Positions 1 through 64,000 of a stretch of 64,000 nt of DNA are shown one piece after another. The notes beneath the pieces were generated by a model. That model was not told the DNA's origin and did not search any database. It saw only the letters and a program-made list of their open reading frames with translations. The stretch is taken from positions 120,330 to 184,329 of the forward strand of contig CAYGGK010000001.1 in the NCBI GenBank assembly GCA_964349555.1. Reading direction: 5' to 3'. The DNA comes from an uncultured Candidatus Saccharibacteria bacterium. GTDB taxonomy: Bacteria; Patescibacteriota; Minisyncoccia; Phycocordibacterales; Phycocordibacteraceae. Positions within the stretch are counted from its first letter, which is position 1. The number at the start of each line of letters is the position of its first letter. A program made the position numbers and the translations under genes.

Positions 1-54
1 GCATTTGATCGGGCGCGCTTTGAAGGAAGGCTTGAGAAACCTCTTTCACACAGG

Positions 55-1656
55 ATGTTTTTTTATCTCGCAACGGTGCTCGCCCTGTTATTTTTTGTCC
101 TTACCGCTCGCGCCTGGAGCCTGCAGGTCACTGATGGCGAGAGCTTTGCCTCTTTAAGCGATAACAACAGTCTGAGCGTCACAACGCTCTTCTCCTCGCG
201 CGGGGTCATCACGGACTTCCAGGGAGTCATTCTTGCCGAAAATGTAGAACAACCGGACGACTCGCCTGACGACGGTCAGGGCGTCACACGACGCAATTAC
301 CCGGTGCCTTCTCTCGGTCAGGTCATCGGATACGTCTCGTACCCGAAGAAAGATGCGAAAGGGATTTACTACGACACGACCGAGAAGGGTGTTGCTGGCA
401 TTGAAGCGGCCTATGATTCGCTTCTTGCCGGGAAGAACGGCGTGATACTCACCGAAAAAGATGCGTTCGGCAAAGTTCGTTCGGGTGGCACCGTCGTTGC
501 CGCAGAAAGCGGGAAGGCCTTAAGACTTTCAATTGACGCACGGATACAAGAACTCTTTGCGCGCGCGATTGCGCAGACGGTGCAGAGCAAAGGATTTATC
601 GCCGGCTCCGGCATTATCATGTTGGTGGATACTGGCGCGGTGCGCGCAATGGTCTCCTATCCGAGTTACGACCCGAACGTTATTGCGAATGACAGTTCTC
701 CTGAAATTATCGCCGCGTATGCCGCGGATCCGGGACGTCCGTTTCTCAACCATGCCGTGAGTGGCGTCTATGCTCCCGGGTCTATCGTAAAACCATTCGT
801 TGCCGCCGGAGCCCTTACCGACGGCATTATCACACCGACTACAATCATCAATGACCCCGGGTTCATCTCATTGCCGGATCCGTATAATCCAGGCAAAAAA
901 TTCATCTTTAGAAGTTGGAAAGAGCTTGGCGCTATGGATGTGAGAGGAGCTCTCGCGTGGTCTTCAAGCGTGTTTTTTTATGAGATTAGCGGAGGATTCG
1001 GCTCTCAAAAAGGACTTGGCATTGACCGGCTTGAATACTGGTATCGTCAGTTCGGTCTCGGGAGCCCAACAGGGATAGATTTGCACGGAGAAGCGGACGG
1101 GCTCATCCCAACCCCCGCATGGAAGAAGGCAACGTATGACGAGCCCTGGTATCTTGGAGACACTTATTTTACGGCTATTGGACAATACTCCATGCAGGTG
1201 ACGCCGATACAAATGGTTCGGGCGGTCGCCGCCCTCGCCAGTGGGGGGAAACTCTTTACCCCGAGTCTGGTCGAGGGGTTCACTCCGACGTTGTCTGCGG
1301 ACACGACGCCGTCATACACAACCGTCTCCGCGAGCGCCGAAGCGCTCGCGGTCGCGCGCGAGGGTATGCGGCAAGCGGTGACGAGCGCGATTGCCGGCGC
1401 TCTGAATCTCCCGTATGTAAGCGTTGCGGCTAAGACTGGTACGGCCGAAACGGGTACGCACAACCAATATGTCAATTCATGGGTTGAGGGATTTTTCCCA
1501 TATGAAAACCCGCGGTACGCATTCGTTGTCGTGCTTGAAAGAGGGCCGGTTGGTACAGGGGGCCAAGCGACGCAAGCCATGCGCGAATTCTTCAGTTCTC
1601 TATACGCCGAAAACTCTCCTTATCTTGGTGACGCCGCAACAGCGCTTGCACAATAA
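55..1656 (+). CDS. Penicillin-binding protein 2-type peptidoglycan transpeptidase
   Basis: 533 aa with an N-terminal TM helix, the SxxK motif (SIVKP) and the KTG motif (AAKTGTAE). The overall layout is typical of class B PBPs. Confidence 0.8.
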   Translation: MFFYLATVLALLFFVLTARAWSLQVTDGESFASLSDNNSLSVTTLFSSRGVITDFQGVILAENVEQPDDSPDDGQGVTRRNYPVPSLGQVIGYVSYPKKDAKGIYYDTTEKGVAGIEAAYDSLLAGKNGVILTEKDAFGKVRSGGTVVAAESGKALRLSIDARIQELFARAIAQTVQSKGFIAGSGIIMLVDTGAVRAMVSYPSYDPNVIANDSSPEIIAAYAADPGRPFLNHAVSGVYAPGSIVKPFVAAGALTDGIITPTTIINDPGFISLPDPYNPGKKFIFRSWKELGAMDVRGALAWSSSVFFYEISGGFGSQKGLGIDRLEYWYRQFGLGSPTGIDLHGEADGLIPTPAWKKATYDEPWYLGDTYFTAIGQYSMQVTPIQMVRAVAALASGGKLFTPSLVEGFTPTLSADTTPSYTTVSASAEALAVAREGMRQAVTSAIAGALNLPYVSVAAKTGTAETGTHNQYVNSWVEGFFPYENPRYAFVVVLERGPVGTGGQATQAMREFFSSLYAENSPYLGDAATALAQ

Positions 1657-1685
1657 CAACACTCACGTACAATGCCAGCATCACT

Positions 1686-2159
1686 ATGAGCGATACGCAA
1701 GATATCGTCGTCTCGCAAGAAAAGTTTGATGAGATGATTAAAGAGCTGGAACACCTGAAGACGGTGCGTCGCACCGAAATAGCGAAAAACCTGGAGTATG
1801 CGCGGGCGCTCGGCGACCTCTCGGAGAACGCCGAGTATCAGGAGGCGCGCGATCTGCAAGCGGCGACCGAGGAGCGCATCAAGAAACTTGAGGAGTTGGT
1901 GAAGTACACGAAGATTTATACCAACGGCAAGAAAAAGAGCGAGGTCAGCTTCAATTCAAAAGTTTCAATAAAAAAAGAAGGGAACGATGATGTTCATGAA
2001 TATATCATTGTCGGAAGCGAGGAGGCAGACATGCGCGTGAAGAAACTCTCGCACGTCTCTCCCCTCGGGGCCGCGCTGATGGGAAAGAAGAAAGGTGACG
2101 TTTTCACCTTTGAGACTCCCGCGGGCAAACAGACCTACACGATAGAGAAGGTAGCCTAG
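1686..2159 (+). CDS. greA: Transcription elongation factor GreA
   Basis: 157 aa. An N-terminal coiled-coil (…KELEHLKTVRRTEIAKNLEYARALGDLSENAEYQEA…) is followed by a C-terminal FKBP-like domain, which is the GreA signature. Confidence 0.85.
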   Translation: MSDTQDIVVSQEKFDEMIKELEHLKTVRRTEIAKNLEYARALGDLSENAEYQEARDLQAATEERIKKLEELVKYTKIYTNGKKKSEVSFNSKVSIKKEGNDDVHEYIIVGSEEADMRVKKLSHVSPLGAALMGKKKGDVFTFETPAGKQTYTIEKVA

Positions 2160-2183
2160 GGAACATAATGGTACGATAAGCCC

Positions 2184-3755
2184 ATGCTTTGGGTCGATCG
2201 GGTAGCAAGCGAGATACGAGGTACGCGCACACCGCGCGACGGCAAGACGTTTGTTATTCGCGATGAAAAAACTATTTCGGGCCGCGCGCACGTTGGGAGC
2301 ATGCGCGGCGTCGCCGTGCACGGCCTCATTTCTGAGGTACTTGCAGAATATGGTATCGCGCAGGAGTTCCACTTCGAACTTAACGATTTTGATCCGTTTG
2401 ATTCCGTACCAGAGTATCTTGATGAGGAAAAGTTTAGGGAACATCTCGGGAAACCACTGTATACCGTACCGAGCCCCGAACCCGGCTTCGCGAATTACGC
2501 CGAATATTTTGGTGCAGAATTTATTGACGTGCATAAAAAGGCCGGTTTCTCCCCGCGTTATTATCGAGCGACTGAACTCTACCGCTCTGGGAAGATGGAT
2601 GAATTTATCAAAAAAGCGCTTGAACGCGCGGACGACATTCGTAGAATCCTGAAAGAAGTCTCCGGTTCCGCGAAGGATGAGTCATGGCTACCCGTTTCAA
2701 TCGTATGTGAGAAATGCGGAAAAATAATGACGACTCGTACGTATGATTTTGACGGTGAGACCGTTGCGTACACCTGCGACCGTTCTCCGGACGAGTGCGT
2801 ACCTTGTGGTTACGCGGGGCGCGTCGCGCCGTGGAGTGGTGCGGCGAAACTATTCTGGAAGGTTGACTGGGCGGCGAAATGGATAGCCCAGGGCGTTGAT
2901 ATTGAGGGCGGAGGAAAGGACCATTCAACAAAGGGAGGCTCCCGGGACGTCGCGAACCATATCGCGCGTGAAGTGTTCGGCTACGAACCGCCGTTTGATA
3001 TACCGTACGAATTCTTCCTCGTCGGCGGGAAGAAGATGTCTTCCTCTAAAGGTCGCGGGAGTAGTGCCAAAGATATATGCGACCTCTTTCCTACAGAAAT
3101 ATTCCGCCTCGCGCTCATCGGCAAAGATATTCGCGAGCAGATTGACGTGGACCCTTCGGGAGAGTCTGTGCCGAAAATCTACGACTGGTATGACGAACTC
3201 GCCCTTGGCGTGCGGGAAGGGAAGGCGGACGATTACTCGCGTTTGTACTCGCTCTGCGAGCTCCCGGAGAATCGCGCCGGACTCTCTGCTCCATGGCAGA
3301 TGAGATTTCGTGAAGTGGCGTTTATCGTGCAGATGCCGCATCTGGAACTCAAGGCAGAAGCAGAAATGGCAAAGGGAGCTGAGTTGACAGAAGATGAAGT
3401 TAAAAAGCTGGAGGAGCGCGCGAGGTCGGCGAAGTTTTGGCTCGCGGCGTATGCGCCAGAAGAATTTAAATATGAACTGCAAGAGAAGATGCCAAGCGTC
3501 GAACTTTCAGATGTGCAGAAAAGAGCTCTCGCCGGTCTCGCCGATTTTTTTGGGAGCGCGGAACGTTCGGGAGAAGAGCTCCATTTACGTCTCCATGAGC
3601 TCAAGACAGAAATTCCCATAGAACCGAAAGAATTGTTCCAAGCGATATATCGCGTATTTCTCAATCGCGATTCCGGCCCCAAGGCAGGATGGTTCCTCGC
3701 CGGTCTCTCGCGCGATTTTGTCATCGCTCGTCTCAAAGAAGTAGTGAATCAGTAA
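2184..3755 (+). CDS. lysK: Class I (archaeal-type) lysyl-tRNA synthetase
   Basis: 523 aa. It carries a HIGH-like region (RAHVGSMRG), a KMSKS-like motif (KMSSSKG) and a Cys-rich zinc knuckle (CEKCGK…C…C). The length matches LysRS-I. Confidence 0.55.
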   Translation: MLWVDRVASEIRGTRTPRDGKTFVIRDEKTISGRAHVGSMRGVAVHGLISEVLAEYGIAQEFHFELNDFDPFDSVPEYLDEEKFREHLGKPLYTVPSPEPGFANYAEYFGAEFIDVHKKAGFSPRYYRATELYRSGKMDEFIKKALERADDIRRILKEVSGSAKDESWLPVSIVCEKCGKIMTTRTYDFDGETVAYTCDRSPDECVPCGYAGRVAPWSGAAKLFWKVDWAAKWIAQGVDIEGGGKDHSTKGGSRDVANHIAREVFGYEPPFDIPYEFFLVGGKKMSSSKGRGSSAKDICDLFPTEIFRLALIGKDIREQIDVDPSGESVPKIYDWYDELALGVREGKADDYSRLYSLCELPENRAGLSAPWQMRFREVAFIVQMPHLELKAEAEMAKGAELTEDEVKKLEERARSAKFWLAAYAPEEFKYELQEKMPSVELSDVQKRALAGLADFFGSAERSGEELHLRLHELKTEIPIEPKELFQAIYRVFLNRDSGPKAGWFLAGLSRDFVIARLKEVVNQ

Positions 3756-3820
3756 AATTCGTTTGTATAAAAACAGAAACCGCCCGACAAAGCCGAACGG
3801 CTCTGAGGCGGCGCAATCGA

Positions 3821-4330
3821 TCAGGTGGGTTCAACCCGTTTCCTCACGAAAAATGTGTGCGCGAGTTCGATTTCATAAGTGCCATTCTTCTTCGTCACGT
3901 AAACGCCGCCAACAGCAATTCCTTCCGCTCCCATGGTCTTGAACGCGCGAGGCTTATCTGCGTGGTAGTCAGCGGACATCTTTCCAAAGCGTGCTTCGAG
4001 AGCTCCAGCAACGGCTCCTTCTAAGAAGCCAAGATTGAGCCAGCCTTCGCCGAGGCCAAAGCCGACATATGTGCCGCCAAATGGTTCCTTGTTGGGTCGG
4101 GGATGGGTAGACACTCTCGGAAGGCTGGTGATTGCCTTGTCATTCACCCTGACAGCCGCACAGAGGAGATCGAGATCAGCCAGTAGAGTGTCGCAGATTT
4201 GCTCGACGGCTGAGTTCGGCTTCTTCGAGAGTTCCTTGGCAATCCTGGTTAACTTATCGTAGATTTTTGGAAGCTTTCTTTTCGGCCCTTTTTTCCGAAC
4301 CACTTTCGCAGAGGCAGTATCTTTTGGCAT
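3821..4330 (-). CDS. Hypothetical protein with a Lys-rich N-terminus
   Basis: ORF 3821..4417. The likely start is the Met of MPKDTASAKVVRKKGPKRK. It is divergent from mraZ. No recognisable domain. Confidence 0.4.
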   Translation of the reverse strand: MPKDTASAKVVRKKGPKRKLPKIYDKLTRIAKELSKKPNSAVEQICDTLLADLDLLCAAVRVNDKAITSLPRVSTHPRPNKEPFGGTYVGFGLGEGWLNLGFLEGAVAGALEARFGKMSADYHADKPRAFKTMGAEGIAVGGVYVTKKNGTYEIELAHTFFVRKRVEPT

Positions 4331-4449
4331 GACTTTACTCCAGTTTGGTTGAGGGGATAGAAGCGAGAGAACCAGCGTTCCAGTGTAATCAGTAACATTA
4401 TACAAACACCGTGTCAATCCCTTGTACAGGTGTGGATAACTAAGATAGG

Positions 4450-4512
4450 GTGGTGGGGAGGAGTGGGATATACTTCACTGATGGCTAGTAGAGTGGGAAG
4501 CGGGAGTGGTGG
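4450..4512 (+). promoter_or_regulatory. Candidate MraZ operator
   Basis: GTGGG repeats sit about 10 bp apart, just upstream of mraZ: GTGGG at 4453 and 4463, GTGGG at 4493, GTGGT at 4506. Confidence 0.45.
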
Positions 4513-4544
4513 CCTATTCCCCAACCGATTAGCCGTCAGTCACT

Positions 4545-4985
4545 ATGTTTCTCGGAGAATATATTCACATTTTTGATCCAAAAAATAGGATTTCGATTCC
4601 ATCGAAATTCAGAAAGGACCTTGGCCGTGTCGTCGTTGTGACGCGCGGCCTTGATAATTGTTTGTACCTCTACTCTCGCAAGGCGTGGGAGAGGGAGGCA
4701 CGAACCTATGCGGCTGAAATAAATGGGAGCGCGGCACGGCGCGGTCTTGCGCGCCTTTTTCTTGCCGGTTCTTCCGAAGTTGAGGTTGATCGATCTGGCC
4801 GGGTGCTTGTTCCCGAGCACCTGAAGTCTTTTGCCTCAATCAAAGAAAAAGCAGTTATCGCTGGCGTCGCTGACCGAGTAGAGATATGGGAAGAACGCGC
4901 GTGGAAGAAGTACACCGCAGGCATCGAACGCGACGCTAACGCATTTGCCGAGACCCTTGATAGTAACGCCAGTAATAAACACTAG
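4545..4985 (+). CDS. mraZ: Transcriptional regulator MraZ
   Basis: 146 aa. Two MraZ/SpoVT-AbrB-like halves (MFLGEYIHIFDPKNRISIPSKFR… and …SGRVLVPEHLKSFA…). Confidence 0.85.
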   Translation: MFLGEYIHIFDPKNRISIPSKFRKDLGRVVVVTRGLDNCLYLYSRKAWEREARTYAAEINGSAARRGLARLFLAGSSEVEVDRSGRVLVPEHLKSFASIKEKAVIAGVADRVEIWEERAWKKYTAGIERDANAFAETLDSNASNKH

Positions 4986-4986
4986 T

Positions 4987-5934
4987 ATGGAAGCTCGCCA
5001 CGATAGCGTACTTATGACTGAAGTGCTTGAAGCGCTCAAGGTACAGCAGGGCGACACGGTAGTGGACGCGACCTTAGGAGGGGCCGGGCACTTCGGAGCA
5101 CTTTTTGCGGAGCTCGGAGAGGCCGGCGTCATTATCGGCATAGACGCCGACCCGGCGGCCGTAGAGCGCGGGCGCGAAGCGTACGCGCTCGATCGGCGCT
5201 CGGAGAGGCCGGTCGCACATATAGTGAATGACAATTTTCGCAACCTCTCTCGTATAGTGGAGAGGCTCGGGATTGGGTCGGTGGACGCGATACTCTTTGA
5301 CCTTGGTTGGAGCGGATATCAGATAGCTTCGCCGCGGGGCTTCTCGTTCCAAAATGAAGAGCCGCTTCTTATGACGTATGGAGAAACAGGAGAAACGGCC
5401 GCCGACATCGTCAACAGCTCTTCAGAAAAACAACTTGCGGATATGATTTTCACGTACGGCGAAGAGCGTTTCGCGCGCAGTATCGCGCGCGCGATTGTAG
5501 AAGCTCGCTCGAAAGAACGCATACTCACGACCGGCGCGCTCGTTTCCGCAATCAAGGCCGGTACGCCGAAGTGGTATCACGAGGGGAAGTCTCACTTCGC
5601 GACAAAAACATTCCAAGCGCTTCGTATCGCGGTTAATGACGAGATCGCGGCCCTTCGTGAAGGGCTCACTGCGGCGCTGAGTTCACTCGCTCCTGGCGGA
5701 CGACTGGCTGTCATCTCATTTCATAGCATTGAGGACCGCGTCGTGAAGAATCTATTGCGTGATGCGGAGCACGCCGGCGTTGGCACGGCGACTGCGAAAA
5801 AACCAATCGTACCGACACGCGCAGAAGTTCTCGCAAACCGCCGTGCGCGAAGCGCGAAGATGCGCGTATTCAAGCGGTCGACTGTTCATTCCGAGCTCAT
5901 GAGTCCCGTTGCGCCAATTTTTAGATATGTCTAA
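4987..5934 (+). CDS. rsmH: 16S rRNA m4C1402 methyltransferase RsmH (MraW)
   Basis: VDATLGGAGHFG SAM motif and FDLGWSGYQ. It follows mraZ directly. Start taken at MEARHD. Confidence 0.85.
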   Translation: MEARHDSVLMTEVLEALKVQQGDTVVDATLGGAGHFGALFAELGEAGVIIGIDADPAAVERGREAYALDRRSERPVAHIVNDNFRNLSRIVERLGIGSVDAILFDLGWSGYQIASPRGFSFQNEEPLLMTYGETGETAADIVNSSSEKQLADMIFTYGEERFARSIARAIVEARSKERILTTGALVSAIKAGTPKWYHEGKSHFATKTFQALRIAVNDEIAALREGLTAALSSLAPGGRLAVISFHSIEDRVVKNLLRDAEHAGVGTATAKKPIVPTRAEVLANRRARSAKMRVFKRSTVHSELMSPVAPIFRYV

Positions 5935-6223
5935 TTTTCGCTCATATGTCGTCGCGATTTCTCCAGTGACGCTCTGCTCTTTTGTAGTGGCGATTCTTGC
6001 CGTCGCGTATATTGGTCTTCTTGCCGTTGTTATGAACTACGCGGCGCTTACCGTTGAATTTTCGCAGTCGGTGCGGGACGAGGAGTCCGTCGTTGCGGCA
6101 CTTGAAGGGCAGTATCTTGCCGAGGTCGCGCGCATAACGACGACGGACTACACCAGTGACGGCTACGCGGTGCCGCTTAAGAAAGTGTTCGTTCGAATGA
6201 GCGGTGCGACTGCGTTGCGTTAA
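5927..6223 (+). CDS. FtsL-like small bitopic cell-division protein
   Basis: Small protein with a single TM helix, sitting between rsmH and ftsI. Its start overlaps the rsmH stop. Confidence 0.5.
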   Translation: MSNFRSYVVAISPVTLCSFVVAILAVAYIGLLAVVMNYAALTVEFSQSVRDEESVVAALEGQYLAEVARITTTDYTSDGYAVPLKKVFVRMSGATALR

Positions 6224-6232
6224 AACAGAATC

Positions 6233-8011
6233 ATGCGAGCGCAGTTCCGTTTCCGTATCCGCCTCATTCTTGCGGTCGTTATTTTTGTCGCGCTCTGTAT
6301 CCTTGTGAGACTGTATTTTGTTCAAATTGTGAATGGAGAAGAATACGCGCAGAAGGCCGATCGTCAATTCGCCTCCGGAAGCGGGCGACTCTTTGATCGT
6401 GGGACGATTTATTTCACTCGGAAGGATGGTTCGTTAATCTCCGCGGCGACGCTCTCCAGCGGCTTCCTCGTCGCCATCAATCCGCAAACGCTCACTGATC
6501 CAGAGTCCGCGTACGCCGCCATAACGGCCGTCGCTTCCTCAACGCTCTCACACAAGGCGTTTCTCGCCGCCGCCGCGAAGAAGTCGCAGGTATATATAGA
6601 AGTCGCCCATCGTCTCTCTGACGCTGAAGGACGCGCGCTTGCGACCAAGGAGATTCCGGGAGTACATGTGTTGCGTGAGCGCTGGAGGACGTACCCCGGC
6701 CTCTCTCTCGCCTCGCAGTCTATCGGTATCGTCTCCTACGGCTCCGGCGATATTCTTGCGGGACGAACAGGTCTTGAAGCGATGTATGACGACACGCTCG
6801 CTCGCTCCGGCGACTCGCTGTATAAGAATTTCTTCTCAGAGCTTTTTTCCAATGTCGGGAATATACTGGTTTCTACAAAAGAGGTTAGAGAGGGCGATAT
6901 CATAACGACTATAGAGCCGGAAGTGCAGACGCACCTTGCAAACAGTCTCGCAAAACTAAATAAGCGTTATACGAGCAAAGAGTCCGGCGGGATCATTATG
7001 GACCCAGCTACTGGGGCGATTATAGCGATCGTGAGTTACCCGAGCTACGACGGCAACGACCTTAAGAGTGTTGACCCAGCGAGGCTCGGCAATCCTCTCG
7101 TAGAGCACGTGTACGAATTCGGTTCTATCATGAAGCCTCTCACGATGACTGCGGCGTTTGACGCCGGAGTCATCACTCCGCGGACGACCTATAACGATAC
7201 GGGCTGTATTACGGTAAATACGAGAAAGGTCTGCAACTGGGACCTCAAAGCGCGCGGTGTTATACCAGTAGAGCAGATTCTTCTGAAGTCGCTGAACGTC
7301 GGGGCGTCGTGGATGGCGGCCGAGCTGGGGCAAGAAAGGTTTCGCGCATACTTCGTTAAACTTTTTGGACAAAAGACGGGCATTGATATGCCGAACGAGA
7401 CAGGGGCCCTTCTTGGGAATCTCTCCAAGCCACAGCAGATCGGGTATGCTACTGCCTCGTTCGGACAGGGAATCGCGCTCACACCCGTGCAAATGATTCG
7501 AGCTCTCGGAGCCATAGCCAACAAGGGGGAGATGGTCCAGCCGCACTTGGTAAGCGCGATACGCCTTGATTCCGGCATAGAGCGAAAACTGGACTGGAAT
7601 GAAAAAGTTCCTGTTTTTTCTACGACGTCCACGCGCGAGACCATCGAGATAATGGGGAAGTTAAATGACGAGATCCTCTCTGAGGGAAAAGCAAAGATTC
7701 CGACTATGTCGGTGGCGGTGAAGACGGGAACGGCGCAACTCACCACGCCTGGGGGTGGCTATTATACCGACCGTTTCTTCCACTCATTTGTCGGCTTTTT
7801 CCCTTCGTACAATGCGCGCTTCATTATCCTGCTCTACACGAATGACCCGCAGGGCGTGCAGTACGCGTCGGAGACGCTTACCGCGACGTTCCTTGATCTT
7901 GTACGCTTTCTAATTGATTATTATGCCGTGCCGCCCGATCGTGGATTCGATGAACTCACCACAGGTGGATTCGACGAACTCACCACAGGCGGTCTTCCTT
8001 CTGAAATATGA
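6233..8011 (+). CDS. ftsI: Penicillin-binding protein FtsI-type transpeptidase
   Basis: 592 aa with SxxK (SIMKP) and KTG (VKTGTAQ) motifs. It sits in the dcw cluster. The C-terminus ends with a GFDELTTG x2 tandem repeat. Confidence 0.8.
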   Translation: MRAQFRFRIRLILAVVIFVALCILVRLYFVQIVNGEEYAQKADRQFASGSGRLFDRGTIYFTRKDGSLISAATLSSGFLVAINPQTLTDPESAYAAITAVASSTLSHKAFLAAAAKKSQVYIEVAHRLSDAEGRALATKEIPGVHVLRERWRTYPGLSLASQSIGIVSYGSGDILAGRTGLEAMYDDTLARSGDSLYKNFFSELFSNVGNILVSTKEVREGDIITTIEPEVQTHLANSLAKLNKRYTSKESGGIIMDPATGAIIAIVSYPSYDGNDLKSVDPARLGNPLVEHVYEFGSIMKPLTMTAAFDAGVITPRTTYNDTGCITVNTRKVCNWDLKARGVIPVEQILLKSLNVGASWMAAELGQERFRAYFVKLFGQKTGIDMPNETGALLGNLSKPQQIGYATASFGQGIALTPVQMIRALGAIANKGEMVQPHLVSAIRLDSGIERKLDWNEKVPVFSTTSTRETIEIMGKLNDEILSEGKAKIPTMSVAVKTGTAQLTTPGGGYYTDRFFHSFVGFFPSYNARFIILLYTNDPQGVQYASETLTATFLDLVRFLIDYYAVPPDRGFDELTTGGFDELTTGGLPSEI

Positions 8012-9312
8012 AAAATATTCTAAAATTAATTGTTACCGGCATTCTTGGGCTCGTCGCGCGAGCGGTGATACGTCGATATGAGCCGCGCATCGTTATGGTG
8101 AGCGGCTCGGTCGGGAAGACCTCTACAAAGGATGCGGTCGCGGCGGTGCTCTCTACCCGTTTTTTCGTACGCAAGAGCGAAAAGAGTTTTAACAGTGAGT
8201 GGGGGGTCCCCTTTACCATTCTCGGAGTAAAAAATCCGTGGCACAATCCGCTCGCGTGGGGTTCAATTATAAAACGTTCCTTCACGCTCCTTTTTCTGCC
8301 GAACCACTATCCGAACATGCTGGTGCTCGAGGTGGGCGCGGATAAGCGTGGCGACCTCTCTCGCATACTGCGCATCGCGACGCCCCACGCGGTCGTGATA
8401 ACGCGCCTCCCTGAGATACCGGTGCATGTTGAAGCGTATACGTCGCCTGAGGAGGTGCGGGAAGAAGAATTTTCTCCCGCATACGCCTTGCCGCCTGCCG
8501 CGCCCCTTATTATTCCGGCAGATGACCCATACGCAAGAAACAATGCCGCGCGCATCCCCGCGCGCGTTATGTCATACGGTGTCGAGAGCGATGCAGACGT
8601 GCGAGTAAGCGGCGTTGATTTTTATGAGAGCGAAGGAAAAGTCGCCGGGATGCAAGCGAGAGTGCGTGTAGGTGAAGAAGAGGGGGACATCATCGCGAAC
8701 AATTCTGTCGGCATAACACAGCTCCTGCCGATCGCGGCCGCCCTTGCCGTCGCGCAGGCTCTCGCGATACCTCTCGACGAAGCACTTACTGCATTAAAGA
8801 GCTACGAACCGCCGCCCGGTCGCGGGCGTCTTCTCAGAGGGAAGAACGGCTCAATCATCATTGACGATTCTTATAACTCTTCACCTGCCGCGGCTGAAGA
8901 AGCGCTCGCGACCCTAAAGACGTTCCCGAGGGCGAAACGCCCCTCCGCCGCCGAGGCTACGAAGGGCAGGCGCATCGCGGTGCTTGGCGACATGCTGGAA
9001 TTGGGGCGTTATTCGGTAACCGAGCACGAGCGCATAGGAGTGCTCGCGGATGAGTCGGCTGATTTGGTTGTTGCAGTCGGCATCCGCGCGAAGACATTTG
9101 CCGGGGCGTTTAAAAAGTCTGAAGGTATGCTGTTTGATAGTTCACGCTCCGCCGCGCTTGCTCTCCCGTCTCTCATTCGTGAGGGCGACGTCATTCTTGT
9201 AAAAGGTTCCCAGTCCGTCCGCACCGAACGCATCGTTGAAGCCCTTCTCGCGAATCCCTCTGATGCCTCCCTCCTCGTTCGCCAAGAACCCGAATGGAAA
9301 CGGAGGTTATAA
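8008..9312 (+). CDS. murF: UDP-N-acetylmuramoyl-tripeptide--D-alanyl-D-alanine ligase
   Basis: Mur ligase P-loop VMVSGSVGKTSTKD. It follows ftsI. Its last ~27 codons are repeated twice downstream. Confidence 0.8.
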   Translation: MKNILKLIVTGILGLVARAVIRRYEPRIVMVSGSVGKTSTKDAVAAVLSTRFFVRKSEKSFNSEWGVPFTILGVKNPWHNPLAWGSIIKRSFTLLFLPNHYPNMLVLEVGADKRGDLSRILRIATPHAVVITRLPEIPVHVEAYTSPEEVREEEFSPAYALPPAAPLIIPADDPYARNNAARIPARVMSYGVESDADVRVSGVDFYESEGKVAGMQARVRVGEEEGDIIANNSVGITQLLPIAAALAVAQALAIPLDEALTALKSYEPPPGRGRLLRGKNGSIIIDDSYNSSPAAAEEALATLKTFPRAKRPSAAEATKGRRIAVLGDMLELGRYSVTEHERIGVLADESADLVVAVGIRAKTFAGAFKKSEGMLFDSSRSAALALPSLIREGDVILVKGSQSVRTERIVEALLANPSDASLLVRQEPEWKRRL

Positions 9313-9349
9313 GTCCGCGTCTCTGTGCTTGCCCGCCCGCCCAGTGCAC

Positions 9350-9392
9350 GCACAACTCAGCCCCGCCGTTTTAGGAGACATTGTAAAACGGC
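9350..9392. terminator. Hairpin between convergent murF and SET gene
   Basis: agccccgccgtttta…taaaacggcggggct forms a ~15-bp stem. Confidence 0.5.
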
Positions 9393-9411
9393 GGGGCTGG
9401 CTCCCTACGCT

Positions 9412-9813
9412 CTATGACTTACGCTTTATGCCCCGCTTTTTTAAATCTTTCTCGGCTTCAAACTCTAAATAATTTTGTGTTAGTTCCTCGCCCTTCTTTA
9501 TATCTCGTGCCGCAACTAGGTGCGCTTCGGTAAAGTTTTTGTCCTGCGTTACGATCGCCTCGTAGGAGTGGTTGATAAAGTGCGTAACATCAAAATCAAC
9601 GTGCCACTTTTGGCTTGGTTCGTCAAAAAATCCCCAATACTGTATTTCGCGCCTTTCCTTTTCGTCGAGTGAATCAAACTGTTCTGGAGTTAGGTTCACA
9701 TCAAGAAGCGGACTTTGGGTGTAGATGAGTGTCCCTGCCGGTATATTTTCGTCAGCGAACATGCCAACGCCGTGATGCTCTGATTTATCCAGTTTGTACT
9801 TGATGTGTATCAT
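9412..9813 (-). CDS. SET-domain protein (putative protein lysine methyltransferase)
   Basis: GVGMFA…IPAGTLI, an NHS(Y) pseudo-knot region (FINHSYEA) and an ELTQNY post-SET-like motif. Start taken at MIHIKYK. Confidence 0.55.
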   Translation of the reverse strand: MIHIKYKLDKSEHHGVGMFADENIPAGTLIYTQSPLLDVNLTPEQFDSLDEKERREIQYWGFFDEPSQKWHVDFDVTHFINHSYEAIVTQDKNFTEAHLVAARDIKKGEELTQNYLEFEAEKDLKKRGIKRKS

Positions 9814-9817
9814 ACTG

Positions 9818-10405
9818 CTATTTTCTAGTTTGTTTGCGCCACACGAGCATTCCGACAAAAGCGAGGTTTGCGAGAACGAGCGACGCTGGATAGAGCGCGG
9901 TTGTCCAAGTAAAACTCTCAAGCGCAAACAAACTGACGGCGAACTTCAAGCCGGAAAGCCCGTATGTCCAGCCATTCTCTGTTTCGGGGTTAAAAAATGC
10001 TTTGCGGAATGTCGGCACAAAAGCAACGGCATCAATAATCGTGATGATTATAACCGACCAGAGTGGATTGCCGGTGAAATACCAAATCGGGACAGTGAAC
10101 AGGGCGCTTGTAAAAAATATCCAGTCGTTTTTCGTTATAAATACCCGAGATGACGCTCCAAGGCCGACAGCCGCAAAACCGAAACTGCAAAGCGCGGTAA
10201 CGCCCGTAACCCACGCACCCGCGCCGCCGCCTTCGGTTATTTGCGCGACGAACGCTATTGCGGTCAAAAGTCCCCAGACGAACCAGCTGAATGCGTGCGG
10301 TTTGACCTTGCCTTGCAAAATCCCGCGCACATAAAACACATAACCGAACAGACCGAGCGCGACGGCTATGCCGCCTAATATTTCTTGCGTAGTGAATATA
10401 TCCAC
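9818..10405 (-). CDS. Hypothetical polytopic membrane protein
   Basis: Five to six hydrophobic helices, with a GTG start. It sits 4 nt upstream of the SET gene. Confidence 0.45.
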   Translation of the reverse strand: MDIFTTQEILGGIAVALGLFGYVFYVRGILQGKVKPHAFSWFVWGLLTAIAFVAQITEGGGAGAWVTGVTALCSFGFAAVGLGASSRVFITKNDWIFFTSALFTVPIWYFTGNPLWSVIIITIIDAVAFVPTFRKAFFNPETENGWTYGLSGLKFAVSLFALESFTWTTALYPASLVLANLAFVGMLVWRKQTRK

Positions 10406-10429
10406 AACTTCATTTTAGCAGTCTTCTTA

Positions 10430-10531
10430 ACCGATTTGTACTGGCGACACATCGTTGAGGCGCTCCTTGCCAACCCCTCCGACGCGTCCCTCCTCGTTCG
10501 CCAAGAACGCGAGTGGAAACGCAAGGGGTGA
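10430..10531 (+). repeat. Copy B of the murF 3' coding terminus
   Basis: In frame it encodes …DLYWRHIVEALLANPSDASLLVRQEREWKRKG*. It is about 80% identical to murF 9231-9312 and about 95% identical to copy C. Confidence 0.85.
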
Positions 10532-10616
10532 GGACTCCTAACCTACGCGGGAACGGCTCACATGGGAAGAAATGAGCCGTTCAGTGCAAATACTGAAAGG
10601 TACGGAGCGGGCTCCC

Positions 10617-11132
10617 TTATGAGAAACTTATAGCGGTTTTTATCTTTCCAACCAACTCCTCCACGCTCATATTGCTTGTATCAATAAGAACTGAACCGAG
10701 CCGCTCTTTTTTTAGTGCATCGGCCTTTTCCCACATCTCACCTACCCGCTCACGCGTAAGAAGACTTCCGGGCCGGTAGCCGCGTTCGTCCGCTCGCTTT
10801 TGCACGGTGTATTTATCGGCAAACAACAGAAATTCATATACATCGGCACCATGCGCTCGTCCGGCTTCAATCAGTGAATCAACCGTCTCTGATTGTGATA
10901 TTGCTTTGTCGATAATGACGTCCTGTCCCAATTTCAAGTGATGTCCGACGGTTTCGGCCGCTTTCTGGTATGAAATCTGAAGGCTCTCCGCTCGTCGTTC
11001 TTTGTAGTCCGGCACCGATCTTCGAATCTCATCAATATCGAGAAGCACAGAGTTCGGCATGTCCGCATGTAAAAGCTTTGAAATTGTCGATTTTCCTACT
11101 CCGGGCGGGCCATTAAGGATTATGAGTTTCAT
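10617..11132 (-). CDS. P-loop (AAA-type) small-molecule kinase-like protein
   Basis: Walker A ILNGPPGVGKST. At 171 aa it is in the size range of shikimate/gluconate-kinase-like or zeta-like NTPases. Confidence 0.5.
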   Translation of the reverse strand: MKLIILNGPPGVGKSTISKLLHADMPNSVLLDIDEIRRSVPDYKERRAESLQISYQKAAETVGHHLKLGQDVIIDKAISQSETVDSLIEAGRAHGADVYEFLLFADKYTVQKRADERGYRPGSLLTRERVGEMWEKADALKKERLGSVLIDTSNMSVEELVGKIKTAISFS

Positions 11133-11212
11133 AACGCATTATTCCGGCTTAAAGGCCTTTTTTCTTTCTGATACAAGGGATTTACGAGCGCGTAAATCTT
11201 TATTACTCATAT

Positions 11213-11620
11213 TCATTTCGGCGCCGTCTTGAACTGCGGCCAGTGGTCACAGATATCATAGTACGCACCCTTATCCTTCGTGAAAATGTGTTGCGCCGAT
11301 TTTATTCTAGCTTTCTCATCAAGTAGCCCGAGCAAAACGTAAACACGTGCATAGCCTTTTCTATCCCAAGTTATGGACGCCCCGCAGTTGCCGCAGAAGG
11401 TGCGAGTCGTGTTAGAGGATGATTTATACGACAGCAGTTTTTTCGTTCGGTTTATCTTGAACGAATCGCGAAGTGCGCCGACGAACGCGCCGTACATGCC
11501 GTAGTTCTTGCGGCACTGCGAACAGTGGCAAAACCACACGTCATCGAGCGAGCCGGTAAACGAAAATTTTATCGCGCCGCAGCCGCAGGAACCGCGATGC
11601 GTTTTTACCGTTGTCGTCAT
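11213..11620 (-). CDS. GFA/CENP-V family zinc-binding protein
   Basis: Cys clusters GSCGCG, CHCSQCRK and CGNCG. Start taken at MTTTVKTHRG. Confidence 0.6.
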   Translation of the reverse strand: MTTTVKTHRGSCGCGAIKFSFTGSLDDVWFCHCSQCRKNYGMYGAFVGALRDSFKINRTKKLLSYKSSSNTTRTFCGNCGASITWDRKGYARVYVLLGLLDEKARIKSAQHIFTKDKGAYYDICDHWPQFKTAPK

Positions 11621-11645
11621 GTCTTGAGTATAGCGGATTGCCATC

Positions 11646-11746
11646 CCGATTTGTACTGGCGACACATCGTTGAGGCGCTCCTTGCCAACCCATCCGACGC
11701 CTCGCTCCTCGTTCGCCAAGAACGCGAGTGGAAACGCAGATTATAA
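11646..11746 (+). repeat. Copy C of the murF 3' coding terminus
   Basis: Encodes …DLYWRHIVEALLANPSDASLLVRQEREWKRRL*. Confidence 0.85.
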
Positions 11747-12322
11747 ATCCATCTTTTTCTCGTTGAGCGTATCACGCCAGAGAGTAAGGGCCTCTTGCAT
11801 CTCAGTATCCTCAGGATAAACGGAAAGATATTCTTCCATTAGGGGGATTGCCTTATCTAGCTGGTTAAGCTGGCTATATGCAGATGCGGCAAGTAGAGCA
11901 ATCGCTTTGTCGCTAGGGAAGAATGCATACGCAGATTTAAACTCGTCAGCTGCTTCTTGATATTTTCCAACTTTGTACGCTGCTTGCGCGTTCTGCAGTT
12001 GTTTCTTTGCATGAATCAACGGCCGATTCTTTGGGTCGAGAGATGCGAAAAGACCTGAATCTGTTTTTGTCTGCACCGTGCGACTTGGTATAGCGGCGAA
12101 TGAGCCCGGCTTTTGAACAGCCACAAACTTCTTTTTACTGGAAGAGTTGTAAGACACTGCCGAAATACCAGTGCCCGGAATACCGACACTGGTATATGTT
12201 CCACGACTGTTTACACCAACTCGAGCGCCACGTACCCCGGCACTCAAGCCAAGACCCCCTTTACTCACATTGAGCTTCAATCCGGGAAGAATCTTAAATG
12301 ATTTGCGAAAACGGAAAGCCAT
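11741..12322 (-). CDS. DUF4236-like N-terminus with C-terminal TPR repeats
   Basis: MAFRFRKSFKILPGLKLNVSKGGLGLS motif, followed by TPR-like helices. Confidence 0.5.
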   Translation of the reverse strand: MAFRFRKSFKILPGLKLNVSKGGLGLSAGVRGARVGVNSRGTYTSVGIPGTGISAVSYNSSSKKKFVAVQKPGSFAAIPSRTVQTKTDSGLFASLDPKNRPLIHAKKQLQNAQAAYKVGKYQEAADEFKSAYAFFPSDKAIALLAASAYSQLNQLDKAIPLMEEYLSVYPEDTEMQEALTLWRDTLNEKKMDL

Positions 12323-12358
12323 CACTATATATTGTACCAAGAAGCAACGGAAACGCTG

Positions 12359-12430
12359 TGACCCTACGGAGAATCGAACTCCGGTTCCATCCTTGAGAAG
12401 GATGTGTCCTAACCGTTAGACGATAGGGCC
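12359..12430 (-). tRNA. tRNA-Glu (anticodon CUC)
   Basis: Folded by hand into a 72-nt cloverleaf. Acceptor GGCCCTA/TAGGGTC, anticodon loop TTCTCAA, T-loop TTCGATT. Confidence 0.7.
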
Positions 12431-12443
12431 TCACTGTTTTATA

Positions 12444-12472
12444 ACAAAAAAACACCGGTGTTGCCACCGGTG
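12444..12472 (-). terminator. Rho-independent terminator
   Basis: caccggtg-ttgc-caccggtg hairpin. On the - strand it is followed by a T-run, and an 11-G run adjoins it. Confidence 0.55.
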
Positions 12473-12485
12473 GGGGGGGGGGAGT

Positions 12486-12686
12486 TCAATCATCTTTTTC
12501 TCCCATTATTCTGTTTTGCAAACTGCGTGCCTGCACGTTGCGCCGCTCCTGTTCTTCTGCCTTCTCCAGAGCATCTCTTTTGCTCTTCGCTACTCTGAGC
12601 CTTTCTAGCGCTTCCTGAAGATCTGTCTGGCCGTGCTCCCCTTGGTTTGACTTGTCCATAGGACCTTTCTCCATATTGGTGGACAT
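12486..12686 (-). CDS. Small hypothetical coiled-coil protein
   Basis: 66-aa ORF with charged helices and a terminator downstream. No strong RBS. Confidence 0.25.
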   Translation of the reverse strand: MSTNMEKGPMDKSNQGEHGQTDLQEALERLRVAKSKRDALEKAEEQERRNVQARSLQNRIMGEKDD

Positions 12687-12728
12687 GAGTGAAGTATAAC
12701 AAATAATGGCGCTTGTCTATAGACGCTA

Positions 12729-13181
12729 TTAACCGAGAAGAGAGTCCACAACCGCTTTGACGTCGGCGCCGTCGGCCTTACCCTTAAGCTCCTTCATCAG
12801 CGCGCCGGTAAACTTGCCCGCATCCGCCTTCGACGAAATACCTAACTCAACCATTTTTGCCTTCGCGATAGGTACGATTTCTTCACGACTTATTTGGGAG
12901 GGGAGATACGCCTGCAATATGGCGAGCTCAAGCTTCTCCGGCTCTACGAGGTCGTGACGAGCCGCTTTCTCAAATTGCTCTATGGAGTCTTTTCTTTGGT
13001 TAACCGCTCTTTTAACAACAGCCAGTGCCTCGTCGTCGTTGAGGTATTCGTCGGGCTTGCGCCCTTTAGCAACGGCCTCGTTCGTCATGGCGGTTACAAG
13101 TGAGCGGAGAGTCCGGAGCCTTACTTCGTCGTGCGCCCGTAGGGCGTCGGGAATAGACTTCTTAATTTCTTCGTGGATAGC
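12729..13181 (-). CDS. GatB/YqeY domain protein
   Basis: All-helical, about 150 aa, with the typical YqeY layout (…AILQAYLP…ADGADVKAVVDSLLG). Confidence 0.6.
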   Translation of the reverse strand, partial: AIHEEIKKSIPDALRAHDEVRLRTLRSLVTAMTNEAVAKGRKPDEYLNDDEALAVVKRAVNQRKDSIEQFEKAARHDLVEPEKLELAILQAYLPSQISREEIVPIAKAKMVELGISSKADAGKFTGALMKELKGKADGADVKAVVDSLLG

Positions 13182-13206
13182 CATAAGGCAGAGTATACTA
13201 TACCGC

Positions 13207-14256
13207 ATGAGCCTGTTACAGATTTTCATACTTATTATAGTGTTAGTCTTCGTGCAGGGTATCGGCCTCTATTTCATGTTTCGCAAGCGCTCCGCACAGT
13301 CAGAGGAGGGGAGCGGCATGGTGCTCTTGCAACAGCAGATGCAGGAGCTTGCGCGCACGCTCGACACGCGCATGTCCGAGTCGTCGCGCGCGATGCAGGA
13401 GAGCTCCCACAAGCAATTTTCCGAGTCAAACCGACTTATCAAAGAGATCACGCAGGAGGTGACGTCGGTGAAAGAGATCGGCCGGCAGACGCAGGGCTTC
13501 GCCGAGCAATTGCAAAATCTGCAGGACATCCTCAAGAACCCGAAACAGCGCGGCATTCTCGGCGAATATTATCTGGAGACGGTCTTAAAGAACGTGCTCC
13601 CGCCCGGGATGTACAAGATGCAGTACCCATTTAAAAACGGCGAAATAGTCGATGCCGCAGTATTCGTGAGCGACAAGATAGTCCCGATAGACTCTAAGTT
13701 CTCGCTTGAGAACTACAACCGCCTCGTGCACGCAAGCGAGGCAGAGAAGCCCGCATTTGAGAAGGCGTTTGTGAACGACCTCAAGCTTCGTATTCAAGAA
13801 ACGGCAAAGTATATCCGGCCGGAGGAAAACACGATGGACTTCGCCTTTATGTTTATCCCCTCTGAGGGCATCTATTACGACCTCCTCACCAACCAGGTAG
13901 GTGGTGGGGAAGATGAGAACTTAATACAGAGGGCGGCAGGGAAGTGGAAAGTTATCATCGTCTCCCCAACCTCTTTTCTGGCCTATTTACAAACAGTCAT
14001 GCAGGGGTTGAAAGCGCTCAAAATAGAAGAGAAGGCCGTGGAGATACAGCAGAGGGTCGGGGAATTGGGGAAGCACGTCGCCGCGTATGAAGAGTTTTAT
14101 CGTAAACTCGGTGTCTCGCTTGGCACGAGCGTGAGCCACTACAATGCAGGCTACAAAGAGCTCGGCAAGATAGACAAAGATGTTTATCGCATCAGCGAAT
14201 CCAAAATCGACATAGAACCCGAACTCCTCGACAAGCCGGTACTGATTGAGGAGTAA
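13207..14256 (+). CDS. rmuC: DNA recombination protein RmuC
   Basis: N-terminal TM helix, a long coiled-coil, and the C-terminal RmuC nuclease-like region (…FMFIPSEGIYYDLL…). Start at MSLLQIF. Confidence 0.7.
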   Translation: MSLLQIFILIIVLVFVQGIGLYFMFRKRSAQSEEGSGMVLLQQQMQELARTLDTRMSESSRAMQESSHKQFSESNRLIKEITQEVTSVKEIGRQTQGFAEQLQNLQDILKNPKQRGILGEYYLETVLKNVLPPGMYKMQYPFKNGEIVDAAVFVSDKIVPIDSKFSLENYNRLVHASEAEKPAFEKAFVNDLKLRIQETAKYIRPEENTMDFAFMFIPSEGIYYDLLTNQVGGGEDENLIQRAAGKWKVIIVSPTSFLAYLQTVMQGLKALKIEEKAVEIQQRVGELGKHVAAYEEFYRKLGVSLGTSVSHYNAGYKELGKIDKDVYRISESKIDIEPELLDKPVLIEE

Positions 14257-14297
14257 AACTTGTTTTTTATAAGCATACGTGTTAGATTGCAGAGACT

Positions 14298-14615
14298 ATG
14301 GAAGTGGCCGTAATCAAGACCGGCGGGAAGCAATATGTCGTCTCCAAGGGCGACACTATTTCTATTGAGAAACTCCCCCAGGATTTGAAAAAGGGCGATT
14401 CGGTTGTCTTTAACGAGGTGCTCCTCGTTGACAACGGCTCGGACACGACCATCGGTGCGCCCTCTATCAAGGGTGCAGAGGTCAAGGGCACCGTTGTCCT
14501 CGCAGGTCTGGGGAAGAAGGTTGAGGTGGTGAAGTATAAGCCGAAGAGCCGCTACTACAAGCGCAAAGGGCACCGCCAGCCGCTCCTCAAGGTCAAAATA
14601 GACAGTATTAGCTAA
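14298..14615 (+). CDS. rplU: 50S ribosomal protein L21
   Basis: MEVAVIKTGGKQYVVSKGDTISIEKL…. Confidence 0.85.
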   Translation: MEVAVIKTGGKQYVVSKGDTISIEKLPQDLKKGDSVVFNEVLLVDNGSDTTIGAPSIKGAEVKGTVVLAGLGKKVEVVKYKPKSRYYKRKGHRQPLLKVKIDSIS

Positions 14616-14628
14616 ACACATCTACAAC

Positions 14629-15930
14629 ATGCAAATAGGGCGTTGGAATCATCAGTCTGCCGGCGCGTCCGGTAGTCATTCAAAATATTCAAAAACCCCA
14701 CGAAGAGAAGACTCTCGTGGTGCTCGTCCGTATGGACGGCCGCAAGGCGGCTTTGGCGGCAGGCCGAGCTTCGGAGGGCGAGGTGGCGGCAAGCGCGGCG
14801 GCTTCGGTTCCTTTGGCGAGACGGAGGCCGAGATTTCAAAGTTCATGAACAAGACAGTCGTAACGACCGAGGAGCCAGTCTTCATTCCCGAACACAAATT
14901 TTCAGACTTCAACATCAATGCGCACTTGAAGGCGAATATCGCCGCACGCAAGTACGAGAGCCCGACTCCGATTCAGGACAAGGCCATTCCGCACGCTCTT
15001 CTCGGCCAAGACGTCGTTGGCCTCGCTGAGACGGGGACAGGGAAGACAGCGGCATTTCTTATTCCGCTTATTGACAAGGTGATGAAACAAAAAGGCGAGC
15101 GCATTCTTATCATGGCGCCGACGCGCGAACTCGCGGTACAGATTGAAAAAGAACTTGCCGGTTTTGCGAAGGGCCTCGGCTTCCGCGGTATGGTCGCGGT
15201 CGGCGGTGCCAACATCAGCCCGCAAATTTCCCAACTGAAGCACAACCCGGCATTTGTTATAGGTACGCCGGGACGGCTCAAAGATTTAATGGAGCGGCGC
15301 GCGCTTGACCTCTCCGGTTTTGGCACCGTCGTTCTTGACGAAGCAGATCGAATGCTGGATATGGGCTTCATCGACGAGATGCGCACCATTCTTTCTAAGA
15401 TGCGCAAAGAACGGCACACGCTCTTCTTCTCCGCGACAATGTCCAAGGAGATCGAGCGGCTTATCGGCGACTTTCTTGACCAGCCCGTCATCATATCGGT
15501 GAAGCAACGCGACACGCCGAGCAGTGTTGACCAAGACGTTGTCCGCATCCCTCGCGGGAAGGATAAATTTGAGGTGCTTGCCGAACTTCTTAAAGACCGC
15601 GAATTTAGCCGCGTGCTCGTCTTTGGCCGAACCAAGTTCGGCGTAGAGAAGCTTGCGAAGGCGCTCTCGCGTCTCCATATCCACGCGGAGAGCATCCACG
15701 GCAATAAGACCCAGGGGGCGCGCCAGAGGGCTCTTGAGACCTTTAAGGCAGGGAAGGTGAGTGTGCTTGTCGCGACCGACGTCGCCGCGCGCGGCCTTGA
15801 TATCCCCGCGGTCTCACACGTTATCAACTACGACCTTCCCTCAACCTACGAGGACTATATCCACCGTATTGGTCGCACTGGCCGCGCCTCTCTCAAAGGT
15901 CGCGCTCTCACCTTCGTCCAGTCCCGCTAA
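14629..15930 (+). CDS. DEAD-box ATP-dependent RNA helicase
   Basis: Q-motif region, AETGTGKT, DEAD (VLDEADRM), SAT and HRIGRTGRA. The N-terminus is Gly/Arg-rich, so the start is uncertain. Confidence 0.85.
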   Translation: MQIGRWNHQSAGASGSHSKYSKTPRREDSRGARPYGRPQGGFGGRPSFGGRGGGKRGGFGSFGETEAEISKFMNKTVVTTEEPVFIPEHKFSDFNINAHLKANIAARKYESPTPIQDKAIPHALLGQDVVGLAETGTGKTAAFLIPLIDKVMKQKGERILIMAPTRELAVQIEKELAGFAKGLGFRGMVAVGGANISPQISQLKHNPAFVIGTPGRLKDLMERRALDLSGFGTVVLDEADRMLDMGFIDEMRTILSKMRKERHTLFFSATMSKEIERLIGDFLDQPVIISVKQRDTPSSVDQDVVRIPRGKDKFEVLAELLKDREFSRVLVFGRTKFGVEKLAKALSRLHIHAESIHGNKTQGARQRALETFKAGKVSVLVATDVAARGLDIPAVSHVINYDLPSTYEDYIHRIGRTGRASLKGRALTFVQSR

Positions 15931-15955
15931 ATGAAGGGTTTACGAAACCTTTCAT
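15931..15955. repeat. REP-like 25-bp hairpin
   Basis: atgaagggtttacgaaacctttcat: an 11-bp stem with one mismatch and a 3-nt loop. Confidence 0.7.
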
Positions 15956-16635
15956 TCCAAAACTAGTTTCGTCATCTTGCTATCATACTCGGCATCGCGA
16001 AGGTATTCGATAAGTGAGTCGCGGTAATCACTGAGCGATTTTTTGAAAAATGAAGTTGTGAGTACGGAAGGGAAGTTCTTCTTACCGACGTAGTCGAGGT
16101 AGCTGCTCCATCGGTATGAATCAAGATAATTCAACGCTTTACTTACACTCCCAATCCCACCCTTGCTACGCACACGCCATTCTCGTGCTTCTTTAAGATA
16201 ATCAAGAGGATTGAGATGAAGGTAGTGCAGGATGTAGAGGAAGTGCGGTTCCCGTTCGATCAAAATTTTCTTCGTACGACCCTGGAAAAGAGTTCCCTGA
16301 CGCTCATATCGTTCGTTGAAATAGTTTGCATAACCAACATTTAATTTACGAAGAAATAAACTAATACCACCCTCGATTCGCTCAGAAAGTAGAAGATGAT
16401 AGTGATTCTTCATGAGAACCCACCCATGAATATCCACCAACAACTTTCGTGCTTTCCTAAATGAAGGGTTTACGAAATCCCTCACGCCTGAAGAGTCAAA
16501 GAGACGCCAAAGATTATCGGCGGGAGCGGAATCGTTAAACTCATAGAGATCATGTACGAAACGTGCGTAGTCTTGGGTATCGAGGAACAAGTCACGGCCA
16601 TCAACCCCGCGGTTTAGTACATGCCACAGCTCCAT
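15952..16635 (-). mobile_element. IS200/RAYT-type Y1 (HUH) transposase
   Basis: WHVLNRG, the HYHLLLS HUH motif, GTLFQGR, YLHLNP and RWSSY. It is flanked by REP-like hairpins. Confidence 0.7.
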
Positions 16636-16650
16636 ACCTTTCCAGTATAC

Positions 16651-16675
16651 ATGAAAGGTTTACGAAACCTTTCAT
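16651..16675. repeat. REP-like perfect 25-bp hairpin
   Basis: atgaaaggtttacgaaacctttcat. A half-copy lies at 16461-16480 inside the transposase CDS. Confidence 0.7.
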
Positions 16676-16807
16676 GGGTGTGAATTATGTATGCGAGTGG
16701 TACCAGCCGCGCTTTCGCCTTTGTTCAGGGAAGATAGACCTTCGTCCATTCCAAACCTCCATAAATAAAGGAGGCCGTCACGAGACGGCCTCCCTACTCT
16801 CCGCACG

Positions 16808-17398
16808 TCACTGCTGATCGAGAAATGTTCTTACCTTCCTGAATGTTTCCCCGCGGTGAGAGACAGCGTTTTCTTCTTCAGTCGACATTTCTGCCCATGA
16901 GCGCGTATCGCCTATAGGAACGAAGAGCGCGCTGTATGGCATTTTTGACTGTGGAGGTACACGTGGGGCTTTGAGCATACTCCCCTGCACCTCTCCTTCA
17001 AATGCGTACTGCTCCCCTGAAGGTGATACGACTACAACGACGGCTTTGAAAGTTGCAGATCGGTCGAGGAGACCACCCATGCGCTTTAAGCAATAGTCTG
17101 TGATTTTTGACGTTTCTGCTCCTTCGCCAGCCCAACGCGCAGGATAGATCCCGGGTTCGCCACCGAGGCCCTTGATGAAGAGCCCGGTATCGTCGGCCAT
17201 CGTCCAAAGGTGCGGCTGTTGGTCGTGAACAAACCACGCCTTCTTCGCGGCGTTTTCCTCCAAGGACTTCCCATCTTCTATGGCTTCGCCTTTAACGCCA
17301 ATATCGTCGAGGGAAAGAATACTGTAGCGTGATCCAGCAAAGGACACTTGTACTTGTTCTCGCTTGCTCGGGTTTCTTGTCGCTAGTATAAGGTTCAT
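16808..17398 (-). CDS. rdgB: Non-canonical purine NTP pyrophosphatase (RdgB/Ham1)
   Basis: ATRNPSK, DTGL, GGEPG, ARWAG and SHRG motifs. Confidence 0.8.
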   Translation of the reverse strand: MNLILATRNPSKREQVQVSFAGSRYSILSLDDIGVKGEAIEDGKSLEENAAKKAWFVHDQQPHLWTMADDTGLFIKGLGGEPGIYPARWAGEGAETSKITDYCLKRMGGLLDRSATFKAVVVVVSPSGEQYAFEGEVQGSMLKAPRVPPQSKMPYSALFVPIGDTRSWAEMSTEEENAVSHRGETFRKVRTFLDQQ

Positions 17399-17437
17399 GA
17401 TGTTTCTCCCTTTGTCCACTCATGAAGATACCATACA

Positions 17438-18049
17438 CTAGGTTTCTTTGCGGTTGGTGAGCGCGGCGCGGAGGGTCTCGGCGTCGGAGTATTCGAGCTC
17501 AGAGCCGGTAGCGAGCCCGCGGCCGAGTATGGAAACCTTAAGGTGGTCGCGGTGCGCCGCGAGGAGCTCGCGCACGCGATCGCTCGTGTGTTCGCCCTCG
17601 CTGGTCGCCGAGAGGGCGAGGACGACTTCTTTCAAGCTTATCTGCGCAGAGAGGCGTTTCTTTACTGTTTCCAATAATTCTCTTTCACGAACAGAACCTT
17701 TCCCTGAGAGTGTCAACACGCCTCCGAGGACGAAGTATCGCCCGCGATATGTACCGGCGCGCTCCACCGCAGAGAGGTCCTGATCCTTCTCAACGAGCAT
17801 GAGGAGAGTATCGTCGCGTGTTTTATCGGAGCAATAATTGCAAACAGTCGTCGTGCTTCCGCCGTTATAGAAACGCATGCACAGAGAGCATTGGTGTACC
17901 GTTGTGCCTAAAGACGCGATAAGCTCAGCGAGCCTCGCGCGTTCAGCGGCCGAGACGGTCAATAGATAGTAGACAAAACGCTTTCCCTGTCTTGGTCCGA
18001 TGCCGGGGAGGTGTGCGAGCGCGCGTGCGAGTTCTTCTATATGGTCCAT
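17438..18049 (-). CDS. recR: Recombination protein RecR
   Basis: HhH region (LPGIGPRQGKR), a C4 zinc finger and a Toprim domain. Confidence 0.85.
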   Translation of the reverse strand: MDHIEELARALAHLPGIGPRQGKRFVYYLLTVSAAERARLAELIASLGTTVHQCSLCMRFYNGGSTTTVCNYCSDKTRDDTLLMLVEKDQDLSAVERAGTYRGRYFVLGGVLTLSGKGSVRERELLETVKKRLSAQISLKEVVLALSATSEGEHTSDRVRELLAAHRDHLKVSILGRGLATGSELEYSDAETLRAALTNRKET

Positions 18050-19426
18050 TTAGAATTCTCCAGCAAGTTCGCCGTAGCCCGACTTATCTACCGGCTGGAA
18101 GGTGGCGCGCTTTTCGTCAAAGTAGAGTTCGATTTTACCCGTGGGACCGTTGCGGTGCTTTTCTATAAGGATTTCAGCGACGTTCGGACGGTCGCTCTCC
18201 GGGTTACGCTTATCCTCGCGATGTATGAACATCACCACGTCCGCGTCCTGTTCAATGCTCCCCGAGTCGCGCAAGTCGCTCAAGCGCGGTTTTCCGCCTC
18301 GCTGCTCTACTGCGCGCGAGAGTTGTGAGAGCGCGATGACCGGAACCTTGAGCTCGCGCGCGAGCGATTTAAGCGAGCGTGATATTTCAGTAACCTGCTG
18401 CACCATCGAGTCGGAGGATCTTGTGGATGTGGGCGCCATAAGCTGTAGGTAGTCTACGATGAGGAGGCCGATGTTGCGCTCTCTTTTCAATCTCCGCGCG
18501 ACGGCACGCATAGCGAGAATGTTGTTACCCGGCTTGTCGTCTATAAATATAGGAGCCTTGGAGAGTATCTCTAGCGCGTCGCGTATACGATTGAAGTCTT
18601 CCTCTTCTTTCACTTGGCCGGTGCGCAGTTTCCACGAGTTAACGAATGATTCCGCCGCGAGCATGCGGTCAACGAGCTGTTCGGAGCTCATTTCAAGGGA
18701 GAATATGCCGACCGGAACGTTGTGGCGTACGGCGGCATTGCGCGCGATGTCAAGTGCAAGCGACGTTTTACCCATCGAGGGGCGCGCGGCGATGATGACG
18801 AGATCGGAGGGATGAAACCCCGAAAGAAGAGTGTCCAAATCGGGGAATCCGGATGGCACGCCGCGGATGCCACTTTCTTTTTTAGAGAGCGCTTCGATAC
18901 GATCCCATGCCTCGTGAATTTTATCGCCGATGGCGGTAATGATATGCGCAGAAGAGGCGTCCCCAATGGCGTAGATGCTCTTCTCCGCCTCATCCAACAC
19001 CTCCATCGTGTCGCGCGCCTCGTCGTATGCCAATTCGCCTATGCGATAGGCGGCATCGATGAGAGAGCGCATTAAAGATTTACGCGAGACGAGGTCGGCG
19101 TAATGAGAAAAGTTTCCCGGGGCCGGTGCCGACCCGACGAGCTCGGCGAGATAACTCCTGCCACCTCCGCGCTCCAACAGCCCTTGGTCCTGCATCCTCT
19201 GTGAGAGGGTCAGGAGGTCGATAGGTTCTCCGCGTTCGGCGAGCTCGCGCATCTCGCCGAATATGAGTCGATGCTTCTCTGCGTAAAAAGAGCCCGGACG
19301 AATCAAGTCCAGTACGTCGTGAATAGCGTCTGGTTTGAGTAAGAGAGCTCCGAGAAGGGCGCGTTCCGACTCAAGAGATTGGGGAGGGGTGCGGTCGGTA
19401 GCGGTCATTGCCATTGATTGTATCAA
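18050..19426 (-). CDS. dnaB: Replicative DNA helicase DnaB
   Basis: Walker A ARPSMGKTSLAL and the DnaB N-domain. Confidence 0.9.
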   Translation of the reverse strand: MIQSMAMTATDRTPPQSLESERALLGALLLKPDAIHDVLDLIRPGSFYAEKHRLIFGEMRELAERGEPIDLLTLSQRMQDQGLLERGGGRSYLAELVGSAPAPGNFSHYADLVSRKSLMRSLIDAAYRIGELAYDEARDTMEVLDEAEKSIYAIGDASSAHIITAIGDKIHEAWDRIEALSKKESGIRGVPSGFPDLDTLLSGFHPSDLVIIAARPSMGKTSLALDIARNAAVRHNVPVGIFSLEMSSEQLVDRMLAAESFVNSWKLRTGQVKEEEDFNRIRDALEILSKAPIFIDDKPGNNILAMRAVARRLKRERNIGLLIVDYLQLMAPTSTRSSDSMVQQVTEISRSLKSLARELKVPVIALSQLSRAVEQRGGKPRLSDLRDSGSIEQDADVVMFIHREDKRNPESDRPNVAEILIEKHRNGPTGKIELYFDEKRATFQPVDKSGYGELAGEF

Positions 19427-20883
19427 AGAGTCGTCCGAGTTAACACTGCTCCAGAAGGCCCGTCGTCCACACGATATCCACTTTTTTCAATGTTTTCTCG
19501 AATACGGTCGGCCTCCTCAAAGTCCTGAGAGGCGCGCGCCGCGGAGCGGCGCGCGAGCATCTCCCGTATCGGCGCGGGTATCGCGTCCTCTTGTAAGGCG
19601 CCCACGAGCGGAGGATTCAGGAGCGAGAGGCCAAGATGAGCGTCGGCATCAAGAATGAGCCCCCACTTTTCTTCAGGTGTGTACTCGTCACTCTTCAGGG
19701 CGTCCCAGATGATGCCGAGAGCTTGCGGGGTCGCGAGGTCGTCGCGAAGAGCGGCGAGAAACCGTTCTCGTACCTCAGAGGGCTCGCTTTTGCCTCCGGA
19801 CTCGTCAGCAAGATCTCGAGAAACCCTCCAGAGTCGTTCAAGCGCGCTTGCGGCACCGGCAAGCGCATCCCACGAGAAGGAGAGGGGAGTGCGATAGTGC
19901 GCCTGTAAGAAAAAATAACGCAGAGCGAGCGGGTGGAACTCTTTTGCAACGACGTCAGAAAGTACGACATCGTTCTTAAGCGACTTCGCAACTTTTTCTC
20001 CAAAGACGGTAAGGAACGCGTTATGTAACCAGTAGTGCACGAAGACCCGGCCGTTCGCGGCTTCTGATTGGGCAATCTCGTTGTTGTGATGAATGGCGAT
20101 GTGATCTTCGCCGCCGGTATGGATGTCAATCTCTTGACCGAGCAATGCGCGGCTCATCGCCGAACACTCAATATGCCAACCCGGGTTACCGCGACCCCAG
20201 GGGCTGTCCCATTGTTGGAGGTCATGAGGTTTTGCCGTACGCCAGAGGGCGAAATCGCTCGGGTGGCGCTTGTCTTTAGAGAGTGGGATACGCGCCCCTC
20301 CTTTTGTCTCGACGTCTTGTCTGTTGCCAAGTCTGCCATAGTTGGGAAATTTCCCAGTATCAAAATAGAGTCCTTCGCGCGTGCGGTAGGCGAACCCTTT
20401 CTCTTCAAGCGTTTTTGCGAGCGCCACCTGTTCTTTTATATACTCAGTCGCACGCGGGAAGCGGATATCGTCGGTGTCAATGTTAAGGTCCTCAAGGTCT
20501 TCAATGAATCGCTTTGTGTAGCGCTCTGCAATTGCTCCGGGCGTTGTCTGTTCGCGTTTTGCACCGACGGCCATTTTATCTTCGCCGCCGTCGCCGTCGC
20601 CGACCATATGACCGACGTCGGTGATATTGATGACGCGGTGTACGCGGTACCCCGCTCCGCCAAGGACTCGGGCGAGCGTGTCGGAAAAGACGTAGGCGCG
20701 AAGATTGCCGATGTGCGCAGGGCCATAGACCGTTGGGCCGCATGAGTACAGGGTCGCAAGGCCTGGTTTCTGCGGTATAAAAAGCTCCTTCTCTCCGGAG
20801 AGCGTATTAGTGAGAAAGACTCTTGACAAACGGCGTGGCTCGACGTCCTTCTGTTTTCCGAATCTGCGTGCAAGCCATTTCAT
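19423..20883 (-). CDS. cysS: Cysteinyl-tRNA synthetase
   Basis: CGPTVYGPAHIGNLR (HIGH) and GWHIECSAM. The start is uncertain. Confidence 0.8.
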   Translation of the reverse strand: MKWLARRFGKQKDVEPRRLSRVFLTNTLSGEKELFIPQKPGLATLYSCGPTVYGPAHIGNLRAYVFSDTLARVLGGAGYRVHRVINITDVGHMVGDGDGGEDKMAVGAKREQTTPGAIAERYTKRFIEDLEDLNIDTDDIRFPRATEYIKEQVALAKTLEEKGFAYRTREGLYFDTGKFPNYGRLGNRQDVETKGGARIPLSKDKRHPSDFALWRTAKPHDLQQWDSPWGRGNPGWHIECSAMSRALLGQEIDIHTGGEDHIAIHHNNEIAQSEAANGRVFVHYWLHNAFLTVFGEKVAKSLKNDVVLSDVVAKEFHPLALRYFFLQAHYRTPLSFSWDALAGAASALERLWRVSRDLADESGGKSEPSEVRERFLAALRDDLATPQALGIIWDALKSDEYTPEEKWGLILDADAHLGLSLLNPPLVGALQEDAIPAPIREMLARRSAARASQDFEEADRIRENIEKSGYRVDDGPSGAVLTRTTL

Positions 20884-20897
20884 TCGCCTAGGATACC

Positions 20898-22175
20898 ATG
20901 CATGTGCTAGAATATTGTGACATGGATTCAAGAGAAACCTACAGACGCGGAAGGTTCGTTGCGATATGCGGCGTTTCGTTTGCTCTCGTCGCTGTGCTCG
21001 CCTTTAGTGCCGGACTTGCCGTTGCCGGGAGCGGGCCTGCCGCCTCGATCGTCGCGCGCATCCCGCTTATCGGCGATGGGCTTGACGCAACTCCTAACCC
21101 GACCGTTGACTTTACTGATTTTTGGAAGGCGTGGAATGCCCTTGAGAAGCATTACGTCATTACTGACGCCTCCTCAACGCCCCCCTCGGTCGAGGAGAGA
21201 CTTTTTGGCGCTATAAAGGGCCTTGCGGCCTCGTATGGCGACCCGTATACCATCTACTTCCCGCCTGAAGAGGCAAAGGAATTCGCCGATAATATTTCAG
21301 GCAGTTTCGCCGGTGTCGGTATGGAAATAGGCATCAAGAACGGCGTATTGACGGTTGTCGCCCCCCTGAAGGGTACGCCGGCAGAAAGGGCCGGCATCAA
21401 GGCCGACGATCAGATCGTTACAATTGACGGGAAGTTTACCGACGGCCTCTCGATTGACAAAGCCGTGAGTCAGATTCGCGGCCCGGTTGGCACGACGGTA
21501 GAATTCACGATTGTTCGCGACGGCAAATCGTTGGACATCACAATAACCCGTGACATTATCCAGGTGCCGAAAACCGAAGACGGCCTTGATGAAACGAGCG
21601 GCGTGTATCGTATCGCGCTCTACGAGTTCACCGCGACTTCCGCAGACCTTTTCAATCAAGCCTTCGCACGATTTAAGAAGTCCGGCTCAAAAAAGCTTGT
21701 TATAGACCTGCGAAGTAATCCCGGCGGATATTTGAATTCGGCAGTAAATATAGCGAGCCATTTTCTCCCTCGAGGGACGACCGTGGTGACTGAAGACTTT
21801 GATAATAAAGAAAGAAACCAGGTCCACACCAGTCTCGGCTATAACGACGTGCCGGAGGGGACGAAGATAGTCGTGCTCATTGACGGCGGTTCGGCCTCCG
21901 CCTCGGAGATTTTTGCGGGCGCTCTGCAAGACACCCGCAGGGCTACTATCATCGGCACCAAGTCTTTTGGCAAAGGTTCAGTACAAACGCTATTAGACCT
22001 CGGAGACGGCTCGCTTAAGATTACCGTCGCCCGCTGGATAACGCCGGGAGGACACTGGATTATGGATAACGGCGTTACGCCGGACATCATCGTGCCGTAT
22101 ACCCAAGAAGATGCCACCGCAAAACGCGACCCTCAAATGGCGCGCGCTATTCAATTTTTGACTACGGGCTCATGA
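20898..22175 (+). CDS. S41 C-terminal processing (tail-specific) peptidase
   Basis: PDZ domain, GGSASASEIFAGALQD and KSFGKGSVQ. Confidence 0.8.
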   Translation: MHVLEYCDMDSRETYRRGRFVAICGVSFALVAVLAFSAGLAVAGSGPAASIVARIPLIGDGLDATPNPTVDFTDFWKAWNALEKHYVITDASSTPPSVEERLFGAIKGLAASYGDPYTIYFPPEEAKEFADNISGSFAGVGMEIGIKNGVLTVVAPLKGTPAERAGIKADDQIVTIDGKFTDGLSIDKAVSQIRGPVGTTVEFTIVRDGKSLDITITRDIIQVPKTEDGLDETSGVYRIALYEFTATSADLFNQAFARFKKSGSKKLVIDLRSNPGGYLNSAVNIASHFLPRGTTVVTEDFDNKERNQVHTSLGYNDVPEGTKIVVLIDGGSASASEIFAGALQDTRRATIIGTKSFGKGSVQTLLDLGDGSLKITVARWITPGGHWIMDNGVTPDIIVPYTQEDATAKRDPQMARAIQFLTTGS

Positions 22176-22194
22176 TAGGGTAGGGTAGCGCTAT

Positions 22195-22638
22195 ATGAAA
22201 ATTATTTTACTGAAGGATGTAAAAGGGGTGGGGCGCACTCACGAGTCGGTAGAGGCAAGTGACGGACACGCGCTCAACTACCTCATCCCAAAGAAACTTG
22301 CCGTCCTCGCGACGCCGGTGACGGTGAGAGAAGCTGAGCTGCGTCGCAAGCAAGCGACGGATCGTGCAGAGCTTGACACCGTTCTTCTTGCCCAGAACCT
22401 CGCGGCTCTTGCTGAAGCGCGCGTCGTGATAAAAATGAAAGCGAACGAAAAGGGCCACCTCTATGATGCGGTAGGGAAGTCCGACATACAAAGAGAGGTT
22501 AAAGAACAGTCGCGCATTGACCTGCCGGAGGACGTGATAAAGCTGGAGAAGCCGATTAAAGAACTTGGTGTTTTTGATATTCCAGTCGCCACGGGCGATA
22601 CGTTCGGAAAATTCTCCCTCACGATTGAAGCAGAGTAG
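22195..22638 (+). CDS. rplI: 50S ribosomal protein L9
   Basis: MKIILLKDVKGVGR…. Confidence 0.85.
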   Translation: MKIILLKDVKGVGRTHESVEASDGHALNYLIPKKLAVLATPVTVREAELRRKQATDRAELDTVLLAQNLAALAEARVVIKMKANEKGHLYDAVGKSDIQREVKEQSRIDLPEDVIKLEKPIKELGVFDIPVATGDTFGKFSLTIEAE

Positions 22639-22644
22639 TTTTGT

Positions 22645-24342
22645 TCAAAGATTCTCTTTATTTTCTTTTCTTCCAAGTTCTTTAATAATTATTTCCACTA
22701 AGTCCGGGTGGTAGTGTTCGGCCTCATGTCCTCTTGACTTCTGTTTTTCAAACCACCCCGGGTTAGACACCCTATATTTCTCCGCAAAAGATATTATTGT
22801 AGAACCGTCTGCCTTAACAGCACGCCTAAGACTCTTCGCACTTTCCCACCCATCTTTCTTTCCCGGCGTTTCGTTAAAATGTTCTACCATTTTTTCCACT
22901 AAGTCCGGGTGGTAGTGCTCGGCTTTTTGGCTTCCTGACTTCTGTATTTCAAACCACTCCGGGTTAGATACCCTGTATCTCTCCGCAAAAAATTTTATGT
23001 TACGATGAGCTGCCTTAACAACACGCATAAGACCACTTGCGCTTTCCCACCCCTCTTTCTTTCCCGGCGTTTCGTTAAAATGTTCTACTATTTCTTTCAC
23101 TAAATCCGGGTGGTAGTGTTCGGCCTCATGTCCTCTTGACTTCTGTTTTTCAAACCACTCCGGGTTAGATACCCTGTATCTCTCCGCAAAAGATTTTATT
23201 TTACGAAGGTCTGCCTTAACAATAGGTATAAGACTCTTCGCACTTTCCCACCCATCTTTCTTTCCCGGCGTTTCGTTAAAATGTTCTACCATTTTTTCCA
23301 CTAAGTCCGGGTGGTAGTGTTCGGCTTCTACACTTCCCGACTTCTGTCTTTCAAACCACCCCGGGTTAGACACCCTATATTTCTCCGCAAAAGATATTAT
23401 TGTATGACCACTTGCCTTAAAAATATGCCTAAGACTTCTCGAACTTTCCCACCCCTCTTTCTTTTTTGGTACCTCTTTTATGTGTTCAAAATCTGATTTT
23501 GGGACGTTTGGTTTTTTATCGTCATTAACATCGAAATTTTCGGTTAAATACGTAAGCATACGTTCACGCCATTTGCTGTTTTGTCGTAGCACGCTACCAA
23601 TGGCAGGGTCTTCTTCTATATATTTCTTGTATTCGTCTTTGTCTGTCGTATCCAATCTCTCTATACTGATTACTTTTTGTAAAATTTTGTCTCTATCAAA
23701 TATAAAACTCGCGTTACCTTCTTCTTCGCAGATATACACCACTCGGTTTAACTCGGGTATTTCTACCCTGAAGTACGGATAACGCCGCATCATATTATCT
23801 GTAGTTTCTCCCTTTATAATTTTAATATCATCCTCTGTGGTGTCCTCGGCAGGGTCGTTTATGTATATATGAAGGTCATTTTGAAGGATATACATAAGAG
23901 TAGTCAATCTTGGTATGAGGTTCTTCTCTTCTAATCCCTTACTGCTTCCGGGGACGATGGGGTTATTTTCTTTGGAGGGGGGAACAAATACTTCTTTTGA
24001 TACGCCAGTCATTCTCGCTATGTTCCTTTCTAAGTCGTATATAGATTCTTTTCTTTTTGAAATAGCGTCTAGAGTATCGGTTACTGACTGCAATCCTAGA
24101 TACCCCAGAGCGGCATCTTCCAGTTCTTTTCCTATATAAGTCGTTCCGGGATTTTTTTCTTTATATTCAGAAGTTGCTTTAGACACAATGAGAATCAACG
24201 TGTCCACTGCCTCATCGTAGAAAGTATGTACGTTATCTGGGTTTATACTTGTGTGTAGGAGGTTGTCATACTCAACCTTAAGCGAGTTTTTTAAAGATTC
24301 AGGACGGGCTCTGTATTCTTTACCTGATAAACGACCCTCCAT
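22645..24342 (-). CDS. Hypothetical protein with four C-terminal 67-aa tandem repeats
   Basis: 201-bp DNA repeats across about 22690-23493 encode K(K/E)GWES…SFAEKYRVSNP(G/E)WFEKQKS…AEHYHPDLVEKMVEHFNETPGK four times. The ~300-aa N-terminal domain is unique. The gene is AT-rich compared with its neighbours. Confidence 0.6.
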   Translation of the reverse strand: MEGRLSGKEYRARPESLKNSLKVEYDNLLHTSINPDNVHTFYDEAVDTLILIVSKATSEYKEKNPGTTYIGKELEDAALGYLGLQSVTDTLDAISKRKESIYDLERNIARMTGVSKEVFVPPSKENNPIVPGSSKGLEEKNLIPRLTTLMYILQNDLHIYINDPAEDTTEDDIKIIKGETTDNMMRRYPYFRVEIPELNRVVYICEEEGNASFIFDRDKILQKVISIERLDTTDKDEYKKYIEEDPAIGSVLRQNSKWRERMLTYLTENFDVNDDKKPNVPKSDFEHIKEVPKKKEGWESSRSLRHIFKASGHTIISFAEKYRVSNPGWFERQKSGSVEAEHYHPDLVEKMVEHFNETPGKKDGWESAKSLIPIVKADLRKIKSFAERYRVSNPEWFEKQKSRGHEAEHYHPDLVKEIVEHFNETPGKKEGWESASGLMRVVKAAHRNIKFFAERYRVSNPEWFEIQKSGSQKAEHYHPDLVEKMVEHFNETPGKKDGWESAKSLRRAVKADGSTIISFAEKYRVSNPGWFEKQKSRGHEAEHYHPDLVEIIIKELGRKENKENL

Positions 24343-24361
24343 CGAAGCAGAATAGTTTTAT

Positions 24362-24634
24362 TTAAATAACGTCGGCGACGGTTTTGGTCATGATGCGGCC
24401 CGTAAAGCTCGTTTTACGTCGCGTGCGGTAGGCGACCTTGCCCTCAGAAAGCGCGAAGAGCGTATGGTCCCGGCCGACGGCGACATTCTTTCCCGCTTCA
24501 ATCTTCGTCCCGCGCTGGCGGAGGATGACCATTCCCGGGCGCGCTGAGGCGCCGTCAGAGAGCTTTATGCCGAGATATTTCGGGTTTGATGTATTAAGGT
24601 TTTTTGCCGAACCTCCGGCTTTTGTTGATGCCAT
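24362..24634 (-). CDS. rpmA: 50S ribosomal protein L27
   Basis: MASTKAGGSAKN…RQRGTK…GRDHTLFA. Confidence 0.85.
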   Translation of the reverse strand: MASTKAGGSAKNLNTSNPKYLGIKLSDGASARPGMVILRQRGTKIEAGKNVAVGRDHTLFALSEGKVAYRTRRKTSFTGRIMTKTVADVI

Positions 24635-24770
24635 AGTGGTATGTGTTTTACTGCGCAATTATAGCAAAAGCACGCGATTCATGCAAATTCGTGTACCCGA
24701 TATAAAAGACCGCCTGGGGGAGTTTGTGCTCCCACGCAGGCGGCCTGTAAGAGGAAGATTTAGGCGGTTT

Positions 24771-25172
24771 TTACAGGGACGAGCCGATTTCCACCCTCGC
24801 TACCTCGTTGAGATATTTATGTCCCGCCTTAACCGCTAAGATTTTGGTCTCGAGGAGTTTTTCAATGGCGTTTTTCAGCCTCCCAGCTTTCCCAGCGCCA
24901 AATGGAATCGTGATGATGACGTCCTTGGTGCCAGTGAAGATGTCCAGTTCGCCACCAAACTGCTCTTGTAAGTCTTCAGGAGCACCGATAGGTAATACCG
25001 CCACTCCATTGCGGATAACCACAATGATTAACGGCTCAACCCCGTTTTTTTTAAATTCCCAGAGATCTTGGGGGATGTATATCACCACCCCTGGATCGGC
25101 ACTTTCCCCCTTACCCATTAAGAAGTCACGTTTAGGTGCCGGAAAACGAACCAAGCGACGAGTACGTCCCAT
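24771..25172 (-). CDS. Hypothetical protein
   Basis: ORF 24771..25268 immediately upstream of rpmA on the same strand. A terminator-like hairpin follows at about 24690-24735. Confidence 0.35.
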   Translation of the reverse strand: MGRTRRLVRFPAPKRDFLMGKGESADPGVVIYIPQDLWEFKKNGVEPLIIVVIRNGVAVLPIGAPEDLQEQFGGELDIFTGTKDVIITIPFGAGKAGRLKNAIEKLLETKILAVKAGHKYLNEVARVEIGSSL

Positions 25173-25277
25173 AAGAATTCTCCCCTTCCTGTGAAGACCA
25201 AATGCTATCGGATTGATAGCTAGCTTGAATGATACAGCAGAATCTATTTTCAGCAAATTATTGCGCAAGCCACGTGC

Positions 25278-26045
25278 TTGGCATGTTATGCTTTAAGAAG
25301 CATGAATGATGACTTAACACGCGACCCATCCATACACGAGACGGCCGAAAAGCTTGCCAACGTCGTTCACGAAGGGCATCGCACGATGCCCGAGGACCGC
25401 CCGCTCCTTGTTTGCAAACCAAAGAAAGTAGAGTCGTGGCGCATATTTAAGATAATGTCTGAATTTATAGAAGGGTTTGATATTATCCGCCGCTACGGCC
25501 TCGCGGCGACTTTTTTCGGCAGTGCGCGAACCTCTCCTGAAGATAAGGTGTATGAGCAGGCGACGGAACTCGCCGGACGCCTCGCGAAAAAGGGGTTTGC
25601 TATTGTTACAGGAGGCAGTTTGGGCATTATGCAGGCTGCAAATAAGGGAGCATTTGAAGAGGGAGGAGCCTCGGTCGGGCTGAATATTAACTTGCCGGAG
25701 GTGCAGGTCTATAACCCCTACCTTACCGAGAAATTCGGCTTTGAGCATTTCTTCGTGCGGAAGGTTATGCTCGCGTATGCGTCGGAAGTGTATGTCTATT
25801 TCCCCGGCGGCTTCGGTACGTTGGACGAATTCTTTGAGATAGTAACGCTCATACAGTCAAAGAAGATACGCAAGGTGCCGATCGTTCTGTTTGGAAAGGA
25901 ATTTTGGGAACCACTGCTCGCATTTATTGAAACGACCCTGTACCAGAGGCGCGCGGCTATTAACGAAGAGGACATGCAGATCTATACACTCGTCGACTCG
26001 GTTGACGAAGCGTACGACTACATAACCGCGAACGTCACTTGTTGA
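25278..26045 (+). CDS. LOG family protein (cytokinin riboside 5'-monophosphate phosphoribohydrolase-like)
   Basis: TGGSLGIMQAANKGA and PGGFGTLDEFFE. Confidence 0.75.
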   Translation: MACYALRSMNDDLTRDPSIHETAEKLANVVHEGHRTMPEDRPLLVCKPKKVESWRIFKIMSEFIEGFDIIRRYGLAATFFGSARTSPEDKVYEQATELAGRLAKKGFAIVTGGSLGIMQAANKGAFEEGGASVGLNINLPEVQVYNPYLTEKFGFEHFFVRKVMLAYASEVYVYFPGGFGTLDEFFEIVTLIQSKKIRKVPIVLFGKEFWEPLLAFIETTLYQRRAAINEEDMQIYTLVDSVDEAYDYITANVTC

Positions 26046-26200
26046 GGGAGGGAAGGGGACACCTGTTGTCGTGATACTATATCTTCATGAGACGCATTAA
26101 ATATTCGAGCAAACGGCTTCAGCTTTACGCGTTTTGGACCGGCTTTTTAAGCACCTTAATTAGCTTAACTCACGTCATCGTCATCGCGTTAAAAAAATAA

Positions 26201-27166
26201 TCAGTTATTAAGCTCGCTTCCCCCGTGGAATTTTTCGTGTATATCGCGGAGTCGTTTATTCGTCACGTGCGTGTAGATCTGGGTTGTCGCGACGTTTTTA
26301 TGTCCGAGCAATTCTTGCACACTGCGCAGGTCTGCGCCGTGGGAGAGAAGGTCGGTCGCGTAGCTGTGCCGGAGCGTGTGGGGAGTGACCTTTTTTGAGA
26401 GGCCCGCGAGTACCGCGCATCGGGATATCATTTTCTGAATAGAGCGCGGGGACAAGCGTTTTGCGTCCGCGTCATCCTTGTGTCGGAAGTTTATAAAAAG
26501 GGGAGTATGCACGTCGCGCCTCGCCACGAGATACGTTCGGAGCCATTCGGCCGCCCGAGGTGAGATAAAAATGGTTCTGACATGATTCCCTTTACCAACG
26601 ATAGATAATTCGTAGGTCCGTGTATGACTTTTGTCGTTAAGAAACGAAACTTGGTCCGTATCAAGCGCGACAAGCTCGCTGATGCGCATGCCAGACGAGA
26701 AAAAAAGTTCCATAATGGCCCGATCGCGCAAGCCGTTTAAAGTTGCTACGTCAGGAACTTTCATCATCTTCTCCACATCGTGTACGTCAAGGAAGGAAAG
26801 AGTCTCTTCTGTCTTTTGTTTTGCCAATTTAATTTTTGAAGAAGGAAGAGACTCTATGTCGCGATCGGCGAGATAGTTGAGAAACGCGCGCAGAGCTATA
26901 AGGTAATAGTTCTGGGACTTTTTGCCGAGGTATCCGCCGGAAGGTGTCGTATATTTGCGTGCGAGGTAGAGACGATAATCCCATATATGCTTTGGCGTGA
27001 GTTCGTGAGGCAAGAGTCCCTCGTCTCCATTTTTCTTCAGCCAGCCCATAAAAAGTTGTAAGTACTGCTTGTAATTTTTTTGCGTATTACTCGACAGTCC
27101 TTTTTCAACCTCGCAGTAATCGAGGAAGGGAAGGAGGTGGTTAGAGAGCGATTGCTTGTCGCGCAT
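26201..27166 (-). CDS. Tyrosine site-specific recombinase (XerC/XerD-like)
   Basis: R…HTLRHSYATDLL…LGH…TQIYTHV catalytic box. Confidence 0.8.
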   Translation of the reverse strand: MRDKQSLSNHLLPFLDYCEVEKGLSSNTQKNYKQYLQLFMGWLKKNGDEGLLPHELTPKHIWDYRLYLARKYTTPSGGYLGKKSQNYYLIALRAFLNYLADRDIESLPSSKIKLAKQKTEETLSFLDVHDVEKMMKVPDVATLNGLRDRAIMELFFSSGMRISELVALDTDQVSFLNDKSHTRTYELSIVGKGNHVRTIFISPRAAEWLRTYLVARRDVHTPLFINFRHKDDADAKRLSPRSIQKMISRCAVLAGLSKKVTPHTLRHSYATDLLSHGADLRSVQELLGHKNVATTQIYTHVTNKRLRDIHEKFHGGSELNN

Positions 27167-27265
27167 TCCTCAAGAATAGCAGATAAGGTAGGTTCGCACA
27201 ATATATGTAAAACGAATACATGTGGATAGAAGAACCGGGCCGCTCTCTTCTTATCGCGATGGCTT

Positions 27266-27430
27266 CTATCGCACGAGATTGACAATCCACTGCCACGCCA
27301 GGGATGCGAGTTGTTGGAGGTAGAGAAGGTTCTGTTGACCGGCTGGAGAGTCGATTATTGCCCGCAGTGAAATATTAAAAAACGAGAGGGCAAGAAAGAG
27401 TACGAGGATCCAGAAAATAAGCCTAAGCAT
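27266..27430 (-). CDS. Small hypothetical membrane protein
   Basis: Single TM helix, 54-67 aa. Confidence 0.25.
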   Translation of the reverse strand: MLRLIFWILVLFLALSFFNISLRAIIDSPAGQQNLLYLQQLASLAWQWIVNLVR

Positions 27431-27477
27431 GCCTCTAATTATACACCCTCTCCCCTCCCATCGCGTCAAGCCGAGAT

Positions 27478-28740
27478 TTAAAGATACAGCAGAGGATCAA
27501 GGTACGCATTTGGAGGTGCGATCGGTATAGTCACAACCGATCTATTCCAACAAGTGAATTGTTTAAACTGGACCGCCTCGGCGATATATACGCCAAAGTG
27601 AAGGTGGGGACCGGTCGCGTAGCCTGTGTTGCCGGAAAATCCGATAATCTGACCGGTAGAAACACTAGCTCCCTTCTGCACATTGACAACGGAAAGGTGC
27701 GCATACAGTGTCGCGAGACCGTTCGGGTGGACAACGAGCACCCACTTTCCGTACTGACAGTTCGGCACCGCGCCTTGGTTAATCGAGAGTACGGTTCCTG
27801 AAAGCGCGGAGCGAATGGGTGTGCCGGTGAGCGCACGAAAGTCTACGCCGTTGTGCGTCCCGGAAACATAGAGTCGTTGAGAGGAGGAAGTTTTACCGAA
27901 CTGTTGCGTGACGAGTACGTTGTCAAGCGGCCATCTCAAAACTCCCTTGCCCACGGGAGGAAGACGTCCTGGGTCGAGCACATATTGGAGTTGTGATTCA
28001 AGCCTAAACAACGCCGCCTCAAAGGCAGTTTGTTCGGCTTTCTTATTTGCCACTATTTTTTGATAGGCGCTTTCTTGATTCTTTGTGTCGGCCAGAAGTT
28101 TCTGTTGCGCCGCCTTTTGGATATCGACAGACCTTTTCTGCACGGCAAGCTCGTTTTGAAGTGCTACAAGAATTGCCCTTTCTTTTGTTACCGCGTCACG
28201 ATCTTCGGCGAGCTCTGTGCGCACGGCGCGCAAATTCTGGATGTCACTTGCGAGCGCTTGATTAAATTGCGCCGCCTGGTCGGTTGCTTGCCATGCATCG
28301 CGTAAGGAACGCGAGGAGATAACTTGAATGACGAGCGGGGACTGTTCCGTCTCGACAATGCCGCGAAGCGCCTTCGCAATCGCACTTTGGTTTTCGGCAA
28401 TAGATTCTTCTTTATCACCGATAAAAAGCGTGAGCTCTTTTATTTTAAGATTAACCGAAGCGATTTTGTTCTGAGTTACTTTTATTTCGCTCGCAAGCTT
28501 CTTTTGGGAGAGAGCGAGTGCGTTAATAGTTGACTGGAGGGTGTCTTTCTTCGAACCAAGAACATCGAGTTGTCTTTGAAACGAGGCAATTTCGACTTTG
28601 AGCGCTTCGAGCTGGCGGTTATTCTCATCAATCTGGGACTGGATGCTGGCCGCTGATTGTGCGTGAGTGACAGCCGGAACGTATGAGACACACGAAAGAA
28701 AAAGAAAGAAAAGACAGCAGGTAGTGCGCGAGCAACTCAT
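27478..28740 (-). CDS. M23 family metallopeptidase with N-terminal coiled-coil (EnvC-like)
   Basis: Signal peptide, a long coiled-coil, then HNGVDF…HLHFGVY zinc ligands. Its ATG sits right after the gltX stop. Confidence 0.75.
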   Translation of the reverse strand: MSCSRTTCCLFFLFLSCVSYVPAVTHAQSAASIQSQIDENNRQLEALKVEIASFQRQLDVLGSKKDTLQSTINALALSQKKLASEIKVTQNKIASVNLKIKELTLFIGDKEESIAENQSAIAKALRGIVETEQSPLVIQVISSRSLRDAWQATDQAAQFNQALASDIQNLRAVRTELAEDRDAVTKERAILVALQNELAVQKRSVDIQKAAQQKLLADTKNQESAYQKIVANKKAEQTAFEAALFRLESQLQYVLDPGRLPPVGKGVLRWPLDNVLVTQQFGKTSSSQRLYVSGTHNGVDFRALTGTPIRSALSGTVLSINQGAVPNCQYGKWVLVVHPNGLATLYAHLSVVNVQKGASVSTGQIIGFSGNTGYATGPHLHFGVYIAEAVQFKQFTCWNRSVVTIPIAPPNAYLDPLLYL

Positions 28741-30056
28741 CCATCGAGTATACCAATAGCTTTCTCTATACGCGAAGCCGCTTCTTCTTTGCCGAGAATT
28801 GAGATAAGAGTGAAAGGATCTGGAGAACGTTCTTGTCCGGACAGCGCGTAACGCGCCGGCCAAAGCACAGATCCCCTTCCCCCCTTCCCTTTTGTTTCTT
28901 CCGCATCAGCAAGTGGCATAATAACCTCCTTAACCGCTTCGGCGGAGGCATCCTCGGGGAGAGTTTGTATGAGCTCCAGAAGGTCTTTCAGAGCTCTTAT
29001 CGCTGTGCCGGGGCGGTCGTGGGGTTCTTTTACAAGGAGCTGATTTTTATCAAGCGTTGGCTCGTTAAAAAAACAAGAGAGTTCTCCCGCAAGCATCTCG
29101 CGCGCCTCGCTGAAAGTTTTTGCGCGATCTTTCAAGAGCGGCACGAGTTTGGCACTTGGAAGATGAGCTTCCAAGTGGGTGAGGAAATCGGAGTCAGAAA
29201 GTTCACGCATCCAGTGCTGATTAACGGAGAGGAGTTTTACTTCATCAAAGATGGCGCTTCCCTTCTGCACGCGTGAAAGATCGAAAGCTTCAACGAGCTC
29301 CTCTCGAGAGAGGTATTCTCGCTCATCGCCGGGGTTCCAACCCAGGAACGCAAGATAATTAAGCATCGCTTCTGGCAGAATTCCCTCGTCGCGATATTCA
29401 GTCAAAGCTTTTGCGCTGGTACGTTTACCGAGCTTCTTACGCGCACTATCTAAAATGAGCGGCAAGTGCGCATAGAGAGGTATTGGGAGACCGAGGGCCC
29501 TTTGTATAAGCATCTGCCGTGCCGTGTTTGATATATGATCTCCGCCGCGGATAACGTGGGTAATCTTTTCATCCGCATCGTCTACCACAACGGCAAAGTG
29601 GAAAACGGGTTCGTCAAGAGAGCGCGCAATGACAAAATCGCCGAGGTCGTCCACGCCAGTCGCTATCTCGCCGCGTATGATATCGGTGAATATCACCATC
29701 CCGCCTGGATTTTTAAAACGGATAACCTCTTCCCTATCGCCGGGAGCCTTTGGCGTTTCTTTTGAAATGTAGGCGGCACCGTCGGCAATGAGCTTTTCTA
29801 AAAGTTCGCGATGCCGTGCTCGGTGTTCGCTCTGGCGGTACTGCTCATCTATCGGGAGTTGGAGCCACGCAAGAGTGTCGATGATGTTTTTTTCGTATTC
29901 TGGCTTTGATCGCACGGCGTCAGTATCTTCTATACGCACAATAAACTTTCCGCCTTCGTGTTTCGCGAAGAGATACGCGAACACCGCGGTCCGATAATTT
30001 CCGGCGTGCATGAAGCCGGTTGGTGATGGAGCGAAACGAGTAACGACCTTGCTCAT
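28737..30056 (-). CDS. gltX: Glutamyl-tRNA synthetase
   Basis: TRFAPSPTGFMHAGN (HIGH) and VRIEDTD. Confidence 0.85.
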   Translation of the reverse strand: MSKVVTRFAPSPTGFMHAGNYRTAVFAYLFAKHEGGKFIVRIEDTDAVRSKPEYEKNIIDTLAWLQLPIDEQYRQSEHRARHRELLEKLIADGAAYISKETPKAPGDREEVIRFKNPGGMVIFTDIIRGEIATGVDDLGDFVIARSLDEPVFHFAVVVDDADEKITHVIRGGDHISNTARQMLIQRALGLPIPLYAHLPLILDSARKKLGKRTSAKALTEYRDEGILPEAMLNYLAFLGWNPGDEREYLSREELVEAFDLSRVQKGSAIFDEVKLLSVNQHWMRELSDSDFLTHLEAHLPSAKLVPLLKDRAKTFSEAREMLAGELSCFFNEPTLDKNQLLVKEPHDRPGTAIRALKDLLELIQTLPEDASAEAVKEVIMPLADAEETKGKGGRGSVLWPARYALSGQERSPDPFTLISILGKEEAASRIEKAIGILDG

Positions 30057-31192
30057 GACTTGTGCGAGAGACTGATAGCGAGTAACTCGTTGGCAAGAAT
30101 ACGCGCGGCGTCCAGGTCGGTGAAGCCCTCTGCCCCCGCAATCATACGTTTCGCGAGTTCGGGGTCGTTCACGATACGCTGTATTTCAGACACGAGAAGG
30201 TGCGGGGCAAGATTCTCTTCTTCGAGTACGACGGCCGCTCCTGTCTGAGCATATGCGTATGCGTTGGTACGCTGGTCGTGACTCACTGACTCCGGGATAG
30301 GGATAAGAATTGACGGTTTCTTCCAAAGGCCGATCTCGGCGATAGAGTTGGATCCGGCGCGCGAAACGATGAGCGTTGCCGCTCCGGCGGCCCTCTGGAG
30401 CGAAACCTCGTCTAAGTAGTTGATAGGGTGGTAGCGCTCGGCATGCGGGTGCTTTGTGAGAATGACTTGAGAAACCGCTTGAACGTTTTTAAAATTCGCT
30501 TGACCGGTCTGGTGGATGACGTTCGCGAAGGAGACGAGGTCCGGCAAGGCCGAGAGGACGACCTCGTTTATCTTCACGGCGCCTTGAGAGCCGCCCAAGA
30601 TAAGGATCGTCGGTATATTTGATTCAAGTCCGAGATACTGTCGCGCGCCCTCAAGCTCTACGCGCGCAAGGGCCTTACGAATCGGGATGCCAGTACGGGC
30701 GATCTTACTTCGCGTTTTTTCTGGAAACAGTACTGCGGCGCTATCGTAAGAAATAGCGATTTTTACCGCGAACGGCGCGGCAAGCAAGCTCGCTCGGCCC
30801 GGCTTCGCATCCGATTCGTGAATGACAACGGGAATACCCAAGAGCCGCGCCGCGAGTATCGTTGGAACACTGCCATACCCGCCCTTGCCCATCACGACGT
30901 CAGGGTATAAGCGAAAAAGTGTCACAATCGCTCTTGCCGTCCCGGCGAGCGTAACGAACAAGTCGGTCACATTCAAAAATGAAAAGTAACGTCGCCACTT
31001 CCCTGCCGGTATGGAGACGTAGGTGATGCTGTTTTCAAAAAGCGCCTTTTCATCAAACGGGGTCGGGGAGAGATAGTAAAGCTTTGGTTCAATAAGGCGC
31101 TTCTCGCGCGCCACGTCCCGGACAGCCTCGGCAATGGCGATGATCGGGTAAAAATGCCCTCCCGTCCCTCCTCCGGTGAACACGATGGTCAT
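30053..31192 (-). CDS. murG: Undecaprenyl-PP-MurNAc-pentapeptide UDP-GlcNAc transferase
   Basis: FTGGGTGGHFYP. Confidence 0.85.
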   Translation of the reverse strand: MTIVFTGGGTGGHFYPIIAIAEAVRDVAREKRLIEPKLYYLSPTPFDEKALFENSITYVSIPAGKWRRYFSFLNVTDLFVTLAGTARAIVTLFRLYPDVVMGKGGYGSVPTILAARLLGIPVVIHESDAKPGRASLLAAPFAVKIAISYDSAAVLFPEKTRSKIARTGIPIRKALARVELEGARQYLGLESNIPTILILGGSQGAVKINEVVLSALPDLVSFANVIHQTGQANFKNVQAVSQVILTKHPHAERYHPINYLDEVSLQRAAGAATLIVSRAGSNSIAEIGLWKKPSILIPIPESVSHDQRTNAYAYAQTGAAVVLEEENLAPHLLVSEIQRIVNDPELAKRMIAGAEGFTDLDAARILANELLAISLSHKS

Positions 31193-31211
31193 ATTAAGAC
31201 TATATCAGTTT

Positions 31212-32309
31212 TCAGTTCTTGCGGTGGGCGGCGATGTTGAGGATAAGGCCGCACATGATGAGGACAGCCATGAGTGCGGTTCCACCGTGCGAGATGAACG
31301 GCAGTGGCATACCGGTGAGCGGAATAATGCCGAGCATAGCCGACATGTTTATAAAGGCCTGCACGATGATAAGGCAAGAAAACCCGAGCGCGACAAGTCC
31401 ACCAAAAAGGTCGTGCGAGTTCCCCGCTATTACGACGCCTCTCGCCGCGAGCGCGACAAAAAGTATGACGAGGATTACCGCGCCGACAAATCCGGTTTCT
31501 TCGGCAAAAACGGCGAAAATGGAGTCCCCATCTGGCTCCGGTAAATAATTGAATTTCCCAGCGCTCTGACCGAACCCCCTGCCGAGGAGTCCTCCCGAGC
31601 CGATAGCGATGAGCGACTGCTGGATTTGATACCCACTGCTAAGCGAATTCGCCGACGGGTCAATAAATGTTTTGACGCGCTCCAACACATACGGTCGCGC
31701 AAGGACAATCATAAGAAGAGCGAGGATGGCGCAGACCGCCAGAATCGCCGAGTCCCGCCACGGAGCCCCGGCGGCAAAATACATTATCCATCCGGTAATG
31801 AGAATGAGAATAGTTGCAGAGGTATTCGGTTGAGCCAGTAGAAGAACGCTTGGGAGAGCAAGCAGAGCGATAAATGGCAGTATTCCTTTTTTCGGATCTG
31901 CGAGCCCACGCGCGCGCGGCGCAAGCCACCACGCGAGAGCAAGGACGAAGCCGATTTTCAAGAATTCAGCTGGTTGAACGGTCGTAAAGCCAAGGTCAAT
32001 CCATCGTGTGGCTCCTCCGGAATGGAACCCTACGCCGGGAACGAAGACGAGCGCGGTAAAAAAAACAGTACTCAGATATAGGTATGGCGCGAGACTTTTT
32101 ATACGCGCGAGCGGAACCGCTCTCGCGATAAGAAGTGCCACGCACCCGAGCCCAAATCCAAGTCCTGCCTGGATTAGGATGTCCCGTGACACGGAACTGC
32201 TTTCGCGCGCGAGGAGTCCGAGGGAGGCGGAAGAGAAGATCGCGAGACCAACAAGCACAATACCAAGTACGAGCATAAAAAACACTCGGTCACCGGAGAC
32301 AAATTTCAT
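31212..32309 (-). CDS. ftsW: SEDS family peptidoglycan polymerase (FtsW/RodA)
   Basis: Ten TM helices with SEDS motifs. Confidence 0.8.
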   Translation of the reverse strand: MKFVSGDRVFFMLVLGIVLVGLAIFSSASLGLLARESSSVSRDILIQAGLGFGLGCVALLIARAVPLARIKSLAPYLYLSTVFFTALVFVPGVGFHSGGATRWIDLGFTTVQPAEFLKIGFVLALAWWLAPRARGLADPKKGILPFIALLALPSVLLLAQPNTSATILILITGWIMYFAAGAPWRDSAILAVCAILALLMIVLARPYVLERVKTFIDPSANSLSSGYQIQQSLIAIGSGGLLGRGFGQSAGKFNYLPEPDGDSIFAVFAEETGFVGAVILVILFVALAARGVVIAGNSHDLFGGLVALGFSCLIIVQAFINMSAMLGIIPLTGMPLPFISHGGTALMAVLIMCGLILNIAAHRKN

Positions 32310-32312
32310 ACG

Positions 32313-33389
32313 CTACTTAATAAGAGCAACTGTCATACCGAGGATGGCGCACATGATTGAGATGATCCAGTAACGCATGGTGACCTTATACGAGGGCCAC
32401 CCGATCGCTTCGAAATGATGATGGAGTGGCGCGATGCGGAACATCTTCTTCCCCCACATTTTTTTTGAAACGACTTGAACAATGTTTGAAAGGACCGTAA
32501 CAATGAGAGGAAGCGCAATGATAAAAAGCGCCGCGACACCGTACCCGTTCCCCGGCGTATCGGTCATAAAGGCGATAACGGCGAGCGTCAGCGTGAGACC
32601 CATGGTCCCCGTTTCTGTCATCCAAAATCGGGCGGGTGGAATGTTGAACCAGAGAAAGGCGAGTATCGCGCCCGTTAAGGTCGCCGAAAATGCCGCTAAG
32701 TTGATCTGGTCTTGGAAATATGCGATGCCTGCATACGCCATGAAGATAGTGCTAAAGACGCCGCCTGACAACCCGTCGATACCGTCTATGACTCCTCCCG
32801 CGTAGAGCCCCAGCGATACCAGGATAAAGAGAGGGACGATAAGCGCGCCAAGGTAGAGAACCCCATCGGCGGGGATACCGATTGATACCATACCGAGCTT
32901 CACATAGAACCACCAGCCAATAAAACTGGAAATAAGCGTGACGAAGAGAAGCCGCGTGCTTAGTGGCATACCTTGCTTGCCTGACGGCTGGATATCAAGC
33001 AGGTCGTTGACAAAGCCGACCAGCGCGCCCGCCAAAAGAGTGAAGAGGGGGACCCACGTCTGACTGCGACTGAGAAAGTCGAGTTTTTGTATAAACGGTG
33101 ACGATATTAGTTGGGACAGCACCCACGTCCCTCCGGTAACAAGAATGACCGTCACCCAAATAAGAATACCGCCCATGCGTGGCGTGGAGGTCTCGGTTCC
33201 CGCGTGAACTGTCGCACGAAGCCTCTCGAATTCGGTTGCCGGAGTGCCGTCAAGTGCGATCTTTGTTGCCACCTTCTTCCACAAACGATACTTATATAGA
33301 TAATGCGTAAGGAGAGGAGCCAACAAAATTCCAATAACGAAAGCGGCTATGGCTGGGATGAAAACTTTAATGACACCGCTCTCAATCAT
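32313..33389 (-). CDS. mraY: Phospho-N-acetylmuramoyl-pentapeptide transferase
   Basis: NDLLD and VIDGIDGLSGG. Confidence 0.8.
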   Translation of the reverse strand: MIESGVIKVFIPAIAAFVIGILLAPLLTHYLYKYRLWKKVATKIALDGTPATEFERLRATVHAGTETSTPRMGGILIWVTVILVTGGTWVLSQLISSPFIQKLDFLSRSQTWVPLFTLLAGALVGFVNDLLDIQPSGKQGMPLSTRLLFVTLISSFIGWWFYVKLGMVSIGIPADGVLYLGALIVPLFILVSLGLYAGGVIDGIDGLSGGVFSTIFMAYAGIAYFQDQINLAAFSATLTGAILAFLWFNIPPARFWMTETGTMGLTLTLAVIAFMTDTPGNGYGVAALFIIALPLIVTVLSNIVQVVSKKMWGKKMFRIAPLHHHFEAIGWPSYKVTMRYWIISIMCAILGMTVALIK

Positions 33390-34336
33390 AATGAGACGCT
33401 ATTTGCGAAGTGCGTGAGCGTTGCGGCAAGGAGCGTAGCGCCATCGGTAAAGCGCGCTTTCTGCGAAGAACCAAGTACGACGATGGCGATTGGGTGCCCC
33501 ATACCCGCATCAAAAACAATCGCAAGATTACCACCAGCAAGATCGGTATAGCCCGTTTTTGAGAGTAGAAGGCCAGGAATCGTCTCGACCAGCTGGTTGG
33601 TATTTTTTACTGAAAAAGAGGTACCTCCCACCGAGACCGCCTCGGCAGAGAGCTTTGTTGTCGCGGCGGCAATTGCGGGCGCTATCTCTACGAGAGCTCC
33701 AGCGACGCGAGCGAAATCTCGTGCGGAGCCATAGGCACCCGAGACAGCCGTGTTCATATCAAGACCGCTACTGTTAACTGCGTACGTTTGAGATAATCCG
33801 AGTGAGGAGACGGCGCTCGCGAGAAGGTCAATCTGCGTACTGTTTCCTCTCTCGACGGCCGCGTCCCCGATCGCAACGGCTCCGTCGTTGAGAGAAGCCG
33901 TAAGGGTAAGGCGTGCAAGATCGAAGAGCGAAAATGTTTGACCTACAGAAAACGTGCGCGGCCCCTCTGAGGAAGCGGCGCTCTTGTGGATGGTGATTAG
34001 CGTGTCTGGCGATAGCACCGTGAGAGCGCCGTAGACCGTAAGGAGTTTAGTAAGCGAAGCCAGCGGGAGTTGCGCGTCAGCGTTTTTTTCATATAGCGTT
34101 TCTCCGGTCGCTAGATCATAGACGATGGCCGCCTGCGCTTCAAGCGGAACGTGAGCGAATGCGTCTGGTGCGACAGAGTTTTCAATCGTAATAGAGTCGG
34201 ATACAGACTGCTCTATGGGAACGCTCGGTATGAGTAAAAAGAGAGCAAGAATGCCGGAGGCGACAAGCAGGGCAATGCCGGCTTCGCGCATAGAGCGGGT
34301 ATCATGAGCGAGCTGCCTGAGGTCGGGGATGTTCAT
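33386..34336 (-). CDS. D-alanyl-D-alanine carboxypeptidase (S11)
   Basis: SLTK (SxxK) and KTGYT. Confidence 0.7.
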   Translation of the reverse strand: MNIPDLRQLAHDTRSMREAGIALLVASGILALFLLIPSVPIEQSVSDSITIENSVAPDAFAHVPLEAQAAIVYDLATGETLYEKNADAQLPLASLTKLLTVYGALTVLSPDTLITIHKSAASSEGPRTFSVGQTFSLFDLARLTLTASLNDGAVAIGDAAVERGNSTQIDLLASAVSSLGLSQTYAVNSSGLDMNTAVSGAYGSARDFARVAGALVEIAPAIAAATTKLSAEAVSVGGTSFSVKNTNQLVETIPGLLLSKTGYTDLAGGNLAIVFDAGMGHPIAIVVLGSSQKARFTDGATLLAATLTHFANSVSL

Positions 34337-34881
34337 GCGGGTTCGGTTTCAATAACCGCCTGAGCGGCCGCGCTGAGCTCTGCGGAGCGCGGGAGGTCCT
34401 CAGCGCGTGTGATGCCCAAATAAGCAAGCGCCTCGGTCGTGAGACCGTATCGCATACGTCGTTTATCCCGCTCGTCTTCCCTCCCCTCTATCAACCCGCG
34501 CATAAGAAGGGTGTGGAGCGATGCAGATGAGTTAACGCCACGCACCCAGTCTATCTCGCCGCGCGTGGCTCCTCTTTGGTACGCGATGACCGCGAGCGTC
34601 TCCATACTCGCTTTCCCTAAGTCGCGCGCGAGTTCGTTCTCGCGGAGTTTTTTCACGATAGGAGCGGCTTCACTCGCGGTTCGCATTTCAACCTCACTCT
34701 CTGTTTCTATGACCGACACGCCGCGCCCATCAAGCTGTTCGACTAGAGCCGTAAGGGCAACCTCCAGTTCGGCGTCTGTAAGACCAAGTAGTGCACAAAG
34801 GCGTTTTTTCTCGAGCGGTCCGCCGGAGGCGAACAGTAGAGCTTCAAGTGCGGCGGGAGGTGTAAGCATCTCTCTTAGCAT
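34333..34881 (-). CDS. scpB: Segregation and condensation protein B
   Basis: Tandem winged helices (…AYQRGATRGEIDWVRGV…). Confidence 0.75.
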   Translation of the reverse strand: MLREMLTPPAALEALLFASGGPLEKKRLCALLGLTDAELEVALTALVEQLDGRGVSVIETESEVEMRTASEAAPIVKKLRENELARDLGKASMETLAVIAYQRGATRGEIDWVRGVNSSASLHTLLMRGLIEGREDERDKRRMRYGLTTEALAYLGITRAEDLPRSAELSAAAQAVIETEPA

Positions 34882-34892
34882 ACTATGAAATG

Positions 34893-35636
34893 CTAGCCAT
34901 AATGAGGGATATTGGTGGGGGCAGTGTGGCTGATGCGGATGTCGCCGTGGAGAGTATGCTGCTCGGCCGCGACGGCGCCCTGCTTGACGAGTTCCAGTAG
35001 GGCGAGGAAGGAGACGATGACTTCTACACGCTCTTTTCTGCTCTTGGAAAACTCATTGAAAGAGAGTGCGAGCGCGCTCTGTACGCGCTTCGCGAGCAAG
35101 TCCATCATTTCTTCAATAGTAACGAGCGGTATGGCGCGCGCCTCAGGCAATTCTTCTACCACTTCGCGGGCGGCGAGCACGCGTGCGAGCGCCTCGGCAA
35201 GTGCATTCGTCGAGAGATCTTCGGAGGGGGCAAATGAAACTTCTCTCACTCGCTCCCCAGCCGGTAGCATGACTGCTCTTCCGAACATTCGCGAGAGTTC
35301 TCGGGCCGCTTCGCGCACCCTCTCATACGCCTCCAGTCGGCGTTTAAGGTCTTCAACGTCGGCACTCTCCTCGTCGGTAAGGGCGAGATCTGGAATGAGG
35401 GATTTGGATTTGATGAGGAGAAGAGTCGCGGCAATCTGGATGAAATTCGCCGTTTCTTCAATGGGAAATGTGTCTTGTGCGCGTACATGCTGAATAAAAT
35501 CTTCGGTGATATCTGCGAGCGCGAGGTCGTTCACGAGCAATTTGCGCGTCTCGATGAGGTCAAGCAAGAGCTCAAACGGGCCCTGGTATGCGTCCGTCTT
35601 GATTGAGAATCTTTCTTTAGTAGTTACCGGTTCCAT
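34893..35636 (-). CDS. scpA: Segregation and condensation protein A
   Basis: FELLLDLIETRKL kleisin N-terminal motif. Confidence 0.75.
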   Translation of the reverse strand: MEPVTTKERFSIKTDAYQGPFELLLDLIETRKLLVNDLALADITEDFIQHVRAQDTFPIEETANFIQIAATLLLIKSKSLIPDLALTDEESADVEDLKRRLEAYERVREAARELSRMFGRAVMLPAGERVREVSFAPSEDLSTNALAEALARVLAAREVVEELPEARAIPLVTIEEMMDLLAKRVQSALALSFNEFSKSRKERVEVIVSFLALLELVKQGAVAAEQHTLHGDIRISHTAPTNIPHYG

Positions 35637-37024
35637 TGTTCAATAAAGCGAATTAGGAGTCGTACTGGTGTTCCGGCGGCGCCTTTGCATAGCTCGTCGC
35701 CGGGCGCGGCGGTCATTCTTGGAGCTATGTCGAGGTGCGCCCACGGGCACTCCAGCTCTTTTGCAAATTGCCAAAGAAACATCCCGCCGTCGATGGCGCC
35801 TCCATAACGACTCTCAGCGCCACCCGGCACATTTTTAAGATCCGCAAACGTCCCCTTCACGCGGTCTTCGTATTCGTCCCACAAAGGAAGCCGCCACACA
35901 TAATCGCCCGACGTCTCGGCATCTTGAGAAATTTTTTCTGCAAGCGCATCGTCGCGTGTGAGAAGCGCGCTCGCGTGGAGGCCGAGCGCGGAGACCGCGG
36001 CACCAGTCAATGTCGCAATATCAATGACGACCGATGGCTTGAAGCGCTTCGCATACGAGAGCGCATCGGCGAGGATGATTCTGCCTTCCGCATCGGTGTC
36101 CAGCACCTCTATAGTTTTACCTGAGAGAGATTTTAGTACGTCCCCCGGACGATACGCATTATTGCCCGGCATATTTTCAACCGAGGGGATAAGACCGACT
36201 ACCGATTGTTTTAGTTTCAGTCGGGCGGCGAGCGTTACGGCGTGAATAACCGAAGCGGCACCCGACATATCCATGTGCATTTCATAGATGCCGGTTGACG
36301 GCTTAAGGTTGAGTCCGCCGCTATCGAAGGTAACGCCCTTACCGGCAAAAACAATCGGTCTTCGATTGTTTTTGCCACGAGCGACATTCGATGGGCGATA
36401 TTCCATTATGGTGAAAGTCGGCTTCTCGCTTGAGCCCTTTGCGACGCCAAGCAAGGCCCCCATACCAAGCTTCTTCATCTCTTTTTTTCCTAGAACCGTT
36501 ACTTTAATTGGCAGACCCTTCGCGGCGCTACGCGCCGCGTTTGCCAAAGCCGTCGGTGTCATGTCGCCCCCGGGAGTGTTCGCGAGCGCGCGGCAGGCAT
36601 TCACGGATCTTCCGATTTCTTGACCCTTCCAAATTGCCTTGGCGTCAGGAGATTTTCCATACAAAAGCATTTCTTCTACGACATCCCAGCCATCTTCTGG
36701 CTTCGCCTTGAAGATATTGAAATCAAAGTTCGCCATCTCAAAGTTCTCTGCGGCGGTCTGCGAATCATAAAATTTTTTAAATGTATCAAGTTGGAGGGCG
36801 ATTTTTTTAATTTTATTTGCCTTCGCTACCCGCACGATAGTACGACATAAGATTCTAAATTTTCTCGCATTCATCTCCTCCGGCTTCCCTACCCCCAACT
36901 CCAACCTCTCTATCCCCTTCTCATGCACAAAGCGCCGAGACTCTTTCGGTTTATCAATAAACTGCACGCGTACATACCCTTTCGGTGCTTTTTCAATATC
37001 TCCTTTCTTGGGCGTGATTTTCAT
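35624..37024 (-). CDS. pepA: Leucyl aminopeptidase (M17)
   Basis: NTDAEGRIILADAL and the M17 catalytic domain. Confidence 0.8.
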   Translation of the reverse strand: MKITPKKGDIEKAPKGYVRVQFIDKPKESRRFVHEKGIERLELGVGKPEEMNARKFRILCRTIVRVAKANKIKKIALQLDTFKKFYDSQTAAENFEMANFDFNIFKAKPEDGWDVVEEMLLYGKSPDAKAIWKGQEIGRSVNACRALANTPGGDMTPTALANAARSAAKGLPIKVTVLGKKEMKKLGMGALLGVAKGSSEKPTFTIMEYRPSNVARGKNNRRPIVFAGKGVTFDSGGLNLKPSTGIYEMHMDMSGAASVIHAVTLAARLKLKQSVVGLIPSVENMPGNNAYRPGDVLKSLSGKTIEVLDTDAEGRIILADALSYAKRFKPSVVIDIATLTGAAVSALGLHASALLTRDDALAEKISQDAETSGDYVWRLPLWDEYEDRVKGTFADLKNVPGGAESRYGGAIDGGMFLWQFAKELECPWAHLDIAPRMTAAPGDELCKGAAGTPVRLLIRFIEQWNR

Positions 37025-37028
37025 TGCG

Positions 37029-38351
37029 CTATTCTTTCTCGGTCGATTGTGAAGAAAGGAGAGTATCAATGCGATTCATGTCGCGCGGAAAGAGAGACGC
37101 TTCGCGGACGTTCGGGAGGTTAAGCATCTTCATTGTGAAGCGGTCAAGACCGGTCGAGCATCCGCCGTGTGGGGGAATACCGTATTTAAATGCCTGGAGG
37201 TAAAAACTGAACTTCTTTGGGTCCATCCCTCTCTTTTCAAAACAAGCAACCATTTGTTCGTAGTTATGGATGCGTTGCGCGCCACTGTTTATTTCAAGTC
37301 CACGGAACAAGAGATCGAATCCGCGACTAAGGCCCTCAGTGTCGTCCGGCATAGTGTAAAATGCACGAACTGTTGCTGGGAATTTAGTGATGAATACAAA
37401 GTCACTCTCGTGCTCTTTCAGTGCCCATTCAGAAATCTTACGCTCACCTTCTGGATCGAGGTCGTCTTCATTCGAGCCAACGATCTTTTGTGCTTCGCGA
37501 AGTGTGAGTACGGGAAATTTCTCACCGAGTTTCGGAATATCAGCATTAAGTAGCAGGAAGGTGTCTCTGTGCTTTTCTGTAACTTCATCCACCACGTCTC
37601 GAATAACTCGCTCAAGTACCACCAACACGTCCATTTCATCTTTAATGAATCCCATCTCGAAGTCCATTTGAGTGCTCTCCGAAAGATGTCGAGTAGTTGA
37701 ACTTTTCTCTGCACGGAAAACCTTAGTAACTGTCGACACTCGTTCGAATACACCAACCAGAATTTGCTTGTAGAGCTGCGGACTTGTCGCAAGATATGCG
37801 GCTGGGTGATCGTAGTAAGCAACCTTAAAAACCGCAGAACCCCCCTCAGCATCGCCACCGACAAGGCCGGGCGCTTGAAATTCAGTGAACCCCTGCTTCG
37901 CAAGCGAGCGTCGATACGCATCAACGATTGTCGCCTGAACGGAGAAAATATGTCGTGCACGTTCGGAGCGGAGAGTGAGCGGCAAGTGGTCAAGGTAGGT
38001 GTCCAGGTTGACTTCAGTATCTTTCTCAAACGGAAGTTCCTGCGCCTCGGCGAGGATGGTGATGGTGACCGCTTCAAGCTCCACGTTCCCATTCAGTCCT
38101 TCAACACGCATTTTTTCCGGACGCTCATTCACGACCCCCTCTATTTGAACAACCCATTCAGGGCGAAGCGTCTGTGCCGCAATAACCGCCTCGTGGTGAT
38201 TGGGGAGGCAGACGCACTGTACCTTCCCCGAGCGATCGCGAATGTCCAAGAAGACAAGCTTCCCGTGGTCACGGCGGACGTCCACCCAGCCTGAAATGGA
38301 GACAGTCTCGCCGACATGCTTCCCAATCTCCCCAATAAGCGTTCGCTCCAT
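37029..38351 (-). CDS. aspS: Aspartyl/asparaginyl-tRNA synthetase (class IIb, archaeal-size)
   Basis: N-terminal OB fold, motif 3 GGCSTGLDR. 440 aa. Confidence 0.8.
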   Translation of the reverse strand: MERTLIGEIGKHVGETVSISGWVDVRRDHGKLVFLDIRDRSGKVQCVCLPNHHEAVIAAQTLRPEWVVQIEGVVNERPEKMRVEGLNGNVELEAVTITILAEAQELPFEKDTEVNLDTYLDHLPLTLRSERARHIFSVQATIVDAYRRSLAKQGFTEFQAPGLVGGDAEGGSAVFKVAYYDHPAAYLATSPQLYKQILVGVFERVSTVTKVFRAEKSSTTRHLSESTQMDFEMGFIKDEMDVLVVLERVIRDVVDEVTEKHRDTFLLLNADIPKLGEKFPVLTLREAQKIVGSNEDDLDPEGERKISEWALKEHESDFVFITKFPATVRAFYTMPDDTEGLSRGFDLLFRGLEINSGAQRIHNYEQMVACFEKRGMDPKKFSFYLQAFKYGIPPHGGCSTGLDRFTMKMLNLPNVREASLFPRDMNRIDTLLSSQSTEKE

Positions 38352-38356
38352 AAGGT

Positions 38357-39319
38357 CTATAATGCCACGCCAATAGCGCGGCGCACTTCTTCCATCTTCG
38401 CTTCGCTCACGGCGCGCGCCTCCTTCTTCCCTCTCGCGAGGACGTCGTCAACAACGCTGTGGTCATCGGTAAGTTCTTCATACTTCGCGCGCATGGGCGC
38501 GAGATAGCGATCGAGATCTTCTATGAGTTTCTCTTTAAGCGCCTTGTAATTGCCCGCGTTACTACCATATATCGTAGCGAGTTCCTCTTCGCTCCGGACG
38601 AGTTTGTGAATCGCGTACACGTTTTCAGGACGACTACCAGACGAATCCGTCACGATACTCATCACACACCTCGCGAGATCAATGTGCGAAGCGAAGAGTG
38701 GAATACCATTTCCATAACTCTTGCTCATTTTACGGCCATCGATGCCGGGAACGATAGCGACCTCGGGCATGATGTGCGGCTCGGGGAGTTTGAAAATATC
38801 GGTCTTAAAAATACGGTTAAATTTTTCCGCAGTGTCGCGCGCGTATTCCACATGTTGTTTTTGATCCTGACCCACGGGCACAATGGCCGCATCATAAAGG
38901 AGAATGTCAGCCGCCATGAGCATCGGGTAATTGAACGTGCCGACGGACACCTCCTCTCCTTTCGCGGTGGCGTCTTTATAGGCATGTGCGCGCTGGAGGT
39001 ACGGCATGGTGGTAATCGTGTCAAAAATCCAAGCAAGTTCGGTATGTGCCGGCACGTCCGACTGTTTGAAAAGAACCACGTCGTTCGGATCAAGACCGAT
39101 AGCGAGATATGCCATAACACAGTCTCGTATGAGCTTCTGCATCGTTTGTGCGTCTTGAATGAAGTTAAGGGTATGATAATCTGCCACGAAAATGTAGGCC
39201 TTATAGGTACCGGTGTTTAAAAGGTCGATCGCCGGTTTCATCGCGCCAAAGTAGTTACCAATATGAATGTCACCGGTTGGTTTTATGCCAGTGAGAAGGA
39301 CAGATTTTCGGCCGTTCAT
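38357..39319 (-). CDS. trpS: Tryptophanyl-tRNA synthetase
   Basis: GIKPTGDIHIGNY and KMSKSYGN. Confidence 0.85.
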   Translation of the reverse strand: MNGRKSVLLTGIKPTGDIHIGNYFGAMKPAIDLLNTGTYKAYIFVADYHTLNFIQDAQTMQKLIRDCVMAYLAIGLDPNDVVLFKQSDVPAHTELAWIFDTITTMPYLQRAHAYKDATAKGEEVSVGTFNYPMLMAADILLYDAAIVPVGQDQKQHVEYARDTAEKFNRIFKTDIFKLPEPHIMPEVAIVPGIDGRKMSKSYGNGIPLFASHIDLARCVMSIVTDSSGSRPENVYAIHKLVRSEEELATIYGSNAGNYKALKEKLIEDLDRYLAPMRAKYEELTDDHSVVDDVLARGKKEARAVSEAKMEEVRRAIGVAL

Positions 39320-39469
39320 GATAGATACCATATCATAAAATTATTCTTTCAAACACACTTGTTGACGTTTGGCGCCGGTCAAAGTATATTCAGCACCAGA
39401 GAGAGTTTCCAGTAAACTGTGCCGCAGATTCCGCGGTATGAACAACGCTCAACATTGGGAGGATAGAAA

Positions 39470-39886
39470 ATGGAGTCGGAACACAAGATACGCCTTCGGA
39501 CAGAAACCCATGTTAGATTTTGGCATGATGATGAAATGGTCAGCACGGAACGGTCTAGTGGTGACCTTAAGAATCTTGTCATTCCGGACGACGTCTTCGC
39601 CATCCAGTTCTTTGATATCGGCTCCTGCACCGTGAGCCTCTGCGGGCAGTTCATGAGGCTCACTAGTGAAGAATTCGACGTGTCCCCGCGGCTCTACGTT
39701 AATGGGAGGATCCTTACACTTGAGGAGTTCAAGACTCAACTACCAGACGAGTATGACGAGTTCCTCAGAAAAGCATACCCTGGCAATTATTATAGGGTGG
39801 TCCTCTGCAGTAGTGGTCAGTGGCTACCGTTTTGCGAGGATGACAGGATTTGTTCAGTAGACTCAAGGCTCGCTAAGACGGACTAG
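39470..39886 (+). CDS. Hypothetical protein
   Basis: 138-aa ORF with no recognisable motif. A terminator hairpin follows at about 39915-39942. Confidence 0.35.
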   Translation: MESEHKIRLRTETHVRFWHDDEMVSTERSSGDLKNLVIPDDVFAIQFFDIGSCTVSLCGQFMRLTSEEFDVSPRLYVNGRILTLEEFKTQLPDEYDEFLRKAYPGNYYRVVLCSSGQWLPFCEDDRICSVDSRLAKTD

Positions 39887-39948
39887 ACAGAAAACGTGGC
39901 AACGTACATTTATGGGCTCCGCGCAAAACCCGCGGAGCTCTAACTTTT

Positions 39949-40551
39949 TCAATCACTGGAATTATGCTTCATCGCCTTTTTGTGTTGTTTCTCCTTCCAT
40001 CTCTTGAATGGAATACCCAAGCCAATCTTAAACAGCTTATTAAGAACTGGCATGATTCTTTTCATGGCCGGAGAAAGGATTGGATAATGGGGACTTGTGG
40101 GTTGATTCTCCAAAAATTGAAGCCATTCTTTAGGCAAGCTATGCTCCACAGCTCCTTCAAGAAGAATGTTCATATATCTTTTAGAGGGCCTTAAATGCTT
40201 GATGCCGGTATTCTCTGACCAAAAAACGTGCGCGGTTTTTAGTCCACTTCGTGTTCCCAATACCTCAAGATTAAGATTTTGGTATTCTCCTCCGCCCTCC
40301 ATTTTGTTAAGTATACTTATCTCATTCTGCGTCATGTGATAAAGCACCCCGTAGATTTTACTACTATCGTGTTTTTCGACATTGGCAAAAGAAGGCTCGA
40401 TAAGCGGTATTCCTGGATGGTCAAACACGAGCCTGTAGCCGTTAAGCTCCGCGGGCTCGGAAGAACGAGGGCGCATTCCTCGACTCTCGAGAAATATCTT
40501 TGAATTCATGTTCGCTCCAAACGCGAAATACCAGAAAGGATCAGACGTCAT
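39949..40551 (-). CDS. Gamma-glutamyl cyclotransferase (AIG2/GGCT-like)
   Basis: YFAFGANM motif. Start taken at MTSDPF so that it does not overlap the tRNA. Confidence 0.55.
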   Translation of the reverse strand: MTSDPFWYFAFGANMNSKIFLESRGMRPRSSEPAELNGYRLVFDHPGIPLIEPSFANVEKHDSSKIYGVLYHMTQNEISILNKMEGGGEYQNLNLEVLGTRSGLKTAHVFWSENTGIKHLRPSKRYMNILLEGAVEHSLPKEWLQFLENQPTSPHYPILSPAMKRIMPVLNKLFKIGLGIPFKRWKEKQHKKAMKHNSSD

Positions 40552-40559
40552 ACTTTTTG

Positions 40560-40642
40560 TGCGCCGGGTTGGATTCGAACCAACGAAGACCGAAATCAAG
40601 GCGTTTACAGCGCCTCCCCGTTGACCACTTGGGTACCGACGC
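40560..40642 (-). tRNA. tRNA-Tyr (anticodon GUA), long variable arm
   Basis: Folded by hand into an 83-nt structure. Acceptor GCGTCGG/CCGGCGC with one G·U pair, anticodon loop CTGTAAA, T-loop TTCGAAT. Confidence 0.65.
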
Positions 40643-40650
40643 GCACCCCA

Positions 40651-41280
40651 TCATCCTATCATTTTTAGTCGATATTCGTCTATCCAACGAATGATTTGCT
40701 CGAAGAATTTCTTATCCGAATAGCGAATGTGCACAAGCCCGTGGACCATACGCGGCCCGCGCCAACTATGCGTCATGGAGGCTTTCTTGATGTAAGGTTT
40801 TGTAAAGTGATTGATTGACAACTTGAGAAGTTTGCACCAAAAGCGCTTCAGATTTTGGATACTTTGTCCCTCGTATGCGTACAGATGCAGTCGAATTCTC
40901 TTTTGATCTATCCCACATACTTCAGAAAGGAATTTCCAAAAAATAAGTACCATGTCTGGATCTGAATTTGCGAAGTCAACCGTCCCTCCTCTTGCTTTAT
41001 AGCCTTCAGCCCAGTACAACATAATCGCCGCTATCTTGAGTTGTTCCTGCTCACTCGTTAACTTCTGTTTCAATTCATATGAAAGAGGCTTCGACTCAAA
41101 TCGAATGCGGTTGGTCTCCTGCGCGGAACGACGAGACACTTTGAGTTTGCGAAGAGTGTAATAGGCCGCGTGAATACTAATACCAAAATGATTGGCCATT
41201 TGTTGTGCACTTAGTCCGTTTCGATATAAGCGAGCCGCTTCTTTTTGCTGTTCCAGTGGAAGCGCCATTTTGACAGACAT
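40651..41280 (-). CDS. HTH-domain protein with LAGLIDADG-like region (possible free-standing homing endonuclease)
   Basis: N-terminal HTH (LSAQQMANHFGISIHAAYYTLRK). A LAGLIDADG-like IMLYWAEGYK…VDFANSD sits mid-protein. AT-rich. Confidence 0.35.
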   Translation of the reverse strand: MSVKMALPLEQQKEAARLYRNGLSAQQMANHFGISIHAAYYTLRKLKVSRRSAQETNRIRFESKPLSYELKQKLTSEQEQLKIAAIMLYWAEGYKARGGTVDFANSDPDMVLIFWKFLSEVCGIDQKRIRLHLYAYEGQSIQNLKRFWCKLLKLSINHFTKPYIKKASMTHSWRGPRMVHGLVHIRYSDKKFFEQIIRWIDEYRLKMIG

Positions 41281-41341
41281 ACTAGAATTATCTCAAATAG
41301 GAGTTGAGAGTCAAACGGACTTATACACAGAAATGTTTACT

Positions 41342-41397
41342 TTAGTACAAGAATGAGGACGCCTTGTTTGCCCTTGCGCACGAGCGCGTAGCCGCCG
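41342..41397 (-). repeat. Diverged duplicate of the tyrS 3' coding terminus
   Basis: Read on the - strand it encodes VGGYALVRKGKQGVLILVLK*. This is identical to the TyrRS C-terminus at the protein level and different at the nucleotide level. Confidence 0.8.
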
Positions 41398-41497
41398 ACG
41401 CAATGCGCCCACTATAGCGGATGCGGCACTTTTTTCAAAATCAAGAACCATGTAAGTTCATAAATGTCTTTCCTCAGTTCCCAAAACCTTCCCATGG

Positions 41498-41541
41498 AAC
41501 TATCCCCAATTTTACGCTATAGCGTTATTTATGTGCTGGTG
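41498..41541. repeat. Palindromic element (core TACGCTATAGCGT)
   Basis: tccccaattttacgctatagcgttatttatgtgctggtg. The first 22 nt are the exact reverse complement of 62964-62985. Confidence 0.7.
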
Positions 41542-41563
41542 CCGACTGGTAGGATTCATAAAT

Positions 41564-42145
41564 ATGAAGAAGGTCGAGGCTGAGGCGAAGGTGAAGCGAC
41601 GGAGACGTGATTTGCACAATATCATTTTAGCAACGATTGCTGTCGCCGGGATTCTTACTGTCGCAGCCGTAGCGCCAAACGCAATGCGCCTCCTTAAAAC
41701 GACCGGCATAGACGCCCGTCTTCGGTATAAAACAAAACGGGTGCTTGGGAGATTAAAGCAGAAAGGTGAAATCGAGTTCGTTGAGAAGGATGGCAAGACC
41801 CTTGTACGGCTTACCGAGCGTGGCGAACAAGCGCTCGCGCTACATGCCGAGCGGCTAAGGCTTGCGGGCGAAAGGCCCAAGAAATGGGATCAACGCTACC
41901 GGCTGGTGATGTTTGATGTCCCAGAAAAGCGTAAGCGGACTCGAGATCTCTTGCGTCGAGAAATGAGAGAGGTCGGTTTCCTTCGTATACAGGACAGCGC
42001 GTGGCTCTACCCTTACGACTGTGAAGAGTTTGTTGCGCTTTTGAAAGCGGACTTGCATATCGGGAAGGATGTACTCTACGCCGTCATTGAATCAATTGAA
42101 AACGATGCGTGGATCCGAAAACATTTTAATCTTCGTACAGATTAA
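41564..42145 (+). CDS. Winged-helix + PaaX_C/Cas2-fold domain protein
   Basis: N-terminal TM helix, a wHTH (…LKQKGEIEFVEKDGKTLVRLTERGEQAL…) and a C-terminal YRLVMFDVPEK…GFLRIQDSAWLY β-α-β core. Confidence 0.5.
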   Translation: MKKVEAEAKVKRRRRDLHNIILATIAVAGILTVAAVAPNAMRLLKTTGIDARLRYKTKRVLGRLKQKGEIEFVEKDGKTLVRLTERGEQALALHAERLRLAGERPKKWDQRYRLVMFDVPEKRKRTRDLLRREMREVGFLRIQDSAWLYPYDCEEFVALLKADLHIGKDVLYAVIESIENDAWIRKHFNLRTD

Positions 42146-42165
42146 GACTAACCGCTTCCCGACAT

Positions 42166-42203
42166 CAGCACAATAATTACGCTATAGCGTAATTATTGTG
42201 CTG
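42166..42203. repeat. 38-bp perfect palindrome
   Basis: cagcacaataattacgctatagcgtaattattgtgctg. It shares a TACGCTATAGCGTA core with 41498-41541 and 62958-62985. Confidence 0.8.
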
Positions 42204-42264
42204 GTAGGGGAGGTAAATTTTGGGCGGTTGATTGGGCGGTCGGTATGTGGGTACTTATTATTTT

Positions 42265-43518
42265 TTATTTCAAAACGAGGATGAGGACGCCTTGTTTGCC
42301 CTTGCGCACGAGCGCATAGCCGCCGGAAAGATCGCCGGGGTAAATTTTTTGGTCGGGATTCTCAATCGTCTGGTCTGAAAGAGTAATGCCCTTTCCTTCT
42401 ATCAGCCGGCGAGCGGCGCTTTTAGAAGTTGCAAGGCCACCAACGACAAGCGCGTCAGCGAGCGGGGAGCCGTCAGCGACGTCTTTCTTTGTGAGAACTA
42501 CGGAAGGCGCTTCGGCGAGTGCCACCGCGAGCGCTTCGCGGGAGAGCCCGCTAAACGGCGTGTCGCCGAAGAGGGCGTCAGTCGCGGCCGCGACCTGCGC
42601 GGTCGCGGCGGGCCCGTGAACTATCTCGGTCACAAGTCGAGCGAGCGTCTCCTGGGCTTGCCTCTCGCCTGGGTTCCGTTGATGGAGCTCCATAAGGGCG
42701 CCAATTTCAATAAGCGACAGGAAGGTATACACCTTCAGATAATTTTCAATACCCTCGTCCGGAAGGTTTATCCAAAATTGGTAGAAACGGAAAGGGGACG
42801 TCTTCTTCGCGTCAAGCCAAACGGCGTTCCCTTCGCTCTTGCCGAACTTTTTCCCGCTCGCATCGGTGACGAGTGGAAATGTGAACGCAAATACTTCTTT
42901 CCCGGCACGTTTTCGGATTAAATCGACACCAGAGAGGATGTTTGTCCACTGGTCGGAACCGCCGATCTGAAGGTCCACGCCGTACTTTTCGTTAAGCGTC
43001 AGGTAATCATAACCTTGCAAAAGCGCGTAGGAGAACTCGGTAAAGGAGATGCTCTCGTCTGGTGTGTCGAGACGTTTCTTTATAGTCTCGCGTTTGATGA
43101 GGTCGTTGACTGTGAAATGTTTACCGATATCGCGTAGGAACGGCAATAGCTTAACCTTGGAGAGCCACTCCGCATTGTCTACCATCTTGAAAGGAATCTT
43201 GCCGAGGATCTTTTTCAGCTGTATTTGAAGCGCGCGGGTATTGGCGACGACCGTTTTTTCATCCAGCATCACCCGCTCCCCCACCTCTTTAGGGTCGCCG
43301 ATCATGCCGGTACCACCGCCCACAAGAAAGACAAGTTTATTACCAGTGTCGCCGAGTCGCCTCATGAGGAGCATGAAAACGAGGTGTCCTATGTGGGCTG
43401 AATCGGCCGTTGGATCAATACCAATATATATAGTCCTTGGCGCGGCTAGTATCTTTTCTAAATCAGTAGACGAGTGTACTGCCAGCCCGCGCGCCTTCAG
43501 CTCTTCAGCTAGAGTCAT
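42265..43518 (-). CDS. tyrS: Tyrosyl-tRNA synthetase
   Basis: GIDPTADSAHIGH (HIGH), KFGKS and a C-terminal S4 domain. Confidence 0.85.
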   Translation of the reverse strand: MTLAEELKARGLAVHSSTDLEKILAAPRTIYIGIDPTADSAHIGHLVFMLLMRRLGDTGNKLVFLVGGGTGMIGDPKEVGERVMLDEKTVVANTRALQIQLKKILGKIPFKMVDNAEWLSKVKLLPFLRDIGKHFTVNDLIKRETIKKRLDTPDESISFTEFSYALLQGYDYLTLNEKYGVDLQIGGSDQWTNILSGVDLIRKRAGKEVFAFTFPLVTDASGKKFGKSEGNAVWLDAKKTSPFRFYQFWINLPDEGIENYLKVYTFLSLIEIGALMELHQRNPGERQAQETLARLVTEIVHGPAATAQVAAATDALFGDTPFSGLSREALAVALAEAPSVVLTKKDVADGSPLADALVVGGLATSKSAARRLIEGKGITLSDQTIENPDQKIYPGDLSGGYALVRKGKQGVLILVLK

Positions 43519-43530
43519 AGACAGATTATA

Positions 43531-45330
43531 TCACTCCTCGTCATCGTCAGCCCCACCGAGGAATCCGCCAGCCTGTATCTCCCACAGCTTTTTATACAGA
43601 TTACTTTCTTGCGCAATCAGTTCCTGATGAGAGCCTGTGAGTACGTTCCTCCCTTCTTCCATCACGATGATTCTGTCCATTTTCATAATGGTGGAGAGAC
43701 GGTGCGCGATGGCAATAACCGTTTTCCCCCCCATAAGCTTCAAAAACGCGTCTTGAATAAGAGCTTCCGACTCTGAGTCAAGACTTGAAGTCGCTTCGTC
43801 GAGGATAAGAATAGGTGCGTCCTTGAGTATCGCGCGAGCGATTGCTACCCTCTGACGTTCGCCTCCCGAGAGTTTTACTCCGCGCTCTCCTACGTAGGTA
43901 TCGTACCCTTGCGGGAGGGCCGAGATGAATTCGTGGCAGTGGGCACGCTTAGCCGCCTCAATCACCTCTGCTTCGCTCGCGTCACGCCTCCCATAGCGGA
44001 TGTTGTCCCGAAGCGTTCGGTGGAAGAGGAGCGGCTCCTGCGGGACGAAGGATATGAGGCTCCTCAAGCTTTCTTGGGTTACTTCACGTATGTTGTGACC
44101 GTCGATAGTGATGGTTCCCTCGGTTGGGTCATAGAGACGTAAGAGGAGTTTTGTAACGGTAGACTTGCCAGCGCCCGAGGGACCGACGAGGGCAACTTTT
44201 TCTCCTCCGGTAACATGAAGCGAAAAATTATTAAGTACGGAACGGTCACCGGTGAAAGAGAAAGAGACTTCGTTAAAGTGTATTTCGCCAGAAGTAAGAG
44301 TGAGCGCTCTTGCTCCGGCGACGTCCTGAATGCTCCGTGGCGTTTCTATAATATCCACCATTTCTGACGCATCGGCAAAAGCATCGTACAGTCGGCGGAA
44401 AGTGTTGCCGATATTCCATACCTGGTCGATGAGCCCCACTATATACACTTGGATGAGTACAAAATCTCCGATGGTAAGAAGCCCGCGTTGCCAGAGGAGC
44501 ACTGCTCCGGCGAGCAGTCCCACCTCGACGATAACCGCAAGCGCATACTGAATACCTTGAATCCAGGAGTCTGCTAACCACGAACGCAGGGTTGCCTCCT
44601 TCCACGCCCTTACAATCGAACTGAAGTAACCTGTCTCGTACTTCTCCGCGGCGAAGAGTGTGACCGTTGAGTGATTGCTGATAGCGTCCGAGAGAGCCCC
44701 TGTCATTCGACTGTCTTCTTTAACACGTGCGACGCGGAGCGGGTGGCGCCAACGAGTCAGAAATATTTGAATTATCACAAAGAGAATAAACCACGCGAGA
44801 AGAGAGAGCCCTAGCCACGCGTTTCGTATGTATAAGACCGTGATACTTCCCGCCGCAAAGAGGAGAGTGGGAAGGAAGTTCATCATCACGCTATCAAACA
44901 CTTGCTCGTAGGCGCGAGAATATCGGGTAACACGACGCGTGAGCGTTCCGGCGAAGTTAGAAATGAAAAAATCGTGGCCTTGGCGAATCAGATAGCTAAA
45001 CGCCGAGTCAGCCAAATCCATCATGACTCGCGCCTCAATGTGCATGATTGAGATTCTTTGGATGTGCCGCGCGATCCAGCCACCTGCGCCGACAACTGCA
45101 TACATCGCCAGGATTCCGAGAGCCGTTACGGTAATTGCTTCTGGTACTACCCCGCTCGTGAGCGTGTTGATAAATTCTCGTAGATACAGAGGGCCAATAA
45201 GGGAAGCCGCCTGCATACCGAAGGTCCCCAGCACGGCAAAAAGAAGAATTCCGGAATATTGCAGAGACGCACTCGTATACGCCCGTAACACAGGGAGAAT
45301 GCGCACGTCCTTTTTTCGCTCGTCTGACAT
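43531..45330 (-). CDS. ABC exporter, fused permease/ATPase
   Basis: Six TM helices plus an NBD with Walker A GPSGAGKST, the signature LSGGERQR and Walker B ILDEATS. Confidence 0.85.
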   Translation of the reverse strand: MSDERKKDVRILPVLRAYTSASLQYSGILLFAVLGTFGMQAASLIGPLYLREFINTLTSGVVPEAITVTALGILAMYAVVGAGGWIARHIQRISIMHIEARVMMDLADSAFSYLIRQGHDFFISNFAGTLTRRVTRYSRAYEQVFDSVMMNFLPTLLFAAGSITVLYIRNAWLGLSLLAWFILFVIIQIFLTRWRHPLRVARVKEDSRMTGALSDAISNHSTVTLFAAEKYETGYFSSIVRAWKEATLRSWLADSWIQGIQYALAVIVEVGLLAGAVLLWQRGLLTIGDFVLIQVYIVGLIDQVWNIGNTFRRLYDAFADASEMVDIIETPRSIQDVAGARALTLTSGEIHFNEVSFSFTGDRSVLNNFSLHVTGGEKVALVGPSGAGKSTVTKLLLRLYDPTEGTITIDGHNIREVTQESLRSLISFVPQEPLLFHRTLRDNIRYGRRDASEAEVIEAAKRAHCHEFISALPQGYDTYVGERGVKLSGGERQRVAIARAILKDAPILILDEATSSLDSESEALIQDAFLKLMGGKTVIAIAHRLSTIMKMDRIIVMEEGRNVLTGSHQELIAQESNLYKKLWEIQAGGFLGGADDDEE

Positions 45331-45339
45331 TACCGTATC

Positions 45340-45861
45340 CTAACGTGCGAGGAAGAAGATACCAACCGCGGGAGCGATGAACCACCAGAAGAAATATGTT
45401 TTCGACGCAAAGAAAGCGTCAATCGCGGGCGTGAATTGGTACACGTCCGCTACCGGGAACACATGGTACGCAAGCGCGATGAGGAATGCGGCGGCAAGGA
45501 ATGAAAGCGCGATAAGCCCGAATAGGCCGACGTAAAGAAAGTCAGAGGCGACAACACGCCGCAGGATCATGTAGAAGAGAAGCGAGAGACCGAGATACAG
45601 GCCCGCCTGCGCGAGAAGCGCAGTGGTCGCCGGCTCTACCGGCAGATACGACGAGTATGGAAATACGGCGTACACCGCATATGCGCCGTAGAAGGCGAGG
45701 AGTATCGAGACGAGCGTGGCGCGCCCGGCGCGCCACGCGAAAAGGAAGAAAACTGCAAGCAAAATAAGGACAATCAAAAAATCACTCGCGAAGTTCCACG
45801 CGCTAAGCGCCGTATTCGTCGCCAACTCGTTCACCTGTGCCAGCCCTTCGGTAGCGGTCAT
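45340..45861 (-). CDS. Hypothetical membrane protein
   Basis: Four to five TM helices, co-directional with the ABC exporter. Confidence 0.4.
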   Translation of the reverse strand: MTATEGLAQVNELATNTALSAWNFASDFLIVLILLAVFFLFAWRAGRATLVSILLAFYGAYAVYAVFPYSSYLPVEPATTALLAQAGLYLGLSLLFYMILRRVVASDFLYVGLFGLIALSFLAAAFLIALAYHVFPVADVYQFTPAIDAFFASKTYFFWWFIAPAVGIFFLAR

Positions 45862-45877
45862 GCTTTATGTATACACC

Positions 45878-46972
45878 CTAAAGCCCCTCGGTTTTAAGGT
45901 TTTCAACAACTGTACGAGCCTTGCCGGATAGTTTATGAGGGAGGGCGACTTCAAGGCGAATAATGAGGTCGCCGCGAGCCCCATCAAGCGGGATGCCCTT
46001 GCCGGCTACGCGCAGTAATTCTTCTGCGCGTTTCATCGGCGGGATTTTTACTTCCAGCATCTTCCCTTCCAGCGTTTCAACGGAAACCGTAGTGCCAAGC
46101 AGTGCGTCAGTGAGCTTCATTGGCAAACTCATAATGAGATTTGAGCCGTCGCGGCGGAATGTCGCATGCGGCTTCACGTGCACCTTCACATACAGGTCTC
46201 CCGCGACTCCAGTCTTAATCGCCTCGCCCTGCCCCGTCATGCGTATCATCTCGCCATTATCAATGCCGGCGGGAATTTGTATCTTTATCTCCTCCTGTTT
46301 GCGCTTCACTCCTTGCCCCTTACACTCTAGACATTTTTCTTTGGGAACCTTCCCGCTCCCGTTACAGACGGTGCAGGTACGCACAGAGGTAAATTGTCCG
46401 AGGATTGAGTTACGCGCCTCGTGGACACGCCCGCTCCCGTTACAGGTCGTGCATTTTTCTAGTTCGGTTCCAGCTTTTGCGCCGGAGCCGTGACATATCG
46501 TACAGGCAGAAACCTTCGCGAGGAGGACCGTGCGTGTCGTGCCGAACACCGCATCTTTGAAAGGAATTTCTAGATCAATGGAGATATCGCGCCCTCTCGG
46601 CGTCTGGGCTCTGCCACCTCTTCCGGAGAATATGTCGCCAAAGATATCGCTAAAGTCGAACTCCGCGCCGTCTTGTCCGAATCCGCCTCCACTGAAATCA
46701 AATCCGCCAAACGGGGAACCTGTTTGCCCAGAGCCTGTCGAGGGGCCGCGACCCCCAGCAAAAGATTGTCCGTACGTATCATACTCGCGGCGTTTCTTCT
46801 CGTCGCTTAAAACCGAATACGCCTCGGTGATTTCTTTAAACTTGGCTTCATCGGTGCCTCCCTTGTCGGGGTGATATTTATGCGCGAGTTTGCGGAACGC
46901 CTTCTTGATGTCGTCCGCACTCGCCTTCTTGTCCACTCCGAGCACGCTGTAATAATCTTTTGTTGTTGCCAT
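45878..46972 (-). CDS. dnaJ: Chaperone DnaJ
   Basis: J-domain (HPD), a G/F region and four CxxCxGxG zinc repeats. Confidence 0.9.
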
Positions 46973-47022
46973 GTCTTTCTATTATACTCTTACTTGTTTT
47001 TGTATGCAAAAAAACCGCCCCC

Positions 47023-47856
47023 TCATCTTGCGATAAGAAGGGCGGTTTCGAGTGAGGTCACTTCAACGATCTTGGATGCTAGTGGGGTCTTAAGGTCCCT
47101 CGCGACGGCCTCATAAGCATCCCAGAACTCGTACACGTTGAATAAGTCGCCGTGCTTCTCCGCCCGATCTTTTACTAGGGTGATGAGGCGAACTTTTCTT
47201 TTAGCAACCAAAACAGCACTGGCGATAAAGATCTTATAGGAAGTAACGCGGTAGTCGCGGTCGGTTCGGAACGCGAGCTCAGAGAACTGGTGCCTCCACT
47301 TCTCACTTTCTTTAAGCAACATGCAATACTGACCGCGTTGGCCCTCGAGCAAGGAACGGATTTTTGCGTCCCTTGGCGGGTTGAGGGAGAGATCCCTGAA
47401 GATGGACAACTCCTCCTTGCGGCGCCTCTCCGCGTCCTGCCTTTCGCGTTTTCCCCGCTCCTGTTTCTTGGTAAGAATTGCTCTTTTCGCCTCACCTGAA
47501 GAAGTGAACCTCAGGTCCTTTTCAAAAAACTTGAGGAGCTTATCGAAGAGCGATTGCAGATTGCTCGTTGCAACAGTTGAATCAGTGGAACTGCCGACCA
47601 AGTACTGTTTGTTGCTTACTTCATTTTCAACGTAGTATTTGACCACCGCATCATAGAGGGACCTCGCCCTCTCAGTACTTAGGTGATACGTGTTGTCTAT
47701 ACCAGTAGCGGTGAACTTCCCCCTCCAGGCAATGTTCCCGGGAAAAAGTTTCTTGAGCTGAGCGATATCACTGACCGATAGACCCGCGGATACCTTAACG
47801 CGAGTCCCTGCCCGAATTCCTTCCGGCCGAACTTTAAAGCAGAACTGTACTTCCAT
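47023..47856 (-). CDS. Hypothetical protein
   Basis: 277 aa, Lys/Arg-rich in the middle, no recognisable domain. Its promoter, leader and first 11 codons are duplicated at 48476-48590. Confidence 0.45.
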   Translation of the reverse strand: MEVQFCFKVRPEGIRAGTRVKVSAGLSVSDIAQLKKLFPGNIAWRGKFTATGIDNTYHLSTERARSLYDAVVKYYVENEVSNKQYLVGSSTDSTVATSNLQSLFDKLLKFFEKDLRFTSSGEAKRAILTKKQERGKRERQDAERRRKEELSIFRDLSLNPPRDAKIRSLLEGQRGQYCMLLKESEKWRHQFSELAFRTDRDYRVTSYKIFIASAVLVAKRKVRLITLVKDRAEKHGDLFNVYEFWDAYEAVARDLKTPLASKIVEVTSLETALLIAR

Positions 47857-47937
47857 GTTCGTTACCCCCTATGTGTTTGTTGAGAACTAGACTTTCTTCC
47901 AAAGTTAATATTACTTAAAAATCAAGAGACGTCAAAT
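47824..47937 (-). promoter_or_regulatory. Promoter/leader/5'-coding repeat, copy 1
   Basis: On the - strand: TTGACG, a 16-nt spacer, TAATAT, then about 45 nt, the RBS agggggt and ATG GAA GTA CAG TTC TGC TTT AAA GTT CGG CCG GA. Confidence 0.6.
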
Positions 47938-48033
47938 TAAAAACTTGACTTGTCTGTAGTAAAGACAGGCGCACATACCCGAGGGTTGCGCGCCTGTGTT
48001 GGTTGCTGGATTTCAGACTAGGCCAGACCTTGA

Positions 48034-48267
48034 CTAGATCTCGACCAACTTGTAAATGAAATGTTTCTTGCCCGTTTGCTTTTTAGCGTATTTGCGAAAT
48101 CCTTCCGCCTCCGCCATAGTGCCGTGATGAACCTCAGTATGATACGAGTAGACGCAGACACCGTCCTCGAGGTCTGGCCATGGTCGACCGATACAATAGC
48201 TAAAACGTAGCGACGCGGAAGCCTTCGTGGGACGTTTCTGTTTACTTGGCTTACTCGACATTTGCAC
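48034..48267 (-). CDS. Small hypothetical protein (77 aa)
   Basis: Strong RBS gaaggag 7 nt upstream. A terminator-like hairpin sits downstream at about 47965-47995. Confidence 0.4.
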   Translation of the reverse strand: MQMSSKPSKQKRPTKASASLRFSYCIGRPWPDLEDGVCVYSYHTEVHHGTMAEAEGFRKYAKKQTGKKHFIYKLVEI

Positions 48268-48475
48268 TTCTCCTTCTCATGGGTTACTTCCCAACATCGG
48301 TTGGAAAGGCACGGTTTAATTCTCTAAAAGCATAGCACAGGAGTTGAAAAATTGTGCAAGCAAAATTAGTAGGTCTTTTGGCAAATTTTCATCAACATAG
48401 ACTAGAACTTCTCTTTGAATTCCGCATCCTTCGGCCCTTCTGCAGGGCCGTCAGGACCTCCATTTTCACCTCCGG

Positions 48476-48590
48476 TCGAACTTTAAAGCAGAACTGTACC
48501 GTCATGTTCGTTGCTCCCTCTGTGTTTGTGTTTGTTGGGAACTAGTCTCTTCCGAAGTTGATATTACTTAAAAGTTAAGAAACGTCAAAC
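48476..48590 (-). promoter_or_regulatory. Promoter/leader/5'-coding repeat, copy 2
   Basis: Same TTGACG-16-TAATAT promoter and leader. It encodes MTVQFCFKVRPE, then diverges and stops after 37 codons. Confidence 0.6.
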
Positions 48591-48614
48591 CCCGCGAGGC
48601 GAAGCCTCGCGGGG
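48586..48614 (-). terminator. dnaK terminator hairpin
   Basis: ccccgcgaggc-gaa-gcctcgcgggg. Confidence 0.5.
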
Positions 48615-48640
48615 TTTGTGTTGAAATCAAACTTCCCTTC

Positions 48641-50533
48641 TTATGGTTTCTCTTTAAATTCCGCGTCGGTGGTGGGAGCCTCTCCACCAGAGTCGGGACC
48701 TCCGGCTTCGCCTGCGGGGGGTGGTGTCTCAGTCTGTTTTGACATAGCCTCGCCGATTTTCATGAGCGCGGAGGAGAGCGCGTCGGCCGCCGCGGAAATC
48801 GTTGAGGGGTCTTCGCTGTTGCGCGCTGTCTTGAGCGCGTCAATCTTATCCTGCACTTCTTTCACCACTTCTGCCCCAGCTTTTTCTCCATGCTCTTTTA
48901 TTGCTTTCTCGCCAGCGTACACGGCTTGGTCGGCGATGTTGCGCGCCTCCACGAGCTCTTTACGCTTTGCGTCATCCGCCGCGTGCTCCTCGGCGTCTGC
49001 CGCCATTTTATCAATATCAGCCTTTGAGAGGCCGGTGGAGCCTTCGATGCGAATACTCTGCTCTTTCCCCGTAGTCTTCTCTTTTGCTTTCACCGTCAAA
49101 ATACCCGAGGCATCAACGTCAAAGGTTACTTCCACCTGCGGCATGCCACGCGGAGCCGGCGGGATGCCGTCAAGCATAAATTTGCCGAGCGATTTGTTGT
49201 CGGCGCTCATCGCGCGCTCACCCTGGGTGATATGGATTTCCACCGACGGCTGATTATCAGCGGCGGTAGAAAACGTCTGTGAGCGACTGGTTGGTATCGC
49301 CGTGTTGCGCTCCACGAGCTTGGTCGCCACTCCCCCCATCGTCTCTATGGAGAGCGAGAGCGGGATCACGTCCACAAGAAGGATGTCTTTCACGTCGCCC
49401 TGGAGAATGCCCGCCTGGATAGCGGCGCCGATAGCGACAACCTCGTCGGGGTTCACCATCATGTTCGGCTTTTTGTTGAAAAACTTCTCCACGGCCGCCT
49501 GGAGGGCGGGCATACGAGTCTGTCCGCCGACAAGAATTACTTCGTTGATATCGCCAACCTTAAAGGGCGACGCCTCCATCGCGCGCTTAGTGATGCTCAT
49601 CGCGCGTTCAATGAATTCGCTTGAGAGGTCCTCAAGCTTCGCTCTCGTCATCTTTATAAGGAGGTGGCGCGGGCCGGAGGCGTCAGAGGTAAGAAACGGA
49701 ATATTTATCTCCGTCTCCATCGCGCTTGAAAGCTCTATCTTTGCCTTCTCAGCCGCTTCGTCAAGGCGCTGGCGCGCGAGCGCGTCGCTTCGCACATCTA
49801 TCCCGCTTTCTTTTTTGAATTCGTCGGCGAGCCAGTTGATAATCTTCTGGTCGATGTCCTTGCCGCCGAGATGCGCGTCGCCGTCTGTGCTTTTCACCTC
49901 CAAGACGTCTCCGCCCACTTCCAAAATGGAAATGTCGAACGTACCGCCGCCGAAGTCAAAGACCGCAATCTTCTCGTCCTTCTTCTTATTGAATCCATAG
50001 GCGAGCGCTGCAGCCGTCGGCTCGTTGATGATACGGAGCACTTCAAGGCCGGCGATCTGGCCGGCCGCTTTGGTTGCGCTACGCTGGTCATCGTTAAAAT
50101 ATGCGGGGACGGTGATAACCGCCTGGGTAATCTTTTCTCCAAGTTTCGCCTCGGCGTCTGCCTTCAGCTTGCCAAGTATCATCGCCGAAAGTTCTTCGGG
50201 ACGGTACCACTTATCGCTCATCTTGACCTCGATGCCGCCCTTCTCCGCCTTGCGCATCTCAAAGGGCACCGAGTCCTTGTCCTTCTGCACCTCGGGCTCG
50301 TCAAAAGAGTGGCCGATGAAGCGCTTTATCTGAAAGATGGTGTTCAGCGGGTTCGTCACCGACTGGCGTTTCGCGAGCGTACCGACGATGCGCTCACCAG
50401 TCTTCCCTATCGCGACAATGGAGGGGGTTGTGCGGGCGCCTTCGGCATTCTCCAGCACACGCGGCTCGCCACCCTCGACGACCGCCATCGCTGAGTTAGT
50501 AGTGCCCAAATCTATACCGAGTATTTTTGCCAT
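48641..50533 (-). CDS. dnaK: Chaperone DnaK (Hsp70)
   Basis: [14 protein letters not shown]…. Confidence 0.95.
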
Positions 50534-50568
50534 AGGTTTTTAAAGTTAGCGAGTATATAATACGTTTC

Positions 50569-51099
50569 TTATTTCTTATTTGCAAAGTGCCCGACGCGGA
50601 CCTTGGCCGGACGGATGACATTTTCTCCAATTCGCCACCCTTTTTCAAGCAATGTTGTAACGGTGCCGTCCATTTCAAGAGAGTCGGCCGCGTCCTGCCC
50701 AAGCGCGTCATAGAGCGCGGGGTCAAATTGCTCGCCCACGTTCCCGACCTCTTCAAGTCCAAGCGAAGCGAAGGCGCTCTCGAGTTGTTTTGCGATAGCC
50801 AAAAATCCTTCCGGTATCTCCCCATGTTCCTTGGCGCGCTCAAGGGCGTCAAAGGCGGGCAGAAGGGTCTCTACTGCCTTAACCTTTCCCTTAAACTCCG
50901 CCGTCTTGCTGTCGGTTTCAAATCGCTTGAGCGCATTAACATAGTCGGCCTTCGCCCTCTGCCAGCCGTCCATATATTCCTGCTTCTCCTTCCGGCACGC
51001 CTGTAGCTCCCCGCGCATCTTCGCGACTTTATTTTCTTCAAGGGGCTCGATATCCTCAGACCCTTCTGCATCAATCTCAACTCCTTCTTCGTCCATCAT
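50569..51099 (-). CDS. grpE: Nucleotide exchange factor GrpE
   Basis: Coiled-coil followed by a C-terminal β-domain (…KGWRIGENVIRPAKV…). Confidence 0.8.
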   Translation of the reverse strand: MMDEEGVEIDAEGSEDIEPLEENKVAKMRGELQACRKEKQEYMDGWQRAKADYVNALKRFETDSKTAEFKGKVKAVETLLPAFDALERAKEHGEIPEGFLAIAKQLESAFASLGLEEVGNVGEQFDPALYDALGQDAADSLEMDGTVTTLLEKGWRIGENVIRPAKVRVGHFANKK

Positions 51100-51146
51100 T
51101 ACAGTATGCTCCAAACCAGGTTTCAAATCAAATAACACTGATCACC

Positions 51147-51503
51147 TTATCTTGACAGCACGATAATACTCGCCTCAATTTCAGTATGGCAATTTTTACA
51201 AACCAAAACACATTTTTTAGCTTCTCGTAAAATGCTGTCCCATGAATATGAAAGTCCTTTTACACTCAAAGCAAAAGTCTTTGTTTTCGGATTCGTATGA
51301 TGAAAGTCTAATGCTCCTGCATATTTTTTATATCCGCAAATGACACATTTCCCTCCAAAAATTTCTACAAGTTTCTCTTTTTTCTCGCGCCTATGGTTTA
51401 TGACCCATTCAGAAGCGCATTTACCACAGCGGAAAGCACCATCTGGTCTCGGAAAATGTTTTGTCTGACCATGTTTCTTACATGTTTTTATCATTAAAGA
51501 CAT
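51147..51503 (-). CDS. HNH endonuclease family protein
   Basis: CxxC…CxxC zinc knuckles, then DFHH…N…CH. Confidence 0.55.
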   Translation of the reverse strand: MSLMIKTCKKHGQTKHFPRPDGAFRCGKCASEWVINHRREKKEKLVEIFGGKCVICGYKKYAGALDFHHTNPKTKTFALSVKGLSYSWDSILREAKKCVLVCKNCHTEIEASIIVLSR

Positions 51504-51583
51504 TATAACACCCTGTGTTAGGTTTGGTGAGTGGCTGGGGTTGGTATATAATGGCGATGGTCAATGTTATTGGCCATTTATAT

Positions 51584-51656
51584 TCCGCGGTAGCTCAGCT
51601 GGTAGAGCGCCTCGCTGTTAACGAGGATGTCCTTGGTTCGAGTCCAAGCCGCGGAG
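51584..51656 (+). tRNA. tRNA-Asn (anticodon GUU)
   Basis: Folded by hand. Acceptor TCCGCGG/CCGCGGA, anticodon loop CTGTTAA. Confidence 0.75.
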
Positions 51657-51723
51657 CTAGAGTTGATAGATAGAGTGAGTCGTGATATATAAAAAATAAG
51701 ACGAACGGTTGAAAGGGGGAGTC

Positions 51724-52029
51724 ATGAACCTGAGAAGCATTCGTCAGACGGCTGACACGGCCGCGATTGCGCTGGACAAGCTGGGTGATAGGGTTCATCC
51801 AGCAGTTACGAGAGCTATCGCGGCACACTTTGAGCTCGAGAAGAAGCAGACTGGCGAGCTCGGTGTTGAGTTTCTCCAAGGCTTTTATTCGGGCGCATTT
51901 TTTGTACACAGCTGGCTTCTTAAAACCGCCGGCCCGACTGCGGCACCCACTCAGATGGTGGCGCAATTGACCATCGAGGCCGCCCGACAATACATCGGCC
52001 ACATCGAAAAACTGGTCGAGAAGGGCTGA
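51724..52029 (+). CDS. Hypothetical protein
   Basis: About 100 aa, sitting right after tRNA-Asn. Confidence 0.3.
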   Translation: MNLRSIRQTADTAAIALDKLGDRVHPAVTRAIAAHFELEKKQTGELGVEFLQGFYSGAFFVHSWLLKTAGPTAAPTQMVAQLTIEAARQYIGHIEKLVEKG

Positions 52030-52286
52030 GCCGTCACACCGGCGGAAGAAAGGACAACCGTCCCGACTTCCTCACTCGGTGCGGCGGTTCTTTCTTTTTA
52101 TACACAGGTTTGAACTTCTTCTACCACCACAAGAGTACTTCCATTTTTATAGTCGCTGCACTCCTTAAAAATTAGGTCGCCAGCGGGAGCTTGACAGTTT
52201 TGTGTCTTTATGTTAGCATCCCCTCAGAGGTTCCTTTGGCCACTGGGCTGACCTCACCCGATCACAACCAACTATGGAGGTGTTAA

Positions 52287-52853
52287 GTGAATCCAATCAG
52301 AAAGTTTCCTGGTCATTTCGCGGGGGCATTTATCCCGCGCGTGGGCGTAGACGGCATGGTTGAAGTGTTAGTCATCGGCGTCTTGCCCATCCAGTACCGC
52401 GAAGCCAATAATAAACTGCGGTTGCAGAGACTCCAGGTGAAGATGCCGGGAGGATGCGCCCAGAACCATGAGGAGAACGCGAACCTGTCACTGGCGCTCG
52501 TCCGCGAACTGCACGGGGAGATCGCCAAGGATGACGACTTCCAAGTCAGCCTTGGCAAGCAGGTCTTCCAGCGCGTCAAACCGGGCCGCAGTCCTAGTGA
52601 ACCGAAACACCGACAGTCTTTCTACTACACACAGTTCCAGGGCGAGCTTCGCAATGAGGATGTGGTGGAGGACGAGGGTGATGAGATCCTTGCGCCGCCG
52701 TGTTGGGTTGAGGCGCGGCAGTTATGGAGCACGATATTCCCCAGTCATCGTGAGCCGCTGGTTGCCGGCCTGGAACATCTCGCTCTCGCTTCTCCAGAAG
52801 TTGCGTACCAGTATTCGGACATTCTCGCCACACGTCGATCTGGGCAGTCTTAG
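52287..52853 (+). CDS. Nudix hydrolase-like protein
   Basis: Nudix-box-like GGCAQNHEENANLSLALVRELHGE. Noticeably more GC-rich than its surroundings. Confidence 0.45.
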   Translation: MNPIRKFPGHFAGAFIPRVGVDGMVEVLVIGVLPIQYREANNKLRLQRLQVKMPGGCAQNHEENANLSLALVRELHGEIAKDDDFQVSLGKQVFQRVKPGRSPSEPKHRQSFYYTQFQGELRNEDVVEDEGDEILAPPCWVEARQLWSTIFPSHREPLVAGLEHLALASPEVAYQYSDILATRRSGQS

Positions 52854-52961
52854 CTCCGATTATTGCCTTTCGGCATTAATCACGGCGTCGTTGGAATAGT
52901 TATTCCAGCGACGCCGGTTGTTTTTGTACGAAGATCCTCTATCAAACAAGAGCCCCATAGC

Positions 52962-53405
52962 TCAATCATCCAAATCAAGTGGCTTCACTGGTTTCATCAC
53001 GGCTTTGGGATTCTGTTTCCACTCGTCGGATACATCGGCGTAGAGTTCGAGTTCGTTGCCGTCCGGATCAAGTATGTAGATGCTATGCGTAACGCCATGA
53101 TCCCCAGTGCCCACAATAGTGACGCCGTTTTGTTTGAGTTCGCGATACGCTTGCCTCGCATCGTCGTTTGAATCGCCGATTTTGAATCCGATATGATAAA
53201 GGCCCGGAGTCGGGTACTCACTTTTGACCGGACTCCCACCAATTTCGATAAGCAATAATTCATGGTGAGTTCTTCCTGACGAAAATAACGCCGTTCCTTC
53301 ATCGCGATGGATTTCATGAAAACCTAGTGTATGACGGTAGAAGTCAGCCGAACGCTTTAGGTTGGATACATAGAGAACAATATGGCCGAGTTCTTTAATG
53401 TGCAT
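52962..53405 (-). CDS. VOC (glyoxalase/bleomycin-resistance/dioxygenase) family protein
   Basis: Paired βαβββ modules (HIVLYVSNL…, HIGFKI…). Confidence 0.6.
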   Translation of the reverse strand: MHIKELGHIVLYVSNLKRSADFYRHTLGFHEIHRDEGTALFSSGRTHHELLLIEIGGSPVKSEYPTPGLYHIGFKIGDSNDDARQAYRELKQNGVTIVGTGDHGVTHSIYILDPDGNELELYADVSDEWKQNPKAVMKPVKPLDLDD

Positions 53406-53460
53406 AAGGTCATTGTACCTCGCAGCAACCTCTGTTCTTCCATACTGGTTAGCTTAGACA

Positions 53461-53649
53461 ATGACTGAACGTATACTGTTGAAATTATTCTGGGTGATGA
53501 TGCTGTTGTGCGCGGGGTCGGCGTTGGCCCTTATCTGGATGGGCGACATTTTTCCAGAGAAGCTTGTCCCCACCTTCTTTATCTTAGGTTTCGCGAGCTT
53601 CTTAATTTGGGCACCTCTCGTTACATATAAATTCTTAGCGAGACTCTGA
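53461..53649 (+). CDS. Small membrane protein
   Basis: Two TM helices, 62 aa. Confidence 0.25.
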   Translation: MTERILLKLFWVMMLLCAGSALALIWMGDIFPEKLVPTFFILGFASFLIWAPLVTYKFLARL

Positions 53650-53738
53650 AATTTCGTAGGTTCTCATTTCAATACAAAAGTTCGAACGTCGTCAAAGACG
53701 CAGAGCAGAAACAAAAAAGGGGCAGTGGATGCCCCCAG

Positions 53739-54341
53739 TTATAAAACAATTCGATACCCCTTCCCTTTAACATTCTCTATCGAAAGGTTTGGGTTAATTT
53801 CCTCCAGCTTGGACCTTAGTTTAAAGATGGTGACACCAATGTCTTCACTCTTTCGAACGGCAACCTCGCCCTTGAGAAGGACCATCGACTCGAACAGAGC
53901 GTATTCAGTCCTATTCAGTTCGTAACGATACTTACCAAGCTCGCCTATAAGCTGATTAAACGAACTGATAATCCTGCGGCGGTCAATCGCCTCCAGGTGA
54001 GCGACTAACACACAAACCGGAGTCGAATCATCGTAGACAAAAGCTGCCCCCGAATCAAGAAGTTTTACTCTCTCTTCAGGACATCCGCTACCACGAGCAA
54101 TCATGAGCGTCCTCTCGTGGCAACGTCTCGGTATCTCCCTTCTCAAAACAAAACAGGGAGATTTCCCGGTATTCGCCGTAAAGAGGTCTCTTTGCGGAGC
54201 GAAAACAAAGTGCGGAATTTCAGAGTGCCTGAGGGCGGAAAAAAGATCATCCCTGTTTTCCGCCTCCCACCATTTCCAGTTCTTTCTAAGAAGGCAGTCT
54301 GGCGGAGTTTGTACACCAAGACTGTATATGTTAAGTCTCAT
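53739..54341 (-). CDS. OmpR/PhoB-type winged-helix DNA-binding protein without a receiver domain
   Basis: C-terminal LNRTEYALFESMVLLKGEVAVRKSEDIGVTIFKLRSKLEEI…VKGKGYRI. Confidence 0.5.
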   Translation of the reverse strand: MRLNIYSLGVQTPPDCLLRKNWKWWEAENRDDLFSALRHSEIPHFVFAPQRDLFTANTGKSPCFVLRREIPRRCHERTLMIARGSGCPEERVKLLDSGAAFVYDDSTPVCVLVAHLEAIDRRRIISSFNQLIGELGKYRYELNRTEYALFESMVLLKGEVAVRKSEDIGVTIFKLRSKLEEINPNLSIENVKGKGYRIVL

Positions 54342-54704
54342 CCAAATCTCCTCTTCCAAAACGGCCAGTTTCTTTTAGGGAGAGAAACCAAGGAACTCCT
54401 ATCTAGAAGAATACGCCTGCTCAACAAAAGACTTTTTGTCTCTGTGGATAACCAACATGCCACGCCAAATTTTTCTTGACAAATGTGCCCTACTCAGTCA
54501 TTATACGAAGCATAGGAGGTCTGTTTGCCCCCGCACAAGTAACCTCCTTGGCAGGCCGCGTCCTTTGTACGCAGCCAAAGGTGGCCTGCCGGGAGCGAGT
54601 AGTATCATGGCAGTGATCCTCGCTCCCACGCCCCCCTTCCCCGCTCTTTCGCCCTACTCCCGTCTTTAACGGGAGTTTCATTTTTCGTACAATTAGCTGT
54701 TAGA

Positions 54705-56117
54705 ATGGGGGCACACAAAAGTAACGACATGATCCCCAATCACTCGCCGTGGATACAACAGCTGAAACGAACGAGGCCCGTCGTTCCTCTCGACAGAGAC
54801 GTACGAGCCGACGTGGCTATCGTCGGAGGCGGCATTGCCGGTGTGGTAACCGCCTTTTTCACCTTGCGCGACACGGACAAGACCGTCGTGTTACTTGAGG
54901 CGGACAAGATTGCCCACGGGGCGACCGGGCACAACGCCGGACAGATTACCAGTTATTTTGAACGGCCTCTTTTTGAGCTGGTGGAAGAGTTCGGCTTGGA
55001 GCTTGCCGCAGACGGCCAAAAATCCATAGAGTCCGCTTGGGCGTTGCTCGACCAAATCATCGCCGAAGCGGGGCTAGAGACGCCGCTGTACCGCTTCACC
55101 GGCTACGCCGGACTCTCAAATCTTGAACAGCTCCTCGTGTATTTAAAAAATAACCGGTGCCGAGCACAGGGAGGGCTTCAAGCCGAAGCGATCACGGTTG
55201 CTCTCGAGTGGGACGGACGGGGCGATATACCGGAAGAATACAAAGACATTTACTCTACAGCCGCACACAAAGACGTGCTCGGGTTACTCGAGACAAATAA
55301 TTCTGATTACATCGCCTCGGTTTCGTATCAGAAAGGTTGCATAAACAGTGCTCTCTTTTCAGAAGAGTTGATCGGATACCTCGCTACGGCGTACAAAGGC
55401 CGTTTTTCTTTTTTTGAGGGCAGTCCGGTGCAAACAGTACGACTTTCTAACGACAGTGGAATATTGGAAGTGGTGACTCGTCGCGTTGAGGCGAAAAAAA
55501 TCGTGCTCTGCACCAACGGGTTTGAGTCCTTTACGATCCAAAACGACGCCGGAGAAGAAATTGACACGACCTTCCACCATTCGGTCGTCGGTCGTGTCGG
55601 GTACATGTCGGGCTATATTGAGCCGCTTAATCACCCCCCGACAGCCATTAGCTACTTCCCAAAAACAAACGGGCACAGCGGCGACCCGACCGGCGAAAGC
55701 TACTTTTACCTCACCCGACGGCCGCACGAGCACGAGGGTAAGGATTCATACAATCTCGTTTGCACCGGAGGACCCGAAAAAGTTCTCCCTAACGGTGCCG
55801 AATATTCTCGTGGAGACTCGTGCTCTGAAGACATGCGTACGGTTATTGACGATTTTTTGCATGACAACTACGACAAGTACCCAAAGCAAGAAGTTGAATA
55901 TTCTTTTTGCTGGCACGGGCTCATGGGATATACGCCAAGCGGCATCCGGCGTATCGGCCCAGAACCGCGCAATCCCACGCTCCTCTATAACCTCGGCTGT
56001 AACGGGGTGGGTATTTTGCCGTCAATATTTGGCGGCAAACGTATCTCTCAGTTTCTACGCGAGGAACATCTAGAAAAATCCATCTTTGACCCTTATACTG
56101 AAACCTATGTTGAATAG
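54705..56117 (+). CDS. FAD-dependent oxidoreductase (DAO family)
   Basis: VAIVGGGIAGV dinucleotide-binding motif. Confidence 0.7.
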   Translation: MGAHKSNDMIPNHSPWIQQLKRTRPVVPLDRDVRADVAIVGGGIAGVVTAFFTLRDTDKTVVLLEADKIAHGATGHNAGQITSYFERPLFELVEEFGLELAADGQKSIESAWALLDQIIAEAGLETPLYRFTGYAGLSNLEQLLVYLKNNRCRAQGGLQAEAITVALEWDGRGDIPEEYKDIYSTAAHKDVLGLLETNNSDYIASVSYQKGCINSALFSEELIGYLATAYKGRFSFFEGSPVQTVRLSNDSGILEVVTRRVEAKKIVLCTNGFESFTIQNDAGEEIDTTFHHSVVGRVGYMSGYIEPLNHPPTAISYFPKTNGHSGDPTGESYFYLTRRPHEHEGKDSYNLVCTGGPEKVLPNGAEYSRGDSCSEDMRTVIDDFLHDNYDKYPKQEVEYSFCWHGLMGYTPSGIRRIGPEPRNPTLLYNLGCNGVGILPSIFGGKRISQFLREEHLEKSIFDPYTETYVE

Positions 56118-57039
56118 CATATTTATTCTCATAGTCGCTATGGGCATGGTCATCAAGGGAGCAACGATGGCTACCACCTACGCCGAGCGGCTGGCGAAGA
56201 GTTACCGGTTATCGGAATACGCTGTCGGCTTCATTATCGTTTCCGTCATTTCGGTCTTGCCAGAGGCGTTTATCGCGATTAATTCCGCAATTGAGGGCGT
56301 TCCGTCGTTCGGACTCGCCATGCTGTTCGGGTCGAATATTACGGACCTGACGCTGATTTTCGCCATCATCGTTTTTTATGCTGGAAGAGGGTTAAAAATT
56401 GAGAGTAAGGTCTTGAAAAATCACGCGACCTATTCGTTCGTGCTTTTATTGCCGCTGGTATTGGGTCTTGATGGGCACTTTTCCCGACTAGAAGGGCTGG
56501 CTCTTATCATCGCCGGACTGGTGTTTTATTACAGCGCCTTGAGGGAGGGAATGGAAAATAGGCCGGCGTTGAACGAGAATGGGTACGACTGGCATAAAAG
56601 TTTTCTACTGTTGATGTTCAGTATGGTAGTGATGGTCATTGGTGCGTATTTTACCGTTACGTCGGCTACGTCTATTGCGTCTCACCTGAACGTTAGTCCG
56701 ATTCTCATCGGCATGCTTATTGTAGGACTCGGAACTGCCGTACCCGAATTATTCTTCTCCCTGAAATCAGTGAAGAGGCGCGAGGACTCCTTGGCGGTCG
56801 GGGACATTCTCGGCATCGTGCTTGCCGATGCCACCATCGTTGTCGGTATTCTCGCGCTCATAGATCCGTTCTTTTTCCCTCAAAAGATTATTTATGTCAC
56901 CGGTGCGTTCATGATCGTGGCTTCGTTTATTCTGTTCCACTTCATGCGCTCCAGACGAACGCTCTCAAAGAGAGAAGCTTCTTTACTCCTCGTCTTCTGG
57001 CTGGTCTTTGTGTCTGTGGAGTTTATTATTACCCGGTAA
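56086..57039 (+). CDS. Ca2+/cation antiporter (CaCA, YrbG-like)
   Basis: Two α-repeat regions (GSNITD and GTAVPELF). Confidence 0.65.
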   Translation: MTLILKPMLNSIFILIVAMGMVIKGATMATTYAERLAKSYRLSEYAVGFIIVSVISVLPEAFIAINSAIEGVPSFGLAMLFGSNITDLTLIFAIIVFYAGRGLKIESKVLKNHATYSFVLLLPLVLGLDGHFSRLEGLALIIAGLVFYYSALREGMENRPALNENGYDWHKSFLLLMFSMVVMVIGAYFTVTSATSIASHLNVSPILIGMLIVGLGTAVPELFFSLKSVKRREDSLAVGDILGIVLADATIVVGILALIDPFFFPQKIIYVTGAFMIVASFILFHFMRSRRTLSKREASLLLVFWLVFVSVEFIITR

Positions 57040-57200
57040 CGACTCCCTTTTCAATGATGATGGGGGTGCGCGTGGAATCCTGTGCCGCCATATAGCCAAG
57101 TCCGAAGCTTGCCAGCGCGACGACTATCATAACAAGAAGGGTACCGAGTTTCGATGGACTCACCACAGGTAACATGTTAAGTACGATACCATAGAATGCA

Positions 57201-58661
57201 ATGATCGCGCGTCCCGATATTCTGTTCTTCTCCGCCGCGTGCGGCTTCGTCGCGGGGACCGTCGCTGGCGGACTGGGAGTCCCGCCGCTTGTCGCTCTTT
57301 TCCTATCCGTTTTTTCAATTTTCGTTGTTTTATTTTTCCGGAAAATACTCGTGGTAGTGGCTCTCGTGGTTGCGGGACTCTTTCTTTTAGGAAATGTGTA
57401 CTACGCCATCGACGACTACGCCTACCGCTCCGCCGAGCGCGCGGCGGAACAAGTTGTTTATTTTGAAGGCATCATCGTAGACGAGCCGCGCCGCTCTCTC
57501 AAAGATCAAACGGTAAAAGTGGAGTTGATACGCGCCGATGTTGAAAACGCGCTTGGAAGCCGTCTCTACCTCCGGACAGAACTTTATCCGGAACTCTCGT
57601 ACGGCGGAATAGTGCGCGTCTCGGGAGTAGTCGTCGCTCCGCCGAAGGATTCATACGGTAACTATATAAAGAAAGAGCGCATGCACGGCACGATGTTCTA
57701 TCCAGAAATAGAGGTCATTGGCGACGAAGGCAACGCTGTTCTCGGCGCGCTCTTTAGCGTGCGACAGTCCATCAAGGACCATATAGGACGCCTTTTTGTC
57801 CAACAGCATGCCGCCTTTCTCTCTGGGATCCTTTTGGGCGATAAAGATGAATTCTCTCCGGAATTTTTGAATAAGCTCTCAACAAGCGGCACGATGCATT
57901 TGATGGCGCTTTCGGGCCTGAATATGACGATTATTGTATTTATCGCTCTCGCGGTTTTTTCGGTCGTGTTTCGCGGGAGGAAACGCCCGCAATTTATCGC
58001 GACATTCGGTGTCGTAGCGCTCTTCGTGGCGATGACTAGCTTCCAGGTATCCGCCATTCGCGCCGCACTCATGGCCTTCGTTGTTGGTCTCGCTGACGTC
58101 ACTCACCGGCTCTACAGGCCTCATAACGCCATCGCGCTTGCGGCGCTTATCCTCACCCTATGGAATCCGAAGGCTCCGGTATTCGATCTCGGGTTCCAAC
58201 TCTCTTTCCTTGCGACACTCTCGATCATTTACTTCGCACCGGCTCTGAAGCGTCTACCGTTTCTGCAAGCTGACGGCGCGTTCGGATGGCGCGACGCGCT
58301 TGCCATAACGCTCGCCGCCCAGCTCGGCGTCGCGCCGATAACGATCATCAGCTTCGGCAACTTTTCTTTCACCGCGCTTTTTGCAAACATCGGAATTCTC
58401 GCGGTTATCCCCCTCCTGACAGTTATGGGCTTTCTCGTCGTACTCTTCTCAATGGTCTTCCCTCCGCTAGCCTTCCTCGTCAGCCAGCCGATCGCATTTC
58501 TTATAGACTACGTCGTTGCGGTTGTTGAAACATTCGCAACAGTGTACATACCGTTTAATCCCAACATAGGGGTAACACTCGCGGTGATATATTATTGCGT
58601 GATGATATGGATATGCTGGCGCTGGTCTCCCGCATTTAAAACAGATGAAAAATCCTCTTGA
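57201..58661 (+). CDS. comEC: ComEC/Rec2 N-terminal membrane (competence) domain
   Basis: DUF4131-like region and the polytopic competence domain. Confidence 0.7.
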   Translation: MIARPDILFFSAACGFVAGTVAGGLGVPPLVALFLSVFSIFVVLFFRKILVVVALVVAGLFLLGNVYYAIDDYAYRSAERAAEQVVYFEGIIVDEPRRSLKDQTVKVELIRADVENALGSRLYLRTELYPELSYGGIVRVSGVVVAPPKDSYGNYIKKERMHGTMFYPEIEVIGDEGNAVLGALFSVRQSIKDHIGRLFVQQHAAFLSGILLGDKDEFSPEFLNKLSTSGTMHLMALSGLNMTIIVFIALAVFSVVFRGRKRPQFIATFGVVALFVAMTSFQVSAIRAALMAFVVGLADVTHRLYRPHNAIALAALILTLWNPKAPVFDLGFQLSFLATLSIIYFAPALKRLPFLQADGAFGWRDALAITLAAQLGVAPITIISFGNFSFTALFANIGILAVIPLLTVMGFLVVLFSMVFPPLAFLVSQPIAFLIDYVVAVVETFATVYIPFNPNIGVTLAVIYYCVMIWICWRWSPAFKTDEKSS

Positions 58662-60114
58662 TAAAAAAGTCCTATTCCAGCTCGCCGTCGTCGGCGCGGT
58701 CGGTTTAACAGTATGGATCTGGTTTGGCATACTTTTTACGCGAACGCCGTCCGACACGCTATACGTTCTTGACGTGGGGCAAGGAGATAGTCAATTAGTC
58801 GTCCTCGCCTCAGAAGACGGCAAGTCGGTAATAAAAATTCTTATAGACGGTGGCAGAGATAAAACAGTGCTGTATGCCCTCGACGAGGCGCTCGGAAACT
58901 TGAATGATAAATATATAGATCTCGTTATTCTCACGCAGACTGACCTTGACCACATGGGCGGGATTATTGAAGTTACACAACGGTACGACGTCGGTATGTT
59001 CGTATCGAACGGACGCGAGAGAGACTCTGACGCATACGCGGCATTGCGAAAAACGCTCACCGACCGCGGCATCAATACAATCGCCCTCCTTGAAGGAGAC
59101 TCCATACGTTACGGCGATAACATCCTGACCGTTCTCTCACCGCATCAGGAACGCTTGAAAAGCAAGAGCACAAATGAGGCGAGTCTCGTTGTCATGCTCC
59201 AGTCGGGAGGTACAAAAACACTCTTTACCGGAGACATCGGCTTCCCTACCGAAAATGAGCTTCTTGAGAAAAAAGTTGACCTTACGGCCGACATCCTGAA
59301 GGTCGGGCATCATGGCTCAAAATATTCTTCCGGCGAGAACTTCCTCGCCGCTGTGCGACCAACGATTTCAGTTATTGGCGTCGGTATGAAAAATGGGTAC
59401 GGACATCCTGCGGCGCGCGTGTTAGAGACTCTTGAGCTTGCCGGTTCGCGTGTGTATCGTACCGACCTTAATGGGACCATCAAAATTCCACTAGGCGCGA
59501 GCGAACTCGCGCGCACAGAAACGCCTCGCGAGAGCTCTCTGGCGGCGCTTATAAGCATCGCGACAGGTGACTACGCGCAAACGGGCTTCACAACGATCTC
59601 CTTGCAACAGGCGCGGGAGGAGGCAGGCGAATCCGATCTCGTTCCATACAAAAAATGTTCGTTCCATACCGAGGGCAGCCCTCGGTATTCGCCGGTCGTC
59701 ATCAATGAAGTTGCGTGGATGGGTTCGCTCTCCGGCGCCACGCATGAATGGATAGAATTACACAATGTCTCATCGGCACAGGTGGATATGTCCGGCTGGC
59801 AGCTTCTAAATGAGAATGAGCGGCTCCGCGTCACCTTCCCGCAGAAGTCAGTATTTAATCAATCTTACCTTCTGCTCGCGCGCAGTGCCGCCAGCGAGGC
59901 GCTCGGGTTTGACGCCACGCTCGTCTTTACCGGCTCTCTGCGCAACAGTAATGAAGGCCTGCGGTTATATGACAATGAGTGTAATCTAATAGACGAAGTG
60001 CCCGTCTCTTTAAAATGGGTCGCTGGAAATAACACATCAAAACAGACGATGGAGCGCATGCCCGATCTGTCGTGGCGCACCTCCATGAGCCCTGGAGGCA
60101 CCCCGAACAACTAG
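58645..60114 (+). CDS. comEC: ComEC C-terminal metallo-β-lactamase domain + lamin-tail domain
   Basis: YVLDVGQGDS…, HHGSKYSS, and an LTD (VVINEVAWMG…EWIELHN). It overlaps the upstream ORF by 17 nt in a different frame. Confidence 0.7.
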   Translation: MKNPLDKKVLFQLAVVGAVGLTVWIWFGILFTRTPSDTLYVLDVGQGDSQLVVLASEDGKSVIKILIDGGRDKTVLYALDEALGNLNDKYIDLVILTQTDLDHMGGIIEVTQRYDVGMFVSNGRERDSDAYAALRKTLTDRGINTIALLEGDSIRYGDNILTVLSPHQERLKSKSTNEASLVVMLQSGGTKTLFTGDIGFPTENELLEKKVDLTADILKVGHHGSKYSSGENFLAAVRPTISVIGVGMKNGYGHPAARVLETLELAGSRVYRTDLNGTIKIPLGASELARTETPRESSLAALISIATGDYAQTGFTTISLQQAREEAGESDLVPYKKCSFHTEGSPRYSPVVINEVAWMGSLSGATHEWIELHNVSSAQVDMSGWQLLNENERLRVTFPQKSVFNQSYLLLARSAASEALGFDATLVFTGSLRNSNEGLRLYDNECNLIDEVPVSLKWVAGNNTSKQTMERMPDLSWRTSMSPGGTPNN

Positions 60115-60152
60115 TTGAGCTCCCTCTGTCAAGTAACTAGAAAACTGCTACA

Positions 60153-61178
60153 ATGTGGACAATGAATCGCGGTTTTATGATACGGCTCGGCCTCGGAGCG
60201 CTGTCTGTAATCATCATGGGAGGAGTGCTTTCGTCGTTCCCTACCCTGCTTGCGCTCAATATCGAGCGAGAACAGGAACAGGCTCCCCCAAGCATGCACG
60301 AACAGTTCCCTGTCACGGTTAACCCGAAAGAAAAGACGATAGTTGAAAATGACCTGGTAAATGCGTTTCTTGAGAGCGACGGCTCTCCGCTCCAAGCGAC
60401 GGCATGGAACGTCCAAAACGTATTTCAAGACCTGTTTGCGTGGATCGCTGTGACGGTAGCAAATGTACCTTTGTACCAAACCCTCGCGGCCTCTGACGGC
60501 CGCTTCGTCAATATCACCCCGGGGATGCGCAAGGAACAGGTGGCGAGCGCGTTCGCAAATGTTCTCGGGTGGAACGCGAAGCAGAAAAAAGAATTCCTCA
60601 CCGCCTCGCCGTATGCATCTCTCCCGCTCCCGGAGGGTTCGTTTACTCCGGGAATCTACGTGGTCACAGTCGGCACCTCACCCATTGAGGCGCAGGCGCT
60701 TGTGAATGACCGATTTTCCAAAAATATTTTGGCCCGCTACGGCTCGGAGACGGCCAAAGCGGTCCCTCTTGAGCAGGCGCTCATTATCGCCTCGCTTATT
60801 GAGCGCGAAGCGGCCGGGCCCGACGATATGCGCTTCGTTTCAGGTGTTATTTGGAACAGGATTTTTATTGACATGAAGCTCCAGATAGACGCGACGCTTC
60901 AATACGCGAGAGCAAATACAACCGGAGCGAAGAGTTGGTGGCCGCAAGCGCTCCCTGCCGACCGATTCATCAAGTCGCCGTACAACACCTACCTGCATAA
61001 AGGGCTACCTCCCTCGCCGATAGCGAACCCGTCGGTCGCCTCCGTGCTCGCCGCCCTTAATCCTAAAAAAACTTCCTGTATATTCTATTTCCACGATGCG
61101 GCTGGAGGATTCCACTGCGCCGACACCTACGCAGGGCACGTCGCACTCTTAAAGAAATACTACGGCCGCGGAAAGTAA
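60153..61178 (+). CDS. mltG: Endolytic murein transglycosylase MltG (YceG family)
   Basis: YceG domain, …YFHDAAGGFHCADTYAGH…. Confidence 0.75.
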   Translation: MWTMNRGFMIRLGLGALSVIIMGGVLSSFPTLLALNIEREQEQAPPSMHEQFPVTVNPKEKTIVENDLVNAFLESDGSPLQATAWNVQNVFQDLFAWIAVTVANVPLYQTLAASDGRFVNITPGMRKEQVASAFANVLGWNAKQKKEFLTASPYASLPLPEGSFTPGIYVVTVGTSPIEAQALVNDRFSKNILARYGSETAKAVPLEQALIIASLIEREAAGPDDMRFVSGVIWNRIFIDMKLQIDATLQYARANTTGAKSWWPQALPADRFIKSPYNTYLHKGLPPSPIANPSVASVLAALNPKKTSCIFYFHDAAGGFHCADTYAGHVALLKKYYGRGK

Positions 61179-61834
61179 CCTGATTCAATGAGTTTGTAGT
61201 CGCGCGGGAAGAAGTGTTGGGCAATTTTGAATATGCCATACGCCATAAACGGCGCGGCGAGTACGTCTATTGAGTAGTGTGCATGCGCCAAGAGCACGGC
61301 AACTCCAAAAATGAACGATAGAGACATAAATATGTAACGCGCATATGGAATATCCCAGAAAATGAGCGCGGCGAGAAACGGGAGCCCCGTGTGACCCGAA
61401 AAGAATAGCCCCGTCTGCAAGTTGAGGTACAAATAAACCGCATCAAAAAAACCTGACCCGAGGGCTATGTTATCGGGATGGATACCGATATGAGTGAGCG
61501 AAATAAATATCGCCCTAATAATGACAAAGAGCGCAAGCGCTTTCAGCGTAAAAAGGACGTGCCTTGGCTTTGAGAACACAAAAAGCGTGGAAAGAATAGC
61601 GGCCATGAAAGAAACTTCAACAATGACGAAATTCGTGTCGAGAGCAGGAATGTTGTTCAAAATGAGATCGCCTACATGGTTAGAGGTTGAGCGCAAAGAA
61701 TAGACGAACACATAGAACGTGGCGAAGTATTCGGCGAGATAGGCGGCCCCGAGCAAGGCGAGCGCGCTAAGAAACGAAGGGAGTCGTTCGCTAGAGAATA
61801 GGTCCCGTAAGCTGAAGGTGTCAGGGGGTTGCAT
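61160..61834 (-). CDS. PAP2 family membrane phosphatase
   Basis: SGHTG and AHAHYSIDV motifs. Confidence 0.55.
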   Translation of the reverse strand: MQPPDTFSLRDLFSSERLPSFLSALALLGAAYLAEYFATFYVFVYSLRSTSNHVGDLILNNIPALDTNFVIVEVSFMAAILSTLFVFSKPRHVLFTLKALALFVIIRAIFISLTHIGIHPDNIALGSGFFDAVYLYLNLQTGLFFSGHTGLPFLAALIFWDIPYARYIFMSLSFIFGVAVLLAHAHYSIDVLAAPFMAYGIFKIAQHFFPRDYKLIESGYFPRP

Positions 61835-61959
61835 TTCTATAGAGTATATGCTATGCTCAACGTATCAACCAGCGGCTTAATCCAGAGAAGTGGGATCGAG
61901 CTTCTATCTTCGGCTACTGATTTGATACATTAGTCACACAATCATCTCTATTGTTATCT

Positions 61960-62169
61960 ATGCAAAACGGCACAGTAATCAAGAAGAACGAGAAGGGCTT
62001 CGGCTTTATTAAGGTCGACGGCGCGCCGGAAGGCGCGAAGGACCTCTTCTTCCATTCAAACGAGCTCAAGAACGTTTCGTTCGACGAGCTCCAGGAAGGG
62101 GACAAGGTTTCTTTTGAGGTTGGCGACAGCCCAAAAGGCCCGAACGCTCTCAACGTCAGCAAAGCCTAA
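61960..62169 (+). CDS. cspA: Cold-shock protein (CSD)
   Basis: KGFGFI (RNP1) and FFH (RNP2). A terminator hairpin follows at 62188-62215. Confidence 0.85.
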   Translation: MQNGTVIKKNEKGFGFIKVDGAPEGAKDLFFHSNELKNVSFDELQEGDKVSFEVGDSPKGPNALNVSKA

Positions 62170-62235
62170 GTCATTCGACCGAGGCTCGAGAAAGCGCCCC
62201 GCTTTGCGGGGCGCTTTCTTGTTATACTTCTAATA

Positions 62236-62952
62236 ATGTCTGACGCATTTATGCCGAACAAAGGAAAACGCCTGGACGCTGTTGCGCTCGGCGTGAGCTA
62301 TTTGCGCCTCCCCATTAAAACGCGCCTTATTAACGTCGGTGACGACTTGACGCAACTTCTTGAAGAATATGTGCGACCGCACCTTAAAAACGGAGACATT
62401 CTTTTTATCAGCGAGAAGATTGTCTGCATCACGCAGGGACGCATCGTACGCCGCGATGATGTACGGACTTCGTGGCTCGCGCGGTTTCTCTCGACAAAGG
62501 TGCGCAACTACGCGGGAACGCCTCAATTCCGCGGGCTCGGCCACGGCACCGCGCCGGCGATGCAACTGCTTATTGAAGAAGCGGGATACCCACGCACCCT
62601 CTTCGCCGCCTTTGTTTCGGCGCTGACCCGCCCGCTCGGCATCAAGGGCGCGTTCTATTATCTGGTCGGTAAGCAAGCGAAGTCTATTGACTGCCCGATG
62701 TCGTGGACTATTGAACCATTTCAAGAATATGCAAAGCGAGCGCCCGCAGACCCTGACGGTGTCGCGAGAAAAATTAAAGAAGCATTCGGTGTAGAAACGG
62801 TTATCGTTGACGCGAATTACCGCGGAGCATTCTCGCTCGGCAAGTCAACGCGCAGCATATCGGAAAAACTCATACGCGAACTCCTCGCAGACAACCCCGC
62901 CGGCCAAGACAGCGAAATGACGCCTTTCTTCATCGTTCGCCGCCGACATTAG
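62236..62952 (+). CDS. CofE/F420-0:γ-glutamyl ligase-like protein
   Basis: …GDDLTQLLEE…GDILFISEKIVCITQGR… and …VETVIVDANYRG… resemble the F420 ligase fold. Confidence 0.45.
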   Translation: MSDAFMPNKGKRLDAVALGVSYLRLPIKTRLINVGDDLTQLLEEYVRPHLKNGDILFISEKIVCITQGRIVRRDDVRTSWLARFLSTKVRNYAGTPQFRGLGHGTAPAMQLLIEEAGYPRTLFAAFVSALTRPLGIKGAFYYLVGKQAKSIDCPMSWTIEPFQEYAKRAPADPDGVARKIKEAFGVETVIVDANYRGAFSLGKSTRSISEKLIRELLADNPAGQDSEMTPFFIVRRRH

Positions 62953-62957
62953 CACAT

Positions 62958-62985
62958 AAATGACGCTATAGCGTAAAATTGGGGA
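62958..62985. repeat. Third copy of the palindromic element
   Basis: tgacgctatagcgtaaaattgggga. Confidence 0.7.
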
Positions 62986-63032
62986 TAGTGCCTTGAAATG
63001 TTTTGGAGACTGAGAAATCGCATTCGCCGCAG

Positions 63033-63668
63033 TTAGGTTCGCGTGTCGGACTCTTTCCACTCGATGAGTCTCCCCGCCTTGAGCTCCATGGTGTCGGCCT
63101 TACGAACATGGCGCCAATTCCCCTTTGGAACAAGGTTGTAATGAGGGAGCACGCCCAAGGCCTCAACGATAGTTCTCACTCTTTCTTCAGAGGTTATCCA
63201 ATCGGTGCCGAAACGTTTTAAATTAAGCGGCCGCGAGTAACACTCAAGCGTCTTCTCCCCCGTTTTATTCAAGAACCATTCATGAAAATAAGAGAGCGCG
63301 AGCTCGCGGGGCGTACGATAGATTGGGTCGCGGAACCGTATCGTTGCGTGATTCGTCTTACTGATGGCACCCCAGAAACCGTCACGCTTGTAGAGCGCAA
63401 CAACATGGTCAACATCTCCCCTGCCGAGGCGCGCCGAGAGATTCATTATGAGCGGCGGCTCCCCATGGAGCAAAAGCGCGGCGGCGGCGAGTAAGGCGCC
63501 CTCTGTGCAATGTGCCTTCTTCTCCTTAAGAACTTGACGCACCGACATCTGTGTCTCGTCCTTTTTCTCCCAGTTCATCGGAATGCGGTCCAAAAAATCT
63601 TGTATCTTGATCGGCGTGGAGAGCTCTCGTAAAACACTCTCCTCGCTATGCGTCAGGCCAAACTTCAT
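63033..63668 (-). CDS. Transglutaminase-like cysteine peptidase superfamily protein
   Basis: Putative Cys (AHCTEGALLAAAALLLHG), His (DVDHVVALY) and Asp spaced as in papain-fold or lasso-B2-type enzymes. Confidence 0.35.
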   Translation of the reverse strand: MKFGLTHSEESVLRELSTPIKIQDFLDRIPMNWEKKDETQMSVRQVLKEKKAHCTEGALLAAAALLLHGEPPLIMNLSARLGRGDVDHVVALYKRDGFWGAISKTNHATIRFRDPIYRTPRELALSYFHEWFLNKTGEKTLECYSRPLNLKRFGTDWITSEERVRTIVEALGVLPHYNLVPKGNWRHVRKADTMELKAGRLIEWKESDTRT

Positions 63669-64000
63669 CTAAAATTCATCAAAGTCAGACGTGATGTTCA
63701 CCGTCACAGAGTCGGAAAGAGAGTCGCAGGTGATGGTGTAGGTGGATTGGGCGGAGACGGTCACGGCCTGAGACCCTGAGGAGGTTGTGGTCGAGACCCC
63801 GGGGCCGGTAACGGTGCAGGAGTTCACGCCAGTGGCGCTCCAGGAGATGGTCGTTGAGTTCCCGGAGGATACTACTCTCGCAGGGTCGGCGTTGATGGTT
63901 ACGTTTGGGGGGAGGACTTCAACAGTCGCAAACGAGGGGGCGGAGGTCCCGCCCGGGCCACTGCAGACGACTTGGTAGTTGTGGGGGCCCACCGTAGTGA
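63669..64000 (-). CDS. Secreted Ig-like/β-sandwich repeat protein, C-terminal fragment
   Basis: Thr/Ser-rich β-strand repeat (…TITCDSLSDSVTVNITSDF). The ORF runs off the end of the window. Confidence 0.4.
   Translation of the reverse strand, partial: TTVGPHNYQVVCSGPGGTSAPSFATVEVLPPNVTINADPARVVSSGNSTTISWSATGVNSCTVTGPGVSTTTSSGSQAVTVSAQSTYTITCDSLSDSVTVNITSDFDEF

Follow-up and report, generated by a model that had tools for sequence, protein, structure and literature searches.

Accessory cassettes stacked behind diverged copies of the murF 3' end in a Kaiserbacteria bacterium

We analyzed a 64,000-nt stretch of DNA (the window) from a tiny-genome Kaiserbacteria bacterium, in which the 3' end of the essential gene murF is the target of insertion. 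The order mraZ-rsmH-ftsL-like-PBP-murF is conserved among relatives. An earlier, sequence-only reading had described three co-oriented, in-frame, homologous murF 3' ends here, and alignment confirmed them in place: the working terminus (copy A) and two displaced termini (copies B and C), at spacings of 1219 and 1215 nt that make the two intervening cassettes nearly equal in size (Table 1). All three encode the peptide IVEALLANPSDASLLVRQE(P/R)EWKR(RL/KG)* and are open through to the stop; the stop of copy C adjoins that of the convergent DUF4236 gene (TTATAA). Homology of A to B and C starts abruptly after C(G/A)C, at ATCGTTGA. The 19-mer CTCCTCGTTCGCCAAGAAC, common to the three copies, occurs three times in the window against about 0.01 expected, and none of 100 shuffles reached three occurrences. 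A decayed terminus end, remnant D, directly adjoins tRNA-Glu at the tRNA 3' end; compared with random windows, its local alignment has a p of about 0.005.

Table 1 Features of the murF locus and of two further loci in the window
Feature	Position	Strand	Description	Basis
murF	8008-9312	+	434 aa; host gene with target 3' end	Pfam Mur_ligase_M and Mur_ligase_C; synteny
Copy A	9232-9312	+	last 26 codons and stop of working murF	alignment
T1	9313-9411		hairpin/terminator region between copy A and SET stop; 16-bp stem 9358-9399	self-complementarity
SET-domain protein	9412-9813	-	cassette 1	Pfam SET, E 5e-14
Membrane protein	9818-10405	-	cassette 1; 195 aa	
Right-end block, cassette 1	10431-10450	+	20 nt, CCGATTTGTACTGGCGACAC; not murF-derived	
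Copy B	10451-10531	+	displaced murF terminus, frame intact, ends ...WKRKG*	alignment
T2	10532-10616		hairpin region after copy B; conserved inverted-repeat element 10552-10601	
AAA_33/zeta-toxin-like kinase	10617-11132	-	cassette 2	Pfam
GFA-family protein	11213-11623	-	cassette 2	Pfam
Right-end block, cassette 2	11646-11665	+	identical CCGATTTGTACTGGCGACAC	
Copy C	11666-11746	+	displaced murF terminus, frame intact, ends ...WKRRL*	
DUF4236-TPR protein	11741-12322	-	cassette 3; 193 aa from ATG at 12322	Pfam DUF4236, E 1e-23
Remnant D	12337-12356	+	decayed murF terminus end (CCAAGAA-GC-AACGGAAACGC)	local alignment
tRNA-Glu(CUC)	12358-12430	-	ancestral downstream neighbour of murF	ARAGORN and Rfam
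tyrS instance	41340-42324	-	terminus 42268-42324, repeat 41340-41396	
dnaK instance	48408-48712	-	terminus 48647-48712, repeat 48408-48470	

Copies A to C and remnant D bound three minus-strand cassettes. Pfam bore out the gene content proposed earlier for the first two (a membrane protein plus a SET-domain protein, and a P-loop kinase plus a GFA protein), and the third encodes the DUF4236-TPR protein. All are clean, intact operons that lack pseudogene debris from a larger decayed element. The claim that no integrase remains was also correct, with none in or beside the cassettes; no recombinase was found in any cassette examined, and the sole recombinase in the window is Xer-like. For the membrane protein we found more than 1000 homologues in CPR bacteria, with identities of up to 91%; it recurs at about 80% nucleotide and 85-91% amino acid identity in three different hot spots of relatives: after murF (L127), beside tmRNA (L126) and beside tRNA-Leu (L124). 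The kinase ORF shares 88% nucleotide identity with that of L122, which occupies the corresponding murF-tRNA-Glu-yqeY hot spot, and 82% with that of L123. Between genomes the cargo genes, at about 80-88% nucleotide identity, are thus closer than the core genes: MurF shows no more than 74% amino acid identity to that of any other genome.

The right ends of cassettes 1 and 2 carry the same 20-nt block, 25 nt from the membrane-protein start codon and 22 nt from the GFA start codon, respectively. On the minus strand, the cassette 1 block would occupy the -35 position relative to a putative TAAAAT box 6 nt before the GTG, and in cassette 2 a candidate TATACT box lies 6 nt before the GFA ATG. A consensus promoter scan detected nothing at either block, and the block had no match elsewhere in the JGI metagenomes or in the fetched loci. 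DNA homologous to T1 (79-93%) immediately follows the kinase gene in L122 and L123 and occurs twice within the serine-recombinase island of L017. The T2 element is 96% identical to L027 8077-8126 and 93% to L062 12081-12121, both downstream of murF; an Rfam search of T2 returned no family.

Over the first 24 codons, nucleotide identity is 83% for A/B, 82% for A/C and 96% for B/C. The synonymous to non-synonymous differences of these pairs are 12:4, 13:1 and 5:3, respectively. The earlier observation that the copies differ mainly at synonymous positions therefore held on counting, and the dN/dS check agreed (murF A/C: pS 0.67, pN 0.017, dN/dS far below 1). For an in-place duplicate whose stranded copy drifts, the neutral expectation is that about 60% of differences are non-synonymous. 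Because the differences are almost only synonymous, the copies must have evolved as functional murF termini; termini that diverged as working ends in different lineages would have been joined by horizontal transfer, not duplicated in place. A, B and C thus appear to have been diverged alleles already when they were brought together, and at least one copy in each pair was probably imported from a related Kaiserbacteria lineage. B and C are 97% identical over 93 nt, including the 20 nt not from murF. A core of 19-22 nt is identical in A, B and C, and around it about two-thirds of codons differ (corrected p about 0.02-0.04, our own estimate from the alignment).

We compared the interval with that of 80 related genomes, 52 of which had both flanks (murF and yqeY). 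tRNA-Glu lies between the two flanks in 52/52, its distance from the murF stop being less than 100 nt in at least 21, and the murF-yqeY gap ranges from 445 to 8599 nt, supporting the view of the site as a variable insertion hot spot. The relatives have one murF end copy each, and two (L006 and L017) carry large serine recombinases against tRNA-Glu in this hot spot. The window's cassettes and DUF4236 gene are absent at the loci of all 80. Of the murF-DUF4236-tRNA-Glu order that had been suggested for checking in relatives, the tRNA-Glu part stood (52/52) and the DUF4236 part did not (0/80): the DUF4236 gene forms a further cassette, the third, delimited by the fourth remnant, and is not an ancestral neighbour of murF. 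L020 holds an intact equivalent of remnant D (RQEKKWKQKL*), whose TGA overlaps the tRNA-Glu 3' end. The two remnants share the same left breakpoint, between CGC and CAAGA, at a MurF identity between the genomes of only 70%, which suggests a preferred site. As no close relative of this organism, empty site or population variant turned up, we infer the direction and order of the insertion events.

A search for other genes whose ends recur downstream, as the sequence-only reading had advised, found tyrS and dnaK in the same window. The tyrS copies are identical at 19/19 amino acids, with 7 synonymous and 0 non-synonymous differences, and enclose an opposite-strand PaaX/Cas2-like gene (41531-42145) and a perfect 38-nt palindrome (42166-42203); ORF 40651-41280 had no endonuclease match. 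The dnaK insert has no cargo: it consists of a terminator and a truncated duplicate (48471-48589) of the start of a neighbouring gene, namely the leader plus 12 codons of ORF 47023-47856, joined at a CCGGAGG microhomology imperfectly shared by both parent sequences. It looks like a random-ended DNA fragment and not a defined mobile cassette. In relatives, we found the scar at rmuC, lysK, a lysS-like gene and a DAO gene. No single attachment site accounts for the scar, contrary to the one-site claim: it occurs at seven or more host genes, with breakpoints that vary and junctions unrelated in sequence. A systematic tail-copy scan yielded nine real conserved genes, all with copies downstream on the same strand, against 0-1 for same-strand-upstream and opposite-strand-downstream copies; four inverted upstream matches were repeats in LSR islands, not gene-tail scars.

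Some stranded rmuC copies are closer to working ends of other genomes than to that of their own. The stranded rmuC copy of L043 is 61% identical to its own working end and 86% to the ends of other genomes, and that of L052 is 86% identical to its own working end and 93% to L024. At lysK in L021, the displaced copy is the clade-typical LysK end and the working gene end is atypical, which is the expectation for a replacement terminus. The flanking repeats of L042 (50 nt, 100% identical) and L021 (52 nt, 92%) differ by few, neutral-like changes, and both loci have a new short gene end.

The best reading of the whole array, which we hold with about even confidence, is that imported DNA inserted by homology-anchored insertion-duplication. 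The murF-tRNA-Glu interval contains three or more stacked accessory cassettes, each of which would have entered by recombination within the last 30-80 nt or so of murF. The donor fragment would most simply comprise the end of murF, its terminator and neighbouring genes. DNA taken up would recombine homologously in the conserved gene, which acts as an anchor, and the far end of the fragment would join illegitimately at a microhomology that precedes the resident stop by a few dozen bases. At each event murF would keep one terminus copy and another would be stranded downstream of the insert, remnant D being the oldest and now decayed. The essential gene would be left intact and gain a new terminator, and the inserted genes would bring their own, apparently leaderless, promoters. 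Units already flanked by termini may then spread by ordinary homologous recombination, and the same process may have acted at tyrS and dnaK here and at rmuC, lysK and others in relatives. We favour this reading because the genome encodes ComEC and one junction shows microhomology. The same scar at other essential genes and in relatives argues for a general route of gene gain, which looks to be integrase-free in this Kaiserbacteria lineage. Four observations count against insertion-duplication. The identical 20-nt block and breakpoint in B and C, despite unrelated cargo, speak against independent illegitimate joins and need either a second step, in which the block-plus-tail unit was duplicated, or a specific recognition site. 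The identical 19-22-nt core is what an att core would look like, the breakpoint that remnant D has in common with L020 suggests a preferred site, and large serine recombinases occupy the same hot spot in L006 and L017. We know of no demonstration of natural transformation in this lineage.

Those observations lead to the main alternative, which we consider possible but less probable: site-specific elements whose attP contains a recoded murF terminus would have integrated at the murF core, their integrase lost or never present, and would now be CIME-like accreting cassettes, possibly mobilised in trans by a recombinase encoded at another locus. Beyond the core and the B/C right end, the near-equal cassette sizes, the breakpoint shared by remnant D and L020, the T1-like DNA inside the L017 recombinase island and the near-identical repeats of L021 and L042, typical of att identity blocks, fit such elements. 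There are also precedents in e14 with icd/icdC (PMC13626634) and in CIME accretion (PMC5704250). However, the Xer-like protein is the only recombinase in 64 kb and no integrase lies in or near any cassette, at least seven host genes with unrelated junctions would require many distinct integrases, the dnaK insert is truncated and lacks cargo, the cassettes are clean operons, and the right-end block was found nowhere else in the JGI metagenomes or the fetched loci. To our knowledge, serine recombinases do not create 80-nt repeats. The e14/icd-like replacement terminus put forward earlier thus survives in part, in the synonymous, in-frame copies and at L021 lysK, and fails as a single family of site-specific elements.

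Unlikely, in our view, is duplication in place, in which some 50-90 nt of the resident murF end would have been copied at every insertion, giving a long target duplication that diverged later. The L042 and L021 repeats look exactly like this, the 96% B/C identity with its shared 20 nt of non-murF sequence fits a duplicated target, and such duplications, with no mobility gene involved, have been described in other bacteria (PMC2853133). Set against the neutral expectation, however, the counts for murF A/C (13:1) and tyrS (7:0) give p of about 6e-5 and 0.002 by our own calculation, a neutral copy at pS 0.67 should not keep an open frame, and the stranded rmuC copies of L043 and L052 are closer to the working ends of other genomes. 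It is very improbable that the repeats are instead a regulatory or structured element for the minus-strand genes (a promoter/UP element or RNA). B and C do lie directly upstream of the first genes of cassettes 1 and 2, with the block at a putative -35 position, but the variation falls at third codon positions and keeps the MurF peptide instead of being compensatory in a helix, Rfam and the promoter scan found nothing at the site, relatives have only one copy, and the same architecture recurs with unrelated sequences at tyrS, dnaK and rmuC. Least probable of all, and practically negligible, is collapse or concatenation of strain variants by the metagenome assembler: two contigs terminate within copy B, and a Logan unitig that breaks at 10552 in T2 spans only cassette 2, but of five further contigs from other assemblies that match the window three span copies A to C at 99.8-100% (two at 100%, the third differing only by an indel outside the array), the breaks sit exactly where a 46-nt B/C identity makes a 31-mer non-unique, and murF has only about 9 nt in common with the left junctions of B and C, too short for any k-mer path to have formed them, which rules out a k-mer chimera.

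Insertion-duplication resembles, without matching, several known systems. Homology-facilitated illegitimate recombination during natural transformation, reportedly described in 2002 by de Vries and Wackernagel and by Prudhomme et al., likewise imports adjacent foreign DNA through a one-sided anchor in a conserved gene and joins the far end at a short GC-rich microhomology, comparable to CCGGAGG at dnaK; classical events, however, usually delete recipient DNA and do not duplicate the anchor end, and we know of no CPR bacterium in which the process has been demonstrated. In Allomyces atp6, Paquin, Laforest and Lang are said to have reported in 1994 a mobile, endonuclease-linked replacement of the C-terminal coding region. 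There, too, the resident gene has acquired a foreign, recoded C-terminal segment in frame and its native one persists downstream, but that insert requires a homing endonuclease gene and none was detected here.

The suggestion of an undescribed family of cassettes was too strong, as the array is akin to three described phenomena. Prophage e14 in E. coli icd is a 15-kb element that encodes an integrase, uses a defined att site and leaves the icdC pseudogene (PMC13626634). As here, integration falls inside the 3' end of a coding gene, an alternative terminus completes the gene, a C-terminal fragment is left behind on the far side of the insert, and the differences are largely synonymous or conservative; in contrast, our inserts measure about 1.1 kb, carry no recombinase gene, lie in a stack and are found at many genes. 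Streptococcal CIMEs (cis-mobilizable elements) accrete at gene 3' ends as decay products of ICEs and IMEs, with cognate integrases in related elements (PMC5704250). They share with our locus the tandem arrays built by successive integrations, but we found neither a cognate element nor an integrase, and our cassettes lack decay debris. The third is insertion with long target duplication, described by Nobusato, Furuta and Kobayashi, in which gene units without a mobility gene are flanked by direct repeats of more than 30 bp, whose counterpart in genomes lacking the insert is a single-copy target; the targets often overlap gene 3' ends, the hosts are mostly bacteria competent for DNA uptake, and the described cases are restriction-modification systems with near-identical repeats (PMC2853133). 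Our units are similarly small and devoid of mobility genes, and L021 and L042 match exactly. The difference is that the cargo here is diverse, the events are three to four deep at one gene, and the repeats in the window are deeply diverged at synonymous sites only, which indicates that one copy is an imported allele and not a copy of the target.

The 3' end of murF occurs three times in the window, once as the last codons of the gene itself (copy A) and twice as displaced copies downstream (B and C; see table). As the sequence-only reading had proposed, alignment shows a duplicated 3' coding terminus flanking inserted DNA, with the copies homologous and in frame and the gene intact. A 19-mer common to A, B and C has exactly three occurrences in the 64 kb, against ~0.01 expected, and the core CTCCTCGTTCGCCAAGAAC region is identical across all three for 19-22 nt. 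Copies B and C share 97% identity over 93 nt, and identity falls to 82-83% when either is compared with A; repeat length is 75-93 nt, and the copies are spaced 1219 and 1215 nt apart. The murF homology of the displaced copies starts abruptly between C(G/A)C and ATCGTTGA, preceded by 20 non-murF bases common to B and C (CCGATTTGTACTGGCGACAC). At the murF junction, any microhomology is limited to an imperfect CGA(A)C(G/A)C.

Pfam agreed with the gene content read from the sequence: cassette 1 encodes a SET-domain protein and a 195-aa membrane protein, and cassette 2 an AAA_33/zeta-like kinase and a GFA protein, all on the minus strand. The 35 nt that separate the start of the DUF4236 gene from the tRNA include CCAAGAA-GC-AACGGAAACGC, in which the last part of the murF tail is recognisable in decayed form (copy D; p ~0.005 against random windows). 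The breakpoint lies ~33 nt before the stop in D (~-33) and at -78 in B and C. The related locus L020 holds an intact equivalent of D, 1.2 kb downstream of its working murF end; it encodes RQEKKWKQKL up to the stop, has the same left breakpoint as D, and its TGA overlaps the tRNA-Glu 3' end. The remnant and its equivalent give the array order murF, A, cassette 1, B, cassette 2, C, cassette 3 (DUF4236-TPR), D, tRNA-Glu. The complete triplet recurs, at 99.8-100% identity to the window, in three more contigs that come from other assemblies, and contigs that stop inside the array do so where the 46-nt identity of B and C defeats a 31-mer graph. Since the left junctions share only ~9 nt with murF and three contigs span the array, the triplicated-terminus structure is not an assembly artefact.

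Coordinates of murF termini, repeated gene ends and associated features (L0xx and L1xx are handles for loci or contigs of related or matching genomes; entries without a handle are window positions)
Feature	Locus	Position	Remark
murF	window	8008-9312	Pfam Mur_ligase_M/C
Copy A	window	9232-9312	last 26 murF codons and stop
Copy B	window	10451-10531	same orientation and frame as A
Copy C	window	11666-11746	same orientation and frame as A
Copy D	window	12337-12356	decayed remnant
tyrS	window	42265-43518 (-)	terminus 42268-42324 repeated at 41340-41396, 0.9 kb downstream; 19/19 residues identical
dnaK	window	48641-50533 (-)	terminus 48647-48712 repeated at 48408-48470, ~170 nt downstream
rmuC	L014	13714-15451	terminus repeated once or twice
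rmuC	L052	7436-9196	terminus repeated once or twice
rmuC	L060	13433-14218	terminus repeated once or twice
rmuC	L043	14861-15721	terminus repeated once or twice
rmuC	L020	16705-18172	terminus repeated once or twice
lysK	L021	4896-6000	52-nt repeat, 92% identical, ends 8 nt before stop
Class II lysS-like gene	L042	1285-2743	50-nt repeat, 100% identical, ends 28 nt before stop
DAO gene	L126	6635-8455	11-codon copy beyond DUF305 gene
Large serine recombinase	L006	17309-18841 (+)	Resolvase, Recombinase and Zn_ribbon
Large serine recombinase	L017	11348-12922 (-)	Resolvase, Recombinase and Zn_ribbon
Inverted-repeat element	window	10552-10601	
Inverted-repeat element	L027	7900-8130	
Inverted-repeat element	L062	11893-12121	
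Inverted-repeat element	L010	13364-13484	
Inverted-repeat element	L040	8854-8920	

Public gene calls give the GFA gene (11213-11719, minus strand) 168 aa, or 150 aa, with a start antisense inside copy C. The Pfam GFA domain begins at residue 9 of a 136-aa form whose ATG lies at 11623, and the additional N-terminal residues of the longer calls are probably spurious, a product of the repeat. Upstream, the C-terminus of the PBP gene (6233-8011) contains a 24-nt tandem duplication at 7941-7988 (GTGGATTCGA(T/C)GAACTCACCACAG, twice); contig L084, from another sample, is 24 nt shorter than the window, probably through copy-number variation of this repeat.

We counted synonymous and non-synonymous differences by the Nei-Gojobori method. 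The copies differ mostly at synonymous positions, as first noticed by eye: 13 synonymous to 1 non-synonymous for A/C (pS 0.67, pN 0.017), 12 to 4 for A/B, with the non-synonymous changes at codon 20 and the last two codons, and 5 to 3 for B/C. If a copy had been made in place and its stranded counterpart had drifted neutrally, ~60% of the differences should be non-synonymous (N/(2S+N), observed site counts). The shares seen were 1/14 for A/C and 0/7 for the tyrS pair (calculated p ~6e-5 and 0.002). These shares, and an open frame that a neutral copy would not have kept at the pS of A/C, indicate that the copies diverged while serving as gene ends in different lineages; A and C built up their divergence while both ended murF, and the stranding is recent relative to it. 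None of the 80 sampled relatives comes as close to B and C as A does (maximum 79%), and the other lineage is thus an unsampled relative of this organism. Relatives give independent support. The stranded rmuC copy of locus L043 is 61% identical to its own working end and 86% to the working ends of other genomes, and that of L052 86% to its own versus 93% to another genome. The stranded lysK copy of L021 ends in ...SEAGG, the clade pattern, and the working gene in an atypical ...SEVE, so the native end was displaced there, as the idea of a replacement terminus requires. GC3 (A 0.54, B 0.75, C 0.71, murF body 0.61) did not discriminate as a pointer to the native copy.

The organism is a member of Kaiserbacteria/Paceibacterota, with a best MurF match of 72% among 185,579 species genomes (GTDB) and 74% in a 5.8-billion-protein collection. 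The order murF ... yqeY(-) rmuC(+) rplU(+) is kept in the 52 related loci with both flanks. The expected variability of the integration locus was evident there, the murF-yqeY gap ranging from 445 to 8599 nt with miscellaneous contents. A tRNA-Glu(CUC) is found in every gap, in either orientation, and lies ≤100 nt from the murF stop in at least 21 loci. The DUF4236 gene, previously suggested as the ancestral murF neighbour, is absent from all 80 loci, and the suggestion had to be dropped; at E<1e-4, the only trace of the five cassette proteins of the window in these loci is one distant SET gene. The murF tail is single in each of the 80. Larger gaps carry a restriction-modification (R-M) pair (L009), reverse transcriptases and metabolic genes. 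Those of L006 and L017 hold islands of 7.6-8.6 kb, each with a large serine recombinase gene at its edge that abuts or overlaps tRNA-Glu(CUC) with its 3' end; no murF-tail repeats were found at these recombinases, nor any related full-length element. Variable contents between fixed flanks mark the interval as a lineage-wide insertion hot spot, with DUF4236-TPR as a third cassette.

Cassette-protein clusters at 90% identity had no members outside the same population, and contig L121, reached via the GFA cluster, has the same sequence as the window. The 20-nt block plus tail start gave 0 matches in a JGI metagenome scan; a scan with the 19-nt core returned only three distant murF ends and chance matches, and the single viral match lay by chance inside a high-GC ORF. 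A search for variant junctions among kinase-bearing contigs found only repeat-induced unitig breaks. In locus L062, a fragment like the tRNA-Glu 3' end (TGTGACCCTACCGGGAA...) lies downstream of murF at ~11790-11830; no full tRNA was detected on the examined part of this contig, and the fragment might be a remnant of att type.

At the nucleotide level, the kinase ORF shares 88% identity with a gene of L122, which sits in the same murF-tRNA-Glu-yqeY gap within a 9.5-kb island, and 82% with one of L123. The membrane-protein ORF is ~80% identical (85-91% in amino acids) to genes of L127 (after murF, in opposite orientation), L126 (by tmRNA) and L124 (by tRNA-Leu). This homology ends at the ORF borders, which points to gene-sized modules being reshuffled. 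Homologues of the hairpin region after copy A immediately follow the kinase gene in L122 and L123 and occur at two sites of the L017 island. Downstream of murF, relatives carry a conserved non-coding inverted-repeat element up to ~230 nt long; its 50-nt window piece, in the hairpin region after copy B, matches non-coding DNA that follows murF in L027 at 96% identity, though the MurF proteins are ~69% identical, and a Logan unitig breaks at its edge. Rfam searches of 9000-12600 and of the L027 element returned only tRNA-Glu. A terminator-like hairpin thus accompanies each new gene end, which fits an imported fragment made up of gene end, terminator and neighbours.

For each ORF of 80 aa or more, we then compared the 30 C-terminal residues with 5 kb of same-strand downstream DNA. 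Exactly three genes in the window scored, murF, tyrS and dnaK, so that repeated termini elsewhere, which the sequence-only reading had proposed looking for, do occur. The tyrS pair (41336-42325) has 7 differences, all synonymous, and encloses a PaaX/Cas2-like gene, on the opposite strand, and a 38-nt perfect palindrome (42166-42203). At dnaK (47822-48712), the insert consists of a terminator and a partial gene copy (48471-48589), 82% identical to the leader and the initial 12 codons of ORF 47023-47856 further downstream and fused to the old tail at CCGGAGG, a motif imperfect in both parents; with its truncated gene copy, the insert looks like a random-ended fragment and not a cassette.

Among the relatives (80 loci, 1.22 Mb, 1233 ORFs), the DNA between rmuC repeats encodes a Phd/ParE toxin-antitoxin pair, an IS200-like Y1 transposase and products of no assigned function, and the working rmuC is of a divergent type (43-45% identical) in L020, L019 and L033. 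Inserts at the lysK, lysS-like and DAO genes are mostly on the opposite strand and lack Pfam matches. The scan was directional: at E<=1e-4, 15 ORFs (9 of them real conserved genes) had downstream same-strand copies, against 0 on the opposite strand downstream and 1 on the same strand upstream; a non-CPR control of 158 kb, too small for a background rate, gave 2 dubious matches in spurious high-GC ORFs. Across the scarred genes, the distance of the breakpoint from the stop varies between -28 and ~-100 nt, and the sequences at the junctions show no relation to each other. The terminus scar is general, seven or more host genes carrying it across this genome and its relatives.

Other repeats were seen in the window. 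A motif around the palindrome ACGCTATAGCGT (consensus ...AGCACATAAATNACGCTATAGCGTAAAATTGGGGATAG...) occurs at 41470-41537, 42159-42203 and 62943-63017, inverted around the PaaX-like gene and again after an F420-ligase-like gene (62236-62952), possibly as a promoter/terminator module or a small repeat element. Tandem repeats of ~200 nt, 84-87% identical, occupy 22683-23464 inside ORF 22648-24342 (-), whose 565-aa product has no Pfam match.

The cassettes had been described as lacking an integrase, and Pfam and NCBIfam searches of all cassette ORFs and the neighbouring window were in agreement: no recombinase was found in the cassettes, and the window's single recombinase, an Xer-like tyrosine type (26204-27166), scored far below integron-integrase cut-offs. 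The examined cassette ORFs of relatives contained no recombinase or nuclease families except the Y1 transposase, a family not known to make such repeats. Cassette proteins of 291 aa (L021) and 293 aa (L020), considered as a shared novel recombinase, proved unrelated and had no structural relatives by sequence; ORF 40651-41280, beside the tyrS copy, had no Pfam, NCBIfam or PDB sequence support as a LAGLIDADG homing endonuclease. The window does encode ComEC (Pfam Competence, E 8e-52). Boxes of the -10 type, TAAAAT in cassette 1 and TATACT in cassette 2, lie exactly 6 nt before the first-gene start codons, and ORF 40651-41280 is preceded by TTGACT-16-GATAAT-6-ATG. This spacing suggests that the cassettes carry their own promoters, with leaderless transcripts and the 20-nt block at the -35 position. 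A consensus promoter/terminator scan over the array gave no informative result.

These data establish that inserts lie in the last codons of conserved genes, that at least two termini are kept, that these termini are diverged working alleles, that no recombinase is encoded in cis, that targets are many and that cargo is exchanged between genomes. For the murF locus, we give an even chance to homology-anchored insertion-duplication of imported DNA. DNA from related lineages would be taken up and recombine homologously within the conserved gene; an illegitimate join of the donor's distal end, a few dozen bases before the resident stop codon, would then duplicate the terminus. The dnaK insert, with its CCGGAGG microhomology, is the clearest pointer to such a join, but the block that B and C have in identical form speaks against arbitrary fragment ends.

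Site-specific integration of the att/CIME type at murF is a serious though rather unlikely alternative. It would account for the 20-nt block and breakpoint shared by B and C despite unrelated cargo, the 19-22-nt identical core amid heavy synonymous change, the similar copy spacing, and the breakpoint common to D and the L020 remnant. However, the shared block and breakpoint could also arise if the block-plus-tail unit was the duplicated target of the second insertion, although the three B/C differences within the shared 93 nt are all third-position changes. The conserved core, the identical cassette end, the ~1.2-kb cassette length and the breakpoint common to two distant genomes could also be signatures of a dedicated, integron-like capture system of Kaiserbacteria, which we consider improbable. 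In such a system, the gene for the enzyme would lie outside the cassettes. Essential genes would receive, within their last 10-30 codons, small leaderless cassettes with promoters of their own, and a recoded spare end would act as the recombination site; if the enzyme exists, this would be a new kind of gene-capture platform. Pure in-place duplication has textbook examples, as insertions with long target duplication, in L042 and L021, yet at murF it is very improbable given the low identity of A to B and C and the synonymous bias of the A/C differences.

The gain of accessory genes by CPR/Patescibacteria is poorly understood; their genomes are tiny, mobile elements that can be recognised in them are few, and their lifestyle is obligately dependent. 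The murF locus and its counterparts represent a recurrent, recognisable scar of such gain, in which recoded spare ends are stacked behind essential genes that stay intact, without an element-encoded recombinase. The scar can be dated, intact copies being recent imports and decayed copies old. Scanning the last 30 codons of genes against downstream DNA is easy and could reveal, throughout CPR genomes, the hot spots of horizontal transfer and the lineages that act as donors. It could also flag mis-called ORFs, the 168-aa GFA being one example, and assembly breaks.

Robust and recurrent, the observation is easily used as a gene-gain marker in a poorly understood phylum, and it has close analogues. 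We found no description of a CPR terminus scar in the open-access literature searched. The array had been likened to phage e14 in icd (PMC13626634). The architecture, a duplicated 3' coding terminus with an intact gene, supports this likeness, and the 19-22-nt core would match a crossover core; however, the breakpoints differ, and the integrase and excisionase expected of such an element are not encoded. CIMEs, for which accretion has precedent (PMC5704250), are likewise bounded by att-type repeats and free of integration and transfer genes, and the serine recombinases in the same hot spot abut tRNA-Glu. A cognate integrase, which defines both models, was not found. Integron cassettes would call for IntI, attI, attC hairpins and promoterless genes, whereas no IntI was found here, the repeats are coding-gene ends and the murF cassettes appear to have their own -10 boxes. 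Homology-facilitated illegitimate recombination fits the presence of a DNA-uptake gene; the dnaK junction lies at a microhomology inside a truncated gene copy, and the murF junction is only imperfect. Insertion with long target duplication (PMC2853133), originally described for R-M systems, is defined by inserts of <20 kb without mobility genes between direct repeats of >30 bp that are single-copy in insert-free genomes, and this definition describes the murF array. Both of its repeats derive from the target and are thus near-identical or neutrally diverged; this holds for B versus C (96-97%) and for L021 and L042, but not for A versus B and C. The murF array thus differs in its cargo (SET, membrane protein, kinase, GFA and DUF4236 instead of R-M genes), in its stacking and, above all, in the imported allelic nature of one repeat.

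Follow-up and report, generated by a model that had tools for sequence, protein, structure and literature searches.

A minimal, strongly conserved SET-domain protein in a cassette array downstream of murF in a bacterium of the Patescibacteria

Introduction

SET-domain proteins of bacteria tend to be equated with effectors that act on the proteins of a host. Several characterised ones do so: NUE of Chlamydia, RomA/LegAS4 of Legionella, BtSET of Burkholderia and BaSET of Bacillus anthracis (PMC3980110, PMC10117894). These secreted nucleomodulins are larger proteins with ankyrin, NLS or secretion determinants, and they are delivered into eukaryotic cells by type III or type IV secretion systems. 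Other small prokaryotic SET proteins work at home. Go1-SET of Methanosarcina mazei, which stands alone as a domain, acts on MC1-alpha, a basic DNA-binding protein of the archaeon itself, and is thus a precedent for an endogenous basic protein as the substrate of a prokaryotic SET enzyme (PMC3980110). BurB of Burkholderia thailandensis is a small bacterial SET enzyme encoded in a biosynthetic gene cluster, and its substrate is a metabolite instead of a protein: it S-methylates free methionine. Minimal SET domains are also found among viral and eukaryotic histone methyltransferases, such as PBCV-1 vSET (PDB 3kma), Schizosaccharomyces pombe Set7 (5h6z) and Plasmodium falciparum PFL0690c (4rz0), and the KMT2/MLL-SET1 group has SET domains within multi-domain proteins and WRAD-type complexes.

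The gene that we describe here lies in an array of small inserted segments, for which the closest described systems are different ones. Integrative elements target the 3' ends of conserved genes and tRNAs, and small cargo is also carried by integron cassettes and by Xer-dependent dif-module or IMEX-type elements.

We analysed a window of 64,000 nucleotides (the whole stretch of DNA under study) in which a SET-domain gene had been annotated as a possible acquired host-interaction factor, encoded in a mobile-looking cassette of a reduced-genome bacterium. A full-text search of the literature returned nothing relevant on SET proteins in Patescibacteria, CPR, Saccharibacteria or DPANN, and no study of protein-lysine methylation in CPR/Patescibacteria was found in it.

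Results

The SET protein

The two genes at the centre of the analysis are the following.

9412-9813, minus strand: putative SET-domain methyltransferase gene, 133 aa, ATG at 9813, TAG at 9414-9412
9818-10405, minus strand: uncharacterised membrane-protein gene, 195 aa, GTG start, about 6-7 transmembrane helices

The read-out of open reading frames on the minus strand of the window gives exactly the boundaries 9412-9813. The start codon is the ATG at 9813, since 32 homologues from other assemblies (65-84% identity) all start with MIHIKYKL and align end to end from Met1. A longer version with a TTG start, reaching to 9927, was rejected because it runs into the upstream gene and disagrees with the starts of the homologues. 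The Pfam SET profile PF00856 matches residues 15-115 over positions 1-104 of its 105 (E=4.8e-14), and its score is well clear of the gathering cut-off (53.1 vs 22.4 bits). The domain call and the coordinates of the initial annotation were thus correct. With 568 homologous clusters and an omega well below 1 (see below), the gene is genuine.

We compared the protein with the four motifs of SET domains at G15-V-G17, Y31, N81-H82-S83 and E109-E-L-T-Q-N-Y115. Motif I (GxG) is present as H14-G15-V16-G17-M-F19, the counterpart of GRGLF of MLL1 in a pairwise alignment. In motif II (YxG), Y31 corresponds to the Tyr of the MLL1 'EYAG', but the Gly is absent (YTQSP); within the close clade Y31 never varies, and among 112 members of the wider family there is often a Trp at this position. 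In motif III, F79-I-N81-H82-S83 falls on RFINHSC, with a Tyr in place of the motif's Cys, a replacement to be expected of a SET domain that has no post-SET zinc site. Motif IV, E109-E-L-T-Q-N-Y115, falls on EELTYDY. Here Y115 stands where ELTYDY of MLL1 and KMT2D has its last Tyr, and it is therefore the conserved catalytic Tyr. Across the same 112 diverse family members N81 and E110 are invariant, and conservation reaches 90% or more at G15, G17, F19, H82 and Y115. The profile built from the 112 members matches the SET domains of KMT2D and KMT2C with E=2.5e-17, and GxG, NHS and EELTxxY line up. Hence, the catalytic Tyr (Y115) and the pseudoknot residues (N81-H82), on which the initial annotation had made its own SET assignment depend, are in place.

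The protein has a net charge of -7 and not a single Cys, so it has neither a pre- nor a post-SET zinc cluster; vSET and SET8 likewise lack both. An AlphaFold model computed from the 112 diverse sequences reaches a pLDDT of 93.5 and recovers the SET fold; it replaces an earlier prediction from 33 close homologues, for which the pLDDT was only 67. As judged on overall fold similarity, the model has the SET beta-fold with knot-like threading of the C-terminus. Its structural neighbours include vSET, S. pombe Set7 and SET8, all minimal domains with no post-SET region. From motifs and predicted fold, this is a bona fide SET domain and apparently an active one, and we hold it to be very probably a working methyltransferase.

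The window protein is built like vSET and Set7, and its sequence is like that of the KMT2/SET1 group. Its identity to vSET, Set7 and PFL0690c is 18-21%. Unlike these viral and eukaryotic enzymes its family is prokaryotic, has a Gln at the MLL1 Phe/Tyr switch position (ELTQNY) and shows conserved segments of its own, WHVDFDV and YLEFExEEDL. Identity to KMT2/MLL-SET1 domains is 20-28%, and unlike them the window protein has no post-SET Cys cluster and stands outside any multi-domain protein or WRAD-type complex. It is 19% identical to BurB, whose biosynthetic gene cluster has no counterpart here. None of the features of the secreted nucleomodulins is present, nor is there any sign of a eukaryotic host. 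Like Go1-SET, the window protein is a small stand-alone SET protein of a prokaryote; Go1-SET is the functional model that we favour, although the archaeal MC1 is not expected in CPR bacteria.

Distribution and conservation

The initial annotation had called SET-domain methyltransferases sporadic in bacteria; this one belongs to a large family. A word-seeded search returned 568 homologous clusters (at 90% identity, E<=1e-3); the best 120 of these 568 are 66-100% identical, are 129-146 aa long and include Kaiserbacteria, Falkowbacteria and Parcubacteria among the named organisms. Exhaustive search of the 50%-identity representatives gave 1151 clusters at E<=1e-3, with 134 of them reaching E<=1e-10, and most of the 150 best listed of the 1151 are stand-alone proteins of 110-150 aa. 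A scan of 185,579 GTDB species representatives, one genome per species and seeded with two exact family peptides, so that the count is a lower bound, returned at least 59 loci with a gene of the family. Most carriers belong to the Patescibacteria (CPR), where they are spread over many classes: Adlerbacteria (80%), Nomurabacteria, Kaiserbacteria, Uhrbacteria, Woesebacteria, Saccharimonadales, Berkelbacteria and Yanofskybacteria. A further two are Pacearchaeota (48%), and some ten MAGs carry the label of Alpha- or Gammaproteobacteria, of Bdellovibrionales or of Lactobacillaceae. Non-CPR sequences form separate sub-clades, with signatures such as WGFWIE or MILI-YE. More distant relatives (30-36%), annotated 'SET domain-containing protein', are on plasmids of the free-living Priestia, Bradyrhizobium and Paracoccus. 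The gene is patchy, yet it belongs to a big prokaryotic family and is no rare oddity. Several members of the family already carry a SET label from automatic annotation. The patchiness (at least 59 of 185,579 species representatives) speaks against the role that we favour below, and so do the accessory-gene surroundings, which do not suit a core housekeeping modifier.

A phage or defence origin of the gene was considered and rejected: neither the SET protein nor its membrane-protein neighbour matches PHROG or PADLOC, and tblastn against 50,697 phage records gave no match. Among 2.9 million viral contigs only one distant match (36%) was found.

The conservation of the protein is striking. Between the window gene and every homologue synonymous sites are saturated and dN is only 0.15-0.28; omega is 0.06-0.11 among homologue pairs with measurable dS. 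Identity across CPR classes is 60-84%. At every locus sharing other orthologues with the window, SET is the more conserved protein (% identity of SET vs the other orthologues: 71 vs 55, 72 vs 48/64, 61 vs 57, 61 vs 49, 63 vs 29 and 61 vs 43). The GC content of the gene follows that of the surrounding 10 kb (r=0.85 across 56 loci) with a mean offset of -0.054 +/- 0.035, and the window copy (0.438 vs 0.518 in the flank) lies at most 0.75 sd from this mean. Recent horizontal transfer as the source of the high identity can therefore be rejected, dS being saturated and GC ameliorated. Saturated synonymous sites, adapted GC and a SET protein that outconserves the orthologues around it point together to old residence under very strong constraint over all 130 residues. 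This is not a fast-evolving protein of the host-interface type. Nor is it an isolated acquisition: the family is large and highly conserved, purifying selection is strong and GC is adapted to each genome.

Gene neighbours

The membrane-protein gene and SET share a strand, with 4 nt between the stop codon of the former and the ATG of the latter, and with such a gap the two genes are probably co-transcribed and their translation likely coupled. The membrane protein matched no Pfam, NCBIfam, PHROG or PADLOC family; it has 1106 homologues in CPR. The co-transcription that the initial annotation had described is thus probable in the window, but the pairing behind it is not conserved. Only three of 61 distinct SET loci (the window, L043 and L045) have the membrane protein next to SET, and in the latter two the order of the genes is opposite to that of the window. 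Conversely, none of three loci with close homologues of the membrane protein has a SET neighbour. The commonest neighbours of SET across the 61 loci are a Ser hydrolase (8), a SAM-dependent methyltransferase (7) and a small unknown protein (5); no conserved gene partner was found among them, and SET is usually located amid miscellaneous small accessory genes or unrelated small enzymes. The SET-membrane pairing is a local accident of cassette content and no conserved functional module.

The cassette array between murF and tRNA-Glu(CTC)

The closest relatives of the window's MurF are 68-74% identical and have Kaiserbacteria-type names, which places the bacterium in the Patescibacteria (CPR) near Kaiserbacteria. 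Relatives keep the order mraZ-rsmH-ftsL-like-PBP-murF ... yqeY-rmuC, and the stretch 3' of murF is variable. Its content in the window is as follows.

9189-9312, plus strand: functional murF 3' end, repeat copy 1, with the 19-nt core CTCCTCGTTCGCCAAGAAC at 9271-9289
9313-10523: segment 1, with the membrane-protein and SET genes
9358-9399: perfect 16-bp hairpin separating the convergent murF and SET genes (minus strand z -3.5, plus strand z -5.7)
10408-10523, plus strand: murF-end remnant 2, right boundary of the cassette with the SET and membrane-protein genes; murF-like part 10447-10521, core 10490-10508
10412-10440, minus strand: promoter-like element, by eye; TACAAA, 17 nt, TAAAAT, 6 nt to the GTG of the membrane-protein gene
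10524-11746: segment 2, with the P-loop kinase and GFA genes
10551-10582: 10-bp hairpin GAACGGCTCA...TGAGCCGTTC, left end of cassette 2, beyond the kinase gene
10617-11132, minus strand: P-loop kinase gene (AAA_33 / Zeta_toxin-like) of cassette 2
11213-11644, minus strand: GFA-family gene (Cys-rich, zinc) of cassette 2, start probably the ATG at 11620 or 11644
11623-11746, plus strand: murF-end remnant 3 (repeat proper 11623-11738), core 11705-11723, TAA stop still present
11655-11627: promoter-like element of the GFA gene, by eye; TACAAA, 17 nt, TATACT, 6 nt, ATG at 11620
11741-12322, minus strand: DUF4236 and TPR gene of cassette 3
11747-12357: segment 3, with the DUF4236-TPR gene
12336-12357, plus strand: degenerate short murF-end remnant 4, CCAAGAAGCAACGGAAACGCTG, abutting the tRNA; by eye, compare the remnant in L071
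12358-12430, minus strand: tRNA-Glu(CTC), conserved in relatives as the gene to the right of murF

In two relatives the site is empty. The murF open reading frame of L112, the closest relative (MurF 73% identical), runs directly into tRNA-Glu(CTC), and in L072 a gap of 12 nt separates the murF stop and the 3' end of the minus-strand tRNA-Glu(CTC). Positions 9301-12350 of the window have no counterpart in either relative, and in L112 both flanks align up to the junction. Where these relatives have nothing, the window has 3.05 kb in three segments, each of which terminates in a murF 3'-end copy. The 19-nt core recurs unchanged in three of the murF-end copies (3 found vs 0.01 expected), and to the left remnants 2 and 3 have some 20 nt of non-murF sequence in common as well (10431-10450 in remnant 2). 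The mobile look noted by the initial annotation is thereby borne out, and the SET gene was acquired in the window lineage relative to its nearest sequenced relatives. Contigs from other samples end inside remnant 2, a frequent effect of repeats.

L071 shows an event of the same kind: in it, one unrelated gene is followed by a murF-end remnant touching the same tRNA, and an RVT_1 gene adjoins this tRNA. L074 carries an 86%-identical membrane-protein gene 3' of murF, whereas its core proteins are merely 64-74% identical. No murF-end remnants were found in L070, L072 or L074. Cassette lengths are 1219 and 1215 nt in the window and 1215 nt in L071, a near-equality for which we have no explanation. 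A search for the 19-nt core in JGI metagenomes gave 34 matches and no new cassettes, 31 being chance 19-23-mers and three murF ends of distant CPR (40-44% MurF identity). A viral scan gave one chance match to the core and none to the shared flank.

A strong hairpin stands at the 3' end of each two-gene cassette (9358-9399 and 10551-10582, z -3.5 to -5.7). The hairpin between murF and SET, although it has no T-run, is likely to stop transcription in both directions. The promoter-like elements, one at the 5' end of each of these cassettes, have the same geometry, which would give leaderless transcripts. A consensus promoter and terminator scan of 9000-13400 found nothing convincing; it missed the promoter-like element because the -35 matches at only 3 of 6 positions. 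The TACAAA of both elements falls in the flank common to remnants 2 and 3.

No recombinase is encoded between 9.3 and 12.4 kb. The sole recombinase seen in the window is an Xer-like tyrosine recombinase gene at 26201-27166, 14 kb away. We looked in the cassettes for fragments of tRNA-Glu, as a tRNA-targeting integrase might leave, and rejected this origin: only 7-9-nt matches occur, none of them significant (E>=0.59). An origin of the repeats from a DGR or another retroelement was rejected for the window as well, given that there is no reverse transcriptase among its called genes. The array resembles integrative elements in its precise single site, duplicated target 3' end, tandem arrangement, small cargo and empty site. 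It differs from them in that no integrase is found in or beside it and no attC-like or dif-like palindrome could be recognised. Unlike integrative elements and integron cassettes, the window cassettes carry a promoter-like element and a hairpin of their own.

Discussion

Our results indicate that a SET protein that is old and strongly constrained as a family arrived in the window lineage within a cassette. What might it do? The reading that we lean towards, with Go1-SET as its precedent, is that of a cytoplasmic enzyme methylating lysine in one of the bacterium's own conserved basic proteins. The enzyme is very probably a catalytically competent, minimal, stand-alone class V SET methyltransferase using S-adenosylmethionine as cofactor. 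From the motifs, G15-x-G17 and N81-H82 would bind the cofactor, and Y115 with Y31 would line the channel that holds the target amine for methylation. The target would be a lysine of an endogenous basic protein, e.g. a nucleoid-associated or ribosomal one, for which an acidic surface and the conserved C-terminal YLEFExEEDL appear well suited. The near-uniform sequence of SET in lineages that are unable to share one host argues for a universal, conserved target of endogenous origin. The gene would be expressed as the second of a two-gene unit (membrane protein, then SET) in one of three recombinase-less cassettes.

The host-effector interpretation must be weighed against this. It would have the enzyme exported or transferred to the host of the episymbiont, where it would methylate proteins of that host as NUE of Chlamydia or RomA/LegAS4 of Legionella do. 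Characterised bacterial precedents exist, the carriers are mainly CPR and Pacearchaeota, i.e. host-dependent and mostly episymbiotic lineages, the gene is located in an acquired cassette beside a membrane-protein gene, and the window copy has a Lys/Arg-rich C-terminal tail (KKRGIKRKS). Yet, this tail is not kept in the family, whose members end in ...DLxRRGI. The protein has no signal peptide, transmembrane or hydrophobic segment (maximal 19-residue Kyte-Doolittle hydropathy 0.63), so that the check for secretion signals that the initial annotation had proposed came back empty, although CPR may export proteins by routes with signals of another kind. It consists of the SET core only, with no ankyrin, NLS-type or other effector domains, and the NCBIfam model of LegAS4/AnkI (NF043024) scores 18 bits vs a cut-off of 550. 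Secretion-system genes are not recognisable among the called genes of some 60 kb of the window, which serve the cell wall, translation, chaperoning and competence. Purifying selection of such strength, and a sequence so nearly uniform in lineages that necessarily have different hosts, are atypical of effectors. Moreover, close relatives are known from proteobacterial MAGs, free-living soil bacteria carry distant ones on plasmids, and the membrane partner is not conserved. Lacking a signal peptide, Cys residues, extra domains, secretion genes nearby and, in all but 3 of 61 loci, the adjacent partner, the effector reading is unsupported, and we consider it improbable. Of the acquired host-interaction factor put forward initially, acquisition relative to the nearest sequenced relatives stands, whereas host interaction is without support.

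The enzyme might instead methylate a metabolite rather than a protein lysine, a substrate for which BurB is the example among small bacterial SET enzymes. This reading seems to us as unlikely as that of an effector. One might also suspect an inactive relic, or a SET-like binding protein devoid of catalysis, carried passively in a decaying island: the array is made of integrase-less fragments with degraded murF ends, and the Cys of the canonical NHSC and the post-SET zinc motif are missing. But the reading frame is intact and of full length, all cofactor and catalytic motifs are kept in hundreds of homologues, omega is well below 1, and minimal SET enzymes devoid of a post-SET region are among the structural neighbours of the model. 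vSET, S. pombe Set7 and SET8 are catalytically active. A relic is thus very hard to credit. An endogenous basic protein remains our preferred substrate for this enzyme. That 130 residues of SET are better conserved across CPR classes than cell-wall and repair proteins implies that the substrate is itself important and conserved.

The cassette array is more unusual than the SET gene itself. Each insertion would have regenerated or duplicated the murF 3' end. One might speculate further, and quite tentatively, on a hitherto undescribed gene-capture system of Kaiserbacteria-like CPR that has no recombinase of its own. Self-contained cassettes, made of a promoter-like flank, one or two genes and a hairpin, would enter site-specifically at the 19-nt core, in the last codons of murF beside tRNA-Glu(CTC), and each would regenerate the murF end. 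The recombinase would be encoded elsewhere and act in trans, the single Xer-like enzyme being a candidate, and SET would be exchangeable cargo. We regard such a system as a doubtful possibility. If it existed, this minimal SET enzyme would come from an exchangeable pool of accessory genes common to episymbiotic CPR and DPANN.

The SET superfamily is known and relatives of this protein are already annotated as SET; it is the conservation of this clade and the cassette array that deserve follow-up. The results correct the default equation of a bacterial SET protein with a host effector. The array between murF and tRNA-Glu offers a concrete example of the exchange of accessory genes in tiny genomes without integrases of their own. 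Finding the substrate of the SET enzyme, for its part, would give insight into regulation in organisms of which very few regulators are known.

Insertions between murF and tRNA-Glu(CTC)

The stretch running from the 3' end of murF to the convergent tRNA-Glu(CTC) gene is an insertion hot spot. We found three cassettes at this site in the window and one in L071, the murF locus of a relative, while the loci of two other relatives, L072 and L112, have none and represent the empty site. A copy of the murF end bounds every cassette at the hot spot, and no cassette there contains a recombinase. The intervals concerned are:

Hot-spot intervals at the four murF loci
Window: 9189-12430
L071: 8276-9595
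L072: 8270-8355
L112: 4489-4641

Two window cassettes, of 1219 and 1215 nt, and the L071 cassette, of 1215 nt, are almost equal in length and yet unrelated in gene content; the positions tied to these lengths are 9271, 10490 and 11705 in the window, and 8276 and 9491 in L071. Beside the membrane-protein and SET genes, the window cassettes carry the following cargo:

Other cassette cargo in the window
10617-11132: Zeta-toxin/AAA_33-like P-loop kinase, with a weak PADLOC match to VakA
11213-11644: GFA-family zinc protein
11741-12322: DUF4236-TPR protein, the DUF4236 part of which matches several phage protein families (PHROGs)

Several observations concern the surroundings of the site. In L112, which has the closest MurF, the murF frame (3299-4641) meets no stop ahead of the tRNA-Glu gene and crosses most of it in antisense, giving a product of 443 aa. 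Three CPR loci with MurF identities of only 40-44% (L089, L101 and L103) retain tRNA-Glu(CTC) shortly after murF, and they also have the identical 19-nt sequence, encoding LLVRQE, at the murF end. A reverse-transcriptase gene (RVT_1; L071 9681-10778) directly adjoins the same tRNA-Glu gene as the hot spot. On the other side of murF, the transpeptidase (PBP) gene at 6233-8011 of the window has an eight-residue tandem duplication, GFDELTTG GFDELTTG, at its C-terminal end (about 7950-8005), just ahead of its overlap with the murF start. On its minus strand, at 26201-27166, the window encodes a tyrosine recombinase of 321 aa that is Xer-like (Phage_int_SAM_1/4 and Phage_integrase); no other recombinase was seen there.

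Shared flank and hairpin

The murF-end remnants 2 and 3 of the window have in common about 20 nt, CCGATTTGTACTGGCGACAC, that are not murF-like (10431-10450 and 11646-11665). Read on the minus strand, this flank precedes the first start codon of each cassette by 29 nt, in the arrangement TACAAA-17-TAxAxT-6-start, which suggests a promoter for leaderless mRNAs.

A hairpin with a 10-bp stem, GAACGGCTCA...TGAGCCGTTC, is the same at window 10551-10582 and at 6195-6226 of L074, a different Kaiserbacterium, with similar flanks; there too it is downstream of murF. The L074 copy lies within an unusually long (about 1.07 kb), GC-rich non-coding stretch that follows the membrane-protein gene.

Distribution of the cassette 1 families

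The SET clade also has members, with identities of 43-64%, among DPANN archaea (Pacearchaeota; L060 and L061) and among MAGs that bear the labels Proteobacteria, Bdellovibrionales or Lactobacillaceae (L027, L029, L037, L048, L051, L052, L055, L056, L059 and L062); these sequences form taxon-specific sub-clades.

The family of the membrane protein (window 9818-10405) comprises 1106 homologues and has no entry in Pfam. The L074 member (5001-5597), likewise downstream of murF, is 86% identical, whereas the core proteins MurF, PBP and RsmH of the two genomes are only 64-74% identical. This suggests that the membrane-protein family is either exchanged among relatives or under unusually strong constraint.

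What the first reader, a model, noticed from the sequence alone, without database searches (positions are those of the whole stretch)
15931..16680. REP/RAYT-like unit: IS200-family Y1 transposase flanked by 25-bp hairpins, with a half-site inside its own CDS
The 227-aa protein has the HUH/Y1 hallmarks HYHLLL and RWSSY. It sits between two copies of the hairpin atgaa(g/a)ggttt-acg-aaacctttcat: one directly after the helicase stop codon, the other 15 nt beyond the transposase start. A third, half-length copy at 16461-16480 lies within the coding sequence and encodes …NPSFRKARK… .

REP/RAYT pairs are best known from Proteobacteria. One here, next to a break in conserved synteny, would be unusual.
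Basis: partly seen in the sequence, partly recalled or inferred. Interest (0 to 1): 0.55.

Follow-up and report, generated by a model that had tools for sequence, protein, structure and literature searches.

The report
RAYT-like nuclease gene with three cognate hairpins
A small-genome (CPR/Parcubacteria-type) bacterium carries a REP/RAYT-style unit: a hairpin-cutting HUH/tyrosine nuclease gene with the same 25-base palindrome in its promoter, inside its coding sequence and on its stop codon. The same three-hairpin layout recurs, with lineage-specific hairpin sequences, in about 70 related genes.

Summary
Window 15952-16635 (-) encodes an intact 227-aa HUH/Y1 nuclease. Its closest solved structure is E. 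coli RAYT bound to a REP hairpin.

- **Active site.** The residues are H78-Y-H80, Y138 and N142. The catalytic Tyr is therefore Y138, not the Tyr in 'RWSSY'.
- **Hairpins in the window.** The palindrome ATGAARGGTTT-ACG-AAACCTTTCAT occurs only at 15931-15955 (overlapping the gene's TGA stop) and at 16651-16675 (15 nt before the ATG). A decayed third copy lies at 16461-16485 (codons 51-59).
- **Hairpins in relatives.** Of 72 related genes from metagenomes, 67-71 carry hairpins at the same three places. The hairpin sequence differs between lineages, but the three copies within one locus match each other (85% of loci, against 6% between loci). The internal copy is read in different frames and has the strongest synonymous-site conservation in the gene. 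The DNA palindrome is conserved, not the peptide.
- **Dispersal.** Relatives carry extra cognate hairpins at low density, often in frame inside housekeeping genes, and there is a gain/loss difference between 99%-identical strains.
- **Insertion site.** The unit sits in a variable slot between a DEAD-box helicase gene and recR, bracketed by a duplicated helicase 3' end. Some relatives have an empty slot.

It is a REPtron-like system that is low-copy and lacks the GTAG foot. I rate it a new variant of a known kind.

The parts
15952..16635 (-). RAYT-like HUH/Y1 nuclease gene, 227 aa, intact
   Evidence: ORF. Pfam Y1_Tnp 22.9 bits against a cutoff of 23; NCBIfam REP_Tyr_transpos 33.9 bits, E 2.6e-8. 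AF2 pLDDT 89.9. Foldseek top hit 4er8_A, E 2.2e-5. pN 0.08-0.16 against saturated pS 0.74-0.84 versus relatives.
16396..16404 (-). HUH motif codons H78-Y79-H80
   Evidence: Invariant in A1 and A4. Aligned with H59-M60-H61 of E. coli TnpA_REP; the active-site role is stated in PMC3479197.
16207..16224 (-). Y motif Y138-L-H-L-N142-P143 (catalytic Tyr and metal ligand Asn)
   Evidence: Y138 is invariant and N142/P143 nearly invariant in A4. Aligned with Y115...N119-P120 of E. coli TnpA_REP; roles from PMC3479197.
15931..15955 (.). DN hairpin: 11-bp stem, 3-nt loop. It follows the helicase TAA directly and contains the RAYT TGA stop (15952-15954).
   Evidence: A hairpin at or just after the stop codon is found in 65-67 of 72 relatives.
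16461..16485 (.). IN hairpin site inside the CDS (codons 51-59, VRDFVNPSF). It is decayed here: loop, 3' arm and flank are conserved, the 5' arm has diverged.
   Evidence: It is a full cognate hairpin in most relatives. Identical-codon fraction peaks at 0.73 against a gene mean of 0.42. The encoded peptide is the only low-confidence loop of the model.
16651..16675 (.). UP hairpin: perfect palindrome, extended to CATG...CATG at 16650-16676, 15 nt upstream of the ATG
   Evidence: Present in 68-71 of 72 relatives.
16644..16649 (-). TATACT box between the UP hairpin and the ATG: putative -10 element; the mRNA is probably leaderless or nearly so
   Evidence: Position-specific counts show T at -12 in 47, A at -11 in 48 and T at -7 in 48 of 72 genes. 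A TAYRNT box ends 6-9 nt before the ATG in 45 genes. The promoter role is inferred. The strict sigma-70 scan found nothing.
16679..16687 (-). DnaA-box-like 9-mer just 5' of the UP hairpin (TAATTCACA here; TTATCCACA in relatives)
   Evidence: At least 8/9 match to TTWTNCACA in 26 of 68 loci, against 2.45% of random windows. Function is untested.
16697..16765 (+). Decayed relic copy of the helicase 3' end (GTSRAFAFVQGR*), a direct repeat of 15868-15930
   Evidence: Repeats D10, D12 and D16. Intact-frame relics in L042, L047 and L052. Flank-repeat z-scores 15.7, 7.6, 5.1 and 3.2.
14629..15930 (+). DEAD-box helicase gene (neighbour). Its 3' end is the insertion target and the functional repeat copy.
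16768..16795 (-). Terminator-like hairpin of the upstream Ham1/RdgB gene (16808-17419). It insulates the RAYT promoter region and is not a member of the hairpin family.

Best explanation
This is a REPtron-like unit from a Parcubacteria/CPR-specific clade of class-2 TnpA_Y1 (RAYT-type) enzymes.

**The unit.**
- The 227-aa protein is a single-strand-DNA endonuclease/ligase with an intact HUH-Tyr active site.
- Its cognate DNA site is the 25-nt palindrome: ATG...CAT foot, 11-bp stem, CGT/ACG loop.
- The palindrome is kept at three fixed places in and around the gene. One is in the promoter, between a DnaA-box-like motif and a -10 box. One is inside the coding sequence, in a disordered surface loop between helix A and the HUH strand. 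One is on the stop codon.

**Shown.**
- Fold and catalytic residues.
- The three-site layout in about 70 relatives.
- Co-variation of the three copies.
- Nucleotide-level rather than peptide-level conservation of the internal copy.
- Dispersed cognate copies and a recent gain/loss in relatives.
- Insertion of the unit into the helicase 3' end.

**Inferred.**
- The enzyme binds the extruded hairpin on single-stranded DNA, at replication forks or transcription bubbles.
- It cuts and rejoins next to the foot. This occasionally copies the hairpin to new sites and overwrites existing copies, which keeps all copies in a genome alike.
- Binding to the promoter copy autoregulates the gene.

In this genome the system is nearly quiescent. 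The 64 kb contains no dispersed copies, and the internal copy is half decayed.
For: **Protein.**
- Y1_Tnp and REP_Tyr_transpos homology; 83 of 86 relatives hit Y1_Tnp.
- Profile hit to 4er8_A, E 0.007; hhalign E 2.3e-5.
- Foldseek top hit 4er8_A, E 2.2e-5, TM 0.68 normalised to the target.
- H78, H80 and Y138 are invariant and N142 nearly invariant. They align with the E. coli active site.
- Strong purifying selection.

**Hairpins.**
- Exact copies occur only at the gene ends.
- The three-site layout holds across L038-L116.
- The UP core matches the IN zone at 85% identity or better in 85% of loci and the DN zone in 82%. Between loci the figures are 5.7% and 6.0%.
- The internal site is read as MKGFVNPS, VGFTKPY or SGLRNRS in different homologs.
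- Identical-codon fraction peaks at codons 50-60.
- The encoded peptide is the only low-pLDDT loop.

**Mobility in relatives.**
- Cognate hairpins occur at 7.1 per 100 kb of flank, non-cognate at 1.07.
- Copies lie in frame in FolD, TsaD, TGT, UvrB, LeuRS, TrmD, RecR and transketolase.
- At one transketolase site, 10 of 15 orthologs are empty and 5 are filled. Where the local RAYT hairpin was determined (L100, L073; L086 inferred from the near-identical strain L089), the filling hairpin matches it; in L068 it belongs to another hairpin family of that contig.
- L086 carries a doublet and L089/L087 are empty, at 99% flank identity.

**Insertion history.** Empty slots in L118 and L121; duplicated helicase 3' end.
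Against: - No biochemical evidence exists for this clade.
- The window holds no dispersed copy, and reference genomes of relatives have at most 4 exact matches each. 'Repetitive' is hardly met.
- The hairpins lack the GT[AG]G foot and the bulges that E. coli TnpA_REP needs.
- The protein scores far below the NCBIfam RAYT cut-off, 33.9 against 80 bits.
- Its motif set resembles TnpA_Y1 subclass 2.1, for which no REPs were reported.
- Loop orientation flips freely between sites and lineages. Hairpin-induced template switching can do that without any enzyme.
- The L086/L089 junction is not a clean insertion. It coincides with a patch of divergence and a drop in identity from 99% to 96%.
- The promoter and autoregulation part rests only on conserved position, and the strict sigma-70 scan found no promoter.
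Confidence: 0.78

Rival explanations
1. It is an autonomous IS200/IS605-type insertion sequence. The two flanking hairpins are the left and right ends, and the whole gene-plus-ends unit transposes.
For: - The unit was inserted at some time. Equally close relatives have an empty helicase-recR junction.
- A duplicated helicase 3' end brackets it.
- Homologs 82-84% identical lie in other contexts (L009, L038).
- The fold also matches IS608 and ISDra2 TnpA.
Against: - There is one copy in 64 kb.
- At least six distinct relatives have it in the same slot and orientation, with divergence like the neighbours: RAYT 73-85%, helicase 81-90%, DnaB 88-94%.
- Synonymous sites are saturated while pN is only 0.08-0.16.
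- The Y motif is Y-x3-NP (class 2), not the Y-x3-Q of IS200.
- The protein is 227 aa, against about 150 aa for IS200 transposases.
- Both ends carry the same symmetric palindrome rather than distinct imperfect LE and RE hairpins.
- Paralogs on one contig are diverged and each has its own hairpin family.
- No relative was found in viral contigs.
Confidence: 0.1
2. The hairpins are ordinary host regulatory structures: an operator in the promoter and a bidirectional terminator or mRNA stabiliser between convergent genes. The enzyme no longer cuts or moves them, so the similarity of the copies reflects protein-binding regulation only.
For: - The DN hairpin lies between convergent genes within 0-20 nt of both stops, as is typical of convergent REPs.
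- The UP hairpin lies between a conserved DnaA-box-like motif and a -10 box.
- The window has no dispersed copies.
Against: - No T-run follows the DN hairpin.
- There is no sense-strand excess of G.T over A.C mismatches, so nothing supports RNA-level selection.
- The catalytic residues are invariant under strong purifying selection.
- Relatives show cognate copies in frame in unrelated genes, with presence/absence differences between near-identical strains.
Confidence: 0.09
3. It is a degenerate IS remnant: a dead gene with leftover ends.
For: The internal copy is half decayed. The helicase relic is decayed. The Pfam score is just under threshold.
Against: - The ORF is full-length, with all active-site residues.
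- The model is confident, pLDDT 89.9.
- There are 3,724 close relatives of the same length.
- pN is far below pS.
- Both flanking hairpins are perfect or near-perfect although synonymous sites are saturated against relatives.
Confidence: 0.02

Closest known systems
REPtron: E. coli TnpA_REP (RayT) with flanking REP/BIME sequences (TnpA_Y1 subclass 2.2; PDB 4er8)
   Same: HUH plus Y-x3-NP active site. It is the closest solved fold. The gene is flanked by its own cognate hairpins, is single-copy, shows hairpin-enzyme specificity that co-varies between lineages, and dispersed singlets and inverted doublets occur in relatives.
   Different: - About 13% sequence identity; 227 aa against 165 aa, with a different C-terminal tail; below the NCBIfam cut-off.
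- The hairpin is a near-perfect 25-nt palindrome with an ATG...CAT foot, no GTAG tetranucleotide and no bulge.
- Copy number is very low.
- Many copies in relatives are intragenic.
- There is a fixed third copy inside the gene.
TnpA_Y1 subclass 2.4 (Bertels group 4; Cyanobacteria/Bacteroidetes), in which REPs are inserted in frame within the tnpA_REP gene (Quentin et al. 2018, PMC6006769)
   Same: A cognate REP lies inside the enzyme's own coding sequence without breaking the frame, in a peripheral variable loop. REPs also flank the gene.
   Different: [quoted passage not shown] Here it lies before HuH, between helix A and strand 2 (codons 51-59).
- The motif sets differ: NH[IFV]H/WQ/YIxNNP against NHYH/FQ/YLHLNP.
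- Subclass 2.4 REPs carry GT[AG]G feet.
- Here the internal site sits at one position in essentially every family member examined.
TnpA_Y1 subclass 2.1 / TIRYT (Quentin et al. 2018; Di Nocera et al. 2013)
   Same: Key motifs NH[YF]H, FQ, Y[IV]HLNP-like and an 'SS' tail motif (RWSS). Length is about 230-240 aa, and copy number is low (one search compared).
   Different: Subclass 2.1 was reported to have no REPs. Some members have terminal inverted repeats with GGGGWSAS, and C-terminal HTH domains (Bac_DnaA_C, HTH_23/28). Here there are clear cognate hairpins and no Pfam HTH hit, and a DnaA-box-like motif sits in the DNA instead.
Intragenic REPs and Rickettsia palindromic elements (RPE) inserted in frame in protein genes (Di Nocera et al. 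2013, PMC3733652)
   Same: In relatives of this genome the cognate hairpins, as singlets and doublets, sit in frame in repair, replication and translation genes (UvrB, RecR, Pol III delta', LeuRS, TsaD, TGT, TrmD, FolD, transketolase) at linkers and loops.
   Different: - The elements are much shorter, encoding 8-20 aa.
- They are linked to a specific RAYT-like gene whose own hairpins they match.
- The same host-gene sites are occupied in different lineages by different, lineage-cognate hairpins.
- None is present in this window.
IS200/IS605 family insertion sequences (IS608, ISDra2)
   Same: Same HUH/Y1 fold and hairpin-recognising chemistry. The unit shows signs of a past insertion.
   Different: The Y motif is Y-x3-NP rather than Y-x3-Q. 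There are no multiple identical copies and no distinct LE/RE. The position is syntenic across relatives and the gene is under strong purifying selection.

Membership tests
HUH / Y1 transposase superfamily (Pfam PF01797 Y1_Tnp; TnpA_Y1) | His-hydrophobic-His motif on a beta strand | tested here: met
   H78-Y79-H80. H78 and H80 are invariant in A1 and A4 and align to H59/H61 of 4er8.
HUH / Y1 transposase superfamily (Pfam PF01797 Y1_Tnp; TnpA_Y1) | Single catalytic Tyr on helix D | tested here: met
   Y138 is invariant and aligned to Y115 of E. coli TnpA_REP. The role of Y115 is given in PMC3479197.
HUH / Y1 transposase superfamily (Pfam PF01797 Y1_Tnp; TnpA_Y1) | TnpA fold | tested here: met
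   AF2 model pLDDT 89.9. Foldseek: 4er8_A E 2.2e-5 and TM 0.68 normalised to the target, followed by IS608 and ISDra2 TnpAs.
HUH / Y1 transposase superfamily (Pfam PF01797 Y1_Tnp; TnpA_Y1) | Score at or above the Pfam gathering threshold | tested here: inconclusive
   22.9 bits against a cut-off of 23 for this protein. 83 of 86 relatives match, best E 3.7e-12.
RAYT / TnpA_REP with REPs (REPtron) | Y-x3-N-P motif of class 2 | tested here: met
   Y138-L-H-L-N142-P143. The class definition is in PMC6006769.
RAYT / TnpA_REP with REPs (REPtron) | NCBIfam NF047646 equivalog score of at least 80 bits | tested here: not met
   33.9 bits, E 2.6e-8.
RAYT / TnpA_REP with REPs (REPtron) | Gene flanked on both sides by its cognate palindromes | tested here: met
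   for the window. Found in 65-71 of 72 relatives, with within-locus matching.
RAYT / TnpA_REP with REPs (REPtron) | Palindrome repeated many times (tens to hundreds) elsewhere in the same genome, mostly extragenic | tested here: not met
   No other copy in the 64-kb window. At most 4 exact-pattern matches per reference genome. Relatives carry about 7 cognate copies per 100 kb of flank, many intragenic. The rest of the source genome could not be read.
RAYT / TnpA_REP with REPs (REPtron) | Conserved 5' GT[AG]G tetranucleotide at the hairpin foot | tested here: not met
   The feet are ATG...CAT, or TATGG, AAATAAGG, TCTGGG in other lineages.
RAYT / TnpA_REP with REPs (REPtron) | Single copy, mainly vertical inheritance | tested here: inconclusive
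   The window has one copy. The slot is shared by at least six relatives with neighbour-like divergence. However, equally close relatives have empty slots, and other homologs lie in other contexts.
RAYT / TnpA_REP with REPs (REPtron) | Enzyme binds and cleaves its REP in vitro | not testable with these tools
   Needs purified protein and oligonucleotides.
IS200/IS605 insertion sequence (TnpA_IS200, subclass 1.1) | Y-x3-Q motif and a protein of about 150 aa | tested here: not met
   YLHLNP, 227 aa.
IS200/IS605 insertion sequence (TnpA_IS200, subclass 1.1) | Several near-identical copies per genome with distinct LE and RE subterminal hairpins | tested here: not met
   One copy in the window. Both ends carry the same palindrome. 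Paralogs on one contig are diverged and have different hairpins.
TnpA_Y1 subclass 2.1 / TIRYT | Motifs NH[YF]H, FQ, Y[IV]HLNP, SS tail; about 238 aa | tested here: met
   NHYH, LFQGR, YLHLNP (L in place of I/V), RWSS, 227 aa (compared with Table 1). The comparison is by motif only; no phylogeny was made.
TnpA_Y1 subclass 2.1 / TIRYT | No REPs; terminal inverted repeats with GGGGWSAS; C-terminal HTH (Bac_DnaA_C, HTH_23/28) | tested here: not met
   Clear cognate hairpins are present. No HTH domain appears in Pfam scans of the protein or of 86 relatives.
TnpA_Y1 subclass 2.4 (REP inside tnpA_REP) | [quoted passage not shown] | tested here: not met
   An in-frame internal hairpin is present, but at codons 51-59, before HuH (H78), and it lacks the GTAG foot (compared).

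The most novel reading that the evidence does not exclude
In this CPR-wide family the enzyme gene is built as a fixed cassette: DnaA-box-like motif, hairpin, -10 box, leaderless ORF with an obligatory in-frame hairpin, and a hairpin on the stop codon.

The enzyme would act as a resident single-strand-DNA editor. It would continually rewrite a small set of hairpins at fixed, permissive sites in essential genes (transketolase, LeuRS, FolD, TsaD, RecR and others) and in its own gene. All copies would therefore stay matched to the enzyme's specificity, giving enzyme-driven concerted evolution. Its expression would be tied to replication through DnaA.

That would be a domesticated hairpin-maintenance system in minimal genomes, not a decaying transposon.
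Probability: 0.22. Interest if true: 0.8.

Novelty: new variant of a known kind. Interest (0 to 1): 0.55.

Why it matters
REP/RAYT systems have been described almost entirely from Proteobacteria, Cyanobacteria and Bacteroidetes. How RAYTs move or maintain REPs is still unknown.

This locus opens a large, uncharacterised RAYT-like clade in Parcubacteria-type (CPR) genomes, with thousands of database members. Three properties make it useful:

- **A simple, regular architecture.** There are three cognate hairpins at fixed positions, and hairpin sequence and enzyme lineage co-vary cleanly. That gives a natural table of enzyme-hairpin specificity pairs for biochemical work.
- **A visible effect on minimal genomes.** Because the hairpins are few and short, gains, losses and loop flips can be followed in metagenomes. 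In-frame palindromes that match the local enzyme are tolerated inside essential genes.
- **A revised view of one protein group.** The motif set of TnpA_Y1 subclass 2.1, reported as REP-less, can go with cognate hairpins.

For this genome alone the finding is modest: one quiescent unit inserted at the 3' end of a helicase gene.

Tried and rejected
- **Shallow profile.** A PDB sequence search and hhalign with the shallow alignment A1 gave nothing useful. AlphaFold with A1 gave pLDDT 47.7 and was discarded. Both worked after widening the alignment to A4.
- **Rfam.** The only hit on 15400-17300 is a sub-threshold L20-leader match over the Ham1 terminator (26.4 against 58.7 bits). I take it as chance.
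- **Promoter scan.** The strict sigma-70 scan found no promoter. The -10 box proposal rests on comparative position only.
- **RNA-level role.** I tested for a sense-strand excess of G.T over A.C mismatches. There is none (IN site: 16 G.T against 27 A.C), so this role is not supported.
- **The motif TTATCCACA as a -35 element.** Rejected, because the spacer to the -10 box is about 29 nt.
- **The same motif as part of the helicase relic.** Rejected, because it also occurs in RAYT loci of other contexts.
- **Flank duplication as a general rule.** The direct repeat of flanking DNA is significant only in the helicase-slot clade.
- **Phage carriage.** No RAYT relative and no hairpin in viral contigs.
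- **Non-CPR hits of the hairpin pattern.** Hits in Chloroflexi/Aquidulcis, Pirellulaceae, Geoglobus and others have different feet (gaccc...gggtc) or are isolated. About 4 chance matches are expected by my own arithmetic, so they were set aside.
- **Organism name.** The cluster look-up gave none.
- **Revised view on synteny.** I first thought the synteny-break remark was wrong. I changed my mind after finding empty and differently filled slots.
Full report
**1. What is in the window**

The minus-strand ORF 15952-16635 encodes 227 aa. The palindrome ATGAARGGTTT-ACG-AAACCTTTCAT occurs at 15931-15955 and 16651-16675 and nowhere else in the 64 kb. No match is expected in shuffles, and a de novo scan for palindromes found no other family member.

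- **DN copy.** It starts right after the TAA of the convergent DEAD-box helicase gene (14629-15930). It contains the TGA stop of the 227-aa ORF.
- **UP copy.** It ends 15 nt before the ATG.
- **Folding.** As single-stranded DNA both copies fold much better than shuffled controls (z -3.8 to -8.2).
- **IN copy.** A third copy lies in the CDS. The 28 nt at 16458-16485 are 86% identical to the DN copy, with 21 nt exact. Its other arm has diverged, and in this genome it folds only weakly.

**2. The protein**

- **Family scans.** Pfam Y1_Tnp scores 22.9 bits against a cut-off of 23. NCBIfam REP-associated tyrosine transposase scores 33.9 bits (E 2.6e-8), far below the equivalog cut-off of 80.
- **Family size.** There are 3,724 close database relatives. 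The 120 listed are 66-85% identical (plus the 100%-identical self-match) and nearly all 218-241 aa long. The few named sources are Kaiserbacteria, Paceibacterota, Minisyncoccota or 'bacterium' MAGs. An exhaustive search finds 15,065 clusters (50% identity) at E<=1e-3, and 127 at E<=1e-30.
- **Profile comparison.** A profile of 86 relatives (32-85% identical) hits E. coli TnpA_REP (4er8) as the best solved structure, E 0.007. hhalign gives E 2.3e-5.
- **Structure.** The AlphaFold model built on that alignment is confident (pLDDT 89.9, pTM 0.86). Its best Foldseek match is 4er8_A, 'REP associated tyrosine transposase bound to a REP hairpin' (E 2.2e-5). IS608 and ISDra2 transposases follow.
- **Active site.** The alignments place H78-Y-H80 on H59-M-H61, Y138 on Y115 and N142 on N119. 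The crystal-structure paper names these as the active site (PMC3479197). H78, H80 and Y138 are invariant and N142 nearly invariant across the 86 sequences.
- **Correction.** The catalytic Tyr is therefore Y138 in HYLHLNP. 'RWSSY' is the 'SS' tail motif listed for several class-2 TnpA_Y1 subclasses.
- **Selection.** Against relatives, non-synonymous differences are 0.08-0.16 per site while synonymous sites are saturated at 0.74-0.84. The gene is under strong purifying selection and is not a remnant.

**3. The three-hairpin layout is a family trait, and the copies co-vary**

I fetched 79 related loci from metagenomes and others by exact-protein look-up. Of 72 unique genes with full flanks, a palindrome was found upstream in 68, inside the CDS in 59, and at or after the stop in 65. 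With a looser criterion the counts are 71, 67 and 67.

- **Lineage-specific sequences.** Examples are ATGATGGACATCGTAAGTCCATCAT, ATGAAAGACCTCGGAGGTCTTTCAT, CATGTGGGACGTCGTACGTCCCACATG, AAATAAGGACTTCGTAAGTCCTTATTT and TCTGGGTTTACGAGACCCAGA.
- **Matching within a locus.** The central 19 nt of the upstream copy match the internal zone at 85% identity or better in 85% of loci, and the downstream zone in 82%. Between loci the figures are 5.7% and 6.0%.
- **Distant paralogs.** Paralogs only about 35% identical (L086, L111) also show matching internal and downstream palindromes.
- **DNA, not peptide.** The internal copy falls in the most variable stretch of the protein alignment. It is translated in different frames and loop orientations: MKGFVNPS, VGFTKPY, SGLRNRS.
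- **Synonymous sites.** Among 24 genes at least 68% identical, identical-codon use among same-amino-acid pairs peaks at codons 50-60. It is 0.73 there against 0.42 overall.
- **Location in the protein.** Residues 41-60 are the one internal low-confidence stretch of the model (the last few C-terminal residues are also lower). The hairpin therefore sits in a surface loop between helix A and the strand that leads to HUH.

What is conserved is the palindrome in the DNA, not the peptide.

In the window's own sub-clade the internal site is the imperfect ATGAGGGATTTCGTAAACCCTTCAT. The window has GTG at its 5' end.

**4. Promoter context (inferred)**

- **-10 box.** At -12 to -7 from the ATG most genes have TAnnnT. 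T at -12 is found in 47, A at -11 in 48 and T at -7 in 48 of 72 genes. A TATACT-like box ends 6-9 nt before the ATG in 45 genes. This fits a -10 element and a leaderless or nearly leaderless mRNA. The window has TATACT at 16644-16649.
- **Position of the UP hairpin.** It lies 1-5 nt upstream of that box. It would then be promoter DNA rather than transcript.
- **DnaA-box-like motif.** Immediately 5' of the hairpin, 26 of 68 loci have a 9-mer matching the DnaA-box consensus TTWTNCACA at 8 of 9 positions or better, typically TTATCCACA. Only 2.45% of random windows do. The window has TAATTCACA (+ strand 16679-16687).
- **No RNA-level signal.** G.T mismatches show no sense-strand excess over A.C, so nothing points to an RNA-level role.
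- **Other scans.** The strict sigma-70 scan found nothing, and Rfam gave only a sub-threshold chance hit.

**5. Are the hairpins dispersed?**

- **In this window.** They are not.
- **In reference genomes.** A scan of 185,579 species genomes with a slightly degenerate 21-mer of this hairpin class found only 28 stretches. About 18 are in Parcubacteria-type MAGs, some labelled Saccharibacteria. No genome has more than 4 matches, and in several all matches are the RAYT's own three copies.
- **In flanks of related loci.** Hairpins cognate to the local RAYT occur at 7.1 per 100 kb, as singlets and inverted doublets. Non-cognate hairpins occur at 1.07 per 100 kb.
- **Inside host genes.** Many copies lie in frame in housekeeping genes, whose identities were confirmed by Pfam: FolD (between its two domains), TsaD, TGT, UvrB, LeuRS, TrmD, RecR (the Toprim/RecR_C linker), Pol III delta', a small methyltransferase and transketolase.
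- **The transketolase site.** At one site, 10 of 15 orthologs are empty (RMD-GKKx-RVYC). Five carry a singlet or doublet. Where the local RAYT hairpin was determined (L100, L073; L086 inferred from its near-identical strain L089), the insert matches it. In L068 the insert belongs to another hairpin family present on that contig.
- **A recent event.** Two strains 99% identical upstream differ by a 45-nt doublet there (L086 against L089/L087). The junction is not clean. It coincides with a short diverged patch and a drop to 96% identity, so recombination may be involved.
- **Shared sites.** LeuRS carries different hairpin classes at one shared site (L048, L020). FolD and TsaD carry the window's own hairpin class at shared sites in three and two genomes respectively.

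The family thus behaves like low-copy REPs or REPINs that are tolerated inside genes.

**6. How the unit got here**

- **Shared slot.** In window-like genomes the order YqeY-RmuC-L21-helicase | RecR-DnaB-CysS is conserved. The RAYT sits between helicase and RecR, in the same orientation, in at least six distinct relatives. RAYT identity is 73-85% and the neighbours are 77-95% identical.
- **Empty or different slots.** Equally close relatives have the helicase and RecR stops 6 nt or 67 nt apart, with no hairpin (L121, L118). Others have different genes in the slot (L119, L120). Ham1/RdgB is in the slot only in the window.
- **Duplicated helicase end.** The unit is bracketed by a direct repeat of the helicase 3' end. 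The functional end lies next to the DN hairpin. A relic lies just beyond the UP hairpin and the DnaA-box-like motif. The relic still reads TGRxxLKGKxxTFVQxR* in L042, L047 and L052. In L052 it abuts the RecR stop as in the empty site. In the window it is decayed (about 16697-16765). Flank-repeat z-scores are 15.7, 7.6, 5.1 and 3.2.
- **Interpretation.** The unit was inserted once into the helicase 3' end, with a duplication of about 57-75 nt or with a replacement 3' end, and was then inherited vertically. The mechanism of that event is unknown, because Y1 transposition makes no such duplication.

**7. Comparison with what is known**

- **The general arrangement.** RAYT genes flanked by cognate REPs (REPtrons), enzyme-REP co-evolution and REPIN doublets are established (PMC2817692, PMC3116915, PMC6006769).
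- **REPs inside other genes.** Intragenic REPs in repair and translation genes have been reported for several phyla.
- **Differences here.**
  - The lineage is different: searches of the library for RAYT or palindromes with CPR, Parcubacteria or Patescibacteria found nothing relevant.
  - The protein's motif set is that of subclass 2.1, which was reported to have no REPs.
  - The hairpins have an ATG...CAT foot and no GT[AG]G.
  - Copy number is very low.
  - The internal site is fixed before HuH in essentially all members.
  - The promoter layout with a DnaA-box-like motif is conserved.

On membership, the locus passes the tests for the HUH/Y1 superfamily and for 'gene flanked by cognate palindromes'. 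It fails those for the NCBIfam RAYT equivalog, the GTAG foot, high copy number and IS200.

**8. Verdict**

It works like a REPtron. I would not file it as a canonical REP/RAYT member. I rate it a new variant of that kind, typical of a large uncharacterised Parcubacteria clade. In this genome it looks nearly quiescent.

The co-variation and the layout are shown. Cleavage, hairpin copying or overwriting, and autoregulation are inferred. Interest is moderate (0.55). It would be higher if the fixed cassette and the maintenance of hairpins in essential genes prove to be an active, domesticated function.

Noticed in passing
L021:6145-6169 (FolD), L037:7753-7777, L019:2669-2693, L023:4149-4201 (TsaD doublet), L033:4799-4823, L030:4855-4879 (TGT), L031:1599-1623 (UvrB), L020:1201-1225 and L048:3110-3136 (LeuRS), L016:3541-3565 (TrmD), L029:2268-2292 (RecR), L011:5921-5945 (Pol III delta'): In related CPR genomes the same or lineage-cognate 25-nt hairpins lie in frame inside essential genes, at domain linkers and loops, as singlets or inverted doublets encoding peptides such as MKGFVNPS-LDEGFTKPF. 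In LeuRS the same site is occupied in different lineages by different hairpin classes.
   Followed up: partly
L086:14147-14221 compared with L089:7071-7100 and L087:8297-8326 (transketolase N gene): Strains 99% identical upstream differ by a 45-nt hairpin doublet in transketolase. The junction has a short diverged patch, and identity falls to about 96% downstream. The hairpin site may coincide with a recombination breakpoint.
   Followed up: partly
window 16697-16765 compared with 15868-15930; L042:2595-2690, L047:1365-1470, L052 upstream of the RAYT gene: The RAYT unit is bracketed by a direct repeat of the last 19-25 codons of the DEAD-box helicase gene, one functional and one relic. This is an att-like or long target-duplication signature that Y1 transposition is not expected to produce.
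   Followed up: partly
window 16679-16687 (- strand TAATTCACA); relatives: A DnaA-box-like 9-mer (TTATCCACA) lies immediately 5' of the promoter hairpin in 26 of 68 family loci, against 2.45% of random windows. Other clades have TTTCCGCAAC at that place.
   Followed up: partly
L049 and L064 (same 104,889-bp contig); L068 and L112 (same 19,393-bp contig); L061 (two genes); L086-L088 (hits at 65%, 47%, 37% and 27% identity): Some genomes carry two or three diverged RAYT-like paralogs, each with its own hairpin family. Mixed arrays of two hairpin types occur downstream of some genes (L102, L068, L112).
   Followed up: partly
L045, L050, L061, L068, L073, L076, L086-L089, L096, L100, L108-L111, L113: In other clades of the family the RAYT gene lies within a few kb of the transketolase N-subunit gene. 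This is a second recurrent neighbourhood, distinct from the helicase-recR slot.
   Followed up: no
window 16808-17419 (-): The Ham1/RdgB-like gene next to the RAYT is present in this slot only in the window's genome. L006 has an unrelated 198-aa ORF there, and L042/L047 have short ORFs with Cys-rich motifs.
   Followed up: no
window 42164-42205: A long near-perfect palindrome (18 pairs, 4-nt loop: ATCAGCACAATAATTACGCTATAGCGTAATTATTGTGCTGGT) lies between convergent ORFs 41531-42145 (+) and 42265-43518 (-). It is probably a bidirectional terminator and is unrelated to the RAYT hairpin.
   Followed up: no
L010:94-114, L012:6034-6054, L035:6789-6809 (Aquidulcis/Chloroflexi MAGs): These genomes have a longer hairpin, gacccGAAGG(G/A)TTTACGAAA(C/T)CCTTCgggtc, that shares the core of the CPR hairpin. 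I did not examine whether it is a chance resemblance, a terminator or another REP family.
   Followed up: no
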